The notes under the pieces are model-generated. The model worked only from the letters and a program-made list of their open reading frames with translations. It did no database searches and was not told the origin of the DNA. Below are positions 1-64,000 of a stretch of 64,000 nt of DNA, piece after piece (the stretch's first letter is position 1; each line of letters opens with the position of its first letter). Source of the DNA: Burkholderiales bacterium (GTDB taxonomy: Bacteria; Pseudomonadota; Gammaproteobacteria; Burkholderiales; Burkholderiaceae_C); contig JANXYH010000129.1 of assembly GCA_025350145.1 (NCBI GenBank), forward strand, positions 3,573 through 67,572. The letters are read 5' to 3'. The translations under genes were made by a program, and so were the position numbers.

Positions 1-20
1 GGCGGCGCTGTGAACCCGCG

Positions 21-1757
21 ATGACCACGCTGCTGACCCGCGATGTGCCGCCGCGCAGCGCCTACGCCCTGAGCCAGGCCGGCCTGCACCCGCTGCTGGC
101 GCAGTTGTTCGCGGCGCGCGGCCTGAGCTCGGCCGAGGACCTGGACGACAGCCTCGCCAGGTTGCTGCCGCCGGCCGAACTGAAGGGCGCGGCCGAGGCC
201 GCCAGGCTGCTCGCCGACACGATTGCCGCGCAGCGCCGGATCTGCATCGTCGCCGACTACGACTGCGACGGCGCCACCGCCTGCGCCGTCGCCCTGCGCG
301 GCCTGGCGATGCTCGGTGCCGCGCCGCAGACCCTGCGCTTCTGCGTGCCCGACCGCGCCGTCCATGGCTATAGCCTGACGCCGGCCATCGTCGACCTGGC
401 CCGCGCCGAGCATGCGCCCGATCTGCTGGTGACGGTGGACAACGGCATTGCCAGCCAAGCCGGCGTCGCCCATGCCCGCAGCTTGGGCATGCAGGTGCTG
501 GTGACCGACCACCACCTGCCGGCCGTCGATGGCGACGGCCGGGTGCTGCTGCCCGAGGCCGATGTCATCGTCGATCCCTCGCAGCCGGGTTGCGGGTTCG
601 CCAGCAAGGCGCTGGCCGGGGTCGGCGTGATGTTCTATGTGCTGCTGGCCACCCGCGCCGAGTTGCGCCTGCGCGGGCGCTTCGACGCCGCCAGCCAGCC
701 GCGCCTGGACGCCCTGCTCGACCTGGTCGCGCTGGGCACGGTGGCCGACGTGGTCAAGCTCGACGCCAACAACCGCCGGCTGGTCGCGCAGGGCCTCAAG
801 CGCATCCGCCAGGGCCGGATGCAGCCCGGCGTGGCGGCGCTGTTCACGGCCGCCGGGCGCCTGCCGCAGCGCGCCAGCGCCTTCGACTTCGGCTTTGCCT
901 TGGGGCCGCGCATCAATGCCGCCGGGCGGCTGTCGGACATGACCCTGGGCATCACCTGCCTGACCACCGACGACCCGGCCCAGGCCGCCGCGCTGGCCGG
1001 GCAGCTCGACGCCATCAACCGCCAGCGGCGTGCGGTCGAGGCCGACATGAAGCTGCAGGCCGAGGTGCTGCTGGCTCGGCTGCTGGCGACCCAGGGCGAC
1101 GACACCAGCGCACCGGCAGCGGTGGTGCTGTTCGACCCCGAATTCCATGAGGGCGTCGTCGGCATCGTCGCCGGCCGGCTCAAGGACCGGCTGAACCGCC
1201 CGACCTTCGTGCTGGCGCGTGGCCAGGACGGGCTGCTCAAGGGCTCGGGCCGCTCGATCGCCGGCTTCCATCTGCGCGACGCGCTAGACCTCGTGACCAA
1301 GCGCCATCCCAACCTGCTCAAACGCTTCGGCGGCCACGCCATGGCGGCGGGTTGCACGCTCGACCCGGCCGACCTGCCGACCTTTGCCGCCGGCCTGCAG
1401 CAGGTGGCCGCCGAGTGGCTCAGCCCGGCCCTGCTGGCGCGCCGGCTGGCCACCGACGGCCCGCTGGCGGCGCAATGGTTCAACCCGGCGACCATCGCCA
1501 CGCTCGACGCCCAGGTCTGGGGCCAAGGCTTCGAGGCGCCGCTGTTCTGCGACGAGATGGAGGTGGTGCAGCAACGCCTGGTCGGCGGCAAGCACCTCAA
1601 GCTCAGGCTGCGCCACGCCGGCACGCTGCGCGACGCAATCTGGTTCGGCCAGGTCGAGCCGCTGCCCGGCGCCACGGCGCGGCTGGCCTACCGCCTCAGC
1701 CTGGACGAGTTCCAGGGCCAGCCGCGGGTGCAACTGGTGATCGAGGCGCTGGGCTGA
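21..1757 (+). CDS. recJ: single-stranded-DNA-specific exonuclease RecJ
   Basis: 578-aa ORF starting at ATG 21. DHH-family motifs (IVADYDCDGATA, LVTVDNG, VTDHH) and a RecJ-like C-terminal OB region. Confidence 0.93.
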   Translation: MTTLLTRDVPPRSAYALSQAGLHPLLAQLFAARGLSSAEDLDDSLARLLPPAELKGAAEAARLLADTIAAQRRICIVADYDCDGATACAVALRGLAMLGAAPQTLRFCVPDRAVHGYSLTPAIVDLARAEHAPDLLVTVDNGIASQAGVAHARSLGMQVLVTDHHLPAVDGDGRVLLPEADVIVDPSQPGCGFASKALAGVGVMFYVLLATRAELRLRGRFDAASQPRLDALLDLVALGTVADVVKLDANNRRLVAQGLKRIRQGRMQPGVAALFTAAGRLPQRASAFDFGFALGPRINAAGRLSDMTLGITCLTTDDPAQAAALAGQLDAINRQRRAVEADMKLQAEVLLARLLATQGDDTSAPAAVVLFDPEFHEGVVGIVAGRLKDRLNRPTFVLARGQDGLLKGSGRSIAGFHLRDALDLVTKRHPNLLKRFGGHAMAAGCTLDPADLPTFAAGLQQVAAEWLSPALLARRLATDGPLAAQWFNPATIATLDAQVWGQGFEAPLFCDEMEVVQQRLVGGKHLKLRLRHAGTLRDAIWFGQVEPLPGATARLAYRLSLDEFQGQPRVQLVIEALG

Positions 1758-1806
1758 CGCCGCCCTGACTCCGCCGCCAGGGCGCTGGACGACAATCCCG
1801 GCCGCC

Positions 1807-2658
1807 ATGCTCAACGCCGACCTGCACTGCCACTCGACCTGTTCCGACGGCACCCTGGCGCCCGCCGCCGTGGCTGCGCTGGCGAGCCGGCAGGGGGTCG
1901 AGCTCTGGGCCCTGACCGACCACGACACGGTCGACGGCCTGGCCGAGGCCGCCGCCGCAGCGCAGCGGCTGGGCATGGGCTATCTGACCGGGGTCGAGGT
2001 CTCGGTGAGCTTTGCCGGCGAGACGGTACACATCGTCGGCCTGGGCTTTGACGCCGACGACGCGGCGCTGCGTGCCGGCCTGGCCAGCACCCGTGGTGGC
2101 CGGCAGGCGCGCGCCCTGGCCATGGCCGCCGGGCTGGCCGAGGTCGGCATCCACGGCGCGTTCGAGGGCGCCCTGCCCTATGTCGGCAACCCCGGGCTGA
2201 TCTCGCGCAGCCACTTGGCACGCTGGCTGGTGGCCAGCGGCGTCTGCGCCGACATGCCGGCGGTGTTCCGCCGCTACCTGGTCGAGGGCAAGCCTGGCTA
2301 TGTGCCGCACCGCTGGGCCGGGCTGGGCGACGCGGTGCGCTGGATCACCCAGGCCGGCGGCCAGGCGGTGATCGCCCACCCCGGCCGCTACAAGTTCTCG
2401 GCCAGCGCCGAATACGCCCTGTTCAGCGAGTTCGCGGCCCATGGCGGCCGCGGCGTAGAAGTCCAGACCGGCAGCCACGGCCCCGGCGCGGCCGCCAAGT
2501 ACGCCACGATGGCGCGTGAATTCAAGCTGCTGGCCTCGCGCGGCAGCGACTTTCACGACCCTGCCGAGAGCCGCACCGCCTTCGGCAGCCTGCCCGACCT
2601 GGCCGGCGACCTGACGCCGGTCTGGGAGGCGCTGGCCGAGCGCGTCGTGCAGCCTTGA
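1807..2658 (+). CDS. PHP-domain phosphoesterase (TrpH/YciV-like)
   Basis: 283 aa. The N-terminal ADLHCHSTCSDG and ALTDHD metal-binding motifs are typical of the PHP family. Confidence 0.8.
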   Translation: MLNADLHCHSTCSDGTLAPAAVAALASRQGVELWALTDHDTVDGLAEAAAAAQRLGMGYLTGVEVSVSFAGETVHIVGLGFDADDAALRAGLASTRGGRQARALAMAAGLAEVGIHGAFEGALPYVGNPGLISRSHLARWLVASGVCADMPAVFRRYLVEGKPGYVPHRWAGLGDAVRWITQAGGQAVIAHPGRYKFSASAEYALFSEFAAHGGRGVEVQTGSHGPGAAAKYATMAREFKLLASRGSDFHDPAESRTAFGSLPDLAGDLTPVWEALAERVVQP

Positions 2659-2722
2659 GCACGGGGCTGGGGGCGCCGCTGGCGCCGATCCGCTGGTCGA
2701 TAAGCGCTTGAAACTGCCCGGC

Positions 2723-3328
2723 TCAGTTGCGGCGCTGCAAGCCCTGCAACTCGGCCAGCGTATTGGCGTTGGCAAAGGCGCCGGGGTCGTCGAACAGCAC
2801 GCTGGCGCAGCCCAGGCTGGCGGTCCAGCGGTCGATCCTGCGCTGGCCGGACTGGACGAAAGCCAGCAGGCTGTCGCAGACCCGCCGGTGCATCAGGCAG
2901 AACACCGGCTGCGGCTGCACCGCGCCCTGCTCCAGGGTGGCGGCGATGGCGACATCGGCGGCCTGTGCGGCCATCGCCGCCGCCAGCCTGGCGACCAGGT
3001 CGAGCGGGAAGTTCGGGCTGTCGCAGGGCACGGTGACGAGGTAGTCGGTGCTGCAATGCGTCAAACCGGCGAGGAATCCGGCGAGCGGGCCGGGCTGGTC
3101 GGGCAAGGCGTCGGGCCAGACCGGCGCGCCCATCGCGGCATAGGCCTCGAGGTTGCGGTTGGCATTGAGCATCAACTGGCCGACCTGTGGCCGCAGGCGC
3201 TGCAGGGCATGTTCGACCAGCGGCCGGCCCTGGTGGCTTTGCAGGCCCTTGTCGACCCCGCCCATGCGGCTGCCGCGGCCGCCAGCCAGGACGATGCCGG
3301 TGATGTCCTCGGGCGCGATCAGGGTCAT
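2723..3328 (-). CDS. mobA: molybdenum cofactor guanylyltransferase MobA
   Basis: Only the last 201 codons of the 472-aa ORF are MobA-like ([28 protein letters not shown]). The internal ATG at 3328 was chosen because the upstream part lies antisense to fdhD. Confidence 0.85.
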
Positions 3329-3464
3329 GGCGGGTGGGCGCAGCAGTTCAGGGGCGACGATCTTCACATGCCGGCGCGGTCGCCCGGCGCTGGGAAATAA
3401 TTCGCCCCTTGGGCACCGCCATTCGGCTGCCCGCCAGCGGGCATGCCCGAGAGCACCCCCGCCC

Positions 3465-4382
3465 ATGACCCGCCCCCTGCCCGCGATCAACCCCAGCGCC
3501 TGTGAGGTGGCCGCCGAACTGGCCCTGGTCAGCGGCGCGCCACGGCTGACCAGCGCCCGGGTGCCGCTGCTGCGCCAGATCACTGTGCTGGACGAATACG
3601 GCAGCCAGCGCCAGATCGCCATCCCCGCCGAGCGTGCGCTGACGGTGTACGTCGACCGCCAGGAACTGGTGACGCTGATGACCCTGGGCGCGGCGCCGGA
3701 ATGGCTGGTGCTGGGCTGGCTGTGCAACCAGCGGTTGATCGGCGAGGTGTCCGAGATCGAGTCGGTCACGGTCGATTGGGAGGTCGGCGCGGCGGCGGTC
3801 AAGACCCACGCCGGCATCGCCAACCTGGCCGAGCGGACCGCGCGCCGGGTCGTGACCAGCGGCTGCGGCCAGGGCACGGTCTTCGGCGACGTGCTGGCGC
3901 AGGCGGCAGAACTGCGTTTGCCCGACCCTGCCCTGGCACGCATCCGCCAATCGACCCTGTACGCGGTGCTGGAGCAAATGCGCCTGCGCAACAGCATCCA
4001 CCGCCAGGCCGGTTCGGTCCATGGCTGCGCGCTGTTCTGCGGCACCCGCATGCTGCTGGCGGTCGAGGACGTGGGCCGGCACAACGCGATCGACACCATC
4101 GCCGGCTGGATGGCGCTGCATGGCCTGGGCGGCAACGACAAGCTGTTCTACACCACCGGGCGCCTGACCAGCGAGATGGTGCTCAAGGCGGCGCACATGG
4201 GTGTGCCCATCGTGGTCTCGCGCAACGGCATCACCGCCATGGGCCATGGCCTGGCCGAGCAACTCGGCATGACCTTGTTCGGCCGCGCCGCCAACCGCCA
4301 CTTCATTTGCTACAGCGGCCTGGCCCGGTTTGACGCCGAGCCTGAACCGCAGCGCCCGACGGTGCGCGTCGCCATCGGCTGA
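3465..4382 (+). CDS. fdhD: formate dehydrogenase accessory sulfurtransferase FdhD
   Basis: 305 aa from the internal ATG at 3465. Motifs SGCGQGT, HGCALF and [12 protein letters not shown]. Divergent from mobA. Confidence 0.88.
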
Positions 4383-4399
4383 GCCCGGCCGCTGCCGCC

Positions 4400-5035
4400 A
4401 TGTCCCAGTACTTCGAAATTCATCCCGACAACCCGCAGCCTCGGCTGATCCGGCAGGCGGCGCAGTTGCTGCATGCCGGCGGCGTCTGCGCGCTGCCCAC
4501 CGATTCGAGCTATGCGCTGGCCTGCCACCTCGACGACAAGGTCGCCGCCGAGGCGCTGCGGCAATTGCGCCAGGTCGACGCCAAACACCACCTGACCCTG
4601 CTCTGCCGCGACCTGTCGGAGCTGGCCAGCTACGCCCGCGTCGACAACCGCCAGTACCGGCTGTTGAAACTGGCCACGCCAGGGCCCTACACCTTCATCC
4701 TGCAGGCCAGCAAAGAGCTGCCGCGGCGGCTGTCGCACCCCTCGCGGCGGACCATCGGCCTGCGCGTGCCGGCCCACCGCGTAACCCAGGCGCTGCTGGC
4801 CGAACTTGGCCAGCCGTTGCTGGCCACGACCTTGATCGCGCCCGGCCAGACCGAGCCTATGAACGAGCCGCAGCAGATCCGCGCCCACTTTCAGCATCGC
4901 CTGGCGGCCGTGCTCGATGCCGGCGCCTGCCGGCGCGAGGCCACCACCGTGATCGACTACAGCGGCGACACGCCGCTGGTGGTGCGCCAGGGCTGGGGCG
5001 ACCTGGCGCGGCTGGGCTTGCAGGCTCCGGCCTAG
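4400..5035 (+). CDS. YrdC/Sua5-domain protein (YciO-like, L-threonylcarbamoyladenylate synthase family)
   Basis: 211 aa. LPTDSSYALAC and the LATPGPYTFIL / IGLRVP pattern match the YrdC fold. Confidence 0.8.
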   Translation: MSQYFEIHPDNPQPRLIRQAAQLLHAGGVCALPTDSSYALACHLDDKVAAEALRQLRQVDAKHHLTLLCRDLSELASYARVDNRQYRLLKLATPGPYTFILQASKELPRRLSHPSRRTIGLRVPAHRVTQALLAELGQPLLATTLIAPGQTEPMNEPQQIRAHFQHRLAAVLDAGACRREATTVIDYSGDTPLVVRQGWGDLARLGLQAPA

Positions 5036-5054
5036 GCGCGTGCCGGGCGGCGGC

Positions 5055-5402
5055 TCAGACTGCGGCGGTGACGACGATCTCGACCCGCCACGCCGGCCGT
5101 GCCAGGCGCGCCTGCACGGTCGCCCTGGCCGGGGTGTGGCCGGGCACCACCCATTCCTCCCAGACCGCGTTCATGGTCGCGAAATCGGCCATGTCGTCGA
5201 GGAAGATCTCGGCCCGCAGGATGCGGCTCTTGTCGCTGCCGGCCAGGGCCAGCAGCCGGTCGATCGCGGCCAGCACCTCGCGGGTCTGGCCCGCAGTGTC
5301 GGCCGCGCCGACGCTGGCCACCTGGCCGGCCAGGTAGCAGACCCCGTTGTGGACCGTGATCTCCGACATGCGCGGGCCGGTCTCAAAGCGTTGCAGGTTC
5401 AT
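5055..5402 (-). CDS. RidA/YjgF family protein
   Basis: 115 aa from ATG 5402 (MNLQRFETGPRMSEITVHNGVCYLAGQV...). Its ATG overlaps the plsY stop (ATGA). Confidence 0.8.
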   Translation of the reverse strand: MNLQRFETGPRMSEITVHNGVCYLAGQVASVGAADTAGQTREVLAAIDRLLALAGSDKSRILRAEIFLDDMADFATMNAVWEEWVVPGHTPARATVQARLARPAWRVEIVVTAAV

Positions 5403-6109
5403 TTTTTCTCGCGCTGGGTTGACATGGCGCTGGGGCGCGTGCCACCGGCAGGCCCGAGTTCGCGGTAGCGGCGCCGGCGGCGGCGTTTGTCGGGCTCGAC
5501 CTCGCCGATCTTGGCCTCGCGGCCGACCAGCAGGTTGACGATGTTGCGCCGGTGCCGCCAGATCAGCAGCAGGCTCATGAAGCAGACCGCCATCAGACGG
5601 TTGGCCTTGTCGAAGAACAACAACTCGCCGAACATGATCAGCACCGCCGTGACGATGGCCGCCAGCGAGGAATAGCGAAACGCCGCCGCGACCACGATCC
5701 AACTGACCTCCGCCGCCAGCCCCAGCCAGGGGTTGAACGCCAGCAGCACGCCCAGAGCCGTGGCCACGCCCTTGCCGCCCTTGAAGCCGAAGAACACCGG
5801 CAAGAGGTGACCGAGGAACGCGGCCACGCCGACAAAGGCCTCGGTGCTCTCGTCAAAGCCATAGCGGGTGGCCAGCAGGCGCACCGCCGCCACCGGCGCG
5901 TAGCCCTTGGCGCAGTCGAGCAGCAGGGTCAACACCGCCGCCACCTTGCCGCCGGTGCGCAGCACATTGGTGGCACCCGGGTTCTTCGAGCCGACCGTGC
6001 GCGGGTCGGGCAGGCGCATCAGCTTGCTGATGATGACCGCGAACGACAGCGAGCCGATCAGGTAGGCCACAACAAACGCGCCGTAGTTGTAGAGCAGGAC
6101 TTTGGGCAT
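5399..6109 (-). CDS. plsY: glycerol-3-phosphate acyltransferase PlsY
   Basis: 236 aa from ATG 6109. Motifs GSKNPGATNVLR and FKGGKGVAT. It has a basic C-terminal tail (RRRRRR). The longer 342-aa ORF would run through the tRNA-Sec gene and was rejected. Confidence 0.9.
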   Translation of the reverse strand: MPKVLLYNYGAFVVAYLIGSLSFAVIISKLMRLPDPRTVGSKNPGATNVLRTGGKVAAVLTLLLDCAKGYAPVAAVRLLATRYGFDESTEAFVGVAAFLGHLLPVFFGFKGGKGVATALGVLLAFNPWLGLAAEVSWIVVAAAFRYSSLAAIVTAVLIMFGELLFFDKANRLMAVCFMSLLLIWRHRRNIVNLLVGREAKIGEVEPDKRRRRRRYRELGPAGGTRPSAMSTQREKK

Positions 6110-6294
6110 GGACGTGCCTATGGTGCTGGCGGGAATTTTTTGGCCGCTGGCAGCGGCGGTCTGGAGCAGGGCCTGGCCGACTTGCGCAGGCGTCGTCCAC
6201 CAGTGTATGCCGGCGGATTTTGGCCATGGCCGGCAGGCGGGCGCGGCTGACCGGCTGGGCCCCAGGGCCGCCATGGCCGTCGCCAAAACCGGGG

Positions 6295-6392
6295 TGGCGG
6301 AAGGACGTGGGAGTCGAACCCACCAGACACGCTTGCGGCGCGTCTCGCCGGTGTTGAAGACCGGGCGCCCCACCGGGGTGCGATGGCCTTCC
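6295..6392 (-). tRNA. selC: tRNA-Sec (anticodon UCA)
   Basis: The reverse complement reads GGAAGGCC...CCGGU-CUUCAAC-ACCGG...long variable arm...GUGGGUUCGACUCCCAC-GUCCUUCC-G-CCA, 98 nt in total. It has an 8-position acceptor stem, a UCA anticodon in a 7-nt loop, a long extra arm and an encoded CCA. It lies 15 nt after the selB stop. Confidence 0.85.
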
Positions 6393-6407
6393 TGCGCCGG
6401 GCTGACC

Positions 6408-8366
6408 TTAGCATGGCGGCTCGGCACAGCATGGCGGCTCGGCCGCAGCGGTCAACGGCGGCATGGCGGCCACGCTCGGCCAGTGCCTCTGGCCGTCAAA
6501 GCGCGTCAGGCCGGCGCGGTCGAGGAACTCCAGCACCTGCACCGTCAGGTTGCGGCCGATGCCGCTGCGGTCGCGGTAGGCAGCGGCGTCGAAGCCACCG
6601 TCGGCCGACTCGGCCGCCAGGGTCTGTGCCAGCGCCACCAGCCCGGGCAGGGTCTGCGGCAGGTAGCAGCGGTTGGGCGCGATCCGCAGCAGCAGGCCCA
6701 GCCTGGCGGCGCGCTGGACGAAGGCCTGCAGCGTGGCCACCGGCAGACCAAGCTGTGCCGCCAAGTCGCCGGCGATGGGCGGACGCAGGCCGGTGTCGCC
6801 CAGCGCCGCATGGACGCGGTCGAGCAGCGCCTGGTCGGCCTGGCCGAGCACGGCGCGGTGGCTGGCCAGGCGCAGGCACAGGCCATCGCGGCAGACCTCG
6901 CCGCTGGCCAGGGCCTGGGCCAGCAGCGCCCGCAGCAAATCCGGCTGGCAGCGCAGTTGCAGCAACTGGCGCAACTCGCCCTCGCCCGGGCCTGAGCTGT
7001 CGGCCTGGCGGCTGTGCCAGTCGGCCAGCGCCTGGCGCAGCCGCGCGCACCAGCCCTGCCAATGCCCGGCCGACTGGGCCAGTGGGCCCGCCGGGGTGGC
7101 CAGCACCACCACGCCCGGCAGGTGCTGCAGCGCGGCGGCGGCCGGCGGCGCCAGGTTCCAGGCCAGCGCAAAGCGGTTCAGCGCCAGGCCATGCGGGGCC
7201 TCGACCAGCAGGGCCGACAGCGCTGCGGCCGCGTCCGGCTGGCCCCAGGCCGCCAGTTCGGCCAGGCGCTGCGGCCGCAGCCCACCGCGCGGCGGCGCAA
7301 ACGGGTCCAGCACCACCCCGCCGCCGATCACCCGCCGCGCCGCCGCGTCGCGCAGGATGAAGCGGTCGCCGCGGAACGCCGAGACCGGCTTGTCCAGCCG
7401 CAGTTGTGCCAGGCCGGCGCTGCCGGCCGCGATGGCCGGGCCGAACAGCAGGCTGACCCGGACCGCCACCGCCGACGCCCCCAGATGCAGCAGCAGCGAT
7501 GCACGCGAGGCCAGGGGGCGTGGCTCGCTGGCCAGCACTTCCAGGCGCACCGCCAGGCGTTCGGTGGGGGCATGCGCGGGCGGCGCCAGCAGCCAGTCGC
7601 CGCGTTGCGGCTCGGCCCGGTGCAGGTCGACCCCGGTCAAGTTCAGGGCGCTGCGCTGGCCGGCCCGGGCAAGGGTCGCCGGCAAGCCCATGGTGTGGAT
7701 GCCACGCACCCGCGCCAGGCTGCCGCGCGGCGCCAGGCAAACTTCGTCGCCGACCCGGACCTGGCCCGACAGGACCGCGCCGGTGACGACCCTGCCGGCG
7801 CCGGCCAGCGCGAAGCTGCGGTCCAGCGACATGCGGAAATGGCCCTCGACCGGCCTGGCACTGTGGCCCAGCGCGAGCCGGCCCAGCGCCTCGCGCAGCG
7901 CCGCAACGCCCCGGCCGGAGGGCGTATCGAGTGCCCAGACCGGCGCCTGCGGCCAGGCGGTGGTGGCCAGCAGTGCCGCCACTTCGGCCCGCGCCTGCGC
8001 CAGCCGCGCCGGCGCGACCCGGTCGATCTTGGTCAGCGCCACCACGCATTCGGGCACCGCCAGCAGGCCCAGGACGGCCAGATGCTCCAGCGTCTGCGGC
8101 ATCGGCCCGTCGTCGGCCGCGACCACCAGCAGGGCGACGTCGATGCCGGCCACCCCGGCCAGCATGTTGCGCATGAAGCGTTCATGGCCGGGCACGTCGA
8201 TGAAACCGACCGGTTCGGCCGCGCCCAGGTCGGCGTAGGCAAAGCCCAGGTCGATCGACATGCCGCGGCGCTTCTCCTCGGCCAGCCGGTCGGTGTCGAC
8301 TGCGGTCAGGGCCTTCACCAGGCTGGTCTTGCCATGGTCGACATGGCCGGCGGTGGCGACGATCAC
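6408..8366 (-). CDS. selB: selenocysteine-specific translation elongation factor SelB
   Basis: 652 aa from GTG 8366 ([29 protein letters not shown]-like TKID). The GTG overlaps the selA TGA (GTGA). The C-terminal half is non-GTPase, as expected for a SECIS-binding region. Confidence 0.9.
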
Positions 8367-9778
8367 GGCTGGGTGAACAAGGCCACGAAGGCCGCCTCGT
8401 CGGCGGCCTGCGCCGGGCCGTCGCCAACAGCGGCCAGGCAGCGCAAATCCAGCCACAGTGCGCCCTCGGCGGTGCGCCCGACCAGCGGCAGGGGCAGCGC
8501 CCGCAGGCGCCTGGCCAGTGCCGCCAGCGCCCGGCCGGCATGGCGCGCGGGGCCGGCCGGGGTCAGGCGCAGGGCGGCGCTGGGCAGCAGCTCGGTCGGC
8601 ATCGCGCCGCTGCCGATCTGGCTGTCGCAGGCGACGACATCGACCCGGCCGGCGTCGCCCCACCAGGCCGCCAGGGTCGGCTGCAAACGCCGCGCCAGGG
8701 CATCGATCTCGGCCAGCGGCCGGGTCAGCAGGCGCAGCGTCGGCAGCCGCTGGGGCAGGCGCTCGGGGTCAGCGTAGAGCGCCAGCACGGCCTCGAGCGC
8801 GGCCAGGCTGAGCTTGTCGCAGCGCAGTGCGCGCTTCAGTGGGTTCTTCTGCAAACGGGCAACCAGCTCGGCGCGGCCGACGATCAGCCCGGCCTGCGGC
8901 CCGCCGAGCAGCTTGTCGCCGCTGAAGCAGACCAGGTCGGCGCCACTGGCCAGCGTCGCGGCCACGGTCGGCTCGGCCGGCAGGCCCAGGCCGGCCAGGT
9001 CGATGAGCGCGCCGCTGCCCAGGTCGACGACCAGCGGCAGGCCGTGGGCGCGGCACAGCCCGGCCAGGGCCGACTCGGCGACGCTGGCGGTGAAGCCCTC
9101 GATCCGGTAGTTGCTGGTGTGTACCTTCAGCAGCAGGGCGGTGTTGGGCGTGATCGCCTCGGCGTAGTCGGCCAGGTGGGTGCGGTTGGTGGTGCCGACC
9201 TCACGCAGCCGGCAGCCGGCCTGGGCCATGATCTCGGGCAGGCGAAAAGCGCCGCCGATCTCGACCAGTTCGCCGCGCGAGACGATCACCTCGCGCCGCT
9301 GGCGGCCGCCGGCCAGGCTGGCCAGGATCAGCAGCAGCGCGGCGGCGTTGTTGTTGACCACCGCCGCCGCCTCGGCGCCGCTGAGTCGCCTCAGCCAGGC
9401 CTGGACATGGTCATCGCGGTCGCCACGGCCGCCCTGGTCCAGATCAAACTCCAGGTTGCAGCCGCCCCTGGCCACCTGCTGCAGCCGGGCGATGGCCTCG
9501 GCCGGCAGGACGGCGCGGCCCAGGTTGGTGTGCAGCACCGTGCCGCTGAGGTTCAAGACCGGGCGCAGCGACGGCGCCAGCAGTTGGCGCAAGCGTGCCG
9601 CCAGCGCCGCCGCTAGGCTTGCCCGGTCCAGCGCCGCGCCGTTGCTGCGCCGCGCTGCCAGTTCGTCGCGCACCGCCGCCAGCACCAGCGGCCGGCCATG
9701 GTCGGCGACCAGGGCGGCGATCTCGGCCCAGGCCAGGACCTTGTCGACCGCCGGTGGCCGCTGCGCCGGGCTCAGCAT
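8363..9778 (-). CDS. selA: L-seryl-tRNA(Sec) selenium transferase SelA
   Basis: 471 aa. It has a SelA-like N-terminus and a PLP-lysine context ([13 protein letters not shown]). Confidence 0.92.
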
Positions 9779-9802
9779 GGCGCAGCGGCGCCGCCCTGGC
9801 GC

Positions 9803-10321
9803 TCAGTCGCCCGAGCGCAGCCGCCGCAGGATCTCGGGCAGGGCCAGGTCGGCCAGCGCGCGCATCTCGGCGTCGCTGCGGTCCTGGATCGGATGGGCGA
9901 CAAAGACCATCGCCGGGTCGAAGCCCAGCGACAGCGATTGCGCAGCCGCAGCCTGGATGAACCCGGTCGAGGCGACACCGACGCCTGGGATGCCACGACT
10001 TTCAAGATCCGCGATGTCATGCATACAGCACGACGTACACGAGCCTCAGTCGGCCAGCCCTTCGACCACGAGTTGCACCTGCGCCGCGATCTCTTGGCGC
10101 AGCGCGGTCGGTGCCGGCCGGGTGTAGGTCGGCTTGCGGTAGCGCTTGACGGCGATGCCCTGGGCCGTCAACTGGGCGTCCAGGCGGTCGAGAAAAATAT
10201 TGCCGCGCGGCTTGGAGATGTCAAGCAGGCCGACCGTCAGCCCAGCCAGGCTGCGTGGCCGCGCCAGCAGGGCGCGCGCCAGCGGCGAACGCTCCGAGCT
10301 TGGGTCCATCAAGTAACTCAT
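9803..10321 (-). CDS. selenoprotein with in-frame UGA (U-G-S-C motif; UGSC-containing protein family), function unknown
   Basis: Track ORFs 10046..10321 and 9803..10024 are in the same frame. They are separated only by TGA (10046..10048) plus 7 sense codons. The read-through product is ...VVEGLAD-U-GSCTSCCMHDIADLESRGIPG... (172 codons). A hairpin follows the UGA, and the gene sits 24 nt upstream of selA. Confidence 0.75.
10009..10042 (-). promoter_or_regulatory. candidate bacterial SECIS hairpin downstream of the UGA
   Basis: On the mRNA the upper stem is GUCGUG/CAUGAC (6 bp, one G-U). It has a 7-nt loop CUGUAUG and starts 11 nt after the UGA. The lower stem is UCGUG/CGCGG across a small internal loop. 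This was folded by eye only. Confidence 0.5.
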
Positions 10322-11790
10322 GTGCCGATCTCCTTGGACACTGGCGTCGAGCCGACCGGGCCAGAGGCCGCCCAGCCGGCGATGACCGCCGAAAACAGGC
10401 CGGCATTGCCGCCGGCCCGCACGATGATGAGGCCGCCGGGGCGGAACTTGGGCACGGGTTTGCCCGCCATGGCCAGCGGCAGGCCTTCGGCTATGCCACC
10501 CGCCCCGACGACCAACTCGTCGCCATTGAGCAGCAGCAACTCCTCCAGCGCAGTGCGCAGGCGCGCCTTGCTCCAGCCGGCGTCGATGAAGACCCGGCTG
10601 TGCTCGGGGCTGACGACCAGCAGCGCGTCGCCGGCCATGGCCAGCTTGGCGTTGTCGACCGTGCGCAGGCTGGCGGCAAAGCTGCGCAGCAGCGACTCGG
10701 GCGTGCGCGACTTCTGGTCGACGATGCCTTGCACACCTTCGCCGGCAAACAAGGTCACGGTCGAGGCGTTGGCGGCAAAGCCGCGTTCGACCGACAGCGG
10801 CTCCCAGGCAGGATCCTCGTTCTCGGCGAAGCAGAAGCTGTATTTGCCGGGCGTGCCCAGGGTCGAGCGGTCGATCTCACCCGGCCGGCCACCGCCGACA
10901 TTGCGGATCACGAGTTGCAGCGCCCGGCCAATCGTGGCGTTGGCGCGGTGCCCCTGGCCGAGCGCGTTGACGCCGGAGTTGACGCCGACCGCCCGCCCCA
11001 ATGGGCCGTTGATGACCACCACCGGCCCGGCAAACATGGTGGTGCAGAGCAGGCCATGCATGCCGAACTCGTCGATCAGCGCGGCCTCGACTGCCGCCAG
11101 CACCAAGGGCAGGTACTCGGGCTTGCAGCCGGCCATGACGGCGTTGATCGCCACCTTCTCGACGGTGCAGGGCGCCAGGTCGGGCGGGATCAGGCCGATC
11201 AACTCGTCGCCGCGGCGGGTGGTGCCGGCGAGCATGCGCAGCACCCGCTGGGGCGTGGGTGGCACCAGCGGCAGGCCATCGCTCCAGCCACGCGCGTAGC
11301 AGGCCTCGATCTCGTCCTCGGCCTCGCCCAGCGCCACCTGGCGGGCCGCCAGGCCGGTGTCGCCGAAACGCACCAGCAAATCCTCGGCCACGCCCGGGTC
11401 GAGCGTCTTCGAGGCACAGCCGGCACGCCAGTCGGGCAGCGCCGCGCCCAGGCCGGGCCGGCCGCTGAGCCGCTGCCAGTCGCCGCGCTGCCAGCCGTAG
11501 GTGCGCCCAACCTCACGGCCGGCCTCGACCCGGATCAGGGTCGGCACGAATTCGATCCGCAAACGATAGGAATGCGCCAGGTCGGCGTCGAACCCCCGGC
11601 CAGCCAGGCCGGCGGCAAAGTCGCTGTCGTCCTGGACCCAGACCGTCAGCGGCAATTCGCCATCGGCCAACTCGGCCAATAGCGGTTCGACCAGGGTACA
11701 GGTCGGGCAATCGCGCTTGGCGACCACAATCAGGCCGTCGGGCATCGCGGGCAGGGCAGGCAGGGCAGGCAGGGCAGGCATGGCGGGCAT
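10318..11790 (-). CDS. thioredoxin-like (CPTC) domain fused to a large uncharacterised domain; partner of the UGSC selenoprotein
   Basis: About 490 aa from ATG 11790 (alternative ATGs at 11781 and 11745). The N-terminus reads LIVVAKRDCPTCTLVEPLL, a Trx-fold CxxC. It is followed by about 370 aa that I cannot assign (GWSDGLPLVPPTPQRV..., AINAVMAGCKPEYLP). Its stop overlaps the selenoprotein ATG (ATGA). The upstream part of the 790-aa ORF is antisense to the aldolase gene. Confidence 0.72.
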   Translation of the reverse strand: MPAMPALPALPALPAMPDGLIVVAKRDCPTCTLVEPLLAELADGELPLTVWVQDDSDFAAGLAGRGFDADLAHSYRLRIEFVPTLIRVEAGREVGRTYGWQRGDWQRLSGRPGLGAALPDWRAGCASKTLDPGVAEDLLVRFGDTGLAARQVALGEAEDEIEACYARGWSDGLPLVPPTPQRVLRMLAGTTRRGDELIGLIPPDLAPCTVEKVAINAVMAGCKPEYLPLVLAAVEAALIDEFGMHGLLCTTMFAGPVVVINGPLGRAVGVNSGVNALGQGHRANATIGRALQLVIRNVGGGRPGEIDRSTLGTPGKYSFCFAENEDPAWEPLSVERGFAANASTVTLFAGEGVQGIVDQKSRTPESLLRSFAASLRTVDNAKLAMAGDALLVVSPEHSRVFIDAGWSKARLRTALEELLLLNGDELVVGAGGIAEGLPLAMAGKPVPKFRPGGLIIVRAGGNAGLFSAVIAGWAASGPVGSTPVSKEIGT

Positions 11791-11898
11791 CGTGGCATTT
11801 TCGGCCGCAATCGCCCTGTCCCGACCGGGACAGCCGACCGCGCTGCTGCGGCTTTGCCGGTGATACGCTTTGCGCCACCCACTGCTGCCGACACCGCC

Positions 11899-12681
11899 AT
11901 GAACCAACCCCAAGCCCTGGACAGCCGCCCCGCCGACATCAGCACCACCGAATGGCAGGCGCGCTGCGACCTGGCGGCGCTGTACCGCATCGTCGAGCAC
12001 TTCGGCTGGACCGACATCCTGGCCACCCATATGTCGCTGCGCCTGCCGGACGAGCCCGAGGCCTTCCTGATCAACCACTACGAGGAGATGTTCCACGAGA
12101 TCACCGCCTCCAGCCTGATCAAGATGAGCCTGGATGGCCGGGTGCTGGGCCGACAGGGCCGTTTCAACTCGGCCGGGCTGACGATCCACAGCGGCGTCTA
12201 CAAGGCCAGGCCGGACGTGAATTGCGTGATGCACACCCACACCCGGGCTGGCGCCGGGGTATCGCTGATCCGCAATGGCCTGCGCCCGATCAGCCAGGAC
12301 GCGCTGATGGTGCTCGACGAGGTGGCCTACCACGACTACGGCCTGCCGGCCAGCGCCCAGGAGTGCGAGGCCTTGGGCGTCACCTGCCAGGCGGGCAACT
12401 GCGTGGTGCTGCTCAACCACGGCCTGTTGAGCTGCGCTGAGACCGTCCACGGCGCGCTGTTCCGGATGTACACGCTGGAGCGCGCCTGCGAGCTGGAACT
12501 GGTCTCGCGCCAGCTCGGGCAGGCACCGGTGATGGTCGCCCAGGAGGTCGTCGACGGCATCTCCAAGTCCATGCGCAAGTGGCGCCAGAAGCCCGACTTC
12601 GGCCTGCCCGAATGGAATGCGCTGCTGCGTCTGATCGACCGCAAGGTGGCCTCTGGCCAGCAGGACGACTACCGCTGCTGA
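11899..12681 (+). CDS. class II aldolase/adducin-domain protein
   Basis: About 260 aa from ATG 11899 (the track start 11854 is also possible). Motifs GWTDILATHMSLR, NCVMHTHT and VLLNHGLL. Confidence 0.85.
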   Translation: MNQPQALDSRPADISTTEWQARCDLAALYRIVEHFGWTDILATHMSLRLPDEPEAFLINHYEEMFHEITASSLIKMSLDGRVLGRQGRFNSAGLTIHSGVYKARPDVNCVMHTHTRAGAGVSLIRNGLRPISQDALMVLDEVAYHDYGLPASAQECEALGVTCQAGNCVVLLNHGLLSCAETVHGALFRMYTLERACELELVSRQLGQAPVMVAQEVVDGISKSMRKWRQKPDFGLPEWNALLRLIDRKVASGQQDDYRC

Positions 12682-12781
12682 ATTTGCCACGGGCCGGGCG
12701 CGGCCCGGGCAGCCGGGGCTTCAGTGGGGCGGGGATTGGCCGAAAAGGTCTGACCCCACACCCACCCCTTTGGAGCCCAGC

Positions 12782-12904
12782 ATGATCCGAATCACCGCCG
12801 CACTGTTGTGCGCCCTGGCTGCGGCCTGCAGCATCGTGTCTTGCGGCGGCGGCGGCGACGAAGCCTCGTCCGACAAGCTGACCGTCGTTGGCGCCGGCAA
12901 TTGA
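12782..12904 (+). CDS. candidate 40-aa lipoprotein (below the ORF-track size cutoff)
   Basis: The ATG is preceded by GGAG 7 nt upstream. The translation is MIRITAALLCALAAACSIVSCGGGGDEASSDKLTVVGAGN, a signal peptide plus a lipobox-like IVSC. It stops 17 nt before the next gene. Confidence 0.35.
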   Translation: MIRITAALLCALAAACSIVSCGGGGDEASSDKLTVVGAGN

Positions 12905-12921
12905 GCACGGGAGCCAAGACC

Positions 12922-13557
12922 ATGAAACCCAGCTCCTCGATCGGCCTGTGCCTGGCCCTGCTCGCGCCCGCCGCTCTCGCCCTGGACGCCAGCAGCGTCA
13001 AGCTGTCGGTGTATGCGGTGATGTTGTCCACCAGCCCGCTGTGCAGCAGCCCGGTCACGGTGTTTTCCAACCCCACGCCGGTCGACGTCGACTTCCTGTC
13101 CGGCCCTACCCTGGGCAAGGGCAGCCCGGCCGACGGCAGCTACAACTGCGTCATCATCAAGATGAAGGACCTGATCAGGTTCAAGCCCAGCTGCAGCGCC
13201 GGCAGTTGCCTGGCCGACACGGAGTACACGATCGACGTCTGCCGCAGCGACAACAGCGGCAGCACCGCCGCGCCCGACGCCAGCGGCGCCCCGATCGCCT
13301 GCACCGGCACCGACACCGCGCCGGCGGCCGACACCGTCTACCTCTACCTGACCACCAACAGCAGCGCCGGCAGCGGCGGCCAGACCTTCTCGCAGCCGAC
13401 CTCGACCGTCAGCGGCAATGGCCTGAACCTGACCGCGCCGCTGGTGATCTCGGGCAACGCCAAGTCCAAGTTCGTGGTCAACGCCAGCGGCAAGGTCGAT
13501 GGCAGCCATGGCCCCTGCGGCATGAACCCGCCGGTCTTCGGCTTCGAAAAGCTGTAG
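12922..13557 (+). CDS. secreted Cys-containing hypothetical protein
   Basis: 211 aa from ATG 12922 with GGGAG upstream. It has a clear signal peptide (MKPSSSIGLCLALLAPAALALDA). I recognise no family. Confidence 0.6.
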   Translation: MKPSSSIGLCLALLAPAALALDASSVKLSVYAVMLSTSPLCSSPVTVFSNPTPVDVDFLSGPTLGKGSPADGSYNCVIIKMKDLIRFKPSCSAGSCLADTEYTIDVCRSDNSGSTAAPDASGAPIACTGTDTAPAADTVYLYLTTNSSAGSGGQTFSQPTSTVSGNGLNLTAPLVISGNAKSKFVVNASGKVDGSHGPCGMNPPVFGFEKL

Positions 13558-13679
13558 CCCCTGCCGGTCAGCGTCGGGCGGCGCGCGGCCAACGCAGCGC
13601 GCGCCAGATGGAGGCGACCTGGCCGGCCACAAGGCCCTGGCGGCGTGGCTAAATTTCAGCCTGCCGGCCGCGCCGGGCG

Positions 13680-13709
13680 CTTGAAATGAGCGGCCGCGCA
13701 GCCAAGTCT
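13680..13709 (+). promoter_or_regulatory. possible sigma-32-type promoter for hsp20
   Basis: CTTGAAA, then 15 nt, then CCAAGTCT, about 75 nt upstream of the hsp20 ATG. The -10 match to CCCCAT-T is weak. Confidence 0.3.
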
Positions 13710-13784
13710 GGAGGCATCGCAGCAGCCACCCACCGGTGGCCCAGGGCTGCGATCCACCCACCTTGACCGCAGGAGTTCAGCACC

Positions 13785-14264
13785 ATGTTTTTCGTCCCCG
13801 CACCCCGCCGCGCTGCCCGTTTCGCCCACCCCCTGGCCGCATGGTTTGACGAGCGCCTTCTGGACACCTTGCCCGACCCGGCACCTGACCGCCGGGATGC
13901 CGCCGCCAGCGGCGCGGCGTCGGCGCAGCGCAGCCCGGCGCTGGAGCTGCGCGACGACGACGCCGGCTACACCGTCCAGCTCGACATGCCCGGGGTCGGC
14001 AAGGACGCCATCCAGGTCGCCATCGACGGCCGCGATGTCACGGTCCAGACCGGCGCACCGAGCCCAGCGCCTGCCGACGCCGCCGCCGCGCCGCCGCAGC
14101 GGGTGGTCTACAGCGAACGCCGCCAGGCCAGCTATGCCCGCAGCTTCAGGCTGCCCACCGAGATCGACCAGGCCGGCTCATCCGCCCGGCTGGAAAACGG
14201 TGTGCTGACGCTGACCCTGGCCAAGAAGGTGGCCCCGCGGGCAGCGCAGCTGACCGTCAACTGA
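13785..14264 (+). CDS. Hsp20/alpha-crystallin family small heat-shock protein
   Basis: 159 aa. Alpha-crystallin-domain pattern (YTVQLDMPGVGKDAIQVAIDGRDVTV ... ARLENGVLTLTLAKK). Confidence 0.88.
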   Translation: MFFVPAPRRAARFAHPLAAWFDERLLDTLPDPAPDRRDAAASGAASAQRSPALELRDDDAGYTVQLDMPGVGKDAIQVAIDGRDVTVQTGAPSPAPADAAAAPPQRVVYSERRQASYARSFRLPTEIDQAGSSARLENGVLTLTLAKKVAPRAAQLTVN

Positions 14265-14385
14265 CTCAGGGCAGCGCAGCTGACCGTCAACTGACTCAGG
14301 GCAGCGCAGCTGACCGTCAACTGACCCAGGGCGGCGCAGCTGACCGTCAACTGACTCAGGGCGGCGCAGCTGACCGTCAACTGAT
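14241..14385. repeat. 30-bp tandem repeat, about 4.8 copies
   Basis: The unit is gcagcgcagctgaccgtcaactgactcagg, at 14241, 14271, 14301, 14331 and 14361 with 1-2 substitutions per copy. The first copy holds the hsp20 stop and the last holds the tsaD stop. Confidence 0.95.
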
Positions 14386-15411
14386 CTGGTCCAGCGCCCA
14401 GCGCGGCCGCACGTCAAAGGCGTAGTCCTTGGTCGCTGCGGCCGCGCCGCTTTGCAGCCGCATTGCCGCCGCCAGGGCGATCATGGCGCCGTTGTCGGTG
14501 CACAGCGCCAGCGCCGGGTAGTGGACGCGAAAGCCCGATCGCAGCGCCGCCGCGTCGAGCTGCCGACGCAACTCGGCATTGGCGCCTACGCCGCCCGAGA
14601 CCACCAGCCGTGTCAGGCCAGTGGCCTTGAGCGCGGCCAGTGACTTCTTGACCAGCACCTCGACGATTGCCGCCTGGGCAGAGGCCGCCAGATCGGCGAG
14701 TTGCTGGGTGCTCGGCGCTGGCCCGAGCTTGCGGTGCTGGACCATCACGGCGGTCTTCAGTCCGGCAAAGGAGAAATCCAGGTCGCCGCTGTGCAGCAAG
14801 GGCCGCGGCAGCTTGAAGGCCCCGGCATCGCCCTGCGTCGCCAGCTGCGCCAGCGCCGGACCGCCCGGATAGCCCAGGCCCAGCAGTTTGGCGCTCTTGT
14901 CGAAGGCCTCGCCGGCCGCGTCGTCAATCGTCTCGCCGAGCAAGTGGTAGTCGCCCACCGCCGCAACTCGCATCAACTGGGTGTGGCCGCCCGAGACCAG
15001 CAGGGCGACGAAGGGGAATTGCGGCGCGTCGGCCGAGAGGAAGGGCGACAGCAGGTGGCCCTCAAGGTGGTGCACGCCCAGCGTTGGCCGGTCCAGCGCC
15101 GCAGCCAGGGCACAGGCCACCCCGGCGCCGACCAGCAGCGCGCCGGCCAGGCCCGGCCCGCGGGTGAAGGCGACCACGTCGATTTGGCGCAGACCGATGC
15201 CAGCCTCGGCCAGCACCTGGCGGGTCAGCGGCAGGACCCGCCGAATGTGGTCGCGCGAGGCCAGCTCGGGCACCACGCCGCCGTAATCGGCGTGCATCGC
15301 GACCTGGCTGTGCAGGGCCTGCGCCAGCAAGCTCGGGATCGCCGGCCCGGTCGCGCGCACCAGCGCGACGCCCGTTTCGTCACAGGAGGATTCGATGCCC
15401 AGGACATGCAT
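14377..15411 (-). CDS. tsaD: tRNA N6-adenosine threonylcarbamoyltransferase TsaD
   Basis: 344 aa from ATG 15411 ([18 protein letters not shown]..., [24 protein letters not shown]). Confidence 0.93.
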
Positions 15412-15479
15412 GGGCCGGCAGTGTAGGCAGGTGGCTGTTGCCCGCGACCCACACCGCGGGCCACCGGCCACAGCGCGGT

Positions 15480-15728
15480 TCAACTGTCGAGGCGGTCGCT
15501 GCGCCCATCCGGCGCGACTTCGGCCGCGTCGATGTTGGCGTCGAAGGCGCTCAACTCCTGACCCAAAGCGGGCGCGTTCGGGTCAAGCGCCAGCAGCGGC
15601 TTGTCCAGCGGACGGCAGATGTGCCGTTGCAGGCGCTCCAGGCGGCCGGAGCGCTCGATCTGGGCCAGCACGGCCTGCGGATCGATCATCATTGCAAACG
15701 GGTTGGCGCTGCGTGGCAGGTATTGCAT
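15480..15728 (-). CDS. hypothetical protein (82 aa)
   Basis: ATG with GGAG 8 nt upstream. GC3-rich codons are consistent with host coding. I recognise no family. Confidence 0.5.
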
Positions 15729-15862
15729 CCAGGATCTCCAAGGGATGGACTCGATGCCCCCAATCTAGCGCCGGGTCGCGCGCCTGCCCAGTGGCTGGGC
15801 AGCGCTGCCAGTTGTCAGGCAACGCCTGACAAGGCCGTCAGGCGCGGCGCGCTGGCCGTGTC

Positions 15863-16504
15863 CTACTTCACGCCGGCCGTCAATTGCGGCAATAGATAGT
15901 CCCGCCCCGCCGCTTTGGCCACCTCCAGCACGGTTTGTTCGCGGTCGTTGCGCAGGCTGCGGTCGGCGCCCCGCGCCAGCAGCAGCGTGACCGTGGCCTC
16001 GGCGCCGAAGCGGGCGGCCATCATCAACGCGGTGTCGCCACGCGGCGACCGCGCGTCAATCGCCGCGCCCTTGTCCAGCAGCAGTTGGACCGCGTCTGTG
16101 GCCGGCCCGGTGGCGGCGTACAGCAGCGGCGACCAGCCCTCGCGCTGGACCTGCGCGCCGCGCGCCAGCAAGCGCAGCACCCATGCCGTGTGGCCCTTCA
16201 GCGCCGCCATCATCAGCGGCGTCTCGCGCACCGCATTGGCGGCGTCGACCTCCAACTGGGGGTGGGCAATCAGCAGCTCGGCGACCTTGAAACCACCCTC
16301 GCGCAGGCAGAGGTAAAGCGCCACCTGGCCCTTCTCGTCGCGCGAATTGGGGTCGAAGCCGCGTCCCAGCAAGGCCTGGACGGCAGGCCCGTCGTCCACG
16401 CTGAGGGCTTTGAAAAAATCCTCATAGCTGCCGGCATTTGCGTAAAAACTCGCAAATAGAACAATCAGATAGAGCGGATTCTTAATCCATGACATGAACT
16501 TCAT
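15863..16504 (-). CDS. secreted ankyrin-repeat protein
   Basis: 213 aa. It has a signal peptide (LYLIVLFASFYANAGS) and repeated TPLMMAA..GH...V.LLL..GA ankyrin units. Its ATG overlaps the tatD stop (ATGA). Confidence 0.85.
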   Translation of the reverse strand: MKFMSWIKNPLYLIVLFASFYANAGSYEDFFKALSVDDGPAVQALLGRGFDPNSRDEKGQVALYLCLREGGFKVAELLIAHPQLEVDAANAVRETPLMMAALKGHTAWVLRLLARGAQVQREGWSPLLYAATGPATDAVQLLLDKGAAIDARSPRGDTALMMAARFGAEATVTLLLARGADRSLRNDREQTVLEVAKAAGRDYLLPQLTAGVK

Positions 16505-17319
16505 CTCGGCTCCCGACCGGGTTCGCTGGCGGATCGCGCAAGGCCATCGGGGCGGAACAATCGCTCGAAGTTGCGGCTGGTGGCGGCCGCAATCTCGGCC
16601 ACGCCCAGGCCTTTGACCTCGGCCAGTTTGGCCGCCACATGGGGCACGTAGGCGGGCGAGTTGGTCTTGCCGCGGTAGGGCACCGGCGCCAGGTAGGGGC
16701 TGTCGGTCTCGATCAGGCAGCGGTCCAACGGCACGAACGCGGCCAGGTCGCGCAGGTCCTGGGCGTTACGGAAGGTGAGGATGCCCGAGAACGAGATATG
16801 AAAACCCAGGTCGAGCGCGGCGCGGGCGACTTCGGCGGTCTCGGTGAAGCAATGGAACACGCCACCCGCCTCGCCGCCCTGCTCCTGCGCCAGGATGGCC
16901 AGGGTGTCGGCCGAGGCGCTGCGGGTGTGGATCACCAGCGGCTTGGCACACAGCCGGGCGGCGCGGATGTGGGTGCGGTAGCGCTCGCGCTGCCACGCCA
17001 TGGCCTCGACGCTGCGGCCGTTGAGGCGGTAGTAGTCCAGCCCGGTCTCGCCCAGCGCCAGCACGCGCGGGTGGGCGGCGAGGCGGCACAGGGTGGCCAG
17101 ATCGGGTTCGGCCACGCCCTCGTTGTCGGGATGGACGCCGGCGGTGGCCCAAAAATTGTCATAGCGCGTGGCCAGGCCGAGCACGCTGTCAAATTCCTCC
17201 AGCGTGGTGCAAATCACCAGCGCCCGGTCGACCTGTGCGGCGGCCATGTCGGCGCGAATCGCATCGATCCGCTCGAACAAGCCGGGAAAGCTCAGGTGGC
17301 AGTGGGAATCGACAAACAT
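16501..17319 (-). CDS. TatD-family metal-dependent hydrolase (YcfH-like)
   Basis: 272 aa. MFVDSHCHL, GVHP, GETGLDY and the IETDSPYL motifs. Confidence 0.9.
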   Translation of the reverse strand: MFVDSHCHLSFPGLFERIDAIRADMAAAQVDRALVICTTLEEFDSVLGLATRYDNFWATAGVHPDNEGVAEPDLATLCRLAAHPRVLALGETGLDYYRLNGRSVEAMAWQRERYRTHIRAARLCAKPLVIHTRSASADTLAILAQEQGGEAGGVFHCFTETAEVARAALDLGFHISFSGILTFRNAQDLRDLAAFVPLDRCLIETDSPYLAPVPYRGKTNSPAYVPHVAAKLAEVKGLGVAEIAAATSRNFERLFRPDGLARSASEPGREPR

Positions 17320-17372
17320 GGGCGGATGGCGGGTCGCACGCGGCGCCGCAGCGGCGCGCTGACGCGGCGGGC

Positions 17373-17792
17373 CTAGACGGTCTGGGTCGGCTTGCTGGAC
17401 GAAATCTGAACGCCCAGGATGGCCTCGATCTTGATCTTGAGCAACTTGCTCTTTTCGTCGTTCGGGAAACGCACCCCCACGCCCTGGGTGCGCCCGCCCG
17501 AGGCGTTGGCCGGGGTGATCCAGGCCACGCGCCCGGCCACAGGGTATTTCTGCGGGTCCTCGGGCAGGGTCAGCAGCAGGTACACGTCGTCGCCCAGGCG
17601 CAATTCCTTCAGGCTGGGCACGAACAGTCCACCCTCCAGAAACAGCGGCACATAGGCGGCGTAGAGCGCGCCCTTTTCGCGGAAGGTGAGTTGGATGACG
17701 CTGTGCCTGGCCGAGGCCAGGCCAGTGCCCGTTCCAGCCGGCGCGGCGACGCCGCCAGCGTCTGCGCCGGCACGCGCGGGGGATTCAGCCAT
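17373..17792 (-). CDS. PilZ-domain protein
   Basis: About 139 aa from ATG 17792. It has the YVPLFLEGGLFVPS...GVGVRF pattern and the expected position between holB and tatD. Confidence 0.78.
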   Translation of the reverse strand: MAESPARAGADAGGVAAPAGTGTGLASARHSVIQLTFREKGALYAAYVPLFLEGGLFVPSLKELRLGDDVYLLLTLPEDPQKYPVAGRVAWITPANASGGRTQGVGVRFPNDEKSKLLKIKIEAILGVQISSSKPTQTV

Positions 17793-17861
17793 GGGGTGTC
17801 TCGGCAAAGGCCATGGCGACGAGTGTAGTCAAGGCCATCGGCCCCACAGTCGAGCGGCCCC

Positions 17862-18932
17862 TCAGGCCCAGATCGGGCCGGCCAACAGCACCAGCGACTC
17901 GACCAACAGCGCCGCCTGCCAGGGGTGCTCGGCATGGCGGGCGGTGCGCAGCAAAGCGGCGTGCCAGGCGCCGATCGTGTCGATCCGGCTGGCCGGCACC
18001 GGCCTGGCGGCGAAGCTGCTGGCAGCAAAGTAGCGCGGCGTGCCGCCCACGGCCAGGGCCGCCCAGTCGTGGGCCAGGCGCAGCAGCAAATCGACCACCC
18101 GGGGCACGGGCTGGCCGGCCAGGCTGCTGGCGTCGCCGGTGGCGATGCGCTGCGGCAATTCGGCCACCATCGCCGCAGTGATGCCGCCATGGGCCCAGTC
18201 CAAGGCCTGCAAGGGGCTGCCGCCGCACAGGCGCAGCAGCGGCTCGGGCAGCGCCAGGCCCTGGCCCTGCAGCCAGGCCGTGGCCTGGTCGGCCGTGGGC
18301 AGCCCGAGGCCCAGGCGCTGGCAGCGGCTGCGCAGCGTCGGCAACAGGCGCTCGGGGTCGGTGCTGCTCAGCACCAAGCGGAGTTGGCCAGGGGGCTCCT
18401 CCAGCGTCTTCAGCAGGGCGTTGGCCGATTGCAGGTTGAGCGTGTCGGCGGGGTGGATCAACAACAGCTTGCCCCGCCCTCGCCCGCTGCTTTGCTGCGA
18501 CCAGGCGATCGCCCGGCGGATTTGGACGATGCGCACTTCCTTGCTCGGCTTGGTCTCGCCCTTGGGGGCGTCCTCGTCGTCGTCGCTGGCCCAGCCCAGT
18601 TCGCGGCGCAGGGCAAACGGCGCCAGCAGCAGGAAGTCGGGGTGGCTGCGCTGCTGCAAGCGCAGGCAGGCGGTGCAGCGGCCGCAGGGGCGCGGCGCGG
18701 GCGGGCTGTCGGCCTCGCACAGCAGCGACTGCGCCAGCATCAGCATGAACGCCAGGTGCCCGGCGCCGGCCGGCCCGTGCACCAGCAGGGCATGCGCGTT
18801 GGCCATCGACAGGGCCTGGCGGAGTGGGCCGGCGAGCCAGGGCAAGGCGCCAACGCCATGCCAGTCCGACGCCGCTGCCACCTCGCGCCGGGCGCTGCTG
18901 AGGGGGTCGGGGCTGGCGATGCGGCTGGCCAC
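17862..18932 (-). CDS. holB: DNA polymerase III subunit delta-prime
   Basis: 356 aa with a GTG start. Motifs HALLVHGPAGAG, CGRCTACLRLQQRSHPD and LKTLEEPP. Confidence 0.85.
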   Translation of the reverse strand: MASRIASPDPLSSARREVAAASDWHGVGALPWLAGPLRQALSMANAHALLVHGPAGAGHLAFMLMLAQSLLCEADSPPAPRPCGRCTACLRLQQRSHPDFLLLAPFALRRELGWASDDDEDAPKGETKPSKEVRIVQIRRAIAWSQQSSGRGRGKLLLIHPADTLNLQSANALLKTLEEPPGQLRLVLSSTDPERLLPTLRSRCQRLGLGLPTADQATAWLQGQGLALPEPLLRLCGGSPLQALDWAHGGITAAMVAELPQRIATGDASSLAGQPVPRVVDLLLRLAHDWAALAVGGTPRYFAASSFAARPVPASRIDTIGAWHAALLRTARHAEHPWQAALLVESLVLLAGPIWA

Positions 18933-18937
18933 CCTGG

Positions 18938-19588
18938 TCAGCCTGTGGAAAGGGCGGCAAGCGTGGCCGGATCGCCGAGGCGGGCCTGCACCTGCTGCCA
19001 GACCTGCGCCCAGACTGCTGCGGCCGGCAGGTCGGCATCGATCCGAACCATGCGTTGCGGCGCCGCAGCCATCCGCGCCGCATAGCCGGCCGCGACCTGG
19101 GTGAAGAAGTGCAGGTCCTCGCGCTCAAGCCGGTCGGCGCTGCGCGCGGCGGCGCGGCGCTGCGCCGCCACCGCCGGCGGCAGGTCAAACCACAAGGTCA
19201 GGTCGGGTTGCCGGCCCTGCTGAACCCAGGCCTCGAGTTGCGTCAGGACCGCCAGCTCAGAGCCCCGTCCGGCGCCCTGGTAGGCGAAGGTGGCGTCGCT
19301 GAAACGGTCGCACAGCACCACGGCACCACGCGCCAGGGCCGGTGCGATCACCACCCGCAAATGGTCGCGCCGGGCAGCAAAGACCAGCAAGGCCTCGGTC
19401 AGCGCGTCCATGTCGTGGCTCAGGAACAGCGCCCGCAGCGCCTCGGCCAGTACCGTGCCGCCCGGCTCTCGGGTGACCACGGGCTCCTGCCCGCGTTGGC
19501 GCAGCGCCTCGGCCAGGGTCTCGATGTGGCTGGATTTGCCGGCCCCGTCTATGCCCTCGAAGCTGATGAAGTGCGCGGCTGCGCTCAT
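18938..19588 (-). CDS. tmk: thymidylate kinase
   Basis: 216 aa from ATG 19588 ([22 protein letters not shown]). Its ATG overlaps the mltG stop. Confidence 0.92.
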
Positions 19589-20631
19589 GGTGGAGGGCTG
19601 GGCCTGGGGTTGTTCCGCTGGTACTGGTTCACGGCCCGATTGTGTGTCGCCAGATCGTTGCTGAAGGCGCTGCTGCCGTCGCCCCGGGCGACGAAATACA
19701 GCGCCCGGGTGGCCTCGGGCTTGACCGCAGCGCGCAGTGCGGCCAGCCCGGGCATGGCGATCGGGGTCGGCGGCAGGCCGCTGCGGGTGTAGGTGTTGAA
19801 GGGCGTGTCGGCGCGCAGGTCGCGGCTGCGCAGGCGGCCGGAAAAGCCCGTCCCCAGGCCGTAGACCACGCTCGGGTCGGTCTGCAGCGGCATGCCCAGG
19901 CGCAAACGGTTGATGAAGACGCCAGCCACCAGGCCGCGCTCGCCGGCCTGGCCGGTTTCCTTCTCGATGATCGAGGCCAGGGTCAGGGCCTCGCTCGCGT
20001 CGCGCAAGGGCAGGTCGGCCGACCGCTCGGCCCACACCGCCGCCAGCCGCTGCTGCATCGCCTGGGCGGCACGGCGCAGCACCGTCAGGTCGCTGACGCC
20101 ACGGCTGTAGACATAGGTGTCAGGAAAGAAGCGGCCCTCCGGCGCCACGCCTGGCAGGCCGATGGCGGCCATCAGTTCAGCGTCGCTCAGGGTGGCGCCG
20201 GTCTGTTGCATCCTGGGCGAACGCGCCAGGGCGGCGCGGCACTGCGACCAAGTCCAGCCCTCGATCAGGCGCAGCCGCTCCAGCGTCTCGTCACCCTGCA
20301 CCATCTTAGCCAGCAGGCCGCGTGGCGTGATCCCGGCCTCGAGCGCATAGCTGCCGGCGCGAATGCGTCTGGCCAGGCCGGACCAGCGAAACCAGTGGTA
20401 CAGCGCCCAACTCGGCGCCCGCACACCGGCGTCTACCCAAGCCTGCGCCACCTCGCGCGGCGAGGTGCCGGGCTCGATCGACAGCTCCACCCTGGGCGAG
20501 GCCAGCGGCAGCGCGCTGTGCAGCCAGGCGGCAACGCCCGCAGCCGCCAGAGCCAGCGCCACCAACAGCAGCACGATCGCGTACTTGCCTGCCCGCCGCC
20601 AGGCGCCCGGCTGGACCTGCCGCTGGCTCAT
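19585..20631 (-). CDS. mltG: endolytic murein transglycosylase MltG (YceG)
   Basis: 348 aa. It has an N-terminal TM helix and the YceG-like motifs ASIIEKE and YNTY. Confidence 0.9.
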
Positions 20632-20741
20632 CCGGCAGCGCCCAGGCTGCGGCTAGAGCGGTGGCGCGAACAGGCGTTGCGGGCTTGGAACAAGGGCACG
20701 GGAGAGGCACGGACTACAAGGGCGGTGATGATAATTGCGCC

Positions 20742-21695
20742 ATGAACGACACCACCTTGCCCACGCCAGCGCCGCTCGATGGCGCTGTCCGCCTCAGCGA
20801 TTGGGGGCTGATCTGCGCCCAGGGGCCGGACGCCGCCAGCTTCCTGCAAGGGCAGTTGACCCAGGACCTGCTGCAGTGGCCGGCCGGCCAGGCCCGGCTG
20901 GCCGGCTTTTGCTCGCCCAAGGGCCGGCTGCTGGCCAGCTTTGTGGTCTGGCGCGACCCTGCGCTGGCCGACACCTTCTACCTGGCCTGCAGCGCCGACC
21001 TGCTGGCGGCCACGCTCAAGCGCCTGGGCATGTTCGTGCTGCGCGCCAAGTGCCGCCTCAGCGACGCGAGCCCGGCCTGGTCACTCTGGGGCCTGGCCGG
21101 CGGCGCGGCGGTCGCCGCCTGGGGCCAGGCGCTGCCCCGAGCCGACTGGACGGCAGCACCTGCTGCGGGCGGGCAGATGGTCTGCCTGCCGGCCGCGGCC
21201 GGCCAATCGCGCGCCCTGCTGGCCCTGCCGGCGGACGCGCCGCCGCTGGCGCTGCCGGCACTGGCCATGGCCGATTGGCACTGGCTGGAGGCGCGCAGCG
21301 GCGTTGCCCGCATCGTCGCCGCCACCGCCGACCGGTTCGTGCCGCAGATGGTCAATTTCGAGTTGACCGGCGGCGTCAGCTTCGACAAGGGCTGCTATCC
21401 CGGGCAAGAGGTGGTGGCGCGCAGCCAGTACCGCGGCACCCTCAAACGCCGGGCGATGGTGTTCGATGCCGAGCATGACCTGGCGCCCGGCCTGGAGGTG
21501 TTCCACAGTGCCGACCCGGGCCAGCCGGCCGGCATGGTGGCCCTGGCCGGCCGGCGCAGTGGCGGCGGTGAGTCGGCGGCGCTGGTCGAAATCAAGCTCG
21601 CCGCCTTGGCCGATGGCAGCCTGCACGCAGGCGCCGCCGACGGGCCGCTGCTGCGCCCGCTGCCGCTGCCCTACCCCCTGCCCAGCCCGGCCTGA
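20742..21695 (+). CDS. ygfZ: folate-binding Fe-S cluster repair/tRNA-modification protein YgfZ
   Basis: 317 aa from ATG 20742. It carries the signature KGCYPGQEVVAR. Confidence 0.85.
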   Translation: MNDTTLPTPAPLDGAVRLSDWGLICAQGPDAASFLQGQLTQDLLQWPAGQARLAGFCSPKGRLLASFVVWRDPALADTFYLACSADLLAATLKRLGMFVLRAKCRLSDASPAWSLWGLAGGAAVAAWGQALPRADWTAAPAAGGQMVCLPAAAGQSRALLALPADAPPLALPALAMADWHWLEARSGVARIVAATADRFVPQMVNFELTGGVSFDKGCYPGQEVVARSQYRGTLKRRAMVFDAEHDLAPGLEVFHSADPGQPAGMVALAGRRSGGGESAALVEIKLAALADGSLHAGAADGPLLRPLPLPYPLPSPA

Positions 21696-21704
21696 GTCAG
21701 GGCC

Positions 21705-22010
21705 ATGGCCATGGCCGGCGGCGTGCGCCTGTTCGTCTACTACCGGGTGCCACTGGCGCAACTGCCGGCCTTGGTCGACCTGGTCACAGCGATGCAGGCC
21801 GAGCTGCGGCGCAGCCTGCCCGGGCTGACGGCCGAGCTGATGCGCCGGCCTGGCGCGGCCGACGGCCTGGTCATGTTGATGGAGGTCTACCGCCATCCGG
21901 CGGGCGCAGACGACGCGGTCGAGGCCGCAGTCAACGCGGCGGCGGCTGGCTTGTCGGGCCTGATCGCCGGCCAGCGCCAAACCGAGCGCTTCGTGCCGCT
22001 GCAGGCCTGA
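21705..22010 (+). CDS. small conserved protein (DUF4936-like)
   Basis: 101 aa. The LFVYYRV...ELMRRP...MEVY...ERF pattern is recalled for DUF4936. The family name is from memory. Confidence 0.55.
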   Translation: MAMAGGVRLFVYYRVPLAQLPALVDLVTAMQAELRRSLPGLTAELMRRPGAADGLVMLMEVYRHPAGADDAVEAAVNAAAAGLSGLIAGQRQTERFVPLQA

Positions 22011-22089
22011 CCCGGCCAAAGCCGCCGGGCCATCGAAAAACCTGCCCGCAGAGTTGCCCACCGCGCCGCACGCTGCCAGCGCAGCGGCG

Positions 22090-22116
22090 GGCCGACGCAG
22101 GCTGCGTGCGTCGGCC
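22090..22116. terminator. 10-bp perfect hairpin between convergent genes
   Basis: ggccgacgca-ggctgcg-tgcgtcggcc, 12 nt after the TonB-receptor stop. There is no U-tract on either strand, so terminator function is uncertain. Confidence 0.3.
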
Positions 22117-22127
22117 ATCTGAGCGGA

Positions 22128-24800
22128 TCAGAAGCTGGCGTAGGACAGCTTCAGCCCAAAGGTGCGCGGCGACGCGGCGCTGGCCTGCAACGCGCCACCG
22201 CCGCCCCAGACGAAGCGGGTGAAGGTCTGCTTGTCGCTGAAGTTGTCGACGAAACCCTGCACCGTGAACTGCGGGTTGACGCGCCAACTGAGCTTGAAGT
22301 CGCCCTTGACATAGCTGGGCTGGTACTCGAGCACCGAGTTGGTCGGCTGGCCGTAGAAGCCGCCGGAGTAGGTGGCGACCAGGATAGGCGTGAGCGTGCC
22401 GCCGCCTGCCAGCGCGATGTCATAGCGCACGAAGACCGAGCCCTGTGACTTGGGCGAATAGGGCAGGCGTTTGCCGGACAGATCGCAGCCGAACGCCGCC
22501 GCAGGTTGGCCCGTGCCGCCCGTGCCCGGTACCACGCCGCAGTTGTAGCCAGGGGCATAGATGCGGCGCTGCCCGATCGGCGCGATGACGATGCCGTTGG
22601 CGTCGGTCTGCGGCGCCACCGAGGTCGAGTCGGCCACCAGGATCGAGGTGCCGAAAGGCAAAGCCACGTCAGGGAAGCTGGTGTACTTGGCATCGAGCAG
22701 CGAGAGTGTTCCGCCGAGCGAGAACGACTTGCTCTGGCGCCACTCGGCCTCGGCCTCGAAGCCGTTGGACTTGGCCTTGGCGGCGTTGAAGACGACCGAC
22801 ACCGTGCTCGCACCGACCGGCACCTGGCGCTGTTCCTGCAAGTTGGTGTACTGGTTGGCGAAGGCCGCGAGGTTGAGCTGCAGCGTGTTGCCGTAGAAGC
22901 GGTTCTTTGAGCCGATTTCGAATGCCGTCACTTCCTCGGGTTTGAAAGTGCGCAGCGACTCGAGCGCCTGGCCCGAGTTGAAGCCACCCGAGCGAAAGCC
23001 GGTAGACACCGAGGCATAGAGCAACTGGGCGTTGTTGATGCGGTAGTCCAGTGCCAGTTTGCCGGTGGTCTTGCTGAAGGTGGCGTCGGTGTAGGTCGCG
23101 CCGGTGACGGTGTTGGTGCCGGCCAGGCAGTTGAAACCCGGCTGGGCGTTCGAGCCAGTGCAGTTGGTGTTGCCCAGGCTGCCGAATGCGGCATCGGCCG
23201 GCAGCGGCGTGGTCAGCGTGATCAGAGTGCCGTCAGGCGCCCCCGCGCCGTTGAGCGGCAGCACCGAATTGGCATTGGCGAACTTGAACGACTTCTTGTC
23301 GCGGGTGTAGCGCGCGCCGGCGGTGAGGGTGACGTCGTCGCTGGCCTTGAAGTTGAGCTGACCATAGATGGCGGTCGAGGCCGTCTTGGGTGTCTGCAGG
23401 TCATAGAAGCCGGCGCCGTTTTGTGCCAGCGTCAGCGGCGTCGCCAGCGCGTCGGAGCGGATCGTGCGCGGCACCTGCTGGTTGATGAACAGCCCCGTCA
23501 AATCGTCCTTGAAGAAGTACAGCCCGGCCACGTAGCCCAGCGGCCCGGCGCCCTCGGACAGCACCTGGAACTCCTGCGAGAAGGTCTTGGCTGCGGTCTT
23601 CTGGTAGTCATAGCCGATGGTCGAGGACGAGAAGTCGGTGTCCGAAGAGCGCCCTGACGAGAAGTCGGCGTAGCCGGTGATCGACTTCAGGGTCATGGTC
23701 GGCAGCTTCCAGCTCAGGTCGGCTGAGAAATTGCTGTCGCGGGTTGTCAAGAAGGTGGCGTATTCGGTGTTGATGCGGCTGAAGTCGCCGGGCCGGTACA
23801 GCGGGATGCCGAGATCCACGCCGGTGCCCACAGCGCTGGTGCCGGTGCCCGCCCCGGCGCCTTGGGTGCGGGTGCAGTCGTTGACGCCGTCGCGGTTGCC
23901 ACCGCGGGTGTTGAGGGTGGTCAGCGGCGTGGCGTTGAACAACTGCTGGCACGACGCGCCGTGCAGGTAGCTGCCGATCAGCTTGTAGCCAAAGGCCGAG
24001 CCGCCATTGCCGCCCTGGCTGGTGTAGTCGGCACGCAGCACAGCCTCGAAATCCTTGGCCGGCTGGAACCTGACCGAGGCGCGCAGAAACTTCAGGTCGC
24101 GGTCGAAGACACCGGCGCTGGGGTTGAAATCGTTCTTCACCCAGGGGTCGGCCTTCTCGGCGGCTGCGGCAATGCGCAGCGCTGCGGTCTGGCCCAGCGG
24201 CAGGTTGACCGCACCCTCGGTGCGGAAGCGGTTGAAGTTGCCGGCACCGATGCTGCCGCTGACTTCGCTGGAGCCAAATTCAGGCGCGATGGTGGAGATG
24301 GCGATGTTGCCGCCAAAGGTATTGCGGCCAAACAGCGTGCCCTGCGGCCCGCGCTGGATTTCGACCCGACCGATGTCCACGAAACCCAGCATCGCCTGCT
24401 GGGCGCGCGACTTGTAGATGCCATCGACGAAGTAGCCGATGGTGGTGTCGGCATTGACTGCGACGTTTTCAGTGCGGACGCCGCGAATCGCCGGCCGGGC
24501 ATCGACACCCGAGCGGCCGAAGGTGAAGCCTGCCGACAGGCTTTCCATCTGCGACAGGTCGGTCACGTTGCGCTCGGCCAGGGTCTGGCTGCCGATGGCG
24601 GTGACAGAGACGCTGACCTTCTGTGCGTCTTCGAGCCGGCGGTTGGCGGTAACGGCGATGCTCTGGATCTGGCCGCTGTCGGGCGCAGTCGCCGAAGACT
24701 GGGCTTGCGCCAGCGCGCCGGTGGGCGGGCTCAGGATGGCGAAGGCGCCGAAGGCCAGTGCCAGGCGCTGTGACAGGCGGGTGCGGTGGAAGTCAGGCAT
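22128..24800 (-). CDS. TonB-dependent outer-membrane receptor
   Basis: About 890 aa from ATG 24800 (TTG 24812 is possible). It has a signal peptide, a plug domain (LSAGFTFGRSG..RGV) and a C-terminal ...LKLSYASF. Confidence 0.9.
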   Translation of the reverse strand: MPDFHRTRLSQRLALAFGAFAILSPPTGALAQAQSSATAPDSGQIQSIAVTANRRLEDAQKVSVSVTAIGSQTLAERNVTDLSQMESLSAGFTFGRSGVDARPAIRGVRTENVAVNADTTIGYFVDGIYKSRAQQAMLGFVDIGRVEIQRGPQGTLFGRNTFGGNIAISTIAPEFGSSEVSGSIGAGNFNRFRTEGAVNLPLGQTAALRIAAAAEKADPWVKNDFNPSAGVFDRDLKFLRASVRFQPAKDFEAVLRADYTSQGGNGGSAFGYKLIGSYLHGASCQQLFNATPLTTLNTRGGNRDGVNDCTRTQGAGAGTGTSAVGTGVDLGIPLYRPGDFSRINTEYATFLTTRDSNFSADLSWKLPTMTLKSITGYADFSSGRSSDTDFSSSTIGYDYQKTAAKTFSQEFQVLSEGAGPLGYVAGLYFFKDDLTGLFINQQVPRTIRSDALATPLTLAQNGAGFYDLQTPKTASTAIYGQLNFKASDDVTLTAGARYTRDKKSFKFANANSVLPLNGAGAPDGTLITLTTPLPADAAFGSLGNTNCTGSNAQPGFNCLAGTNTVTGATYTDATFSKTTGKLALDYRINNAQLLYASVSTGFRSGGFNSGQALESLRTFKPEEVTAFEIGSKNRFYGNTLQLNLAAFANQYTNLQEQRQVPVGASTVSVVFNAAKAKSNGFEAEAEWRQSKSFSLGGTLSLLDAKYTSFPDVALPFGTSILVADSTSVAPQTDANGIVIAPIGQRRIYAPGYNCGVVPGTGGTGQPAAAFGCDLSGKRLPYSPKSQGSVFVRYDIALAGGGTLTPILVATYSGGFYGQPTNSVLEYQPSYVKGDFKLSWRVNPQFTVQGFVDNFSDKQTFTRFVWGGGGALQASAASPRTFGLKLSYASF

Positions 24801-24903
24801 GGGCGGTCTCAATGGTTGAACGCTGGGGGTAGTTCAGGCGTCGTCGGTGTCGGTTGGGCAGAGGCGGTCTGGCGGCCGCAGTTTGCAGTCCAGTCTGCGG
24901 CTT

Positions 24904-24917
24904 TGCAAGCGTATGCA
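24904..24917. promoter_or_regulatory. LacI-type operator half-conserved copy (TGCAAGCGTATGCA)
   Basis: 12/14 match to the perfect palindrome at 31706, about 100 nt upstream of the TonB-receptor start. Confidence 0.4.
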
Positions 24918-25075
24918 ACGCCTATGCACGCGTCCTAGGTAAAACACTTAGGGCTGGCGCCCGCAGTGTTGCGCGGGGTTGACGAAAACCGGGCTGCGCG
25001 ACCCCCAAGCACGGGTTCAAGGGCCCGACACAGCCGGCCGCGCCGCCGATGCCCCGTTGGCCACCCGGCCTGTGC

Positions 25076-25906
25076 TCAACCCTTGATCGCGCCTTGCGTC
25101 AAGCCCGAGACAATCTGCTTCTGGAAGATGGCCACGAGCACGATCAGCGGCAGGGTGATGCTCACCGCGCCGGCCACGCCCTGCATCAGCAGCGCCTCGC
25201 TCTCGGCGCCGATGGCGTTGGCAATCGCCGCCGGCATGGTCATTTTCTCGGCATTGGTCAGGGCCGAGCTGAGCAGGAAATCGTTGTAGGCGAGCAAGAA
25301 GCTGAACAGGCCGGTGGTGACGACCCCGGGCCACATCACCGGCACGATGACGCGGTGAAAAGCCTGAAAGCGGGTGCAGCCATCGACCATCGCCGCCTCG
25401 TCCAACTCTTGCGGGATGCTGGCAAAGAAGGCCCGCAGCATCCAGATCGTGAATGGCTGGTTGATCGCCACCAGCACAAAGATCAGCGTGAAATAGCTGT
25501 TGCGGATGCCGAGCGCGTCAAAGATGGTGAAGAAGGACGGCAGCAGGGTCGAATGCGGTAGCGCGCGGAACACCAGCGCCATCAGCAGCAGCCAGAAGCC
25601 GATCGCGCCGCGGTAGCGCGACAGCGCATAGCCGGCCAGGCAGCCGACGCTGAGCGAGATCGTGACCGTGCCCAGCGTCACCACGGCGGTGTTGAGGAAG
25701 TTGCGGTAAAAGGCCTTGTCTATCCACAGCCGGCTGTAGTTCTCGAGCGTGAACGGGGCAAGCCATTTGACCGGCGAGGCGAAGGCGTCGACATACTGGC
25801 GAAACGAGATGATGGCGGTCCAGACGACCGGCAGGCAGGCCAGCAACAGCCAAAGCACCAGGGCGGTCCAGCTCAACAGGCGCAGCGGCAGTGGCAGGTG
25901 TTTCAT
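25076..25906 (-). CDS. carbohydrate-type (CUT1) ABC transporter permease
   Basis: 276 aa. MalG-like 6-TM pattern with an EAA-like loop (DEAAMVDGCTRFQAF). Confidence 0.9.
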   Translation of the reverse strand: MKHLPLPLRLLSWTALVLWLLLACLPVVWTAIISFRQYVDAFASPVKWLAPFTLENYSRLWIDKAFYRNFLNTAVVTLGTVTISLSVGCLAGYALSRYRGAIGFWLLLMALVFRALPHSTLLPSFFTIFDALGIRNSYFTLIFVLVAINQPFTIWMLRAFFASIPQELDEAAMVDGCTRFQAFHRVIVPVMWPGVVTTGLFSFLLAYNDFLLSSALTNAEKMTMPAAIANAIGAESEALLMQGVAGAVSITLPLIVLVAIFQKQIVSGLTQGAIKG

Positions 25907-25907
25907 C

Positions 25908-26912
25908 TCAGCGGCGTTGCTCGCGCCAGGTCTTGACCAGCAGGGGCACCAGCAGCACCAGGATGCCGACGATCGTGAGCACCGACGCCGCGCTGGCCTT
26001 GTACGGGTTGTTCTCCTGCATCAGGATGTGGTAGGTCAGGTACTGAACGCTGGTCGTGAACGCACCTTGGGTCAGCACCAGCACCGGCTCGAACACGCGG
26101 TAGGCATCCATCCAGTGGATCAGGGTGATGAACACCAGCAGCGGCGACAGGTGCGGAAGCGTCACGAAGCGCAGCCGCTGCCAGCGGTTGGCGCCGTCGA
26201 TGGTGGCGGCTTCCAGCGCGTCCTGCGGCACCGACTGCAGCCCGGCGTAGAGCACGATGAAAGCAAACGGCGCGACATGCCAGATGCCGTAGACGATGAT
26301 CAAGAGCTGCGCCGACCAGGCCTGCGCCATCCAGTACACCTGGATGCCCAGGCCCGACAGCAGGTAGGGCACCAGGCCGTTGTCGCGGAACAGCCATTTG
26401 ATCGACAGCGCGCCCACCACCGGGGTGATGATGAAGGGCAGCAGCGAGGCGGCGATGAAGGCGCCCTTGAGCCGCTGCGTCAGTTGGCTGGTGGCCAGCG
26501 CCAGGCCCAGGCCGATGCCGAGCACAAACGGCGTCGTGACCAGGGTGTAGAGCAGGGTGAAGCGCAGCGCGGCGCCAAACTCATTGTTGACCGGCGTCGC
26601 TGCGGGCGCAGCAGCGCCGGGCTCGGGTGGCGCCGCCTCAGCCGCCCGGTCCAGCCCCAGCACCTTGCGGAAGTAGGCCAGGCCGACGTAGCCGCATTGC
26701 TCGATCGCCTGACCGTCAGGCCCCAGCTTGACGCGCTGCGTGCTCACCTCCTGGCTGCCGAAAGGGCCCGACTGTTGCTCGGTCACCATCTCCATCGCCG
26801 GCGCGCAATGGCGCACCGACAGGTAGAGCGTGATCGCCAGCGGCAGCGCCAGCAGGACGAGCATCAGCGCGACCGAGGGGCCGACGAAGCGAAGGAAGCT
26901 GCCGGTCTTCAT
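25908..26912 (-). CDS. carbohydrate-type (CUT1) ABC transporter permease
   Basis: About 334 aa from ATG 26912. MalF-like, with the loop EAATIDGANRWQRLRFVTLP. Confidence 0.88.
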   Translation of the reverse strand: MKTGSFLRFVGPSVALMLVLLALPLAITLYLSVRHCAPAMEMVTEQQSGPFGSQEVSTQRVKLGPDGQAIEQCGYVGLAYFRKVLGLDRAAEAAPPEPGAAAPAATPVNNEFGAALRFTLLYTLVTTPFVLGIGLGLALATSQLTQRLKGAFIAASLLPFIITPVVGALSIKWLFRDNGLVPYLLSGLGIQVYWMAQAWSAQLLIIVYGIWHVAPFAFIVLYAGLQSVPQDALEAATIDGANRWQRLRFVTLPHLSPLLVFITLIHWMDAYRVFEPVLVLTQGAFTTSVQYLTYHILMQENNPYKASAASVLTIVGILVLLVPLLVKTWREQRR

Positions 26913-26929
26913 GCCTGCCGCGCCATAGC

Positions 26930-28183
26930 CTACTGGATGAAGCCCTTTTCCGTCGCCGCCTGGGTGTAGGCAGCGGCGGCGGCGTCCAGCGCCTCCTTGG
27001 CGCTGATCTTGCCGGACAGCGCCTCGGGCAGCAGCTTGCCGATCTCGCCATTGGCCAGGGCGAAGTACGGCTCGGTCGGCCACACCGGCGCACCGGCTTT
27101 GGCCGAGGCGACCACGCCGCCGCCAAAGCGTGTCGGCCGGTAGCTGCTGCGGACCCAGATCGCGCTGTCGTTGCCGGCCGCGGTGGCGTCTTCATCGAGC
27201 GCGCCCATCAGCACCTGGAACACCGCGTCACGGTCGCCGGCCAGGTTCTTGGGCATCACCACGCCGTCCCACCACAGGTGGGTCGCGCTCTTGCCACCGG
27301 GCATGACCGCCGGGGCGGCGACGAAAGCCATCTTGCCGACCACCTTGGAGGCAGCGGCATCGTCCATGCGCGCGGCGCGGCTGGCCCAGAGCACGCCCAT
27401 CGCCGCCTTGCCCTGCTGGAACTGGTTCATCACGTCGTCGGTGTTCGATGCCAGCGCGTTGGGCGTCATATAGGGCAGCATCGACTTCATCAGCTCGATC
27501 GCCTTGACGCCCGCCGCATCATTGAACGCCGGCCGGGCCGAGCCGGGCTTGAAATAGTGGCCGCCGAAGCCGACGAACATGTTGCTGAATTCGGTGGCGC
27601 TGTCGAAACCCTTGGCGAAGGTCTGGGCGATAGGGAACTCGATGCCCGGCTCCTTGGCTTTCAAGGTGGCCGCGGCTTGCAGCATCTCGGCATAGCTGGC
27701 GGGCGCCTTCAGACCGTGCTTGTCGAACAGGTCCTTGCGGTAATACAGGTTCTGCGCGTTCTGCATGAAGGCGATGGCCATGACCTCGCCGTTGACGCGG
27801 ATGAGCATCCGCTCTTCGAGCTTGTAGCGCTCGCGGTACTTGGCGACCAGGTCGGTCAGCGGCTGCAACTGGCCCTTGCTCTGCAGGTTGCCGTACACCC
27901 CCATGGACACCACGGCGGCATCGAACGGCGACTTGCCTGACGAGGCAAAGGCCTGCTCCGTCTCGGTCCCCGCCTGTGGCGTCATCTTGAAAGCGATCTT
28001 CAAGCCCTGGTGCTGGCACGCCGCCATTTCTTTGGCGATGTGCTGCAGCGCCGGAAACGAGTTGCCGATGATGTTGATCTCGCCCTTGCCGTTGAGCTTG
28101 GCGCATTTGGCGCCGGCTGCGCCGCTGGCCAGAAGGGTGGCGGCAAGGGCGATGGCAGCAAGCGTGGTTCGGGACGGTTTCAT
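26930..28183 (-). CDS. ABC transporter extracellular solute-binding protein (family 1)
   Basis: 417 aa with a signal peptide (AAIALAATLLASGAAGA). First gene of a 3-gene transporter unit that has no ATPase gene. Confidence 0.9.
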   Translation of the reverse strand: MKPSRTTLAAIALAATLLASGAAGAKCAKLNGKGEINIIGNSFPALQHIAKEMAACQHQGLKIAFKMTPQAGTETEQAFASSGKSPFDAAVVSMGVYGNLQSKGQLQPLTDLVAKYRERYKLEERMLIRVNGEVMAIAFMQNAQNLYYRKDLFDKHGLKAPASYAEMLQAAATLKAKEPGIEFPIAQTFAKGFDSATEFSNMFVGFGGHYFKPGSARPAFNDAAGVKAIELMKSMLPYMTPNALASNTDDVMNQFQQGKAAMGVLWASRAARMDDAAASKVVGKMAFVAAPAVMPGGKSATHLWWDGVVMPKNLAGDRDAVFQVLMGALDEDATAAGNDSAIWVRSSYRPTRFGGGVVASAKAGAPVWPTEPYFALANGEIGKLLPEALSGKISAKEALDAAAAAYTQAATEKGFIQ

Positions 28184-28273
28184 GGTGTGGCCCTTGGCAA
28201 TGTCGGTGTTTGAGCGCGCTGGCAGGCGCTGACCCAGCGCTTGGCAACGTCGATGGATCGGCCCCGGGCCATC

Positions 28274-29239
28274 TCAGTGGCTGCCCTTGGCGGGCTCGAG
28301 GATCTGCATCCACAGCGCCACCTCATCGAGCAGCACCCACTCGCGCACGACCCGGCCGTGTTCGACCTCGGCGTGCGAGATGCCCAGCAGTTCGACGCCC
28401 CTGCCGCTGGCCGCGCCGAAGCGGCCGCCGCCGTCGTGCCGCGCCCGCAATCGCCAGCGCATCGCGATGGCGCTGGCGCGGCCCGGGCGCGCCGACGCGC
28501 AGAGGTGCTCGATGCTCAGGCTGGCCTGCGCCAGAGCCTCAGGCCAGGCCGACCACCAGCCCTGCAGCGCGGCCAAGCCGACGCAGGCCTGGCCGCCGGG
28601 CAACTGCGCGATCACGTCGGCGGCATGGCTGGCCGCCAGCGCGCCGGGGCCGGCGCCGGTCCAGAGCGCGCGCAGGCTCTCGGCGTAGGCCGCGGCAATG
28701 CCGTTGTGGTCGACGATTGAGCGGTACGGCGACGGCGCCGCCGGCATGGCCGGCTTGCAGTAGCCGCCCCGGGCATCGAGCCAGCGCTGGGCCAGATCGC
28801 GCTCATGCTGCCCGGTCTGGCGGGCAATCGCCGACTGGTCGCGCACCAGCCACTCGTGGACGATGCGGTTGCCGATGCATACGCAATCCGCCACCGTTCT
28901 CGCGACCACCGGCTTGCCGCTGGGCGCGCCGAAAGCACCGTGGCCGGCATGCGTCATCGGGCTGAGGATGCGGTGCGAGGAGAGGTAACCGCCTTGGGCA
29001 TCGCCTGAAATGATGATGTCCTCGGCGAGCAGGCGCCGATCGGGAAATGCCACCAGGGTGGCGCGGGTGCCGGCGATTACCGCGTCCACGCCCAGGCTGA
29101 CATCGCCAGGCGTCTCGACAGCGCAGTCGGCGCTGTAGTAGCGGCGGATGTCGTCGAGGCGGCGGCCCTCCCAGATCCGCTCAGTGATGACGCGGATGTA
29201 GTCCTCGATGCTGCTGAATTCCGGATCAAAGCCTTGCAT
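28274..29239 (-). CDS. tandem SnoaL-like / ester-cyclase (NTF2-fold) protein
   Basis: 321 aa. It has two repeats of the ...W..R....I..YY..D pattern typical of SnoaL-like cyclases. Its ATG overlaps the lacI-family gene end by 14 nt. Confidence 0.65.
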   Translation of the reverse strand: MQGFDPEFSSIEDYIRVITERIWEGRRLDDIRRYYSADCAVETPGDVSLGVDAVIAGTRATLVAFPDRRLLAEDIIISGDAQGGYLSSHRILSPMTHAGHGAFGAPSGKPVVARTVADCVCIGNRIVHEWLVRDQSAIARQTGQHERDLAQRWLDARGGYCKPAMPAAPSPYRSIVDHNGIAAAYAESLRALWTGAGPGALAASHAADVIAQLPGGQACVGLAALQGWWSAWPEALAQASLSIEHLCASARPGRASAIAMRWRLRARHDGGGRFGAASGRGVELLGISHAEVEHGRVVREWVLLDEVALWMQILEPAKGSH

Positions 29240-30293
29240 CGCCGCCGCCTTGGGCTGAAGGGGTCGCGCCGCCGCGGGCGGACTGGCGCAGGATCAGGTC
29301 GCCGGGGACGACCACGTTCTCGGCCGGCGATGGCGGATCGTCGCGCAGGTAGTTCTGCAGCAGGCTGACCGTGGCCTCGATCATCGGTCCGATCGGCTGG
29401 CGCACCGTGGTCAGGCGGTAGCTGTGCCACTGGGCCTGCGGCACGTCGTCGAAGCCGACTACCGAGACATCGTCAGGCACGCGCAGACCGAGCTCGAAGC
29501 GCAACGTGTCCATCACCGCGAAGGCCATGTGGTCGCTGGCGACGAAGACCGCGTCGGGCCGCTCCAGGCCGGCGGCGAACAACTCGCGCGTGGCCAACTG
29601 GGCCTGCGCAAAGTCGTAGTTGCCGACGCCACGGGCAAAGATGCGCAGGTCGCGCTCGGCCAGGCCTTCGCGAAAACCGCGTTCGCGTTCGAGGTTGGTC
29701 GAGGCCTCTTCGTTGCCGGCGATGAAGGCGATCCGCCGGTGCCCGCCGTCGGCCAGAAAATGCGCCACCGCGCGGCCACCGCCGACATTGTCCGAACGCA
29801 CCGAACTGACCGTGTGCGCGGCGCGAGTTCCGGCCTCGGCCATGACCCGATTGAACAGCACCACCGGGATGCTCGCATCGGCACATTGGCGCGCCAGGCT
29901 GGAGGACAGGGTGGCGGCCGCCAGCACGATGCCGTCGACGTGGTATTGCAGGATTTCGCCCACCAGGTCGTCGGCGTCGGCGTCGGCGTTGCGGTTGACG
30001 AACAGCAGCACGTGGTAGCCGTCGCGTTGCAGGCGCTCGGCAAGCTGCTGCAGGGCTGCCGGGTAGAACAGGTTTTCGAGCTGCGACAGCACCAGGCCGA
30101 TGATGCGCGAGCGCTTGGTGATCAGGCTGCGGGCATGCGCATTGGGCCGGTAGCCCAGCTTGCGCGCCGCATCCAGCACCTTGCGCCGGGTGATCTCGGA
30201 GACGCTGGCGCCGGGCGTGAAGCTGCGGCTCACCGCCGATTGCGAGACCTGTGCCAGGCGCGCGACATCGAACGAGGTGACGCTGGCGGTCAT
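29226..30293 (-). CDS. LacI-family transcriptional regulator
   Basis: 355 aa. It has an N-terminal HTH (FDVARLAQVSQSAVSRSF....V...TR.KV..AA..LGYRPN) and a periplasmic-binding-fold core. Confidence 0.9.
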   Translation of the reverse strand: MTASVTSFDVARLAQVSQSAVSRSFTPGASVSEITRRKVLDAARKLGYRPNAHARSLITKRSRIIGLVLSQLENLFYPAALQQLAERLQRDGYHVLLFVNRNADADADDLVGEILQYHVDGIVLAAATLSSSLARQCADASIPVVLFNRVMAEAGTRAAHTVSSVRSDNVGGGRAVAHFLADGGHRRIAFIAGNEEASTNLERERGFREGLAERDLRIFARGVGNYDFAQAQLATRELFAAGLERPDAVFVASDHMAFAVMDTLRFELGLRVPDDVSVVGFDDVPQAQWHSYRLTTVRQPIGPMIEATVSLLQNYLRDDPPSPAENVVVPGDLILRQSARGGATPSAQGGGDARL

Positions 30294-30430
30294 GCCCGGG
30301 CTGCGGGGTGGCCGACACCCGCCGCCGCAGTGGCGGTGGCGGTGTTGGCACCACGCTGGAGGTTACGGATCACGCGAATTTCCTTGACGGCGTCCCTGTC
30401 GTCGGAGCCGCGATTCTCCATGATTGGCTT

Positions 30431-30444
30431 GACATACGTATGCA
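30431..30444. promoter_or_regulatory. LacI-type operator (GACATACGTATGCA) in the divergent promoter
   Basis: 12/14 match to the 31706 palindrome. It lies between the lacI-family start (30293) and the SnoaL-like gene start (30556). Confidence 0.5.
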
Positions 30445-30555
30445 ACGCGGCAAGCGCGAGCGCCTTGGCCATGCTGACGTTCCTTGAACTTTGCAGCGAA
30501 ATGCCGCCCAACACATCGCTAAGATGCCGTGCTGCATAGCTATTCACCTCCAGCG

Positions 30556-31563
30556 ATGGCCACCTTTGATTCTGACCCCGTGCTGCAAGCTGCCAAGCAA
30601 ACCGTCTGGGCCGCGCTGGCGCGACTGCCCGGCCCGGCATTGGACTCCGGCTGCGCCGAACTGCTCGCGCCCGATGTGGCCTGGCATGTCGGCCACCCGA
30701 TCGAGGTGCTGCATGGCCCGCAGGCCGTGGCCGAGAACTTCTTTGCGCCACTGACCCGCGCGTTTCCTGACATCGAGCGCCGCACCGACCTGTTCTTCGC
30801 CGGGCATTGGGATGGCCGGCTGGACGGTGGCGGCGGCTGTTGGGTCAGTTGCAGCGGCCACTACCTGGGCAACTTCCGCGCCGATTGGCTGGGCATCGCC
30901 GCCAGTGGCGAGCCGGCCGCGCTGCGTTTTGGCGAGTTCTACCGCGTCGTCGATGGCCGGATCGCCGAGGCGCGGGTGCTGCTCGACATCGTTGACCTGG
31001 CCCGCCAGACCGGGCGGCGAATTCTTCCGCCGAGTTCGGGGCTGGAATTGCTGGTGCCCGGGCCGCGCGGCCACGACGGCCTGCTGCGCGACGGCCGCGA
31101 TGCGCAAGAGGGCGCGGCCAGTCTGGCCCTGGTCGAATCGATGATCGGTGGCCTGATGCGCTATGACCAGGCCAACTTGAAAAGCATGGGAATGCGCGCG
31201 CATTGGCATGAAGAGATGATGTGGTACGGCCCCGGTGGCATCGGCACCTCGCGCGGGCTGGGCGGCTTTGAGCGCCACCACCAACGGCCATTTCTGCATG
31301 CCTTTCCCGACCGCAAGGGCGGCAACCACCGCGCCCGCATTGCCGAGGGCGCGTTCGTCGCCTCGACCGGCTGGCCCAGCGTGCGCGCCACCCACGGCGG
31401 CGACTACCTCGGCGTGCCGGCCAGCCAGGCCGCGATCCAGATGCGGGTGATGGACTGGTGGCGCTGCGCCGACGGGCTGCTGACCGAGAACTGGGTGCTG
31501 ATCGATCTGCCACATCTGATGTTGCAGATGGGGGTAGACCTGCTCGCCCGCCTGCGCGACTGA
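30556..31563 (+). CDS. tandem SnoaL-like / ester-cyclase protein (paralogue-like of 28274..29239)
   Basis: About 335 aa from ATG 30556. Two NTF2-like halves (ENFFAPL...F..I..R and WHEEMMWYGPGGIG...). Confidence 0.6.
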   Translation: MATFDSDPVLQAAKQTVWAALARLPGPALDSGCAELLAPDVAWHVGHPIEVLHGPQAVAENFFAPLTRAFPDIERRTDLFFAGHWDGRLDGGGGCWVSCSGHYLGNFRADWLGIAASGEPAALRFGEFYRVVDGRIAEARVLLDIVDLARQTGRRILPPSSGLELLVPGPRGHDGLLRDGRDAQEGAASLALVESMIGGLMRYDQANLKSMGMRAHWHEEMMWYGPGGIGTSRGLGGFERHHQRPFLHAFPDRKGGNHRARIAEGAFVASTGWPSVRATHGGDYLGVPASQAAIQMRVMDWWRCADGLLTENWVLIDLPHLMLQMGVDLLARLRD

Positions 31564-31705
31564 ACAGCCGGCGAGGCATTCGGGCTGCAGCCCTGGGCGC
31601 AGTCCGAGCGCTCCCCGCAGCCGCAGGCGCGCCGCAGTACCTGCCTGCTGCCGGCCGGGATTTCCCCCATTCAAACGATCCTGGGTTTGGACTAGCATGC
31701 AGACC

Positions 31706-31719
31706 TGCATACGTATGCA
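31706..31719. promoter_or_regulatory. perfect 14-bp palindrome TGCATACGTATGCA (LacI-type operator)
   Basis: Read directly from the sequence. It lies about 138 nt upstream of the second ABC operon (start 31857). Confidence 0.55.
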
Positions 31720-31856
31720 TTTAGCCGCTTGTGCGGTGGGCAAATCGACCTTATGGCAGCGGCAGCGGCAGAGCCGAATCGCCCGCTGCGCCTGGCCGGT
31801 CCCCGAGTCCGGCCGCGCGCCCAACCTGAGCAAAACCTGATCGACAGGACCAGACC

Positions 31857-33164
31857 ATGCAAAGACGCCAATGGATTCAATGGGCCGCCAGCTCGGCCGG
31901 ACTGGGCGCCGATTTGGCGCAGGCGCAGGACAGCGCCCAGATCAAGCCGGGCAAGCCGTATGCGGGCAGCACGGTCAACGTGCTGACCGTGGTGGCGCCG
32001 CAGTTCAGCGCCCACGAAGCCCGGCTGGCAGAGTTCGAGGCGCTGACCGGCATCAAGGTCAAGTACCAGTACGTGCCCTTTGCCAGCACGCGGGAGAAGC
32101 TCACCGCCGAGTTGGTGGCGCAGACCGACCAGTACGACGTGCTCAGCACCATGGATGTCTGGGGCCCGGCCCTGTACGCTTTGTTCGAGCCGCTCAACAC
32201 CCGGCTGGCCGAAAAGCGCATCGACATGGCCGACCGCTACCCGCTGGCCCATCTGCGGGCCGCGCGTGACGGCAACGGCAACGGCCAGAACATCCTCGGC
32301 CTGCCACTTCGCGGCCATGTGCAACTGATGTTCTACCGCAAGGACGTGTTCAACAAGCTGGGCTTGAAGCCGCCCGAAACCTGGGACCAGATGGTCAGCA
32401 TCGGCCAGCAGATCCAAGCCAAGACCGACCTGTCCGGGGTGGCGATGTATTACGGCAAGACTGCCGGCCAGAACCTGATGATCTGGTTCAACTACCTCTG
32501 GGGCATGGGCGGCGAGTTGCTCGACGCCAAGGGGCAGCCGGCCTTCAATTCGCCACAGGGCGTGGCGGCGACCCAGGCCTACGTCGATGTGCTGCTCAAG
32601 CACAAGGTGGCGCCGCCCGGATCGGCATCGTTCAACGAGACCGATGCGGTCAATTCGGTCGCCCAGGGCAAGAGCGCGATGGTGCCGGTGTGGTGGTGGC
32701 GCTATGCCGGCCTGACCGACGCCAAGACCTCCACGCTCAAACCCGAGCAAGTGGGCTTCGCACCGCTGCCGTCGATGCCGGGCAAGCCGGCCACGACCTA
32801 CACCAACACCTGGTTCTACGGCATCAACCGCAACAGCAAGCGCAAGGACGCGGCGATGGAGTACCTGGCCTGGCTGTCGCAGCCGTCGATCGAGCGCGAC
32901 CTGCTGCTGGACCGCAGCCGCAACGAGGTGGTGGCGGTGCAAACCCGCAACCTGATCGACGCCGATGTCAACTTGCGCTTTGGCGGCATGCACCTGTTCG
33001 GCGCCCAGGCGCTGAAGGGCGCACGCGGCACGCCGCTGTTCCCACAGTGGGCGCAGGTCAGCGACATCCTCGAGGCCAGCATCAGCGAGTTGGTCAGCGG
33101 CCAGGGCTTGGTCAAGGCGGTGCTGGACGGTGCCGCCGTGCGGGCCCGCAAGGCGCTGCGCTGA
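31857..33164 (+). CDS. ABC transporter solute-binding protein (family 1) with Tat-like signal
   Basis: 435 aa with the N-terminus MQRRQWIQWAASSAGLGADLAQA. Confidence 0.9.
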   Translation: MQRRQWIQWAASSAGLGADLAQAQDSAQIKPGKPYAGSTVNVLTVVAPQFSAHEARLAEFEALTGIKVKYQYVPFASTREKLTAELVAQTDQYDVLSTMDVWGPALYALFEPLNTRLAEKRIDMADRYPLAHLRAARDGNGNGQNILGLPLRGHVQLMFYRKDVFNKLGLKPPETWDQMVSIGQQIQAKTDLSGVAMYYGKTAGQNLMIWFNYLWGMGGELLDAKGQPAFNSPQGVAATQAYVDVLLKHKVAPPGSASFNETDAVNSVAQGKSAMVPVWWWRYAGLTDAKTSTLKPEQVGFAPLPSMPGKPATTYTNTWFYGINRNSKRKDAAMEYLAWLSQPSIERDLLLDRSRNEVVAVQTRNLIDADVNLRFGGMHLFGAQALKGARGTPLFPQWAQVSDILEASISELVSGQGLVKAVLDGAAVRARKALR

Positions 33165-33211
33165 GGCCGCCTGGTGCTGGGACCAGCGACCGATCCCGCT
33201 TGCGGCAGAGC

Positions 33212-34114
33212 ATGAGCGCGCAGAAGACCATGCGCCGCAGTGCATGGCAGCGTGTGCCCGCACATGTCTGGCTGCTGGCGCCGGCCCTGCTGTTTGTCGC
33301 CGCGATGGCGCTGTTTCCGCTGGGCTTTTCGCTGCTGCTGAGTTTTCGTGAATGGAAGCTCGCCAGCAGCACCGAGCCCGGCCGCTGGGTCGGACTGGCC
33401 AACTACCTGAACCTGCTCGGCGACGACCCCGACTTCATCGCGTCGATCCGCGTCACCTTGGTCTTCGTGGTCGCCGACGTGCTGGCCACACTGGCGATCG
33501 CGCTGGGCGTGGCCCTGTTGATCCAGCGCGCCGGGCGCGTCAACGCGCTGGCCCGGGTGCTGCTGATCCTGCCGTTCGTGATGAGTCCGGCGCTGATCGG
33601 CATCTCCTTTCGCTTCTTCCTCAACCCCGAGTTTGGCGTCGTCCAGCACCTGCTGGGTGTGCTGCTGCCGGCCCTGCAGGGCAAGGTCTGGCTGGCCGAC
33701 GCCAGTCTGGCCATGGTGGCGGTGGTGGCCTCGGACGTGTGGCATTGGTCACCCTACATGACCCTGGTCATCCTCGGTGGCCTGGCCGCCATCCCTGCGG
33801 AGACCCAGGAGGCCGCGCGGGTCGACGGCGCCTCGGCCTGGCGGGTGTTCTGCGATGTCACCCTGCCCCAGTTGCTGCCGGTGCTGGGGGTGGTGGCGGT
33901 GCTCAAGACGGTGTTCGCGCTCAAGGCTTTTGACACCATCTTCACCCTCAGCAATGGCGGCCCGGGCACGGCCACGCAGACGCTGGCCTACTTTGTCTAC
34001 CAGACCGCGTTCAACTACTACGACATGGGTTATGCGGCCGCCGCCGCCTATGTGCTGACTGCGGCCCTGCTGGCCTTGTCGATGTTCTACCTGCGCTTGG
34101 TGTTTCGCCGATGA
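33212..34114 (+). CDS. CUT1 ABC transporter permease
   Basis: About 300 aa from ATG 33212, with the EAA loop (QEAARVDGASAWRVFCDVTLP). Confidence 0.9.
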   Translation: MSAQKTMRRSAWQRVPAHVWLLAPALLFVAAMALFPLGFSLLLSFREWKLASSTEPGRWVGLANYLNLLGDDPDFIASIRVTLVFVVADVLATLAIALGVALLIQRAGRVNALARVLLILPFVMSPALIGISFRFFLNPEFGVVQHLLGVLLPALQGKVWLADASLAMVAVVASDVWHWSPYMTLVILGGLAAIPAETQEAARVDGASAWRVFCDVTLPQLLPVLGVVAVLKTVFALKAFDTIFTLSNGGPGTATQTLAYFVYQTAFNYYDMGYAAAAAYVLTAALLALSMFYLRLVFRR

Positions 34115-34983
34115 GCGCCGCGCTGCCGTCCTTCATGGCCCTGCCCGGCTACCGCGCTCCCGGCATGCAGCGGGTGGCCGGCTGGCTGCACCAATTGGCG
34201 GTGTTCGTGGTCATCGCCAGCATCGTGCTGCCGATTGCCTGGATCGTGCTGACGGCCTTCAAGCTGCCGCGCGACGTCTATACGCTGGACGCGGCGCTGT
34301 GGTTCGAGCCAACGCTGGACAACCTGCGCACCGTCTTCGAGCATCCCTGGAACCTGGGCGACAAAATCGTCAACAGCCTGCTGGTGGCTGGCGGCGCAGT
34401 GCTGTTGGCGGTGCCCATGGCGACCATGGCGGCCTACGCCTTCTCGCGCTTCGAATTTCGCTTCAAGCAGCCGATCTTTCTGACCGTGATCGCCTCGCAG
34501 TTCATCCCCGCTGCGGTGGTGGTGCTGCCCTACTTCGTGATGTTCAGGCAAGCCGGAATGCTGGACACCCGTTCGGCGCTGGTGCTGGTCAACCTCTCGA
34601 TCGTGCTGCCCTACGCGGTATGGATGATCAAAGGCTTCATCGACGCCGTGCCGATCGAAATCGAAGAATCAGCCATGGTCGACGGCGCCGAGCGCTGGCG
34701 CGTGATCGCCGAGATCGTGGTGCCGGCGGCGCTGCCCGGGATCATCACCGCCGCAGTCTTCAGCTTCACTTTGACCTGGAACGAGTTCCTGTTCGCCCTG
34801 ATCATCACCAAGCAAAACGCGCTGACGCTGCCGATCGGGCTGATCGGCTTTCGCACCGACCGGGGGGATTTGTGGGAACTGATGTCCGCCGGCGGGCTGT
34901 TGATCACGGCGCCCATGTTCCTGATCTCGCTGCTGGTGCATCGGCAGTTCATCGGCAGCCTCAGCGCCGGCGCGCTGCGTTGA
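34111..34983 (+). CDS. CUT1 ABC transporter permease
   Basis: 290 aa. It has a 4-nt overlap with the previous gene and the loop EESAMVDGAERWRVIAEI. Confidence 0.9.
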   Translation: MSAALPSFMALPGYRAPGMQRVAGWLHQLAVFVVIASIVLPIAWIVLTAFKLPRDVYTLDAALWFEPTLDNLRTVFEHPWNLGDKIVNSLLVAGGAVLLAVPMATMAAYAFSRFEFRFKQPIFLTVIASQFIPAAVVVLPYFVMFRQAGMLDTRSALVLVNLSIVLPYAVWMIKGFIDAVPIEIEESAMVDGAERWRVIAEIVVPAALPGIITAAVFSFTLTWNEFLFALIITKQNALTLPIGLIGFRTDRGDLWELMSAGGLLITAPMFLISLLVHRQFIGSLSAGALR

Positions 34984-35012
34984 TCGCCCGGCATCGGCCA
35001 CAGGCATCTGGC

Positions 35013-36122
35013 ATGACCACCATCGCGCTGCGCGGCGTCAACAAGACCTTTGGCAAGGTCCGGGTCGTCAATGACTTGAACTTGACGGTGGCCGACCGCG
35101 AGTTTCTGGTCCTGCTTGGCCCGTCGGGCTGCGGCACGACCACGACCATGCGCATGGTCGCGGGGCTGGAGCAGCCGACGCTGGGCCAGATCGAGTTCGA
35201 CGGCCAACGCATCAACGAGGTGCCGACCCAGCGACGCGACGTGGCGATGGTGTTCCAGAACTATGGTCTGTACCCGCACATGAACGTAGCGCAGAACATC
35301 GGCTACCCGCTCAAATTGCGCAAGCTGGCGCCGGACGAGATCGCGCGGCAGGTCGGCAAGGCAGCCGACCGGGTAGAACTGCGGCCCTATCTGCAGCGCA
35401 TGCCGCGCGAACTCTCGGGCGGCCAGCGCCAGCGGGTGGCGCTGGCGCGCAGCATCGTGCGCCAGCCTCGGGTGTTCCTGATGGACGAGCCGCTGTCCAA
35501 CCTCGACGCCAAGCTGCGGGTGGTGGCCCGCGCCCTGATCAAGCTCCTGGCGCAGGAACTGGCTGTCACGACGCTGTATGTCACCCATGACCAGGTCGAG
35601 GCCATGAGCCTGGCCCAGCGCGTGGCGGTGATGTGCGAGGGTGAGATTCGCCAACTCGGCACACCCGAGCAAATCTACAACGATCCGGCCGACAGCTTTG
35701 TCGCCGGCTTTATCGGCAGCCCGGCGATGAACCTGCTGACGGTGCAAGCCCAGAGCCGGGAAGTGCTGGCCGCGGGCGGCTTGGTCATGGCCTTGGCAGC
35801 GCCACGCGACGGCCCGCTGACGCTGGGTGCACGTGCCGAGGATCTGCGGCTGTGCGGCCTGGATGAGGCGCACCTGCAGGCCGATCTGTTCAGCTTCGAG
35901 TTGCTCGGCGACTGCACCATGGCCACGGTGATGGTGGGCGGGCAACTGCTGGCGGTCAAGGCCGCCAAGGACCTGCGCCTGCAGCCCCACGACCGGGTCG
36001 GCCTGCGCTTCGATCCGCAACGCCTTTACTGGTTTGACACGCCCAGCGGGCAACGCCTGCGCGCCGGTTGCCTGCGCCCGCCACCTCCCTCATCCCCTGT
36101 GCCCAGGAGCCCTGCCCCATGA
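35013..36122 (+). CDS. ABC transporter ATP-binding protein (MalK/UgpC-like)
   Basis: 369 aa from ATG 35013. Walker A is GPSGCGTTT, the signature is LSGGQRQRVAL and Walker B is FLMDEPLSNLD. Confidence 0.93.
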   Translation: MTTIALRGVNKTFGKVRVVNDLNLTVADREFLVLLGPSGCGTTTTMRMVAGLEQPTLGQIEFDGQRINEVPTQRRDVAMVFQNYGLYPHMNVAQNIGYPLKLRKLAPDEIARQVGKAADRVELRPYLQRMPRELSGGQRQRVALARSIVRQPRVFLMDEPLSNLDAKLRVVARALIKLLAQELAVTTLYVTHDQVEAMSLAQRVAVMCEGEIRQLGTPEQIYNDPADSFVAGFIGSPAMNLLTVQAQSREVLAAGGLVMALAAPRDGPLTLGARAEDLRLCGLDEAHLQADLFSFELLGDCTMATVMVGGQLLAVKAAKDLRLQPHDRVGLRFDPQRLYWFDTPSGQRLRAGCLRPPPPSSPVPRSPAP

Positions 36123-37255
36123 TCGATGCGGACGCGCTGAAAGAGCGCTTCATCCCGTTTGCTGCGCTGCGCTACAGCACCGAGGCGTTCGTCGACTACG
36201 CCATTCCCGAGTGCACGCCAAAGTACAACTACGCCCTGATCGGCCCGGGGGTATCGCAAAACCCGAACCAGCCGATCAATCTGCGCGAGCAACACGGCTT
36301 TCAGGTCGGCGGCGTGTCGATCCCGCATGGCAAGGTCAACCCGCCGCACATGCACTTCACCTGCGAAGTGTTCCTCTGCGCCCGGGGCGACTGGCGGCTC
36401 GAATGGGGCTTCAACCCCGAGCCATTGGCCGCAGCGCTGGGCGAATACGACATCGTGTCGGTGCCGACCTGGATCTACCGCAGCTTCATCAACACCGGTG
36501 CCGACGACGGCTTCATGTTCACCGTCCTGGGCGGCGACAGCACCGGCGGCATCCTCTGGGGGCCCAGCACCCTGGCCGCCGCCGCCGCGCAAGGCGTGCT
36601 GCTGACCGAAGACTACCGAATCGTCGACACCCGGCGCGGCGAGCAACTGGCCGCAGGTGAGCGGCTGATCCAGCCCATGACCACCGCCGAGATTGCGGCG
36701 CTGCGCGTCTGGAGCGAGGCGGAAATGGCCAGCCGGGTGGTGCGCTTTGCCGATCTGCGGTGGTCTGCGAACGGTCTGCTGGACAGCGCCCTGCCTGGCT
36801 GTGGTGGCCAATTGGCGCCGGCCATAGGCCTCGGCATGGTGCAAGACCGCGACTGCCAAGCGCCGATCAGCAACGCCCATGGCATGTCGGTCGAGTGGCT
36901 GCGCATCCCGGCCGGCGGAGGCGTCAGTCGCCATCGTCTGGCCGAGAAGCAGGTGCTGATCACCCAGTCCGGCAGCGTCGAGCTGGCCATCGACACCCGC
37001 CAGGGACAGGTCAGCTACCCACTCCAGGGCGGCGCGGCCGGCTGGGACAGTTTCGCGCTGCCCGCAGACTGCTGGCGCAGCCTGCGCAACAGCGGCCCAG
37101 ACCCGGCGCTGGTCTTGCTGCTGACCGGCGGCGACCAGCGCAAGCACATCCACTGGTCTGCCGAGGTCGTCGACGTTGCTGCGGCACAGGGCATGGCCCT
37201 GGACGCCAACGGCTATGTCGCCCCACGCCACTTTGTCGAGCGCGCACAGCGCTGA
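36119..37255 (+). CDS. bicupin-domain protein
   Basis: 378 aa from ATG 36119, which overlaps the ATPase stop (ATGA). It has two cupin-like halves (PHMHFTCEVF... and EWLRIPAGGGVSRHRL). Confidence 0.65.
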   Translation: MIDADALKERFIPFAALRYSTEAFVDYAIPECTPKYNYALIGPGVSQNPNQPINLREQHGFQVGGVSIPHGKVNPPHMHFTCEVFLCARGDWRLEWGFNPEPLAAALGEYDIVSVPTWIYRSFINTGADDGFMFTVLGGDSTGGILWGPSTLAAAAAQGVLLTEDYRIVDTRRGEQLAAGERLIQPMTTAEIAALRVWSEAEMASRVVRFADLRWSANGLLDSALPGCGGQLAPAIGLGMVQDRDCQAPISNAHGMSVEWLRIPAGGGVSRHRLAEKQVLITQSGSVELAIDTRQGQVSYPLQGGAAGWDSFALPADCWRSLRNSGPDPALVLLLTGGDQRKHIHWSAEVVDVAAAQGMALDANGYVAPRHFVERAQR

Positions 37256-37279
37256 CGCCAACCCCAAGGAACCCCACAG

Positions 37280-38431
37280 ATGGACCGAATCCTCACCACC
37301 CACGTCGGCAGCCTGCCCCGGCCGCAGCGCGTGGTCGACCTGCTGTTCGCGCAGGACAACGACCTCCTGTCGAGCTCGGCAGACGAGTTTGAAGCTGTGC
37401 TGGCCAGCGAGGTCGACGAGGTCGTGGCCAAGCAGATGGCGGCGCAAGTCGATGTTGTCAGCGACGGCGAGATGGGCAAGATCAGCTATGCCACCTACAT
37501 CCGCCACCGCCTCAGCGGTTTCGAGATCGGTGTCCTGCCGCGGGCCACGCCCAAGGATCTGGACGATTTCCCCGACTACAAGGACCGGCTGGCCAAGATG
37601 GGCGGCACGCCCAAATACCACCGCCCGATCTGCCGTGGCCCGATCGCCGTCAAGGACCTGAGCGGCCTGCACCGCGACATCGCCAACCTGCAGCGCGCCT
37701 GCACCCGGCATGGCGCCGCACGTGCCTTCATGAACAGCGCCTCGCCCGGGGTGATCGCGGTGTTCCAGCCCAACGAGCACTACCCCAGCCAGGAGCAGTA
37801 CCTGCAGGCCCTGGCCGATGCGATGAGCACCGAATACGAAGCCATCGTCGCCGCCGGGCTGGACTTGCAGATCGACGCGCCGGACTTGGCGATGGGCCGG
37901 CACATCCGCTTTCGCGATGTCGACGAGGCCGAGTTCTTGCGCAACGCCGGCCTGCAAGTCGAGGCCCTGAACCATGCCCTGCGGAATGTGCCGGCCGAGC
38001 GGGTGCGCATGCACCTGTGCTGGGGCAACTACGAGGGCCCGCACCACCACGACATCGGCCTGGACAAGATCGTCGGCCTGGTGCTGCGGGCCAAGCCCGC
38101 CACCGTGCTGTTCGAAGGCGCCAACCCGCGCCACCAGCATGAGTGGGCGGTCTGGGCCGCGCTGGGCCAGGCCGGCGGGATCCCCGAGGACAAGATCCTG
38201 GCGCCGGGCGTGATCGACAGTGTCAGCAACTTCATCGAGCACCCGCAACTGATCGCCCAGCGTCTGACGACCTATGCCCAGATCGTCGGTCGCGACCGGG
38301 TGATGGCCGCCACCGATTGCGGCTTCGGCACCTTCGCCGGATTCGGCGCGGTGCACCCGCCCATCGCCTACGCCAAGCTGGCCAGCCTGGCCGAGGGTGC
38401 GCGGCTGGCCAGCCGGGGCTTGTGGTCATGA
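37280..38431 (+). CDS. cobalamin-independent methionine synthase II-like (MetE C-terminal/UROD-fold) protein
   Basis: 383 aa. The N-terminus ILTTHVGSLPRP, plus SDGEMGK and HLCWGNY, are typical of this family. Confidence 0.8.
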   Translation: MDRILTTHVGSLPRPQRVVDLLFAQDNDLLSSSADEFEAVLASEVDEVVAKQMAAQVDVVSDGEMGKISYATYIRHRLSGFEIGVLPRATPKDLDDFPDYKDRLAKMGGTPKYHRPICRGPIAVKDLSGLHRDIANLQRACTRHGAARAFMNSASPGVIAVFQPNEHYPSQEQYLQALADAMSTEYEAIVAAGLDLQIDAPDLAMGRHIRFRDVDEAEFLRNAGLQVEALNHALRNVPAERVRMHLCWGNYEGPHHHDIGLDKIVGLVLRAKPATVLFEGANPRHQHEWAVWAALGQAGGIPEDKILAPGVIDSVSNFIEHPQLIAQRLTTYAQIVGRDRVMAATDCGFGTFAGFGAVHPPIAYAKLASLAEGARLASRGLWS

Positions 38432-39270
38432 ACGCCCAGGGCAATTCGGCCGGCAACGAGCAGCACCTGCCGCTGGACACGCGGCTGCCGGCGATGCTGC
38501 GCAGCGGCCAACGCCTGCGCGGCGTGTTCAACGGCATCCCGTCGCCGGCCCTGGTCGAGATGTGCGCCTATGCCGGCTTCGACTTCATCATCATCGACAA
38601 CGAACACGGCAGCGCCGACCTGCAGACCACCGAGCACATGCTGCGCGCAGCCCGCGCCAGCGGCGTTCCGGCGATCGTGCGGTGCCTGGAGCAGGACATC
38701 TCCCGCAACTTGGACATGGGCGCCAGCGGTCTGATGATCCCGATGGTCAACACCGCCGCCCATGCCGCGCGCCTGGTGCAACGGGTGCGCTACCCCCAAG
38801 CCGGTGGTGGCGGTGGTGGCGGTGGTGGCGGTGGTGGCGGTCAGCGCGGCAGTGCCTTCAGCACCCGCGCTGCCGGCTATGGCGCCTTTGGCGGCCCGGC
38901 CCACACCCAGCGCAGCAACGCCGGCATTGCCCTGGTGGTGATGGTCGAGACGCCAGAAGCCGTGGCCAACGCCGGCGCCATCGCCGCCGTGCCTGGCGTG
39001 GACGCGGTCTTCATCGGCCCCAACGACCTGGCCCACAGCATGGGCCATGAAAACCGCTGGACCGACGCGCCGGTGCAGCAGGCGATCGAGCAGGCGTTGC
39101 GGGCAATTGCCGCTGCTGGCAACTGCCCTGGGATCCTGGCGTTGACGCATCAGGACGAGGCCCGCTACGCCGAATCGGGCGCGCGCTACTTCGCCAATGT
39201 CACCACCGGCTTGATCAGCCAGGCCCTGCGCGATGCCGCCCAAGGCGGACCCAGCCCCATCCGCTATTGA
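38428..39270 (+). CDS. HpcH/HpaI-family aldolase with poly-Gly insertion
   Basis: 280 aa from ATG 38428 (ATGA overlap with the previous gene). Motifs FIIIDNEHG, the RYP-x-G..RG loop and VETPEAV. Confidence 0.85.
   Translation: MNAQGNSAGNEQHLPLDTRLPAMLRSGQRLRGVFNGIPSPALVEMCAYAGFDFIIIDNEHGSADLQTTEHMLRAARASGVPAIVRCLEQDISRNLDMGASGLMIPMVNTAAHAARLVQRVRYPQAGGGGGGGGGGGGGQRGSAFSTRAAGYGAFGGPAHTQRSNAGIALVVMVETPEAVANAGAIAAVPGVDAVFIGPNDLAHSMGHENRWTDAPVQQAIEQALRAIAAAGNCPGILALTHQDEARYAESGARYFANVTTGLISQALRDAAQGGPSPIRY
38803..38841 (+). repeat. (GGTGGTGGC)x4 + GGT in-frame microsatellite encoding Gly13
   Basis: Read directly from the sequence. It lies inside the aldolase loop RYPQAG[G12]QRG. Confidence 0.95.
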
Positions 39271-39294
39271 GTGGCCTGGCCCACCGCACGCCGA

Positions 39295-40593
<1,299 letters not shown>

Positions 40594-40807
40594 GGTGATG
40601 GTCCTTGTGGGGGTTGACGGAATCGGGGTGTCATGGCCCGCGGCGGGCTGCCCTGAAGGCACCGTCGCGATGGCCCAAGCGTACTTCGAATCGCCAGGGC
40701 CGCAGGACTTATGTCTTATAGAAGATTGAAAAATAAGTCTCACAAAATCAACAGTTTAAGCAATATTTACCATGATGCGAAATCAAATTTCCCGTCATGA
40801 GAAATTG

Positions 40808-40822
40808 TGCTGCATTGCAGCA
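40808..40822. promoter_or_regulatory. perfect 7-1-7 palindrome TGCTGCA-T-TGCAGCA in the AT-rich aceA upstream region
   Basis: Read directly from the sequence, about 215 nt upstream of the aceA ATG. The binding factor is unknown. Confidence 0.35.
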
Positions 40823-40907
40823 TCGTCAACTCTTACATCATGAAAACAGCGGCAACCGATGCGGAATCGGTCGATCTGGCCGATCTGGCCAACCTGGCCG
40901 ATCCGGC

Positions 40908-41609
40908 TCAGGCGCCAGACCACCACCGGGCATAGGCCCGCGCCGCCAGCGCCTGCTGCGCCGCCAGTCGCGGGCCAGCGTCGGCCCGCATCTCGGCCAG
41001 CGACTGCACCTGAGCGGGGTGACGCGCCCGAGCAGCGTGGTAGGCCGGATCGGGCGCGGCGATCCAGGCCGCCAGCTTGGCGCTGTCCAGCTCGACATGG
41101 AACTGCATTGCCAGGTGTTTGCCGAGCGCAAATGCCTGCTGCGCACAGGCCGCCGATGCGCCCAGCGCCTGCGCCCCTGGCGGCAGGCCAAAGGCCTCGA
41201 AATGCCACTGGAAGACGCCCACCCCTGCGCACTCACCAAACCATGCCGGCGCGTCGGCCGCCCAGTCCAGGCCATGCCAGCCGATCTCGGGCAGCGGCGC
41301 AGGGCCGACCGCCGCGCCCAGCGCCCGGGCCATCAACTGCCCGCCCAGACAGTGGCCGATCACCGGCTTACCGCGCGCCATCGCGTCCAGGATCAGCGCC
41401 TCCTCGTGGCGCAGCGCCGGCAAGCTGTCGTTGACGCTGACGGTGCCGCCCAGTACCGCCAGCGCGGCGTGCTGCGACATGTCCACAGGCAGGGCCTGAC
41501 CGGTCAGCGGCTGGCGCAGATCGACCGTCGCGCCCTGGGCGCGTAGCCAAGTGCCCAGGAAGGCCGGCCCGTCGTCGGGGTTGTATTGCAGGATCAGAAC
41601 GGGCAGCAT
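40908..41609 (-). CDS. class I glutamine amidotransferase-domain protein
   Basis: About 233 aa from ATG 41609 (MLPVLILQY...). It has the nucleophile elbow GHCLGGQ and QFHVE. Confidence 0.8.
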   Translation of the reverse strand: MLPVLILQYNPDDGPAFLGTWLRAQGATVDLRQPLTGQALPVDMSQHAALAVLGGTVSVNDSLPALRHEEALILDAMARGKPVIGHCLGGQLMARALGAAVGPAPLPEIGWHGLDWAADAPAWFGECAGVGVFQWHFEAFGLPPGAQALGASAACAQQAFALGKHLAMQFHVELDSAKLAAWIAAPDPAYHAARARHPAQVQSLAEMRADAGPRLAAQQALAARAYARWWSGA

Positions 41610-41712
41610 GGCCGCCGCAGTTTGCACCAAGCCCTGACCGACGGCCCGGGCCGAACACCTGCACTAGACTCGACCGCAGCTTTCGCCATCCGCACCCGCT
41701 CCGGAGCCCAAG

Positions 41713-41811
41713 ATGACCGCCGCGCTTGACGCCCTATGGGTGCCGTTCACCGCCATCCGGCAGTTCATGGCCGCACTGCCGCGCCTGGCCAACCTGGGAG
41801 TGCCACGATGA
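41713..41811 (+). pseudogene. 32-codon upstream ORF resembling the N-terminus of an omega (class III) aminotransferase
   Basis: GGAG lies 6 nt before the ATG. The translation is MTAALDALWVPFTAIRQFMAALPRLANLGVPR. Its TGA overlaps the ATG of the GS-like gene (ATGA). The W-x-PF-T/S-A-x-R-x-F ... PRL motif is recalled from beta-alanine-pyruvate transaminases. Confidence 0.4.
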
Positions 41812-43160
41812 AGGACCTGCGCGAGCGCCTGGCGTCACAGGGGGTGCACACCCTGATCGCCCAGTTCACCGACCTGTTCGGCGTGGCCAAGGGCAAGTAC
41901 CTGCCGCTGGCGCAGATCGACCAATTGCTCGCCGAGGGCGTGGGTTTCAGTGGCGCGTCAATCGAGGGCAGCGGCCTGCCGCGCTGCGGACCGCGCTCAG
42001 AGTACTGGGCACGCGGCGCCGCCAGCACCGCCCAGCCACTGCCCTGGATGCCGGGCTATGCACGCCTGGTCTGCGACGGCTTCGTGGCCGGCGAGCCCTA
42101 CGAGGCCTGTCCGCGGCAGGTGCTGCGGCGCGCCCGCGAACGCCTCGCCGCGCATGGCTGGAACCTGCGCGTGGGGCTGCAGCCCGAATTCTTCTTGCTT
42201 CGCCACGACGACCAGGGCTGGCGGCCGGCCGATCTCCAGGACCGCCAGTCGCAGCCCAGCCATGACCTGCGCGCCCTGCCCCGCCAGGCCGGTTTCCTGC
42301 ATGATTTGCAGAGCGCCCTGACCGATTGCGGCGTCAATGTGTTGCAGGTCGACCATGGCGACGCGCCCGGCCAGTTCGAGCTGAATTTCGGCTTTGACGA
42401 GGCCCTGGTCAGCGCCGACCGGCTGATGCTGTTCAAGCAGGCCGGCCACGCCCTGGCCGAGGCCCGGGGCCTGGTGTTCTCGATGATGCCCAAGCCCTAT
42501 GGCGACCTGCCCGGCAGCGCTTTGAACTTCCATGTCTCGCTGTGGCAGGGGCTGGGTGACAACGCCCGCAATGTGTTCGTGCCGCACCGCGCGGATGGCT
42601 CGGTCGACCGTCAAGCCTTTCTGTCGCCGCTGGGCCAGCAGTTTGCGGCCGGCGTACTTGACCATGCGCCGGCCCTGTGCGCCCTGGCCGCGCCGACGAT
42701 CAACTCCTACAAGCGGCTGCATGCCCCGCCGACCCAGGTCGGCCCGGGTTGGGCACCGACCCGCATCGCCCACGGCCCGAACAACCGTACCGCTGTGCTG
42801 CGCACCCTGCACGACCGCTTCGAGTGGCGCATGCCCGACTCCAGCGCCAACCCCTATCTGGCCACGGCCGCCTTGATCGCCGCCGGGCTCGACGGCATCG
42901 CGCGCAAGCTGCCCCTGCCGCCGGCCTGCGACGACGACCTGTACCTGAGCGACGGGGCCCTGGGCCAGGCCGCCGAATATGCCAAGCTGCCGCGCTTCCT
43001 GGTGCCCGCACTGGATGCGCTGGAGGCCGACAGCGCGATCAACCAGGCGCTCGGCCCGGTGCTGACAGGCGAATTCATCCGCCTCAAGCGGCTCGAAGTG
43101 GCCGAATACGTCAGCCATGTCAGCGACTGGGAATGGCAGCGCTATGCCGACCGATTCTGA
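41808..43160 (+). CDS. glutamine synthetase-family (gamma-glutamyl-amine ligase-like) protein
   Basis: 450 aa from ATG 41808 with GGGAG upstream. It has a GS catalytic-domain pattern (NFHVSLW, NSYKRL, R.PDSSANPYL). Confidence 0.88.
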   Translation: MKDLRERLASQGVHTLIAQFTDLFGVAKGKYLPLAQIDQLLAEGVGFSGASIEGSGLPRCGPRSEYWARGAASTAQPLPWMPGYARLVCDGFVAGEPYEACPRQVLRRARERLAAHGWNLRVGLQPEFFLLRHDDQGWRPADLQDRQSQPSHDLRALPRQAGFLHDLQSALTDCGVNVLQVDHGDAPGQFELNFGFDEALVSADRLMLFKQAGHALAEARGLVFSMMPKPYGDLPGSALNFHVSLWQGLGDNARNVFVPHRADGSVDRQAFLSPLGQQFAAGVLDHAPALCALAAPTINSYKRLHAPPTQVGPGWAPTRIAHGPNNRTAVLRTLHDRFEWRMPDSSANPYLATAALIAAGLDGIARKLPLPPACDDDLYLSDGALGQAAEYAKLPRFLVPALDALEADSAINQALGPVLTGEFIRLKRLEVAEYVSHVSDWEWQRYADRF

Positions 43161-43187
43161 GTGCCGCCGCCCGCGCCCGCGCCGGGC

Positions 43188-44111
43188 ATGAGGCCGGGAC
43201 CGCGCCGGGTTCCCTGGCTCGCTTACACCCAACTCGCCGCCAGCATGGCCTTGGTCGGCAGCTATGTCGGCCTGTCGCGCCCACTGGTGGCGGTGTTTCC
43301 GATCTTCCTGCTCGCCTGGATGCGCTTCGGCATCGGTGCGCTGGCCATGCTGCACTGGGTTCGGCGCGCGCCGGCCGAGCTGCCCCTGTCTGGCCCCGAC
43401 CGGCGGCTGCTGTTCTGGGGCAGCCTGCTCGGCAACGTCGGTTTCTCGGTCTGCATGCTCTGGGGCGTGGCCCTGAGCTCGGCCGTCTCGGCGGGGGTGG
43501 TGATGGCGACCATACCTGCCGCCGTGGCCTTGCTGTCGTGGTGCTTTTTGGGCGAATCGCTGCGGCCACGGCTGGCCTGGGGCATCGCCCTGGCGGTGGC
43601 TGGGATCGCCGCCCTGGCCCTGGCGCGCCCTGGCCAGGACAGCGCCGACGCGCCGGCCTTCAGCCTCCTGGGCCACGCCCTGTTGCTGGGCGCGGTGCTC
43701 TGCGAGGCCAGCTATGTGGTCATCGGCAAACGCCTGACGGCGCAGGTCTCGCCGCGCCGCATCAGCGCCCTGATCAACCTCTGGGGCCTGGTGCTGGTCA
43801 CGCCCCTGGGCCTGTGGCAGGCGGGGCAGTTCGATTTCAACGCGCCCTCGCCTTCGATCTGGGCCTTGCTGGTGTTCTACGCGCTCGCCGCCAGCGTGGC
43901 CACGGTCTGGCTGTGGATGCGCGGGCTGGCGCAGGTGCCCGCGCCAGAGGCCGGGGTGTTCACGGTGATGCTGCCGCTGGCGGCGGCGGCCGTCGGGGTC
44001 GGGGTGCTGGGCGAGCCGGCCGGCCTGGGCCACGCGCTGGCGCTGCTGCTGGCGATGGCCGGACTGCTGCTGGCGACCTGGCCTGATCGGTGTGCCGATC
44101 GTGCTGCCTGA
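43188..44111 (+). CDS. DMT-superfamily (EamA) transporter
   Basis: About 307 aa (GTG 43161 is also possible). It has 10 predicted hydrophobic segments in two EamA-like halves. Confidence 0.82.
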   Translation: MRPGPRRVPWLAYTQLAASMALVGSYVGLSRPLVAVFPIFLLAWMRFGIGALAMLHWVRRAPAELPLSGPDRRLLFWGSLLGNVGFSVCMLWGVALSSAVSAGVVMATIPAAVALLSWCFLGESLRPRLAWGIALAVAGIAALALARPGQDSADAPAFSLLGHALLLGAVLCEASYVVIGKRLTAQVSPRRISALINLWGLVLVTPLGLWQAGQFDFNAPSPSIWALLVFYALAASVATVWLWMRGLAQVPAPEAGVFTVMLPLAAAAVGVGVLGEPAGLGHALALLLAMAGLLLATWPDRCADRAA

Positions 44112-44135
44112 ACGCCTCTTCGGCGCCGGCGCAGT

Positions 44136-45149
<1,014 letters not shown>

Positions 45150-45177
45150 TGATCTTCTCGATGTCGGCCCGGCGAAT

Positions 45178-45258
45178 GTGCGACGACTCGGACGCGTTCT
45201 TGGCCCACTGCACGGCGGTTTGCCCATGGTAATCAATGGCTTGCGCGCGATGATCCGG
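45178..45258. repeat. direct repeat copy A (81 bp, 71/81 identical to copy B)
   Basis: Hand alignment without gaps to 46314..46394. Weaker homology with indels extends to about 45160..45280. It lies 29 nt upstream of the dusA start. Confidence 0.85.
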
Positions 45259-45598
45259 CGACGCTGCAGGAGGCCGTGGAGCCTCTTTGCGCGGTGCTGG
45301 TCGACGCCAACTGTGAGGCGATGCACTTGAGGGGAGGCCCAGGCCTTCTTGACTTGACGCCTAGGCCGACGTGCGACTCTGGCATGGCCCCCTCACCGCT
45401 GTGCTGGCTGTCGAGCCCGCCACTGCTGAGCTTGCTTCGAACGGCGGACGCCAGCCAGCGCGAGCTTTCAGCTTCCTCCAACCGATCGAGTGGCGTGGGT
45501 TCGAACAGCGGATCCTGGGCGATGCCGCCCGGATCAACTGCGGCTGATGGGCCAGCGGGACACACGCCGCCTGAGACCGTTGCGCCGCAGTCCCAGCC

Positions 45599-45955
45599 TC
45601 AATCCTCGTGGCAGATGCGAGCGATCATGCGGGCGAGTGCCACGGCCAGAGGTGGCAGATCCTGGTCGATGACGAGCCAGACTGCCGCGAGATCGATCCC
45701 GAGGTAGCCATGCACGATCACGTTGCGAAAGCCGGCCAGCTCACGCCAGGGTACCTGCGGCTCGCAAGCCCTTATGTCGTCGGACAGACGTTGGCTTGAT
45801 TCGGTGAGCGTCTGCAGGTTGCGCATCACCGCGTCTTGAACCAGACGCGATGCCTCAAAGCGCGAGCGATCACCTGCGACGTACTCGCCGATCCGATCAA
45901 TGCACTCGCTCATGTGTGCGAGCAAAACACGGTCGGTTTCAGGCCCAGGAATCAA
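45599..45955 (-). CDS. hepT: HepT-like (DUF86) toxin of a type VII toxin-antitoxin pair
   Basis: 118 aa with the Rx4HxY motif (FRNVIVHGY). Its ATG overlaps the MNT stop by 4 nt. Confidence 0.85.
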   Translation of the reverse strand: MIPGPETDRVLLAHMSECIDRIGEYVAGDRSRFEASRLVQDAVMRNLQTLTESSQRLSDDIRACEPQVPWRELAGFRNVIVHGYLGIDLAAVWLVIDQDLPPLAVALARMIARICHED

Positions 45956-46236
45956 AGCGCAACCGCATCGGCAAGCACTCGGTCGCGCAGCGCCGGATGC
46001 AGGCTCGCTTCAGTGACGACGTCCACGCGGCGGCCTAACAGTTCCTGAGCATCCAGCAACAAGCCACCGAGTGCCAAAGCGCTGGTGCCGGGCGCCAGCG
46101 TCACCAGCAAATCGACATCGCTGTCCTCGCGCACTCCGCCGCGAACCATCGAACCGAACACGCGCACGCTCGTTACCCCGCGGCGGCGGGCAAGCAACAG
46201 AAGCTGTTCGCGGTGGGATTCGATCAGCGCGTGCAC
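45952..46236 (-). CDS. mntA: MNT-type nucleotidyltransferase antitoxin
   Basis: About 94 aa from GTG 46236 (VHALIESHREQLLLLARRRGVTSVRVFGSMVRG...DSDVDLLV). It has the GS-x10-D-x-D minimal nucleotidyltransferase motif. Confidence 0.8.
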   Translation of the reverse strand: MHALIESHREQLLLLARRRGVTSVRVFGSMVRGGVREDSDVDLLVTLAPGTSALALGGLLLDAQELLGRRVDVVTEASLHPALRDRVLADAVAL

Positions 46237-46313
46237 GCATCCAGTGTAGTGGCGAGCGCCGTCGCGCCAAGAGGCCGTGGGCCCGGCGATTCTCGCCAAT
46301 AGCCCAGACGACG

Positions 46314-46394
46314 GTGCGACGAATCGGAGACGTTGTTGGCCCACTGCGCTGCGGTTTGCCCATGGTTATCAATGGGTTGCGCGCGATGAACTGG
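46314..46394. repeat. direct repeat copy B
   Basis: See copy A. It lies 78 nt upstream of the MNT start and about 100 nt upstream of tcuA on the other strand. Confidence 0.85.
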
Positions 46395-46491
46395 ATGCGC
46401 GTCGACCTGCAGGCGTGCCGGCTCGGGGCGGAAGAATTACAGCCTCAAGGTCGCCCTTTGCCAGCGACCTGGAGGCGCTGGGGCAGCGCGG

Positions 46492-47973
46492 GTGCAACCT
46501 AGACTCGCTGACCACGCCGCTGGGGCGGCGCAAGCGGGGGGAACGTTCTTGGTCGATGTGCTGGTGATCGGCGGTGGCAACGCCGCCTTGTGCGCCGCCT
46601 TGATGGCGCGCGAGGCGGGCGCCTCGGTCCTGCTGCTGGAGCGCTCGCCGCGCGAGTGGCGCGGCGGCAATTCGCAGCACACGCGCAACCTGCGCTGCAT
46701 GCACGACGCGCCTCAGGACGTGCTGGTCGAGGCCTATTCCGAGGAGGAGTTCTGGCAGGACCTGCTGAAGGTCACCGGCGGAAAGACGAACGAGGAGCTG
46801 GCGCGCATGGCCATTCGCGCATCGTCCACCTGCCGGCCCTGGATGGTGCGCCACGGCGTGCGCTTCCAGCCTTCGCTGTCCGGCGCGCTGCACACGGCGC
46901 GCACCAACGCCTTCTTCATGGGCGGCGGCAAGGCGCTGGTCAATGCTTATTACCGCAGTGCCGAGGCCCTCGGCGTGCAGGTACGCTACGACAGCCCGGT
47001 GCAGCACATCGAGCTGCGCGAGGGCGAATTCGTCGCCGCCTGGACCGGCAGTGCCGGCAGCCAGGAGCGCATCGAAGCCCGCACTTGCGTGCTCGCCGCA
47101 GGCGGCTTCGAGTCGAACCGCGAGTGGCTGCGCGAAGCCTGGGGCGTTGACGAACACGGCGACCACCCGGCCGACAACTTCCTGATCCGCGGAACGCGCT
47201 ACAACACCGGCGAGTTGCTGCGCTTCATGCTCGATGCCGGTGCCGACGCTGTAGGCGATGCCACGCAGGCGCACATGGTGGCGATCGACGCCAGGGCGCC
47301 GCTCTACGACGGCGGCATCTGCACGCGCATCGATTGCGTGTCGCTGGGCGTGGTAGTGAACCGGCAAGCGCGGCGCTTCTACGACGAGGGCGAGGACTTC
47401 TGGCCCAAGCGCTATGCCATCTGGGGTCGGCTGGTGGCCAAGCAGCCGGGCCAGATCGCCTACTCGATCATCGATGCCAAGGCGGTCGGACGCTTCATGC
47501 CGCCGGTGTTTCCCGGCGTGCGAGCCGACACCTTGCCGGAGCTGGCCCGCGCGCTGAAGCTCGACGAATCGACCTTCATGCAAACCGTGGTGGCCTACAA
47601 CGCCGCCTGCCGACCCGGCCAGTTCGACCACACCCGCCTCGACGACTGCCGCACCGAGGGCCTGACCCCGGCCAAGACGCACTGGGCCCGCCCCTTGGAC
47701 ACGCCGCCCTTCTACGGCTACCCCGTGCGCCCCGGCATCACCTTCACCTACCTCGGCCTGAAGGTCGACAAGGCGTCGCGGGTGCACTTCGGCGGCCGGC
47801 CCAGCCGCAACCTGTTCGTGGCCGGCGAAATGATGGCCGGCAATGTGCTCGGCCAGGGCTACACCGCGGGCGTCGGCATGTCGATCGGCACCGCCTTCGG
47901 GCGCATCGCCGGCACGCAGGCTGCGGCCGCCGCCGGCTTCACCCAGCAGGAGGCCGCCCTTGCGCACGCTTGA
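46492..47973 (+). CDS. tcuA: FAD-dependent tricarballylate dehydrogenase TcuA
   Basis: The track ORF starts at GTG 46492. A TTG at 46549 preceded by GGGGGGA is a plausible true start ([18 protein letters not shown]). The protein is flavoprotein-fold throughout. Confidence 0.86.
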
Positions 47974-48013
47974 AGCCCTGACCCGCGAGGCCACCGCGCT
48001 CGGCGCCAACGAA

Positions 48014-49147
48014 ATGGTCGCCCGAGGGCCAGGAGAGGCCCGCGACGGCGCGCCAGAACACGAGGTCGCGCGCATCCTGCAGATCTGCAACGCCTGCCGC
48101 TACTGCGAAGGCTTTTGCGCGGTGTTCCCGGCGATGACGCGTCGGCTCGAATTTCCGCAGGCCGACGTCCACTACCTGGCCAACCTCTGCCACCAGTGCG
48201 GCGCCTGCCTGCACGCCTGCCAGTACGCACCGCCGCACGACTTCGCGGTCAACGTACCGCGGGCGATGGCCCGCGTGCGCGCCGACACCTACGCCACCTA
48301 CGCCTGGCCACCGGCGCTGGGCGGCCTCTACCGACGCAACGGCCTGGTCCTGGCGCTGGCACTGGCCTTGGCGCTGGCGCTGTTCCTTGCGCTGGCGGCC
48401 GCGTCGAACGGCCAACTTCTCGCGCCGCCGAATGCGGCTTCGGCCTTTTACGCCGTGTTCCCGCACAAGCTGCTGGTGTCGATCTTCCTGCCCGTGTTCG
48501 GCTTCGCGGTACTCGCGCTGGGCCTGGGGGTGCGCCGCTTCTGGCAAGCGGTCGGCGAAGGGCCGCCCACCGTCCCGGCGGTGGCCGAAGCGGCGCGCAA
48601 CGCACTGACGCTGAAATACCTCGACGGCGGCCACGGCGACGGCTGCAATGAGGACAGCGACCGCTTCACCTTGCAGCGGCGTCGCCTCCACCACCTCACC
48701 TTCTACGGCTTCATGTTCTGCTTCGCGTCGACGGGTGTCGCTACGCTCTACCACTACCTGCTCGGCCTGCCGGCGCCGTACGGCTTCAGCAGCCTGCCCA
48801 AGTTGCTGGGCGTGCCGGGTGGCGTGGCGCTGATGCTCGGCAGCGCCGGGCTGCTGGCCTTGCAGTGGCGACGCCACCCCTTGCAGCGCGCCCCGGAGCA
48901 GCGTCCCATGGATGTCGGCTTCATCGCCCTGCTGTGCCTGGTTGCGGCCAGCGGGCTGGCGCTGGCGCTGTCGCACGGCACGGCGGCCTTGACGCTGCTG
49001 CTGTGCCTGCATTTGGGCGCGGTGATGGCCTTCTTCCTGACGATGCCCTACAGCAAGTTCGCCCACGGCGTCTACCGCTCGGCGGCGCTGCTGAAGTGGT
49101 CGATCGAGCGCAGGCAGCCGAGCAAGCTCAAACTCGGCGATGACTGA
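48014..49147 (+). CDS. tcuB: tricarballylate utilization 4Fe-4S/membrane protein TcuB
   Basis: 377 aa from ATG 48014 (an earlier TTG overlapping the tcuA end is possible). It has the cysteine motifs [15 protein letters not shown] and [11 protein letters not shown] followed by TM helices. Confidence 0.85.
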
Positions 49148-49280
49148 GGTGACCACGCGCCAAGCGCCTTCGCCGCGCGCCCCCGGGCAGCGCGGCGTGG
49201 CGCAAGGTGGACTTGGACTTGAAGTTGAAGTCGCTTTGTCAACGAAGCGGTGTCGTACCACGAGTTCGTGCAGGCGCAGC

Positions 49281-50131
49281 TCAAAGACGCCGTCCACAAC
49301 GTACCGGCCTGGCTGGTCTGTCAAGTCCCGCCTGGTTGTAGACGAGTGCCACCGCGCGTGCCGTAATTTGGCTGCGATGCATGTCCTGCGTCGTAAAGCC
49401 GCCCCAGCGCCCCCACGTGCCAATATGACCTGCGTCACCTACCCCCGAGAGATCAGTGAGCAAAGAGGTAGGTATGTCGAACAGCCAACGATCTGAGGTC
49501 CAGATGCACGCAGTGAAGGCTTTGTCCGAGCCTGGCGCATCGCAAGGAGCCCGCAGGGCGACTGAAGATGCGCCAGGATCGGCGCCATCGTCTCTGCCGC
49601 CTGGCGGCAGCTGCGAGGTGGTGCCGCGCGCTCGGCGCCGCACGTTCCGCACGGCCGGTTCAGCGAGTCGCGAACGCTGGTCATCAGCGATTGGCGCATC
49701 CAGTGTTCGCTCGGAGCCAATTCCATGGCCTTCAATGCGCGGCGCACCGAGTCTTCGCTGACCACGCTGTGCATTCCCAATGCCTGCGCCGCTACCGCGT
49801 CGCCGCGAATGCCGGCAATGTGTGCGTAGCGCTTGCTGCCCGACAGAATGCCCAGCATTAACCTGCCCAGCACGTCGCGCTTGCTGCTCGCATTGGGGCT
49901 GCTGTACTGCAACGGGCATTCCTCGACCCAGCGATCGAATACACCGGCAGTGGCCAGGAACTCGGCGAAGAACAAGAGCTGACCGTGCGGTGTCGCACGC
50001 GCCGTCTCGTCCCAGCGCAGGTGCATGCGACCGCCCATCGTCTGCACCACCAGCGCCTCTTCGCCGGCCAGCGCCAGCGCCGTCTTCGACGGCTGTTTGC
50101 CTTCACCCATCCGGTGAGTGCGCCCGGTCAA
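49281..50131 (-). mobile_element. decayed DDE transposase (N- and C-terminal fragments in different frames, catalytic core deleted)
   Basis: ORF 49439..50131 carries a transposase-like N-terminus (GQLLFFAEFLATAGVFDRW..., KRYAHIAGIRGD, VVSEDSVRRALK). A second frame (49281..) carries WLFDIPT... joined directly to GRWGGFTTQDMHRSQITARAVALVYN. The IS family is not resolved and no terminal inverted repeats were identified. Confidence 0.6.
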
Positions 50132-50217
50132 CGTAACCGCCCGCCGGCGTTGAGAAAACCGGCTTCGGTGGCGAGACAGCTGCCGGTTCTAGGCTAAAGC
50201 CTTCGACCGTTGCGCGC

Positions 50218-50913
50218 TTACGCCGAAACAGTCGCGGCATCCTCGGCCGCAGCTGGCGCTTCGCTGCGCAGCCGGTTGATCATGATCGCGGCCGCCTGCG
50301 TGATGTGTTGGCGCGCCAGCGCTTCGGCCGATGCGCCGTCGCCCGCCATCACCGCATTGAGCATCGCCTCGTGCTGGTCCCAGAGGTCGCGCGGCAGTTC
50401 GTCGCGCATCAACACCTCACCCATCACGCGCTGGGTGTAGGTCCACTGCGCTTCCATCGTGGGTGCGATCAGCGGGTTCTCCGACAGCCTGTAGACAAGG
50501 TCGTGGAACTTGAGATCGGCGGCGATCATCGCCGCGACCGAGCCGCCGGCGACCGCTTTGCGCCCACTCTGGATCAGCGCCGGGCCCTGCTTCTTCGCCC
50601 GTTCGGCGTTGCGTTCGGCGGCCTTGCGGAACGCCAGGCCTTCCATCACCGCGCGAACCTCGTATATGTTGCCAACTTGGTCCAGGTCGAGCGGCGCGAC
50701 GATCAGCCCCCGCCCCGGCGCGTCACGCAGCACACCCTGGGTGCGCAGCAGCAGCAGCGCCTGCTGCACCGGCTGGCGCGACACGCCCAGCAGCTGCGCG
50801 ATCTGCTCCTGGATGATGCGTTCGCCGGGCCTGAGCTTGCCGGCCGAGATCTCCGAGACGATGGCTTCGTGGACCTGCTCCACGAGCTTGGGCTGGGTGG
50901 CGATCACTCTCAT
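50218..50913 (-). CDS. GntR-family (FadR/FCD subfamily) transcriptional regulator
   Basis: 231 aa. It has a winged HTH (GERIIQEQIAQLLGVSRQPVQQAL..L...G) and an FCD-like helical C-domain. Confidence 0.9.
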   Translation of the reverse strand: MRVIATQPKLVEQVHEAIVSEISAGKLRPGERIIQEQIAQLLGVSRQPVQQALLLLRTQGVLRDAPGRGLIVAPLDLDQVGNIYEVRAVMEGLAFRKAAERNAERAKKQGPALIQSGRKAVAGGSVAAMIAADLKFHDLVYRLSENPLIAPTMEAQWTYTQRVMGEVLMRDELPRDLWDQHEAMLNAVMAGDGASAEALARQHITQAAAIMINRLRSEAPAAAEDAATVSA

Positions 50914-50935
50914 GCGTCGAGTATAGGTTGCAGCC

Positions 50936-50944
50936 GAATTCAGA
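50936..50944. promoter_or_regulatory. TCTGAATTC motif copy (reverse orientation) upstream of the GntR gene
   Basis: gaattcaga lies within ccgaattcagaatcc, in the 42-nt gap between the kinase-like gene and the GntR gene. Confidence 0.45.
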
Positions 50945-50955
50945 ATCCAGTCGCT

Positions 50956-51981
50956 TCAATGTGCGAGCACGGACCCCGTCACCTGGCGCCAACCGGCCTC
51001 GGCCATCGGGCGCGCCAGCCGGCCGGTCTGTTCTGCCTCGGCGCTGGCGGCGCTGCCGTGCAGCGCGCGATGCAGGATGCCTTGCAGGATCGCCGTCATG
51101 CGGAACATGTTGAAGGCCATGTAGTAGTCCCAGTCGGGCAGCGACTCGCGCCCGCTGCGCTTGCAGTAGGCCTGCACGTAGGCGTCTTCGCGCGGGATGC
51201 CCAGCGCCGCCAGGTCGTGCCCCTTGAGGCCGCGAAATTCCGCTGGCGTCACACGCCAGGTCAAGCAGTGGTAGGCGAAGTCGGCCAGCGGGTGGCCCAG
51301 CGTCGACAGCTCCCAGTCCAGCACCGCCAGCACATGCGGCTCTTGCGGATGGAAGATCAGGTTGTCGATCCTGAAATCGCCGTGCACGAGCGCGCTCTCG
51401 TCGTCTTCGGGCAAGTGCGCCGGCAGCCACTCGATCAGTCGCTCCATCGCTGCGATGGGCTCCGTCTGGCTGGCGCGGTACTGCTTGGTCCAGCGCTCGA
51501 TCTGGCGCTTCAGGTACTGGCCCGGTCGGCCAAAAGCCGACAGCCCGGCGGCGTGATGATCGACGCCATGCAGCGCCGCGATGACGCGGTTCATCTCGTC
51601 GTAGATCGCGCCACGCTGTTCGTGCGTCATGCCGGGCAGCGATGGGTCCACGAAGTTGCGACCGTCGACATGCTCCATCACGTAGAAGGCGCTGCCGATG
51701 ACAGCGGCGTCTTCGCACAGCAGATACACACGCGGCACCGGCACCGCGCTGTGGGCCAGCGCGGCCATCACGCGGTATTCGCGGTCGACGGCGTGTGCGG
51801 ACGGCAGCAGCACACCCGGCGGCTTGCGCCTGAGCACCCGACGCTGGCCACCGGCCTGCAGCAGATAGGTCGGGTTCGACTGGCCGCCGCTGAACTGCTG
51901 GACGGTGAGTTCCCCGCTGAATCCGGGCAGGTGTTGGCGCAGGTGGGCGGCCAGCGAATCGAGCGCGAACGGATGCCTCAT
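50956..51981 (-). CDS. APH-like phosphotransferase (LvaA / ACAD10-11 kinase-domain-like)
   Basis: 341 aa from ATG 51981. It has the Brenner motif HGDFRIDNLIF and DWELS, plus a GQSNPTY N-lobe. Its ATG overlaps the phaC stop. Confidence 0.85.
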   Translation of the reverse strand: MRHPFALDSLAAHLRQHLPGFSGELTVQQFSGGQSNPTYLLQAGGQRRVLRRKPPGVLLPSAHAVDREYRVMAALAHSAVPVPRVYLLCEDAAVIGSAFYVMEHVDGRNFVDPSLPGMTHEQRGAIYDEMNRVIAALHGVDHHAAGLSAFGRPGQYLKRQIERWTKQYRASQTEPIAAMERLIEWLPAHLPEDDESALVHGDFRIDNLIFHPQEPHVLAVLDWELSTLGHPLADFAYHCLTWRVTPAEFRGLKGHDLAALGIPREDAYVQAYCKRSGRESLPDWDYYMAFNMFRMTAILQGILHRALHGSAASAEAEQTGRLARPMAEAGWRQVTGSVLAH

Positions 51982-53120
51982 CGTGGGGGTCTCTTCCTGG
52001 GTTGGTTGCGGGCTTCCAGCCAGTCGGCGATGCCAGGCGCCAGCACCGCCTGCGCCTTGCCGCCGACAAAGGTGCCGATGTGGCCGCCGGGCACCGACAG
52101 TTCGGCGTAGTCGGTGGTGCCGAAGTGCGCACCCTGGCCGCGCGAGCAGGCGGTCGGGATCACGACATCGCCGTCGGCCGAGACGTTCAGCACCGGCATC
52201 GTCAACTGCCGCAGGTCGACAGTGCGGCCGCCAAGCACGAACGCGTTGCGGACCAGCTTGTTGTCCTGGTACAGATCCTTGAACCACTGGCGCACGAACT
52301 CCCCCGGCGTGTCGGGGCGGTCGCCGATCCAGCGCTCCATGCGCAGGAAGTTCAGCAGCTTGGCGTCGTCGTCCAGTACGTCGACCAGGCCGAGCGTGTA
52401 CTTGGCCAGGTTGCCCACCGGGTTCATCATCAGGAAGCTGTGGCCCACCGACGGCCCCGAGGCATTGCCCATCGAATCGACCAGTGCGTCGATGTCGTCG
52501 CCATCCAGCGCACGCGCCCAACGGTTCATGTAGCCGCCGGCCGCCTCGGGCGCGGCCTTGTCGCCGTGGAAGTCGATGGGCGTGACCGTCAGCACCAGGT
52601 TGCGCACCTTCTCCGGGTGCAGCGCGGCGTGGCACAGGGACAGCACACCGCCCTGGCAGACGCCGATCAGGTTGATGCTGTCCACCGCCTCGCGTTCGCG
52701 AATCACGTCGACGCAACTGTCCAGGTAGCCGTTGACGTAGTCGTCGATCGTCAGCCACCGGTGGCGGCGCTGCGGCTCACCCCAATCGACCATGTAGACG
52801 TGCAGCCCGCGCGCCAGCAGCTTGCGCACGAAGGAGCGCTCGGCTTCGAGGTCGATCATCTGGTAGCGGCCGACCAGCGCGTAGGCGATGAGCACGATGG
52901 TCGGCGGCCCGGCCGGCTGCGTTGCCTGCGGCGCGGGGCGGTAGTGGTACAGGCGCACCATGTCTTCGCGCCAGACCTCGTCCTTGGGTGCGGTGGCGAT
53001 GGCCAGTTCGCTGTCGCTGAAGCGGGCGATGCGCTGCGCGCCGTTGGCGATCTTCTGCTGTGCCTCGCTCAGCTCGCGCAACAGTGTCAGCGGCTGGATG
53101 TCGATGGGCCTGCGGTTCAT
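51978..53120 (-). CDS. phaC: class III poly(R)-hydroxyalkanoate synthase catalytic subunit PhaC
   Basis: 380 aa from ATG 53120. It has the lipase-box-like GVCQGG with the catalytic Cys. VDWGEP, TIDDYVNGYLDSCVD, HPEKVRNLV, FLRMERWIGDRPDTPGEFVRQWFKDLYQDN and GGHIGTFVGGKAQ match the class III pattern I recall from Allochromatium PhaC. Confidence 0.88.
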   Translation of the reverse strand: MNRRPIDIQPLTLLRELSEAQQKIANGAQRIARFSDSELAIATAPKDEVWREDMVRLYHYRPAPQATQPAGPPTIVLIAYALVGRYQMIDLEAERSFVRKLLARGLHVYMVDWGEPQRRHRWLTIDDYVNGYLDSCVDVIREREAVDSINLIGVCQGGVLSLCHAALHPEKVRNLVLTVTPIDFHGDKAAPEAAGGYMNRWARALDGDDIDALVDSMGNASGPSVGHSFLMMNPVGNLAKYTLGLVDVLDDDAKLLNFLRMERWIGDRPDTPGEFVRQWFKDLYQDNKLVRNAFVLGGRTVDLRQLTMPVLNVSADGDVVIPTACSRGQGAHFGTTDYAELSVPGGHIGTFVGGKAQAVLAPGIADWLEARNQPRKRPPR

Positions 53121-53650
53121 GGTCGGCTCCCGGCCGTGCGCGCATGCGCCGCCCGCTTCAGCTCGCGCACCTCGCGCTTGAGCTGCTGGATTTCGCGGAA
53201 GGTCTCGTCGACCTCGACCCGCGTCGGTTGGCCGAGCGCCTCTGCACTCAGCGTCGACAGCTTCTGCCAGCCGCTGCGCCGATGCGACGTGGCGCGCACG
53301 CTGGCGGCGGTGGCAGCCAGGCCGGGCTCGGAGAGCATCGCCGCGTGCATCGCGCCATCGAACTCGCCCAGGCCCATGCGCAGCAAGGCCGTCGGCGAGT
53401 TGATCGTCTGGCCGTCGCCGCGCAAACGGTCCAGGCGCTGCGTGAGGCGGTTCATGCCGTCGACGGCGCCAGCCGCGACGACGCCTGCGACCTGCGCGTT
53501 GGCGATCACCTCGCCGAGCTGCGCGGTCGCGAGTTCGCACCAGGTCTGCAAGGCATCGCGCGCCGGGCGCAGGCCAAAGGCATCGGCCAGCGGGCCGTAG
53601 ACGCGCTCGGCCGCGGCGATCCACGGGAAGTCATAGGCGATCGAAGTCAT
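53117..53650 (-). CDS. small coiled-coil protein in the PhaE/PhaR position (possible synthase partner subunit)
   Basis: 177 aa from ATG 53650. It is translationally coupled on both sides. The C-terminus VDETFREIQQLKREVRELKR resembles the PhaE C-terminal heptads, but it is much shorter than canonical PhaE. Confidence 0.5.
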   Translation of the reverse strand: MTSIAYDFPWIAAAERVYGPLADAFGLRPARDALQTWCELATAQLGEVIANAQVAGVVAAGAVDGMNRLTQRLDRLRGDGQTINSPTALLRMGLGEFDGAMHAAMLSEPGLAATAASVRATSHRRSGWQKLSTLSAEALGQPTRVEVDETFREIQQLKREVRELKRAAHARTAGSRP

Positions 53651-54419
53651 AGCGTGCTCACCAGGTGGCCACCGTCGGCCGCGATGACGCTGCCGGTGAT
53701 GTAGGCGCCGGCGTCCGACGCCAGCAACAGCAACGCGCCATCCAGATCGGCAGCGCGGCCGAAGCGGCGCTGCGGAATGCGCGCCATCAGCCGCTGCCCG
53801 GCGTCCGAGGCCAGGAAGTCGTGGTTCAACTCGGTCTCCACATAACCCGGCGCGAGCGCGTTGACGCGGATGCCATGGCGCGCGAGTTCGAGCGCCATGG
53901 CGCGCGTGAGATGGATCAGCCCGGCCTTGGACGCGCAATACGGCGCCACGCCGCCGGCCACACGTTCGCCGGTGATCGACGCGATGTTGACGATGGCGCC
54001 CGGGCGCTGCGCAGCGACCAGGCGGCGCGCGCCTTCCTGCGCCACCAGCCAGGCGCCCTTGAGGTTGGTGTCGAGGACGTCGTCCCAGTCGGCCTCGCTT
54101 TGTTCGAACAGTGGCCGCGAGACGGCCACGCCGGCGTTGTTGACGATCAGGTCGGCCGGGCCCTGCTTGGCTTCGATCGCGTCGAACGCAGCACGCACGC
54201 TCGCCGCGTCGGTGACATCCATTGCGACCGCGAAGGCGCGGCCGCCGACGGCTTCGATCTCGGCCACGGTGGCGGCCAGTTTGTCGGCGCGGCGCGCGGC
54301 AACGACCACCGTCGCGCCGGCACCTGCCAGCGTCAGCGCGAAGTGGCGGCCGAGGCCACTGGAGGCGCCGGTCACCAGCGCTGTGCGGCCGCCCAGGCCA
54401 AAGGCCGGTGGCAAGGTGT

Positions 54420-54423
<4 letters not shown>
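53647..54423 (-). CDS. short-chain dehydrogenase/reductase (LvaD-like position)
   Basis: 258 aa from GTG 54423. Motifs TGASSGLG, NNAG and YCASKAG. Confidence 0.9.
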
Positions 54424-55603
<1,180 letters not shown>

Positions 55604-55604
<1 letters not shown>

Positions 55605-57349
55605 CAGCTTTCGCGCCCACCGTCGCGCCACTTGCGCTCGGCGTCGTCCCACGCGCCGAGTGCCTGCAGATCGGGCACCCAGGCCAGGCCCGACTTCGCA
55701 TCCGAGGAGGCCGCTTCGGGCGTCACCAGCACGTCCAGCAGCGCCGGGCCACCGCTGGCGATCACCGCGAGCGCACGGTCGATCGCCGCCGCCAGATCCT
55801 CGGCGCGCTCGACACGTTCGCCGTGCAGGCCGAAAGCGCGCGCCATCGCGGCATGGTCGGCGAACTGCAGCCGTGTGCCGACGACCTTGCCGTGGGTTTC
55901 CTGCTGGTCGCGCACCTCGATCGCCCAGCTGCCGTTGTTGGCCACGACGATCAGCACCGGCGCCTTGTGGCGCGCCGCAGTGTCGATCTCCATCGCGTTG
56001 AAGCCGAATGAGCCGTCGCCGGTGAGGACGGCCACGGTGCGGCCCGGCAGCGCCAAGCTGGCCGCGATACCGAAAGGCGTGCCAATACCGATGCAGCCCA
56101 GCGAGCCCGGGTCCAGGTAGGTGGTGGCCGGCAGACCGACGCGCGCGAAGCTCAGAAAGTCGCCACCGTCAGCGACGATCACTGCGTCGCGCGGCAGCTT
56201 CTCGCGCAGCGCGGCGAGCAGCTTGTTCGGATGCATCAGGCCGTCGCTGCCGGGCTGCGCCGCGTTCATCGACGCCAGCAGCTTGCCGGCGCGTTCCAGG
56301 TGCTTGGCACGCACGCCGCGCGCCCACTCGGTGTCGGTGGCGGGCGCACGGTCGGCGGCGGCCGCGAGGATGGCTTCGAGCGTTTCGCCGACCGTCGCCA
56401 GGATCTCGACAGCGCCGCGCCGGTTGTCGCGCAGCTCGGACGCGCAGTCCGCGATGCGCAACAGCTTGGCGTCACCGAACACCGCCGGCGAGCCGTAAGC
56501 GAGCTGGAAGTCGAGCCGGCGGCCGACGGTGATCACGAGGTCGGCCTGACTCATCACCGAGCCGCGCATCGCGGCGACGACAGACGGATGTTCATCGGGC
56601 ACCAGACCGCGGCTCTCGCCGGTGTCGAGGTAGAGCGCACCGAGCTGATCGAGCAGTTTGTTCAGAGGGGCCGCAGCACCCCGCGCGCCGCGGCCGGAGA
56701 TGAACAGCGGGCGCTTCGCAGACCAGAGCAAGTCGACGGCGGCCTTCACGGCGTCGCGGTCGGGCAGCAGACGTGCGGGCGGCCTGGCCATCAGTTGCTC
56801 GGACAGCTGCAGCGCGCGCGGCACCTCGGCGCGCAGCGTGTCGACCGGGAAGTCCAGGTACACCGGCCCCGGCTCGCCGCCCTGGCCGAAGGCGCGCGAC
56901 ACCGCTTCGTCCAACTCCTGCAGCACGAGCGAAGGCTCGCGCACCGTGCGTGCGTAGCGCGTCAGCGAGCGCACGAAGTCGGTATGCACCATGTCCTGCA
57001 AGGCGCCTCGGTTTTCCTGCGCCCGCGGCGGCGTGCCCGAGAGCACCAGCACCGGCGCCCGTGACACGTGCGCGTTGGCGATGCCGGTCATGGCGTTGGT
57101 GACGCCGGGGCCGGCAGTCACCATCGCGACGCCGAGCCCACCGGTCAGTTCGGCATGCGCATGCGCCATGTAGACCGCAGCGCGTTCGTCGCGCACGTCG
57201 ACGATGCGGATGCCCTCGGCGTCCAGGCGCATCCACATCGGCATGATGTGGCCGCCGCAGAGCGCGAACACGCGGTCGACGCCACGCGCCTTGAGGAAGC
57301 GCGCGATCAGTGCGGCGGCGGAGTTCTCGGTGATGGTCGGATTGGTCAT
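55604..57349 (-). CDS. thiamine-diphosphate enzyme (acetolactate synthase / 2-hydroxyacyl-CoA lyase-oxalyl-CoA decarboxylase-like)
   Basis: 581 aa from ATG 57349. It has the ThDP N-domain (GGHIMPMW, GPGVTN) and the ThDP-binding motif GDGSFGFN...NNG. Confidence 0.9.
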
Positions 57350-57357
57350 GATGAGTC

Positions 57358-59238
57358 TCACAGGAAGCCGGTGGAAATCCAGGGTACGGCGGCGACGACC
57401 GCCAGCCCGACGAGCAGTGCGACCACGTAGCCGACGATGGGCTTCATGCCCTCCGACGGGTCGACACGGCCCACTGCACAAGCAGCGTAGTAACCCACGC
57501 CGAAGGGCGGCGCGAACAGGCCCACGCCCATGGCGAGCACGACGACCATCGCGTAGTGCACCTCGTGCACGCCGATCTGGCGCGCGATGGGGAACAGCAA
57601 CGGCCCGAACAGCACGATGGCCGGGATGCCTTCGAGCACGCTGCCCAGGATCACGAAGGCGATGATGGACACTGCGAGAAAGCCGAACTTGCCGCCCGGC
57701 AGCGCGGCCATCGCGGCGGCCAGCGTGTTCGAGAAGCCCGACTGCGTCAGCGCCCAGGCCATGCCGGTGGCGGTGCCGATGATGAACAGGATGGCGCCCG
57801 TCAGTGCCGCGGTTTCGACCAGCATCGGCACCATCCGTCGCCACTGCATCTGGCGGTAGAAGACAACGCCGCAGATCAGCGCGTAGGCGATGCCCAGCGT
57901 CGACACCTCGGTGGCGGTAGCCACGCCTTCGACGACCGCGGCGCGGATCACGAAAGGCAGCAGCACGGCCGGCAGCGCAACGGCGAGAGCGCGGACGATC
58001 TGCGCGCCGGTCGCCTTGCGCACCTGCGACAGGTCTTCCTCGCGGTAGCGGAACCACACCACCACGCACAGCGTCGCGGCCAGCACCAGGCCAGGCAGCA
58101 TGCCGCCGGTGAACAGCGCCGCGATCGAGACGCCGGTCACCGAGCCGATGGTGATGAGCACCAGGCTGGGCGGAATGGTTTCGGTCTGCGCGCCGGCGGT
58201 GGCCAGCAGCGCGACCAGGTCACCGTCCTTCGCGCCACGCTTGCGCATCTCTGGGAACAGCACGGGCGCGACCGCGGCCATGTCGGCGACCTTTGAGCCC
58301 GAGATGCCCGAGACGAGGTACATCGCACCCAGCAGCACATACGACAGGCCACCGCGCACATGGCCGAGCAGGCTGGCCAGGAAGGCGACCATCGCACGCG
58401 CCATGCCGGTCATCTCGATCAAGAGACCGAGGAAGACGAACAGCGGCACGGCCAGCAGGATGATGTGCGACATGCCCTCGTCCATGCGCCCGACCATCAC
58501 CGTGATGGGCAGCGAGGTCGTCAGCGCCAGGAAGCCGAAGGTCGCCAGGCCGAAGGCCACCGCGATGGGCACGCCGATCAGCACCAGCGTCGCGGTCAGG
58601 CCGACGAAGAAGATCAACAGGTTGGTATTGCCCAGGCCTTTGAAGACAGGGCCGAGCGCATAAAAGGCGACGCTGACGAGTGCGACGCTGCCGAGTGCGC
58701 TCGCGACCCGCCGCCAGTCGCCCACCTTCAGCAGGCGGATCACGGCCATCACCGCCATCAGGACCAGGCCCGCCGGCAGCGCCGAAGCGCGCCAGGCGTT
58801 GGAGATCTCGAGCGACGGTGACGTGACGATGGCCTCGTCGGCGGCAAACTCGTACGCCGGCCAGACGATCAGCAACAGGAAGGCCAGTGCGGCCGCGATG
58901 GCCACCGTGTCGAGCCAGGCGCGCAGTCCCGGCGAGGCCTTCGAGACCAGCGCCGTCATGCGCATGTGCTCGCCTCGGCGCAGCGCGACCACGGCGCCCA
59001 GGCTGGCCAGCCACAGGAACAGCAGCGACGCCGCTTCGTCGGTCCACACCAGCGGCGTGTGCAGGAAGTAGCGCGCGATCACGCCGGCCAGCAGGATGCC
59101 GATCTCGGCGGCAATCAGCACCGCAGCGATCATCTCCACGCCGGTGCCGAGCAGCGTCTCCAGCTTCCTGGCAACACGCGTGCTGCGGCGCGTGTCGTCG
59201 GCCGACGCATCCGCCGGCGGGGTGATCGACAGTTCCAT
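57358..59238 (-). CDS. TRAP transporter fused small/large permease (DctQ-DctM)
   Basis: 626 aa. An N-terminal DctQ-like 4-TM region is followed by a DctM-like polytopic domain. Confidence 0.9.
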   Translation of the reverse strand: MELSITPPADASADDTRRSTRVARKLETLLGTGVEMIAAVLIAAEIGILLAGVIARYFLHTPLVWTDEAASLLFLWLASLGAVVALRRGEHMRMTALVSKASPGLRAWLDTVAIAAALAFLLLIVWPAYEFAADEAIVTSPSLEISNAWRASALPAGLVLMAVMAVIRLLKVGDWRRVASALGSVALVSVAFYALGPVFKGLGNTNLLIFFVGLTATLVLIGVPIAVAFGLATFGFLALTTSLPITVMVGRMDEGMSHIILLAVPLFVFLGLLIEMTGMARAMVAFLASLLGHVRGGLSYVLLGAMYLVSGISGSKVADMAAVAPVLFPEMRKRGAKDGDLVALLATAGAQTETIPPSLVLITIGSVTGVSIAALFTGGMLPGLVLAATLCVVVWFRYREEDLSQVRKATGAQIVRALAVALPAVLLPFVIRAAVVEGVATATEVSTLGIAYALICGVVFYRQMQWRRMVPMLVETAALTGAILFIIGTATGMAWALTQSGFSNTLAAAMAALPGGKFGFLAVSIIAFVILGSVLEGIPAIVLFGPLLFPIARQIGVHEVHYAMVVVLAMGVGLFAPPFGVGYYAACAVGRVDPSEGMKPIVGYVVALLVGLAVVAAVPWISTGFL

Positions 59239-59248
59239 GGTGGCCTCG

Positions 59249-60283
59249 TCAGGCGACGTCGGCGTATTGCGTCAGCAGGCCCCAGGCGTCCTTGTCGAAG
59301 CGCTCCTTGGCCTGCGCGTAGAAGCCGGCGTTGCGCAGCGCCTGGCGGAACGGCGCGGTGTCGACCTTGTTGAACTTCAGGCCCTTGCCTTCCAGCGCCT
59401 TCTGCAGGTCGAGATTGGCGAGTGCGATGTCGTCACGCTGCTTCTTCGCCGCCGCGTTGACGTGCTTGGCGATTACTTGTTGCACGTCGGCCGGCACGCC
59501 CTTCCAGACCTTGCCGCTGGCGATGAACCAGAAGCCGTCCCAGGCGTGGTTGGTCAGCGAGCAGAACTTCTGCACCTCGAAGAACTTGGCGGTGTCGATC
59601 AGCGCCAGCGGGTTCTCCTGGCCGTCGGCGACCTTGGTCTGCAGCGCCTGGTAGGCCTCGGACAGCGGCAGGCTCACCGGCGCCGCGCCGAGGGCCTTGA
59701 ACATCGAGACCCACAGCGGCACCACCGGCACGCGGATCTTGAAGTTCTTCAGGTCGTCGGGCGTGACGATGGGTTTGGTGCTGGTCGTGATCTGGCGGAA
59801 GCCGTTGTCCCAAACGGTCTCCAACGGCACCAGGCCGACCTTCTCGATCTGGCCGCGTACGTGCTTGCCGATCGCGCCGTCCATCGCGGCCCAGACCTTG
59901 TCGTAGCTGGGGAAAGCGAAGCCGACGCCGGTGATCGAGGTCACCGGCACCAGCGTGGACATCACCGTGCCGGGGAAGGTGGCGAGCTCGAGTGCGCCCG
60001 AGCGGATCTGCGACAGCATGTCGGAGTCGCTGCCGAGCTGGTTGTTCGGGAACAGCTGGATGGCCACCTTGCCCTTGGTCTCGGCAGCGATGGCGTCAAT
60101 CGCTTCCTTCAGCCGGAGGTTCACCGAGTGTGTCACCGGCAGGTCGGTGCCGAGCTTGAACTTGAAGTCGGGCGTGCCCTGGGCGTGGGCAAACTGGGTC
60201 GCGAAGCCGGTCGCGAGCGCCGTGCCGGCGAGCGTGCCGGTGCTGGTGCCGAGGAAGTGTCTGCGGGTGATGAGGCTGGTCAT
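59249..60283 (-). CDS. TRAP transporter substrate-binding protein (DctP family) with Tat-type signal
   Basis: 344 aa from ATG 60283 with AGGAGA upstream. The N-terminus is MTSLITRRHFLGTSTG. Confidence 0.9.
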   Translation of the reverse strand: MTSLITRRHFLGTSTGTLAGTALATGFATQFAHAQGTPDFKFKLGTDLPVTHSVNLRLKEAIDAIAAETKGKVAIQLFPNNQLGSDSDMLSQIRSGALELATFPGTVMSTLVPVTSITGVGFAFPSYDKVWAAMDGAIGKHVRGQIEKVGLVPLETVWDNGFRQITTSTKPIVTPDDLKNFKIRVPVVPLWVSMFKALGAAPVSLPLSEAYQALQTKVADGQENPLALIDTAKFFEVQKFCSLTNHAWDGFWFIASGKVWKGVPADVQQVIAKHVNAAAKKQRDDIALANLDLQKALEGKGLKFNKVDTAPFRQALRNAGFYAQAKERFDKDAWGLLTQYADVA

Positions 60284-60314
60284 GCTTGTCTCCTGGGTGT
60301 GTCGGTCTTTGATC

Positions 60315-60323
60315 TCTGAATTC
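60315..60323. promoter_or_regulatory. TCTGAATTC motif copy 1 in the divergent promoter
   Basis: Read directly from the sequence. Confidence 0.45.
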
Positions 60324-60346
60324 AAAAAGGCCGAGTGCTATCGTAT

Positions 60347-60362
60347 TCTGAATTCCGAGTTC
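60347..60362. promoter_or_regulatory. TCTGAATTCcGAGTTC motif copy 2
   Basis: Read directly from the sequence. It shares 15/16 nt with copy 3. Confidence 0.5.
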
Positions 60363-60399
60363 GTCAAGCTCGCCCGAATCCGGATTTACCCTAATGGCA

Positions 60400-60416
60400 C
60401 TCTGAATTCAGAGTTC
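60400..60416. promoter_or_regulatory. motif copy 3 including the perfect palindrome CTCTGAATTCAGAG
   Basis: Read directly from the sequence, about 40 nt upstream of the acyl-CoA synthetase ATG. Confidence 0.5.
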
Positions 60417-60453
60417 CATAATGAAAGTCGTTCCGTAATCTTCAGGAGACCCC

Positions 60454-62016
60454 ATGAGCCACCTGCTCACCGTGTCGGACGCGATCGCGTCGCACGCCCG
60501 CCTGCAGCCGACGAAGATCGGCACCCGCGATTCGAAGCGCAGCCTGAGCTTCGCCGACTGGGACCAGCGCGCCGGCCGGCTGTCGAGCAGCCTGCTCGGC
60601 TTGGGACTCGTGAAGGGCGACCGTGTCGTGCTGCTGGCCTACAACTGCGTCGAATGGATGGAGATCTACGTCGCACTGGCGCGCGCCGGCCTGGTCGCGG
60701 TGCCGGTCAACTTCCGCCTGCTGGCAGCGGAGATCGCCTACATCGCCGCACACAGCGAAGCGCGCGCAGTCATCGTCCAGGACGACCTGCGAGACCGCGT
60801 CGAAACGCTGCGCGCCGATTCACCGATTGCCGCCAACTGCTGGATCCACTTCGGCGCCGCCACGCCGGCCGGCTGGCAGGGTTACGAAGACCTGATCGGC
60901 CGCGCGCCGGCCGGCACGCCGGCGCTCGAAGTGAAGCCGCAGGACCCGTTCGCGCTGATGTACACCTCGGGCACCACCGGGCGGCCCAAGGGCGCGATCC
61001 GCAATCACGAAGGCAACGCGCTGCTGGCGCTGGCGACGGCGCTCGAGTTCGGCTTCTCGCGCGACGACACCGGCCTGCTGGTGATGCCGATGTGCCATGC
61101 GAACTCGCTCTACTTCGGCCTCACCTTCATGTACCTGGGCGCGACCATCGTCGTCGACGACCGCAAGAGCTTCGACCCCGAAGGCCTGCTCGAAACACTG
61201 GCGCGCGACAAGGTCACCTTCACCTCGCTGGTGCCGACGCACTACATCATGATGCTGGCCCTGCCCGATGCGGTGAAGGCGCGTTATGACGTCAGCGCAG
61301 TGGACAAGCTGCTGATCTCGTCGGCACCGGCCCGCAAGGACACCAAGCTTGCGATCCTGTCGCACTTCGCCAATTCGCGTCTGTTCGAGCTCTACGGGGC
61401 CACCGAGACCGGCTGGGTCACGCTGTTGCGGCCCGAGCAGCAGATCGACAGGCTCGGCTCGGTCGGGCGCGAATGGGCCGGCTCGGGCGCGATCCGGATC
61501 CTGGACCCCGAAGGCAGGGAAGTGGCAGACGGCGAGGTCGGCGAGTTGTTCTCGCGGACTTCGTACGTATTCGACGGCTACTGGAAGAGCCCTGAGAAGA
61601 CCGCCGAGGCCTTTCGCGGCGAATGGTGTTCGGTCGGCGACATGGCGCGGCGCGATGCCGATGGCTATATCCACCTGGTCGACCGCAAGAGCAACATGAT
61701 CATCAGCGGCGGCGAAAACATCTACCCGTCCGAGGTCGAAGGCGTGCTCGGCGCCTTCCCCAAGGTCAAGGACGTCGCTGTGATCGGCGTTCCCGATGCC
61801 AAGTGGGGCGAGGCGGTGATGGCGGTGGTGGTGCTGCACGACGGCCAGCAGGCCACCGAGGCCGAGTTGCAGGACTGGTGCCGCGAGCGCGTGGCCGGCT
61901 ACAAGCGGCCGCGCAGCATCGTCTTCATCGCCGACGCCGAGATGCCGCGCACCGCCACCGGCAAGATCCTGCACCGCACGCTGCGCGAGCGCGTCGTCAG
62001 CACCGCCACGCATTGA
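60454..62016 (+). CDS. AMP-dependent acyl-CoA synthetase/ligase (LvaE-like position)
   Basis: 520 aa with AGGAGA as RBS. The AMP-binding motif is YTSGTTGRPKG. It also has GWV...GD and a C-terminal TATGKI. Confidence 0.92.
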   Translation: MSHLLTVSDAIASHARLQPTKIGTRDSKRSLSFADWDQRAGRLSSSLLGLGLVKGDRVVLLAYNCVEWMEIYVALARAGLVAVPVNFRLLAAEIAYIAAHSEARAVIVQDDLRDRVETLRADSPIAANCWIHFGAATPAGWQGYEDLIGRAPAGTPALEVKPQDPFALMYTSGTTGRPKGAIRNHEGNALLALATALEFGFSRDDTGLLVMPMCHANSLYFGLTFMYLGATIVVDDRKSFDPEGLLETLARDKVTFTSLVPTHYIMMLALPDAVKARYDVSAVDKLLISSAPARKDTKLAILSHFANSRLFELYGATETGWVTLLRPEQQIDRLGSVGREWAGSGAIRILDPEGREVADGEVGELFSRTSYVFDGYWKSPEKTAEAFRGEWCSVGDMARRDADGYIHLVDRKSNMIISGGENIYPSEVEGVLGAFPKVKDVAVIGVPDAKWGEAVMAVVVLHDGQQATEAELQDWCRERVAGYKRPRSIVFIADAEMPRTATGKILHRTLRERVVSTATH

Positions 62017-62040
62017 CACGGAGCGCGTTGCGACTGCGGC

Positions 62041-63000
62041 ATGCAGCAGTTCCTGCTCGTCACCGTTCCGTTCTTCGCACTGGTGCTGTGTGGCTGGCTA
62101 GTCGCGCGCGTGCGATTGCTGCCGCTGGAGGCGATCCCAGGGCTAAACGCCTTCGTGCTGTCCTTCGCCCTGCCCTGCATGCTGTACCGCTTCGCGGCCA
62201 CGACGCCGATCCTGCTTCTGCTCGACCCGACGGTATCGACGGTTTATCTGCTGTGCGCGCTGCTGATGGTGGCGCTGACGATCGTCACCACGCGCCGCGG
62301 TGCCATCGGCTGGAACGACGCGTCATTCGGCGCTCTCGTCGCGGCGTTTCCGAACTCGGGCTTCATGGGCGTGCCGCTGTTGGTCGCGCTGCTGGGCCAG
62401 GCCGCAGCGGGCCCGGCCATCGTCGCGCTGGCGATCGACATGGTGGTGACCTCGTCGCTGTGCATTGCGCTGTCGCGCCTGGACGGCGCCAGCGAGCACG
62501 GCGTGTCGCGCGCCGTCGGCAACGCGTTGAAGGGCATGCTGAGAAACCCGCTGCCGTGGTCGATCGGGCTCGGCTGCCTCACCGCCGCCACCGGATTCCA
62601 GCTCTGGGAGCCGGTGCGCAACACCGTCGGCATGCTGGCCGACGGCGCATCGCCGGTGGCGCTGTTCACGATCGGCGCGGTGCTTGCACGGCCGCAGCCG
62701 GTGGTGGAGACGACTGCCGGGCGCGGTCTCGGCGACGTGCCGCTGGTCGTGTTCTTCAAGCTCATCGTCCACCCGGCGCTGGTGCTCGGCATCGGCAAGC
62801 TGGCGCAGGCCGCCGGCGTGCCGCTGAGCGGCTTTGCGCTGAGCGTGCTCGTGCTCATCGCGGCGCTGCCCAGCGCCAGCAGCATTCCGATGCTCGCCGA
62901 ACGCTACAGTGCCGACGTCGGCCGCGTCGCGCGTATCGTGCTGTTCGCCACGGCCGTCTCCTTCGTCACGTTCTCCGCAGTGGTCGCGCTGCTGGTCTGA
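62041..63000 (+). CDS. AEC-family (auxin efflux carrier-like) transporter
   Basis: 319 aa with about 10 TM segments and a typical N-terminus (PFFALVLCGW...). Confidence 0.85.
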   Translation: MQQFLLVTVPFFALVLCGWLVARVRLLPLEAIPGLNAFVLSFALPCMLYRFAATTPILLLLDPTVSTVYLLCALLMVALTIVTTRRGAIGWNDASFGALVAAFPNSGFMGVPLLVALLGQAAAGPAIVALAIDMVVTSSLCIALSRLDGASEHGVSRAVGNALKGMLRNPLPWSIGLGCLTAATGFQLWEPVRNTVGMLADGASPVALFTIGAVLARPQPVVETTAGRGLGDVPLVVFFKLIVHPALVLGIGKLAQAAGVPLSGFALSVLVLIAALPSASSIPMLAERYSADVGRVARIVLFATAVSFVTFSAVVALLV

Positions 63001-63013
63001 AGAACACTTCGCC

Positions 63014-64000
63014 ATGACACAGCCTGCCGGGACGCCCACGCCCTACTCGCTGCACGTTGAAGACCACGTGCTCGACGACCTGCGCCGACGCCTGGCGCAC
63101 ACCCGCTGGCCCGACGAGCCGCCCGGCCCGGCGTGGTCCACCGGCAGCAGCGTCGCTTACATGAAGGCCTTGACCGAACACTGGCGCAGCGGGTTCGACT
63201 GGCGCGCCCATGAGGCCGCACTCAACGGCTTGCGCCAGTTCACCGTGCCGCTCGCCGGCATCGACCTGCATTTCATCCACGAGCCGGGCCGCGGGCCGGC
63301 GCCGATGCCGCTGCTGCTGTCGCACGGCTGGCCGGGCTCGGTATTCGAGTTCCGCCGCCTGATTCCGCTGCTCACCGACCCCGCGCGCTTCGGCGGCGAC
63401 CCGGCGGACGCGTTCAGCGTCGTCGCGCCGTCGCTGCCGGGCTTCACGCTGTCGTTCAAGCCGGGACAACCGCGCTTCGGCGCCGAGGAGATGGCCGATG
63501 CCTTCGCCACGCTGATGACCGACGTGCTCGGCTACCCGCGCTTCGTGGCGCAAGGCGGCGACTGGGGCTCGTTCATCAGCTCGCGTCTGGGCTACAGCCA
63601 CCCCGAACGCGTGATCGGCATCCACCTGAACCTGCTGGCCGTGCCGCGCGATCCGAAGGGGCTGAAGAACCCCACGGCCGAGCAGCGACGCTACCTGAAC
63701 GAACTGAGCCACTTCCTGAAGGAGGAGACGGGCTACCAGGCGATCCAGGGCACCAAGCCGCAGACACTGGCCTTCGCGCTGACCGATTCACCCGCCGGCC
63801 TGGCGGCCTGGATCGTCGAGAAGTTTCGCAGCTGGACCGACAACGACGGCGACCCGGCCAGTGCGGTGCCGCTCGACGAGATGCTCGCCAACATTACGCT
63901 CTACTGGGCCACAGGCGCCGTGGGTTCGTCGTTCTGGCCCTACTACGCGCGCATGCACCGGGAGTGGCCGGTTCCCGCGGGCAAGACGGTGGACGTGCCG
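63014..64000 (+). CDS. epoxide hydrolase (microsomal-type N-domain + alpha/beta hydrolase), 3'-truncated by the window end
   Basis: It is not in the ORF track because it has no stop in the window. Manual translation from ATG 63014 gives MTQPAGTPTPYSLHVEDHVLDDLRRRLAHTRWPD...IDLHFIHE...LLLSHGWPGSVFEF...GGDWGS. Confidence 0.85.
   Translation, partial: MTQPAGTPTPYSLHVEDHVLDDLRRRLAHTRWPDEPPGPAWSTGSSVAYMKALTEHWRSGFDWRAHEAALNGLRQFTVPLAGIDLHFIHEPGRGPAPMPLLLSHGWPGSVFEFRRLIPLLTDPARFGGDPADAFSVVAPSLPGFTLSFKPGQPRFGAEEMADAFATLMTDVLGYPRFVAQGGDWGSFISSRLGYSHPERVIGIHLNLLAVPRDPKGLKNPTAEQRRYLNELSHFLKEETGYQAIQGTKPQTLAFALTDSPAGLAAWIVEKFRSWTDNDGDPASAVPLDEMLANITLYWATGAVGSSFWPYYARMHREWPVPAGKTVDVP

Follow-up and report, generated by a model that had tools for sequence, protein, structure and literature searches.

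A 64,000-nucleotide stretch of Burkholderiales DNA (here called the window) carries two short open reading frames (ORFs), separated by one TGA, just upstream of selA, selB and a tRNA-Sec gene. An earlier note on this DNA read the two ORFs as one gene of the UGSC selenoprotein family, paired with an adjacent thioredoxin-fusion gene, and the locus raises two questions: is the TGA translated as selenocysteine (Sec), and with what does the resulting protein act? Zhang and Gladyshev first listed the "UGSC-containing protein" in their selenoproteome surveys (PMC1976440, PMC2398784). Few selenoprotein families are as abundant as UGSC in aquatic and soil metagenomes; no function has been assigned to it since that 2007-2008 listing, and reviews up to 2026 still describe it as uncharacterised. 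The features discussed here are the following.

10318..11790, minus strand: partner gene, encoding a thioredoxin domain, a PGCGS linker and a large domain (translation; AF2 model)
11461..11742, minus strand: predicted thioredoxin-fold domain of the partner, aa 17-110 (PDB profile search, Foldseek, invariant residues)
11416..11418, minus strand: Cys125 codon, in the P-G-C-G/A-S linker (alignments)
10321..11343, minus strand: large domain of the partner, aa ~150-490, ~330 aa (cluster survey, invariant residues)
11125..11127, minus strand: Cys222 codon, in an A-G-C motif at a helix N-terminus (alignments; codon checked in the sequence)
9803..10321, minus strand: UGSC-family selenoprotein gene, 172 codons, ~18 kDa (translation, HMM scores, alignment with Cys homologues)
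10046..10048, minus strand: in-frame UGA, codon 92, read as Sec (sequence and conservation in other loci)
10004..10047, minus strand: bacterial-SECIS-like stem-loop (RNAfold, pairing across 75 sequences)
8363..9778, minus strand: selA, L-seryl-tRNA(Sec) selenium transferase (TIGR00474, 550.7 bits)
6408..8366, minus strand: selB, Sec-specific elongation factor (TIGR00475, 363 bits)
6295..6392, minus strand: tRNA-Sec (selC), anticodon UCA (ARAGORN; Rfam RF01852, 63.9 bits, E 1.3e-11)

The UGSC gene and its in-frame UGA

Translation of 9803-10321 on the minus strand gave a single frame in which the TGA at 10046-10048 is the sole internal stop, and the two ORFs are therefore one frame broken at this codon alone, as had been proposed. 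Read-through yields the peptide ...VVEGLAD-U-GSCTSCCMHD..., in which the UGSC core motif is D91-U92-G-S-C95, followed by T-S-C98-C99, and a strong AAGGAG sequence lies 8 nt 5' of the ATG. Queried with C in place of U, the window protein scored 147.2 bits against NCBIfam NF041046 (cut-off 125) and 132.1 bits against Pfam PF24696 (cut-off 25), and these scores, both above the curated cut-offs, bear out its assignment to the UGSC family.

At the Sec codon, TGA was found in 76/77 orthologous loci, each of a different species, and in 61/61 of the distant UGSC genes scored in metagenome loci; the one remaining species locus has TAG and belongs to a lineage in which UAG is known to encode Sec. Both halves of the frame were matched by tblastn in every species locus. 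Conservation of TGA on this scale argues that the window codon is neither chance nor error, and the sequencing error that the earlier note had allowed for was ruled out. Alignment with 12 full-length Cys homologues placed Cys in the U column (D-C-G-S-C), and the Cys-type loci L009 and L012 have TGC/TGT at the position of the Sec codon. Overall, Sec is used in ~137/138 surveyed UGSC genes (species and metagenome loci together), in agreement with the 255 Sec and 21 Cys forms counted in the GOS metagenome (PMC2398784), and this near-universal use suggests that selenium is catalytically needed. The residues D-U-G-S-C are the only ones universally kept in UGSC; many members have G or W in place of the third Cys, and this variability points to a two-residue redox pair. 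On these comparative grounds the window gene is confirmed as a genuine UGSC-family member of the predicted Sec type. It is typical of this known family, and nothing sets it apart. Public gene calls of 94 aa stop exactly at ...LAD, just before the Sec codon, and we suggest that the split 94-aa and 72-aa UGSC calls be merged. No second selenoprotein candidate was found across the 64-kb window.

The fold of UGSC was read from an AF2 model of the Cys homologue P0125, not of the window sequence. This protein models as a (βα)5 flavodoxin-like sandwich (pLDDT 92.9), the top 50 Foldseek matches listed for it are generic flavodoxin-like folds, and the Sec92-x-x-Cys95 pair sits at the start of a helix. 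The published guess that UGSC has a thioredoxin-like fold was rejected on this model, which predicts a flavodoxin-like one.

A potential signal for Sec insertion lies immediately after the UGA. An apical 7-bp helix with the loop UGUAU (10016-10034) begins 11 nt past the UGA, and the helices below this stem reach back to the UGA itself. Across 75 sequences the apical helix is 93% paired, against 27-44% when the partners are slid, and compensatory changes occur at 3 of its pairs; across the family it has 7-8 bp and a loop of UGUAU or GUN, and it is gone in the Cys-type locus L009. The covariance that the earlier note had proposed to look for is thus present in part: the paired helix is conserved and carries the three compensatory pairs, but RNAfold on the window sequence (-33.7 kcal/mol) gave a z-score of only -1.18, a shuffle control was only marginal, and the strong conservation of the coding sequence here confounds that of the hairpin. 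An Rfam scan found the tRNA-Sec alone; Rfam holds no bacterial SECIS model. The stem-loop appears SECIS-like, and we treat it as a putative element of this kind.

The partner protein and its pairing with UGSC

Counted from its first ATG, the partner ORF has 490 codons, and its TGA stop overlaps the UGSC start as ATGA. The earlier note had described a 490-aa protein coupled to UGSC through this overlap; the overlap was read directly in the sequence, but the length probably does not hold. Homologues start at M16 (MPDGLIVV...), that is, at ATG 11745, and the first 15 codons of the longer ORF arise from a 9-nt tandem repeat at 11750-11789, so that the true product is probably one of 475 aa. The partner has >8000 close homologues, labelled only "thioredoxin family protein" or "hypothetical", and the family that now passes under the first of these names deserves a model of its own.

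In the AF2 model of the partner (pLDDT 84.3, pTM 0.83), C28-P-T-C31 lies at the N-terminus of helix 1 (helix 29-42), and V82-P83-T84 forms a loop. C28, C31, P83 and T84 are invariant in 78 partner sequences, with the V82-P83-T84 loop kept. A PDB profile search with the partner returned thioredoxins (best E 0.005), and the thioredoxin H alignment places both motifs correctly; likewise, Foldseek matched aa 17-110 to many thioredoxins (probability 0.98-1.0, target-normalised TM 0.46-0.74). Pfam Thioredoxin/TraF profiles match 19-23/78 partner homologues weakly; the Thioredoxin HMM accounts for 19/78 of these weak matches and leaves the window partner itself unmatched. Judged from the model, aa 17-110 have a thioredoxin fold with an intact CxxC and a cis-Pro-type loop. 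In the linker that follows, Cys125 is kept without exception in proteins with a fused Trx or Prx domain and is missing in Trx-less forms.

For the large domain the libraries were blank. Pfam and NCBIfam, searched with the window protein, with 78 orthologues and with 16 Trx-less relatives and read up to E 10, gave weak thioredoxin matches only, and PDB sequence profiles returned nothing beyond thioredoxins or noise, so that the earlier description of a CPTC thioredoxin fold joined to an unassignable large domain holds good. At 50% identity the large domain falls into 5928 clusters; it is found on its own, in doubled form, and in fusions with Trx, Prx or UGSC. Its family-wide invariants are D171, P174, P178, C222, G262-P263, N284, R289 and E323, and Cys222 is the only cysteine invariant throughout the family. 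A conserved loop (299-316) was modelled by AF2 with low confidence.

We surveyed 80 GTDB loci holding the partner, 79 of which have sequence downstream. UGSC adjoins the partner in 78 of these 79 species loci, so the co-occurrence of the two genes that the earlier note expected was borne out; the paired loci come from at least 10 phyla, and 54 species loci have the 4-nt stop/start overlap. Relatives of the large domain that have no Trx domain adjoin UGSC genes in 62/80 metagenome loci, all of them with TGA. Natural fusions join the large domain to UGSC (P0461, P0485 and P0451) and to a Prx-like domain (P0368). The pairing of partner and UGSC is near-obligate and is new here, such operon pairing not being reported in the 2008 account by Zhang and Gladyshev (PMC2398784). 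The link between UGSC and the large domain is not wholly new, since that account (Fig. S1A) briefly reports a "UGSC/Unknown_1" fusion from the GOS metagenome. The UGSC–large-domain fusions in databases suggest that the large domain of the partner is probably "Unknown_1", the two being equated through the fusions and the conserved Cys and not residue by residue.

Because Trx-less large domains stand beside UGSC and natural fusions join the two, the conserved partner of UGSC is, as judged by gene arrangement, the large domain and not thioredoxin. The earlier note had proposed a dedicated two-protein redox relay from the Trx-CxxC / U-x-x-C pairing. The pairing of the two genes is indeed near-obligate, but, since Trx-less large domains are still paired with Sec-type UGSC, such a relay would make up no more than the input half of the whole. 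No conserved neighbours of the pair were found beyond selA and selB. The next commonest among 85 loci encode CoA-transferase III (11), ABC ATPase (9) and SDR (8) proteins, which look like lineage synteny; neighbour genes vary by lineage, and TRAP transporters, CoA-transferase III and SDR offer faint hints of a substrate.

The sel genes and a probable transcription unit

The UGSC stop (9803-9805) is 24 nt from the selA ATG at 9778, the GTG start of selB overlaps the selA stop as GTGA, and the tRNA-Sec gene begins 15 nt past the selB stop. The order partner-UGSC-selA-selB-tRNA-Sec thus occupies ~5.5 kb of the minus strand with overlaps or gaps of <= 24 nt throughout, and no terminator-like site was found between the five genes, in agreement with the tight packing of UGSC and the sel genes that the earlier note had reported. 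The same order, with or without tRNA-Sec, recurs in Aquabacterium, Oxalobacteraceae, Marinobacter, Halopseudomonas, Pseudohongiella and Ectothiorhodospiraceae. This spacing and synteny suggest that the five genes are probably one transcription unit, and selenoprotein and insertion machinery would probably form a compact, transferable unit. No compositional anomaly hinting at a recent island was seen in the window, and selD was not found in its 64 kb; in locus L013, a SelD fusion comes after the cassette. Among the 77 species loci, sel genes directly adjoin the pair in about 19, and no sel gene lies within 8 kb of it in 59.

This five-gene layout would be a natural expression cassette, in which SelB, tRNA and putative SECIS element come matched to one another, and it could help find the function of the UGSC selenoprotein. 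Several cultured strains have the same cassette, among them Halopseudomonas pachastrellae JCM 12285 and Pseudohongiella sp. O18, which makes knock-outs, labelling and reconstitution feasible.

A possible thiol/selenol relay and its relation to known systems

What might the pair do? We lean somewhat towards a reading of the five-gene unit in which UGSC would be the small subunit and the large domain the large subunit of a two-component enzyme that works through a thiol/selenol relay. Reducing equivalents would enter via the fused thioredoxin domain (C28/C31), the linker Cys125 may carry them onward, and the Sec92/Cys95 pair of UGSC would come next, where it would reduce, resolve or act jointly with the invariant Cys222 of the large domain. 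The large domain would bind a small-molecule substrate, possibly an organic acid, as its invariant Arg, Asn, Glu and Asp residues would allow. The overall logic would be that of a Trx-driven reductase, as in Msr, ArsC and the glycine and proline reductases. Which way the electrons would run and in what sequence, what Cys125 would contribute and whether Sec would touch the substrate are all matters of inference.

In this survey UGSC hardly ever stands without the large domain, be it adjacent, coupled or fused, and this constancy, with the single invariant Cys of the domain, suggests that UGSC, so far an orphan, becomes a defined two-component enzyme that is open to study. More tentatively, UGSC and the "Unknown_1" domain could represent an unrecognised and widespread class of two-subunit selenoenzymes in which Sec is near-obligatory and the catalytic fold and chemistry are new to Pfam and PDB; we put this at somewhat less than an even chance. 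Alone, the large domain makes up >5900 clusters (50% identity) and is found in >=10 phyla, mostly of aerobes. If such a class exists, its members would be either selenium-dependent reductases of a new kind or metallo-enzymes with a Sec ligand, and the five-gene cassette would be its self-sufficient, transferable module.

Sec92 might instead act chemically on the substrate rather than relay electrons to C222. In a substrate-cleaving selenoenzyme of the proline/glycine-reductase type, Sec92 would attack a substrate held by the large domain, the resulting selenoether or selenenyl intermediate would be resolved by Cys95 to a selenylsulfide, and the Trx domain would re-reduce the latter. The U-x-x-C motif, and the combination of a small selenoprotein with a large partner and a thiol reductant, recall PrdB/PrdA and GrdB/GrdE (motif table in PMC2398784); near-absolute use of Sec is more readily explained by a catalytic nucleophile than by a simple shuttle, carboxylate binding would fit the invariant Arg, Asn, Glu and Asp of the large domain, and TRAP-type organic-acid transporters lie nearby in some loci. 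However, a GrdB/PrdB relationship of UGSC was rejected, since the GRDB profile PF07355 matched none of 15 UGSC proteins at E 10 or below and the top 50 Foldseek matches listed for either model contain no PrdA/PrdB or Grd structure. Furthermore, direct attack by Sec92 leaves the invariant C222 without a role, and the hosts are mostly aerobes, unlike Stickland-type reducers. We consider this explanation unlikely.

A shared metal or Fe-S site, with Sec92, Cys95 and Cys222 as ligands in a hydro-lyase-like or metal-handling enzyme, is suggested by the best Foldseek matches of the large domain, which are [4Fe-4S] class I fumarate hydratases (E 3e-4, probability 0.94). There are exactly three invariant thiol/selenol residues over the two obligately paired proteins, and the window sequence U-x-x-C-x-x-C-C resembles a cluster motif. 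Yet the same Foldseek alignment has a TM-score of ~0.21 and an rmsd of 12-17 Å, hhalign of the large domain against E. coli FumA gave a probability of 0.14%, and the Fumerase and Fumerase_C Pfam profiles did not match the large domain at E 10. Homology to class I fumarate hydratase was rejected on the FumA comparison and on the presence of only one invariant Cys, which leaves the three cluster cysteines of that enzyme without counterpart. A CxxCxxC cluster reading of U-GSC-TSC-C is weakened as well, the third and fourth Cys not being kept family-wide, and a fused Trx or Prx-like domain with intact CxxC points to dithiol exchange. A shared metal site is very improbable.

Equally doubtful is a role of the pair in selenium metabolism itself, by trafficking, selenide delivery or a detoxification that feeds SelD/SelA. 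Such a role would suit the adjoining selA-selB-tRNA-Sec genes, found in the window and in about 19/77 species loci, and the SelD fusion that follows the cassette in L013, but the 59/77 species loci that have no sel gene within 8 kb, and the metagenome loci, where none was required, speak against it; a protein that itself requires Sec would be an odd supplier for Sec synthesis, and a client gene placed beside the sel genes is the simpler reading. A reading in which the TGA ends translation, or is a pseudogene lesion or an error of sequencing, and separates two short unrelated ORFs, as the public records with their ~94- and 72-aa pieces imply, has next to no probability, given TGA at the same codon in ~137 independent loci with coding conserved on both sides, Cys in the rare non-Sec forms, the conserved hairpin after the TGA and the adjoining Sec machinery.

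The pair can be placed beside several known systems. Within the UGSC family (NF041046/PF24696), the window gene has the aligned D-U-G-S-C and shares the use of Sec with most members; its freshwater/soil proteobacterial setting is one in which the family abounds. In the "UGSC/Unknown_1" fusions, UGSC is joined to what is probably the same large domain as that of the window partner, whereas the window has a separate gene for each, linked by translational coupling, and the large domain carries a thioredoxin instead. The class I Fe-S fumarate hydratases and tartrate dehydratases are the best, though weak, structural match of the large domain, which is not a member of that class: it has no cluster-binding Cys triad, and the TM-score is ~0.2. 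As in clusters of the formate dehydrogenase/sel type, a client selenoprotein gene lies directly beside the insertion machinery; here, by contrast, the client is UGSC with its partner, the genes are packed with gaps of <= 24 nt or overlaps, and the order recurs in several beta- and gammaproteobacterial genera.

The nearest functional analogy to the UGSC pair is with PrdA/PrdB and GrdE/GrdB and their thioredoxin system, in which a small U-x-x-C selenoprotein likewise acts beside a larger partner that binds the substrate, and dithiol or thioredoxin recycles the selenoprotein. The window pair differs in having no detectable sequence or fold homology to these proteins (among the top 50 Foldseek matches listed), no evidence of a pyruvoyl group, hosts that are mostly aerobes, and a partner with its own Trx domain. 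The Trx-dependent relay reductases, that is, the MsrA/MsrB-Trx fusions such as PilB, Trx-coupled ArsC and the peroxiredoxins, resemble it in combining a Trx-fold CxxC with a catalytic domain that has one invariant Cys and resolving residues. Trx-coupled ArsC of the LMW-PTPase type also has a flavodoxin-like scaffold. Unlike these reductases, the window system would use an unrelated catalytic domain and would carry its resolving pair on a separate selenoprotein subunit.

The UGSC gene and its cluster

The partner, UGSC, selA, selB and tRNA-Sec genes all lie on the minus strand, and no terminator-like sites were found between 11790 and 6295.

Genes of the cluster
10318-11790, minus strand: partner ORF, 490 codons, upstream of the UGSC gene
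9803-10321, minus strand: UGSC gene, a single 172-codon frame with TGA at 10046-10048 as its only internal stop
8363-9778, minus strand: selA (TIGR00474, 551 bits), its ATG 24 nt from the UGSC stop
6408-8366, minus strand: selB (TIGR00475, 363 bits), its GTG start overlapped by the selA stop
6295-6392, minus strand: tRNA-Sec, anticodon UCA (Rfam RF01852, 63.9 bits), 15 nt after selB

The earlier note had described one frame interrupted only by this TGA, coupled through ATGA to the gene upstream and lying 24 nt upstream of selA, and translation of 9803-10321 and the spacing of the genes agree with that description. All that could be checked in the note holds, apart from where the partner begins. 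In the ATGA, the TGA stop of the partner ORF overlaps the UGSC start codon, and a strong AAGGAG lies 8 nt ahead of the UGSC ATG. Read-through gives ...QLVVEGLAD-U-GSCTSCCMHDIADLE... around the UGA. To judge from its best matches, the organism belongs to the Burkholderiales and is related to Aquabacterium, Rubrivivax and Caldimonas; no compositional break was seen in the window, and neither selD nor a second selenoprotein candidate was found within its 64 kb. Two kilobases past tRNA-Sec lies a 409-codon FdhD/NarQ-family gene (3153-4382, plus strand) with an unusually long N-terminal extension, the Pfam match being restricted to residues 159-392; it hints that the genome also encodes, outside the window, a formate dehydrogenase, possibly a further selenoprotein. 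Elsewhere, a 30-bp tandem repeat (14239-14384, 4.9 copies, 97% identity) begins within the final codons of an HSP20-family gene (13785-14264), giving its 3' end (...AQLTVN-stop) five times over, and occupies the spacer before tsaD (14377-15483, minus strand).

Selenocysteine in the UGSC family

Scored with C in place of U, the protein reached 147.2 bits against NCBIfam NF041046 ("UGSC family (seleno)protein"), where the cut-off is 125 bits, and 132 bits against Pfam PF24696, in line with the family membership proposed earlier. Among its database matches, 94-residue gene calls stop exactly at ...LAD and are Sec forms cut at the UGA, and aligning the rarer full-length homologues, a check suggested in the earlier note, placed D-C-G-S-C at the Sec column. 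Of 77 orthologous loci, drawn from different GTDB species, 76 have TGA as the Sec codon and one (L075, 9662-9664), from Candidatus Blastococcus massiliensis AP3, has TAG. This organism belongs to the Geodermatophilaceae, in which reading of UAG as Sec via tRNA-Sec(CUA) is already known, with UGSC genes among the clients (PMC5330540), and its TAG fits the published recoding. Cys almost never takes the place of Sec, and U and the Cys three residues on are the sole universal residues in comparisons of the motif. Two full-length homologues, P0121 and P0122, have W or R rather than U or C at this column. The W and R probably come from a TGA translated with a different genetic code or from a single altered position; they are not true Trp or Arg variants of a functional motif. 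On these alignments, we consider the window gene to be a real selenoprotein, and it is a typical member of an already known family.

The hairpin downstream of the UGA was examined by covariance, as also suggested earlier. The hairpin begins 11 nt past the UGA (GUCGUGC-UGUAU-GCAUGAC, 10016-10034), and in 75 sequences its apical helix is 93% paired, with both-sided changes at three pairs (e.g., C-G to U-A and G-C to A-U) that arise via synonymous codon changes. Sliding the 3' partners by 1-3 columns lowers the pairing of the full proposed structure from 83% to 27-44%, and the Cys-type UGSC gene of locus L009 no longer has the helix. However, the coding sequence there is itself highly conserved, the window hairpin has a z-score of only -1.18 and the shuffle control was no better than marginal, so that the RNA supports the selenocysteine reading but does not prove it independently.

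The partner protein and its pairing with UGSC

The earlier note had reported a 490-aa partner; the frame stands, but in homologues the protein starts at M16 (MPDGLIVV). The 15 codons ahead of M16 stem from a 9-nt tandem repeat (11750-11789; GGCAGGGCA x4.4) that encodes M-P-A-M-(PAL)n and could be length-variable. Because this stretch is missing from the homologues, it represents either a low-complexity N-terminal extension or an untranslated leader, and the partner probably has 475 aa. The previously noted CPTC thioredoxin fold occupies the first ~110 residues, with C28-P-T-C31 at the start of helix 1 and an invariant V-P-T loop, and matches thioredoxins both in a PDB profile search (E 0.005) and by Foldseek (probability 1.0). 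A conserved linker, P-G-C125-G/A-S, leads to a large C-terminal domain of ~330 residues that was left unassigned before and still is, the partner having no Pfam or NCBIfam match. Of the cysteines in this domain, only C222, in an A-G-C motif that opens a helix, is invariant family-wide; D171, N284, R289 and E323 are invariant too, and C125 is confined to proteins with a fused Trx or Prx domain. The AF2 model is of good quality (pLDDT 84.3, pTM 0.83) except at the strongly conserved loop 299-316 (GGGRPGEIDRSTLGTPGK), where confidence is low; this loop may be flexible and serve the active site or docking.

Partner homologues number >8000 close database entries and maintain 56-81% identity across phyla. 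We surveyed 80 GTDB species loci that hold the partner, spanning Beta-, Gamma-, Alpha- and "Delta"-proteobacteria, Nitrospirales, Chloroflexota, Actinomycetota, Myxococcota, Spirochaetes, Acidobacteria, Latescibacteria and others. The co-occurrence that the earlier note had proposed to survey was found in 77 of them, with both UGSC halves directly downstream of the partner; of the other three, one shows the first half before its contig runs out, another has a contig that stops at the partner, and only in L061 is UGSC truly absent. A 4-nt stop/start overlap like that in the window is seen in 54 loci. An exhaustive HMMER search yielded 5928 clusters (50% identity) that contain the large domain. 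It occurs on its own (~350 aa), in duplicate (~715 aa), fused to Trx or to a peroxiredoxin/ResA-like domain (P0368), or joined to the C-terminus of a UGSC domain (P0461, P0485, P0451). In 62 of 80 metagenome loci fetched with Trx-less relatives as query, a UGSC-like gene directly adjoins the large-domain gene on one side or the other, or is fused to it, and all 61 scorable UGSC genes carry TGA and the invariant D-U-G-S-C core. Since Trx-less relatives also pair with UGSC, and since no further gene family except selA and selB is conserved near the pair, the conserved unit is the large domain plus UGSC, with thioredoxin an accessory fusion typical of the window's subfamily. These surveys show UGSC, at the level of gene order, as a near-obligate partner of the large domain, translationally coupled or fused to it. 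In three metagenome contigs (L099, 3344-6544; L111, 73-2973; L117, 1381-4453), a stand-alone large-domain gene comes immediately after a gene for a Sec-UGSC–large-domain fusion. A second Sec-UGSC gene comes next in L099 and L111, none being detected in L117; such tandem paralogous sets suggest hetero-oligomeric versions of the system.

Linkage to sel genes and a putative two-component reductase

The order partner-UGSC-selA-selB(-tRNA-Sec) recurs in ~19 of the 77 loci, including Aquabacterium, Oxalobacteraceae, Rhodoferax, Marinobacter, Halopseudomonas, Pseudohongiella and an Ectothiorhodospiraceae MAG; all share the EGLAD-U-GSCTSCC signature, and tRNA-Sec follows selB in 11. The other 59 loci have no sel genes within 8 kb, so the linkage marks one clade and not the UGSC family as a whole; the best reading is that a client gene lies beside its machinery. 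In the Ectothiorhodospiraceae MAG (L013, JAFIFU010000001.1), a split gene with in-frame TGA (…VLLPV-U-PHCT…; 3234-4448) and a faint GRDB (PF07355) match, probably a GrdB/PrdB-like selenoprotein, lies just upstream of the cassette, and a Pyr_redox_2–SelD fusion (10199-12285) lies downstream of tRNA-Sec. A MAG labelled Candidatus Cybelea sp., a non-proteobacterial genus (L019, 1-4532), carries a Burkholderiales-type pair, 74% identical, adjoined by selA-selB in divergent orientation, reflecting either cassette transfer across phyla or a binning error.

UGSC was modelled (pLDDT 92.9) using P0125, a homologue of the Cys type with 52% identity to the window protein. Five β-α units were predicted, contradicting the thioredoxin-like fold suggested in the literature, and among PDB folds flavodoxins, TIR domains and DJ-1 come nearest (TM 0.4-0.5). 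Sec falls at the strand 3/helix 3 junction; strand-helix junctions are a classic nucleophile position. The partner and UGSC may form a Trx-driven reductase in which the Trx CxxC would hand electrons, with C125 as a possible intermediate, to the U/C pair of UGSC, which would then reduce or resolve C222 or join it in acting on a bound substrate. Weak pointers to an organic acid as that substrate come from the invariant Arg, Asn, Glu and Asp and from TRAP transporters that occasionally lie close by. Proline/glycine-reductase-like chemistry, with Sec itself attacking the substrate, is a plausible, if less likely, alternative, and UGSC shows no profile similarity to GrdB/PrdB. In structure, the large domain comes closest to class I Fe-S fumarate hydratases (E 3e-4, probability 0.94); given a TM-score of ~0.21, a probability of 0.14% in profile comparison with Escherichia coli FumA and the absence of the cluster cysteines, we treat this as an unconfirmed resemblance, not homology. 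A metal or Fe-S site shared by the subunits is improbable, as is a role in selenium trafficking. An artefact is scarcely credible.

The earlier finding is real and its interpretation essentially right, and what gives it value is the question of the role of UGSC. The analysis also points to cultured hosts and a compact natural cassette with which the two-component idea can be tested. The association was already glimpsed in 2008, when Zhang and Gladyshev mentioned a "UGSC/Unknown_1" fusion (PMC2398784); Unknown_1 is very probably the large domain described here, and UGSC can be reframed as the selenium-bearing subunit of a widespread, unannotated, putative two-component enzyme.

Follow-up and report, generated by a model that had tools for sequence, protein, structure and literature searches.

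A predicted GntR/FCD regulon in a Burkholderiales bacterium that sets a class III-like PHA synthase among catabolic genes

The findings in this study suggested, with about an even chance of being right, that a single regulon in this Burkholderiales bacterium imports a short carboxylic acid with an oxo or hydroxy group and metabolises it as CoA thioesters, with a hydroxyacyl-CoA as the branch point; pathway substrate, monomer and polymer are all predicted from sequence. The acid would be imported by a TRAP system, and possibly by an AEC carrier as well, and the ligase would form the acyl-CoA. An NADPH-type SDR would act on an oxoacyl-CoA in an LvaD-like reduction; the resulting hydroxyacyl-CoA, which is most likely the 4-hydroxy form, has two proposed fates. 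In the first, PhaE-PhaC would polymerise it, releasing CoA and storing the carbon; in the second, the kinase would phosphorylate the 4-hydroxyl group and an ACAD with HCMR and Asp residues would eliminate the phosphate. The 2-enoyl-CoA formed in this way, some of it hydrated further to 3-hydroxyacyl-CoA, could enter beta-oxidation and possibly supply 3-hydroxy monomers as well. The predicted polymer would be a short-chain polyester of 4-hydroxy and/or 3-hydroxy units.

The operon in the window (the whole 64-kb stretch of DNA analysed) was one arrangement of a widespread SDR-PhaE-PhaC module and no one-off. Recurrence of the module in approximately 45 genomes is suggestive of a natural, hitherto undescribed route that leads from unusual oxo or hydroxy acids to a bioplastic (PHA), and in relatives, ring-cleaved aromatics may perhaps also be a source for the polyester. 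The first-pass annotation had put forward a catabolism-to-polyester hybrid operon of this sort as not previously described, and we likewise found no earlier description in the searchable literature.

Layout and control of the locus

Third-position GC analysis and translation placed nine genes head to tail on the minus strand (50218-60283), with an acyl-CoA ligase gene diverging from them, as first annotated. Pfam and NCBIfam searches, which had been proposed for each protein, confirmed the family of every listed gene, and independent gene calls on metagenome contigs with an identical PhaC gave the same lengths (SDR 258 aa, PhaE 177 aa, PhaC 380 aa). Intergenic distances along the string were 10, 8, -1, -4, -4, -4, -4 and 42 nt, and such overlapping or near-abutting genes point to one tightly coupled unit, the single operon proposed earlier. 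The string closes with the gene for a 231-aa GntR-family regulator with an FCD effector domain (50218-50913; GntR 46 bits and FCD 84 bits, Pfam), and orthologues with 83-89% identity close the operon in the related loci L001, L007, L008 and L009.

The palindrome ACTCTGAATTCAGAGT contains the 9-mer TCTGAATTC, which had five matches in the 64-kb window where 0.11 were expected; all five lay in the operon's two control regions. Three sites lie in the divergent control region (60284-60453), at 60315-60323, at 60347-60355 and in the palindrome at 60401-60412, and an additional copy lies on the minus strand at 50936-50944, within the 42 nt that precede gntR. L001/L002 and L011/L060 keep the motif in their corresponding intergenic regions, and L007 and L008 have the copy upstream of gntR at the matching position. 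Two weak sigma-70-like sites point outward from the divergent region, which is likely to be the operator of the GntR/FCD regulator, as predicted from these motifs. Because the genes overlap or nearly abut, and because the palindrome is restricted to these two regions and retained among relatives, the whole region would be governed by a GntR/FCD repressor as one regulon of two divergent transcription units. Tight gene spacing, synteny in dozens of species-level genomes and the enrichment of TCTGAATTC set the locus beyond chance.

Recurrence of the module and its synthase

Synteny was counted over 45 non-redundant loci of the window's PhaC clade. PhaE was found in 44/45, the ligase in 34/45 and the SDR in 38/45, the SDR orthologues (58-94% identity) lying directly upstream of PhaE-PhaC; kinase and ACAD occurred together in 24/45, as members of the same closely packed gene strings. 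These co-occurrence counts are phylogenetically non-independent, since the loci fall into approximately seven arrangement types. The upstream feeder was a protocatechuate 3,4-dioxygenase with a CMD-like gene in 25 loci and the lyase in 14, never both, and the 31 lyase-free loci mostly retained SDR and PhaEC. The embedding of phaEC, for which a survey had been suggested, does recur throughout the clade, but most loci are fed by protocatechuate 3,4-dioxygenase and not by a TRAP importer and lyase. The constant partners of PhaEC were the SDR and the ligase, while kinase and ACAD were frequent and dispensable: L027, L029, L042 and L050 hold ligase, SDR and PhaEC with no kinase or ACAD within 10 kb, and L001/L002, whose PhaC is 87% identical to the window's, retain the kinase with the ACAD cleanly absent.

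PhaC in the window (51978-53120) scored 351 bits against TIGR01836, just under the NCBIfam class III cut-off of 365.3, and relatives with 65-74% identity carry the NCBI name class III PhaC. A check of the Cys-Asp-His triad, advised earlier, found C155 (in GVCQGG), D318 and H347 invariant in a 17-sequence alignment, and the three residues correspond to the Cys, Asp and His in structures of class I PhaC. The PhaE-like subunit (53117-53650) matched PF09712 with 44 bits (cut-off 25.7) over profile positions 172-311 of 311; this short form recurs with 73-84% identity in L001, L006 and L009, and PhaE of other clades has 290-340 aa. The synthase had been called complete; in the canonical sense it is not, with a PhaE that matches just the last 140 of the 311 positions in the profile and a PhaC below its cut-off.

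Class III synthases, of which the types are those of Allochromatium vinosum and Thiocapsa pfennigii and which include haloarchaeal enzymes with a PhaE of approximately 20 kDa, normally take (R)-3-hydroxyacyl-CoA, and they accept 4-hydroxyvaleryl-CoA. The window system resembles them in its PhaC of approximately 40 kDa with a lipase-box Cys, an Asp and a His, and in having the PhaE gene immediately upstream and translationally coupled. It differs in that its clade sits in catabolic operons and not beside phaA/phaB, in a PhaE reduced to the C-terminal half within that clade, and in the PhaC score just below the TIGR01836 cut-off. The clade was found mainly in genomes of Burkholderiales, Rhodocyclaceae/Zoogloeaceae and Casimicrobiaceae, groups in which class I synthases are the norm. 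Variovorax species are among the carriers of the module.

The operon holds no phasin, depolymerase or hydratase gene. With neither phasin nor depolymerase in the window, a short PhaE and a PhaC under its family cut-off, PhaE-PhaC could oligomerise, lactonise or cleave thioesters and make no storage polymer, so preventing slowly metabolised hydroxyacyl-CoAs from trapping CoA, as 4-hydroxy- and 4-phosphopentanoyl-CoA do in mammals. We regard such a CoA-releasing safety valve or acyltransferase as very improbable, given that the full polymerase triad is strictly conserved and that L005 carries a phasin gene 3 kb from the module; polymerisation would free CoA anyway, and the two ideas are not exclusive.

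The SDR (53647-54423, GTG start) is of the classical, NADP(H) type (adh_short 198 bits), with the motifs TGASSGLG, YCASK and AARR after beta-2, the last reading as the Arg-Arg signature for NADP(H) that reductases typically have. Its closest NCBIfam match was PRK06949 (277 bits, under the cut-off of 358). If it were a PhaB-like 3-ketoacyl-CoA reductase, PhaEC would make poly(3-hydroxybutyrate/valerate), and kinase and ACAD would carry out an unrelated side reaction. Such an ordinary PHB-type module would draw on beta-ketoacyl-CoAs from the feeders, for example acetoacetate from a C5 tertiary 2-hydroxy acid cut by the lyase or, in PcaHG-type loci, 3-oxoadipate-derived units. The order SDR-PhaE-PhaC resembles phaB-phaEC logic, the SDR reached 217 bits to the FabG model and has the NADPH signature, and beta-keto acids could come from both feeders. 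We nevertheless consider this explanation unlikely, as the acetoacetyl-CoA reductase model was not among the 25 NCBIfam matches listed for the SDR, no thiolase is encoded, and a kinase with an HCMR ACAD within the coupled strings of 24/45 loci, together with the independent recruitment of two kinase lineages, would be unexpected for a bystander.

Kinase, ACAD and the monomer

The APH/protein-kinase-like phosphotransferase (50956-51981, 341 aa; Pfam APH 194 bits) is a predicted 4-hydroxyacyl-CoA kinase. It matched PDB 3DXP with 449 bits and the mouse ACAD11 kinase domain (8V3V) with 314 bits at 46% identity, and its catalytic loop HGDFRIDN and DWE motif were conserved, with the catalytic Asp and Asn kept. 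The ACAD-fold enzyme (54420-55604, 394 aa; three ACAD Pfam domains) is atypical and has ACAD10/11/LvaC hallmarks: R-LSPARLT-HCMR (R-x7-HCMR) aligned to the same ACAD11 residues, as did YDGPSEVH, in which Asp replaces the usual catalytic Glu. Rashan et al. reported that R-x7-HCMR and the catalytic Asp occur in ACAD10/11 and LvaC alone and are indispensable for handling 4-phosphoacyl-CoA. HCMR and the upstream Arg were present in 28/28 ACADs adjoining this PhaC clade, and the catalytic Asp was matched in 24 of them and seen by pairwise alignment in the Rhodocyclaceae type. Orthologues from Burkholderia, of the same kinase and ACAD type, were shown to substitute for ACAD10 domains in vitro (PMC11342911).

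The hallmark residues support the earlier assignment of both proteins to the ACAD10/11-LvaA/LvaC kind. The ACAD, at 36% identity to human ACAD11 against 54-62% among validated members, is a divergent branch and may therefore use a different phosphorylated or otherwise activated substrate. Two unrelated kinase lineages (mutually 27% identical), one always followed by a DUF6285 gene, hold the same place in the module, which speaks for selection acting on the phosphorylation step itself. The loss of the ACAD beside a retained kinase in L001/L002 makes a strict kinase-ACAD pair hard to maintain unless another ACAD serves.

As far as Pseudomonas putida lvaABCDE (Rand et al. 2017) is described in PMC11342911 and PMC12440821, its route runs from 4-oxoacyl-CoA through 4-hydroxyacyl-CoA and 4-phosphoacyl-CoA to enoyl- or 3-hydroxyacyl-CoA, and the window shares its ligase, SDR, APH-type kinase and Asp/HCMR ACAD, a likeness judged by hallmark residues and by comparison with ACAD11. 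In contrast to lvaABCDE, the window kinase belongs to a lineage nearer to ACAD10/11 (46% identity) than LvaA is (29%), its ACAD is more divergent (36% to ACAD11; LvaC 56-62%), no LvaB-like (DUF6285) gene was found in the window, the regulator is GntR/FCD, and genes for a TRAP importer, a 2-hydroxyacyl-CoA lyase and a PHA synthase are interspersed. With mammalian ACAD10/ACAD11 and their Burkholderia pseudomallei orthologues (PMC12440821, PMC11342911), it shares the kinase catalytic loop and the residues with which the ACAD makes room for the 4-phosphate and eliminates it (Arg, HCMR and Asp), but its kinase and ACAD are separate proteins with SDR, PhaE and PhaC in between, and it has no HAD domain.

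The first-pass annotation had proposed that the 3-hydroxyacyl-CoA product could be polymerised directly. A linear lva-like route in which only this final product is polymerised, PhaEC being an ordinary 3-hydroxyalkanoate synthase at the pathway end, is possible though doubtful. The kinase and ACAD hallmarks are there, and 3-hydroxyacyl-CoA of the R form is the usual class III substrate. With LvaC and ACAD10/11, part of the enoyl-CoA goes on to 3-hydroxyacyl-CoA by hydration (PMC11342911). However, some loci lack kinase and ACAD, or the ACAD alone, PhaE-PhaC constantly adjoins the SDR and not the ACAD, and the annotated loci encode no (R)-specific hydratase. As no enoyl-CoA hydratase, thiolase or PhaJ gene was found in any of the six annotated loci, the SDR product would be the simplest monomer; since SDR and ligase are constant and kinase and ACAD dispensable, that product, putatively 4-hydroxyacyl-CoA, is at least as likely a monomer as 3-hydroxyacyl-CoA.

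Both outcomes have been obtained by engineering: a strain with LvaE, LvaD and PhaC made P(4HV), and adding LvaABC gave a copolymer with 82 mol% 3HV (PMC9628823), the latter also consistent with the linear route. These E. coli/P. putida constructs resemble the window in combining ligase, reductase and synthase, with kinase and ACAD addition leading to P(3HV-co-4HV); they are man-made and use a class I synthase, whereas the window system is natural, class III-like, two-subunit and conserved in many genomes.

Import, activation and the lyase

DctP, the TRAP solute-binding protein (59249-60283, 344 aa; Pfam DctP 240 bits, TIGR00787 226 bits), has a twin-arginine-like signal (RRHFLG) and matched PDB 4OAN with 405 bits, the next structure being far lower at 146 bits. 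It is followed by a fused DctQ-DctM membrane component (57358-59238, 626 aa; Pfam DctQ 98 bits and DctM 340 bits). The AMP-forming acyl-CoA ligase (60454-62016, plus strand, 520 aa; Pfam AMP-binding 260 bits, with AMP-binding_C) best matched PRK06187 in NCBIfam (453 bits, under the cut-off of 476). Its orthologues, with 64-89% identity, occur in L001, L011, L043 and L049, which have a ThDP-enzyme homologue, and in L031, L054 and L056, which end early upstream.

The role of the ThDP enzyme (55604-57349, 581 aa) had been left between 2-hydroxyacyl-CoA lyase-like and acyloin-forming chemistry. [quoted passage not shown] These matches identify it, at equivalog level, as an actinobacterial (AcHACL) type 2-hydroxyacyl-CoA lyase, upholding the lyase suggestion. 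It would serve as a feeder or on a side branch, splitting a small (C5 or shorter), probably tertiary, 2-hydroxyacyl-CoA into a carbonyl compound and formyl-CoA. The cleavage takes the CoA off, and no gene that would deal with formyl-CoA is present; this gap between the lyase product and the SDR and PhaEC counts against our main reading.

The Actinomycetospora chiangmaiensis 2-hydroxyisobutyrate lyase-HCL cluster (PMC7176365, PMC8760513) is alike in the lid and the L127/Q128 and I492/E493 residues, in having an acyl-CoA ligase and a GntR regulator as partners, and in the alcohol and aldehyde dehydrogenases of some relatives of the window locus (cf. mpdBC). The window differs in its betaproteobacterial host, its TRAP importer, the coupling to SDR, PhaEC, kinase and ACAD, a ligase assigned at the level of AMP-forming acyl-CoA ligase, and the lack of acetone- or formate-handling genes nearby.

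AcHACL is reversible (PMC8760513), and the lyase might instead condense formyl-CoA with an aldehyde or ketone to a 2-hydroxyacyl-CoA that PhaEC polymerises, a natural poly(2-hydroxyalkanoate) system. The L003/L010 loci, which contain just transporter, ligase, ThDP enzyme, PhaE and PhaC, and the PQQ alcohol dehydrogenase genes that adjoin several ThDP-type loci and could supply aldehyde, would fit. We know of no natural PHA synthase dedicated to 2-hydroxyacyl-CoA, tertiary 2-hydroxyacyl units would be poor nucleophiles in chain growth, a formyl-CoA source is not encoded, and the lyase-free loci still keep SDR and PhaEC, so that we hold this for a slim prospect beside the branch-point reading.

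A gene absent from the first-pass list, for a 319-aa AEC/Mem_trans membrane transporter (62041-63000, plus strand; PF03547 90 bits), follows the ligase, starting 24 nt downstream. It stands beside the ligase in L001/L002 too (80% identity), and the L011 locus has one (88%).

Gene set, layout and predicted control of the operon

The window had a G+C content of about 68%, and mechanical ORF lists were crowded with shadow frames; the gene set at 50.2-63.0 kb was chosen by third-position G+C and then translated, and families were confirmed with Pfam and NCBIfam. The nine minus-strand genes encoded, in order, DctP (59249-60283; Pfam DctP, 240 bits), a fused DctQ-DctM (57358-59238; DctQ 98 bits, DctM 340 bits), a ThDP enzyme (55604-57349), an acyl-CoA-dehydrogenase-fold protein (ACAD; 54420-55604), an SDR (53647-54423), a PhaE-like protein of 177 aa (53117-53650), a PhaC of 380 aa (51978-53120), an APH-type kinase (50956-51981) and a GntR/FCD regulator (50218-50913). 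The DctP-family binding protein, together with the DctQ and DctM membrane parts, makes up a TRAP transporter. Spacing between the nine genes was 10, 8, -1, -4, -4, -4, -4 and 42 nt, a pattern characteristic of an operon with translational coupling. On the plus strand, an AMP-forming ligase (60454-62016) was followed after 24 nt by an AEC/Mem_trans transporter (62041-63000). Metagenome contigs with an identical PhaC carried independent gene calls of the same gene lengths. The gene-by-gene description in the first-pass annotation agreed with the translations and family matches in every particular, the AEC gene being its one omission. The 4-nt overlaps, and the synteny seen in about 45 genomes with about seven arrangements, rule out a chance juxtaposition of these genes.

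The 170-nt divergent region contained three sites of the motif TCTGAATTC within 60315-60412, one of them a perfect palindrome, ACTCTGAATTCAGAGT, which forms the core of the motif, and a further copy lay at 50936-50944, in the 42-nt gap before gntR. The 64-kb window held five matches (0.11 expected), every one of them in the two control regions of the operon, and equivalent positions in several related loci from the PhaC-based genome search also carried the motif (the pair L001/L002, at 3878-3944 in L001; L007, 2200-2208; L008, 2185-2196; L011, which is also L060, at 1152-1160, 18539-18547 and 20347-20358). The motif is probably a GntR/FCD operator defining a regulon; read in this way, it would place gntR, the nine-gene unit and the unit of ligase and AEC transporter under joint control. 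The ligase stands under the same operator-like motif as the main operon. A consensus promoter scan yielded nothing of note beyond two weak promoter-like sites, both in the divergent region, and a terminator scan was uninformative (5 terminator-like sites, 5.2 expected).

Just downstream of gntR, 49150-50200 showed a weak, mixed codon-position signal, and its longest ORF (49439-50131, minus strand) matched no Pfam family; the stretch may consist of degraded sequence that marks where the conserved block ends. A first impression of that ORF as a transposase remnant was dropped, having no Pfam support. After the AEC gene, an epoxide hydrolase (EHN plus alpha/beta hydrolase fold; 63011-64000, plus strand) ran past the window end, a position taken in L001 by a peroxiredoxin and a LysR gene. 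Neighbors at 30-50 kb, where PHA-related genes were sought and none found, included isocitrate-lyase-family, glutamine-synthetase-like, EamA, Dus and FAD-binding proteins and ABC transporter parts. Among them, a protein with two SnoaL-like domains beside ABC sugar-type transporter genes (30523-31563, plus strand) and the isocitrate-lyase-family protein (39295-40755, minus strand) appear unrelated to the operon. The organism is known from metagenomes only, and its closest named relatives were Rubrivivax and Burkholderiales MAGs.

Families and residues of the enzymes

The PhaC residues C155 (in GVCQGG), D318 and H347 were invariant in a 17-sequence PhaC alignment and aligned with the Cys, Asp and His of class I PhaC. 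The first-pass annotation had called this a complete class III PHA synthase; the catalytic triad was indeed present, but completeness did not stand, as PhaC scored 351.0 bits against the TIGR01836 (class III) cut-off of 365.3, a borderline miss, and PhaE corresponded to a C-terminal half only. The phaE gene overlapped phaC by 4 nt, and its product exceeded the PF09712 threshold (44.1 bits, cut-off 25.7) while matching just the C-terminal 140 of 311 model positions and reaching 36.6 against 154.95 for TIGR01834. This short form was conserved in the closest relatives at 73-84% identity, and NCBI names PhaC relatives with 65-74% identity as class III PhaC. The synthase is class III-like, judged by its triad and PhaE partner; its place in the curated family is marginal, and its PhaE is truncated.

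[quoted passage not shown] It matched 7PT1 at 606 bits and other HACLs and oxalyl-CoA decarboxylases at no more than 249 bits. The 7PT1 alignment paired GALQD with GPLQD and WAIE with WNIE and continued through the lid to residue 577 of 581; the positions of L127/Q128 and I492/E493 were conserved, and the extended C-terminal lid was present. In AcHACL, E493 is the catalytic Glu, and L127, I492 and the C-terminal lid restrict substrates to 2-hydroxyacyl groups of at most C5, such as 2-hydroxyisobutyryl (PMC8760513). Substrates of at least C6 (2-hydroxy-2-methylglutarate to levulinate; homocitrate to 3-oxoadipate) were set aside, since every C5-limiting determinant was conserved. DctP matched PDB 4OAN at 405 bits; the ligand modeled in that structure is probably (S)-2-acetolactate, which is a tertiary 2-hydroxy acid of small size. 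One review names 2-acetolactate as a TRAP ligand class. A single-sequence AlphaFold model of DctP (mean pLDDT 34.7) was dropped.

The ACAD was of the LvaC and ACAD10/11 kind by its hallmark residues: VRLSPARLTHCMRW and IYDGPSEVH aligned with GRLGPGRIHHCMRT and LADGPDEVH of ACAD11, segments that contain the catalytic Asp and the HCMR motif with its upstream Arg. These three features were reported to be unique to ACAD10/11 and LvaC and to be needed for 4-phosphoacyl-CoA (Rashan et al., PMC12440821). Overall identity to ACAD11 was only 36%; ACAD11 was 54% identical to its mycobacterial homologue 4HR3, and 56-62% identity between ACAD11 and LvaC has been reported (PMC11342911). Despite the low identity, the catalytic hallmarks are intact, and the window ACAD thus represents a diverged branch. 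In the related loci, R-x7-HCMR occurred in 28 of 28 ACADs; the catalytic Asp was matched in 24 of them, and a pairwise alignment showed it for the Rhodocyclaceae type as well.

The first-pass annotation was likewise borne out for the kinase, which matched Pfam APH at 194 bits, the orphan structure 3DXP at 449 bits and the mouse ACAD11 kinase domain at 314 bits and 46% identity. Its loop HGDFRIDN aligned with the ACAD11 loop that holds the catalytic D220 and N225. In its APH/PKL fold and catalytic Asp, the protein thus has the features of an LvaA-type enzyme and is the predicted 4-hydroxyacyl-CoA kinase. Identity between ACAD10/11 and the LvaA kinase of P. putida is only 29%, and in vitro, the ACAD10 domains can be replaced by Burkholderia orthologues that resemble the mammalian enzymes more closely (PMC11342911). 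Kinase and ACAD were separate genes with three genes between them (50956-51981 and 54420-55604), not one fused polypeptide as in ACAD10/11.

The SDR was of the classical type, with an Arg-Arg NADP(H) signature and a Tyr-x3-Lys motif, and it reached no specific family cut-off (best PRK06949, 277 vs 358). A PHB-type reading, in which this enzyme would be PhaB-like, seemed to us improbable. Nearly all other loci also had an SDR with Arg-Arg (NADP-type); the L005 enzyme gave no GxxxGxG regex match. Orthologues in three Rhodocyclaceae/Zoogloeaceae loci (L018, L021 and L051) carried Asp-Leu-Arg (NAD-type) after beta-2, which may point to another cofactor or physiological direction in that clade.

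Related loci and their feeder genes

Searching with PhaC brought up about 2,500 relatives in the database; those nearest to it came from Burkholderiales and Rhodocyclaceae metagenomes. When one genome per species was scanned with a PhaC alignment, 52 loci were obtained. The window proteins and further neighbors were mapped onto these by tblastn, six loci were read from precomputed annotations, and counts cover the 45 non-redundant loci with usable flanks. As the loci followed few arrangements (about seven types), the counts do not represent independent events: PhaE was found in 44 of 45 loci, an SDR orthologue (58-94% identity, in nearly every case encoded immediately upstream of PhaE) in 38, the ligase in 34, the kinase in 28, the ACAD in 27, and kinase and ACAD together in 24. 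Upstream feeder genes were of the protocatechuate 3,4-dioxygenase (PcaHG) type in 25 loci and comprised the lyase in 14, with both in none. At least three different ligase subfamilies were represented.

The window arrangement (TRAP, lyase, ACAD, SDR, PhaE, PhaC, kinase, GntR) recurred in L006 and L009. The closest long relatives, L001/L002 (87% PhaC identity), had the same operon with the kinase kept and the ACAD cleanly absent: in L001 (8667-8698), 30 nt separated the lyase stop from the SDR start, and tblastn for an ACAD remnant was empty. A Casimicrobiaceae type ran from TetR through ligase, CMD-like, PcaH, PcaG, ACAD, kinase, DUF6285, SDR and PhaE to PhaC with gaps of -4 to 34 nt, and a reduced form of it was without kinase or ACAD. 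In Variovorax/Piscinibacter, the order was IclR, then QuiC-like, MFS, PcaH, PcaG, CMD-like, ligase, SDR, PhaE, PhaC, ACAD and kinase; in Rhodocyclaceae/Zoogloeaceae, it was PQQ-ADH, ALDH, lyase, PBP, ACAD, kinase, DUF6285, SDR, PhaE and PhaC, with a phasin 3 kb away. A minimal type consisted of transporter, ligase, lyase, PhaE and PhaC.

The PcaHG-type loci (L059, 2060-11137; L058, 1004-13350; and about 23 more: L012, L014-L017, L020, L022, L024-L030, L032-L035, L038, L039, L041, L042, L047, L050 and L052) combined SDR-PhaE-PhaC(-ACAD-kinase), in one tight run of genes, with pcaH, pcaG, a CMD-family gene and a PRK08162-type ligase. Several cultured Variovorax species carry this version; cultured carriers of the module are V. 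gracilis J22R24, V. humicola KACC 18501, V. flavidus, V. rhizosphaerae, V. robiniae and V. brevis. PcaH and PcaG scored above the equivalog thresholds of protocatechuate 3,4-dioxygenase; no NCBIfam model was matched by the CMD-like proteins, which are therefore not canonical PcaC. These loci often adjoined dehydroshikimate dehydratase and shikimate/quinate genes, and in the two whose annotation was read (L058 and L059), pcaB, pcaD, pcaIJ and pcaF were absent. The gene content suggests an undescribed fate of ring-cleaved protocatechuate, linked to polyester synthesis.

Two kinase lineages, 27% identical to each other, occupied the module, one of them that of the window. The second (L005, 6736-8170; L059, 6869-8328; and L020, L022, L026, L030, L033-L035, L038, L039, L041 and L047) had the catalytic loop HRDYRTGN and was always followed by a small DUF6285 gene; we suspect that this pair may be the counterpart of LvaA and LvaB of P. 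putida. Neither a small ORF nor a DUF6285 homologue was found beside the window kinase.

Proposed pathway and its alternatives

Functions beyond family membership and residues, polymer formation included, were inferred from sequence and synteny. The constant core of ligase, NADPH-type SDR and PhaE-PhaC would activate an oxo acid, reduce it to a hydroxyacyl-CoA and polymerize it, and we propose that it is a self-sufficient route from oxo acid to polyester. The kinase and ACAD are, as far as known, specific for 4-hydroxyacyl-CoA and 4-phosphoacyl-CoA, so that the SDR product would most economically be a 4-hydroxyacyl-CoA, as with LvaD. This intermediate could be polymerized or, alternatively, be phosphorylated and undergo elimination to a 2-enoyl-CoA, to be partly hydrated to a 3-hydroxyacyl-CoA that would enter beta-oxidation and possibly also provide 3-hydroxy monomers. 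Such partial hydration was reported for LvaC and ACAD10/11 (PMC11342911). We put the chances of this branch point, at which the SDR product is either polymerized or sent through kinase and ACAD, at about even. The strictly linear route of the first-pass annotation, in which only 3-hydroxy monomers would be polymerized, we regard as unlikely. In engineered strains, LvaE, LvaD and PhaC yielded P(4HV), and the addition of LvaABC yielded a copolymer with 82 mol% 3HV (PMC9628823); the natural loci without and with kinase and ACAD, as analyzed here, appear to mirror these two designs.

The known systems bear on this proposal to different degrees. The lvaABCDE pathway of P. putida would work alike, its kinase and eliminase having recognizable counterparts by hallmark residues; however, it includes an LvaB-like gene, which the window lacks, and the window ACAD forms a separate branch. 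For this comparison, the analysis drew on ACAD11 structures, hallmark residues and published identities. ACAD10/11 share a similar kinase/eliminase logic, but the unfused window proteins are not members of that group. In literature searches that combined the components, no description was found of a natural PhaEC within lva-like, lyase or protocatechuate operons, the sole match to the combination being an engineered E. coli strain. The enzymes of the operon are thus familiar, and what is undescribed is their combination, which is conserved and suggestive of function. PHA synthases normally accompany thiolase and reductase genes of central metabolism, and the kinase/ACAD chemistry that opens 4-hydroxy acids was only recently shown in Pseudomonas and mammals; in the present case, catabolic operons have a distinct clade of two-subunit synthases built into them alongside that chemistry.

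Counted from the distal carboxyl, 3-oxoadipate qualifies as a 4-oxo acid, and its decarboxylation gives levulinate. In PcaHG-type loci, either compound could be the natural 4-oxo acid source, 3-oxoadipate being used as read from its far carboxyl or decarboxylated to levulinate by the CMD-like protein. More broadly, it is possible, and we suggest it tentatively, that this PhaE-PhaC clade represents a natural synthase dedicated to non-canonical monomers, mainly 4-hydroxyacyl-CoA from its partner SDR, making poly(4-hydroxyalkanoate)-type polyesters, fed by short 2-hydroxy or oxo acids in the window and by protocatechuate cleavage in most relatives, with kinase and ACAD as a mobilization or exit route. 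If true, these operons would be a natural counterpart of the hand-built lvaED(ABC)+phaC strains that make 4-hydroxyvalerate polyesters. Current enzymes are poor for 4-hydroxy monomers, and the clade could then be a source of synthases and reductases that are perhaps naturally tuned to them. The protocatechuate-fed relatives would likewise represent a natural aromatic-to-bioplastic operon, and the link from lignin-derived aromatics to polyester storage would be testable through the PcaHG versions in cultured Variovorax.

In the window, the feeder would consist of the TRAP importer, the ligase and the short-chain-specific lyase, a set that resembles the actinobacterial lyase-HCL-GntR cluster (PMC7176365). 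The lyase would release formyl-CoA and a small carbonyl compound, products for which the sequence gives no connection to the SDR and PhaEC. The enzyme could, in keeping with the size limit, cleave a C5 2-hydroxy dicarboxylate, and the resulting 3- or 4-oxo acid would be activated anew, or it could serve as a parallel outlet for 2-hydroxyacyl-CoAs unusable by beta-oxidation, as in mammalian peroxisomes. Polymerization of 2-hydroxyacyl-CoA itself and a CoA-releasing safety valve are two minor alternatives, each of which we consider very improbable. The operon also puts a 2-hydroxyacyl-CoA lyase of the actinobacterial type, which is of interest to one-carbon biotechnology, among new partners in Betaproteobacteria. 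In the related locus L060 (12640-16759), the lyase gene appeared to be split into fragments of 202 and 127 aa and is probably a pseudogene, and a proton-translocating transhydrogenase (PNT alpha/beta) lay within the module, beside the ACAD.
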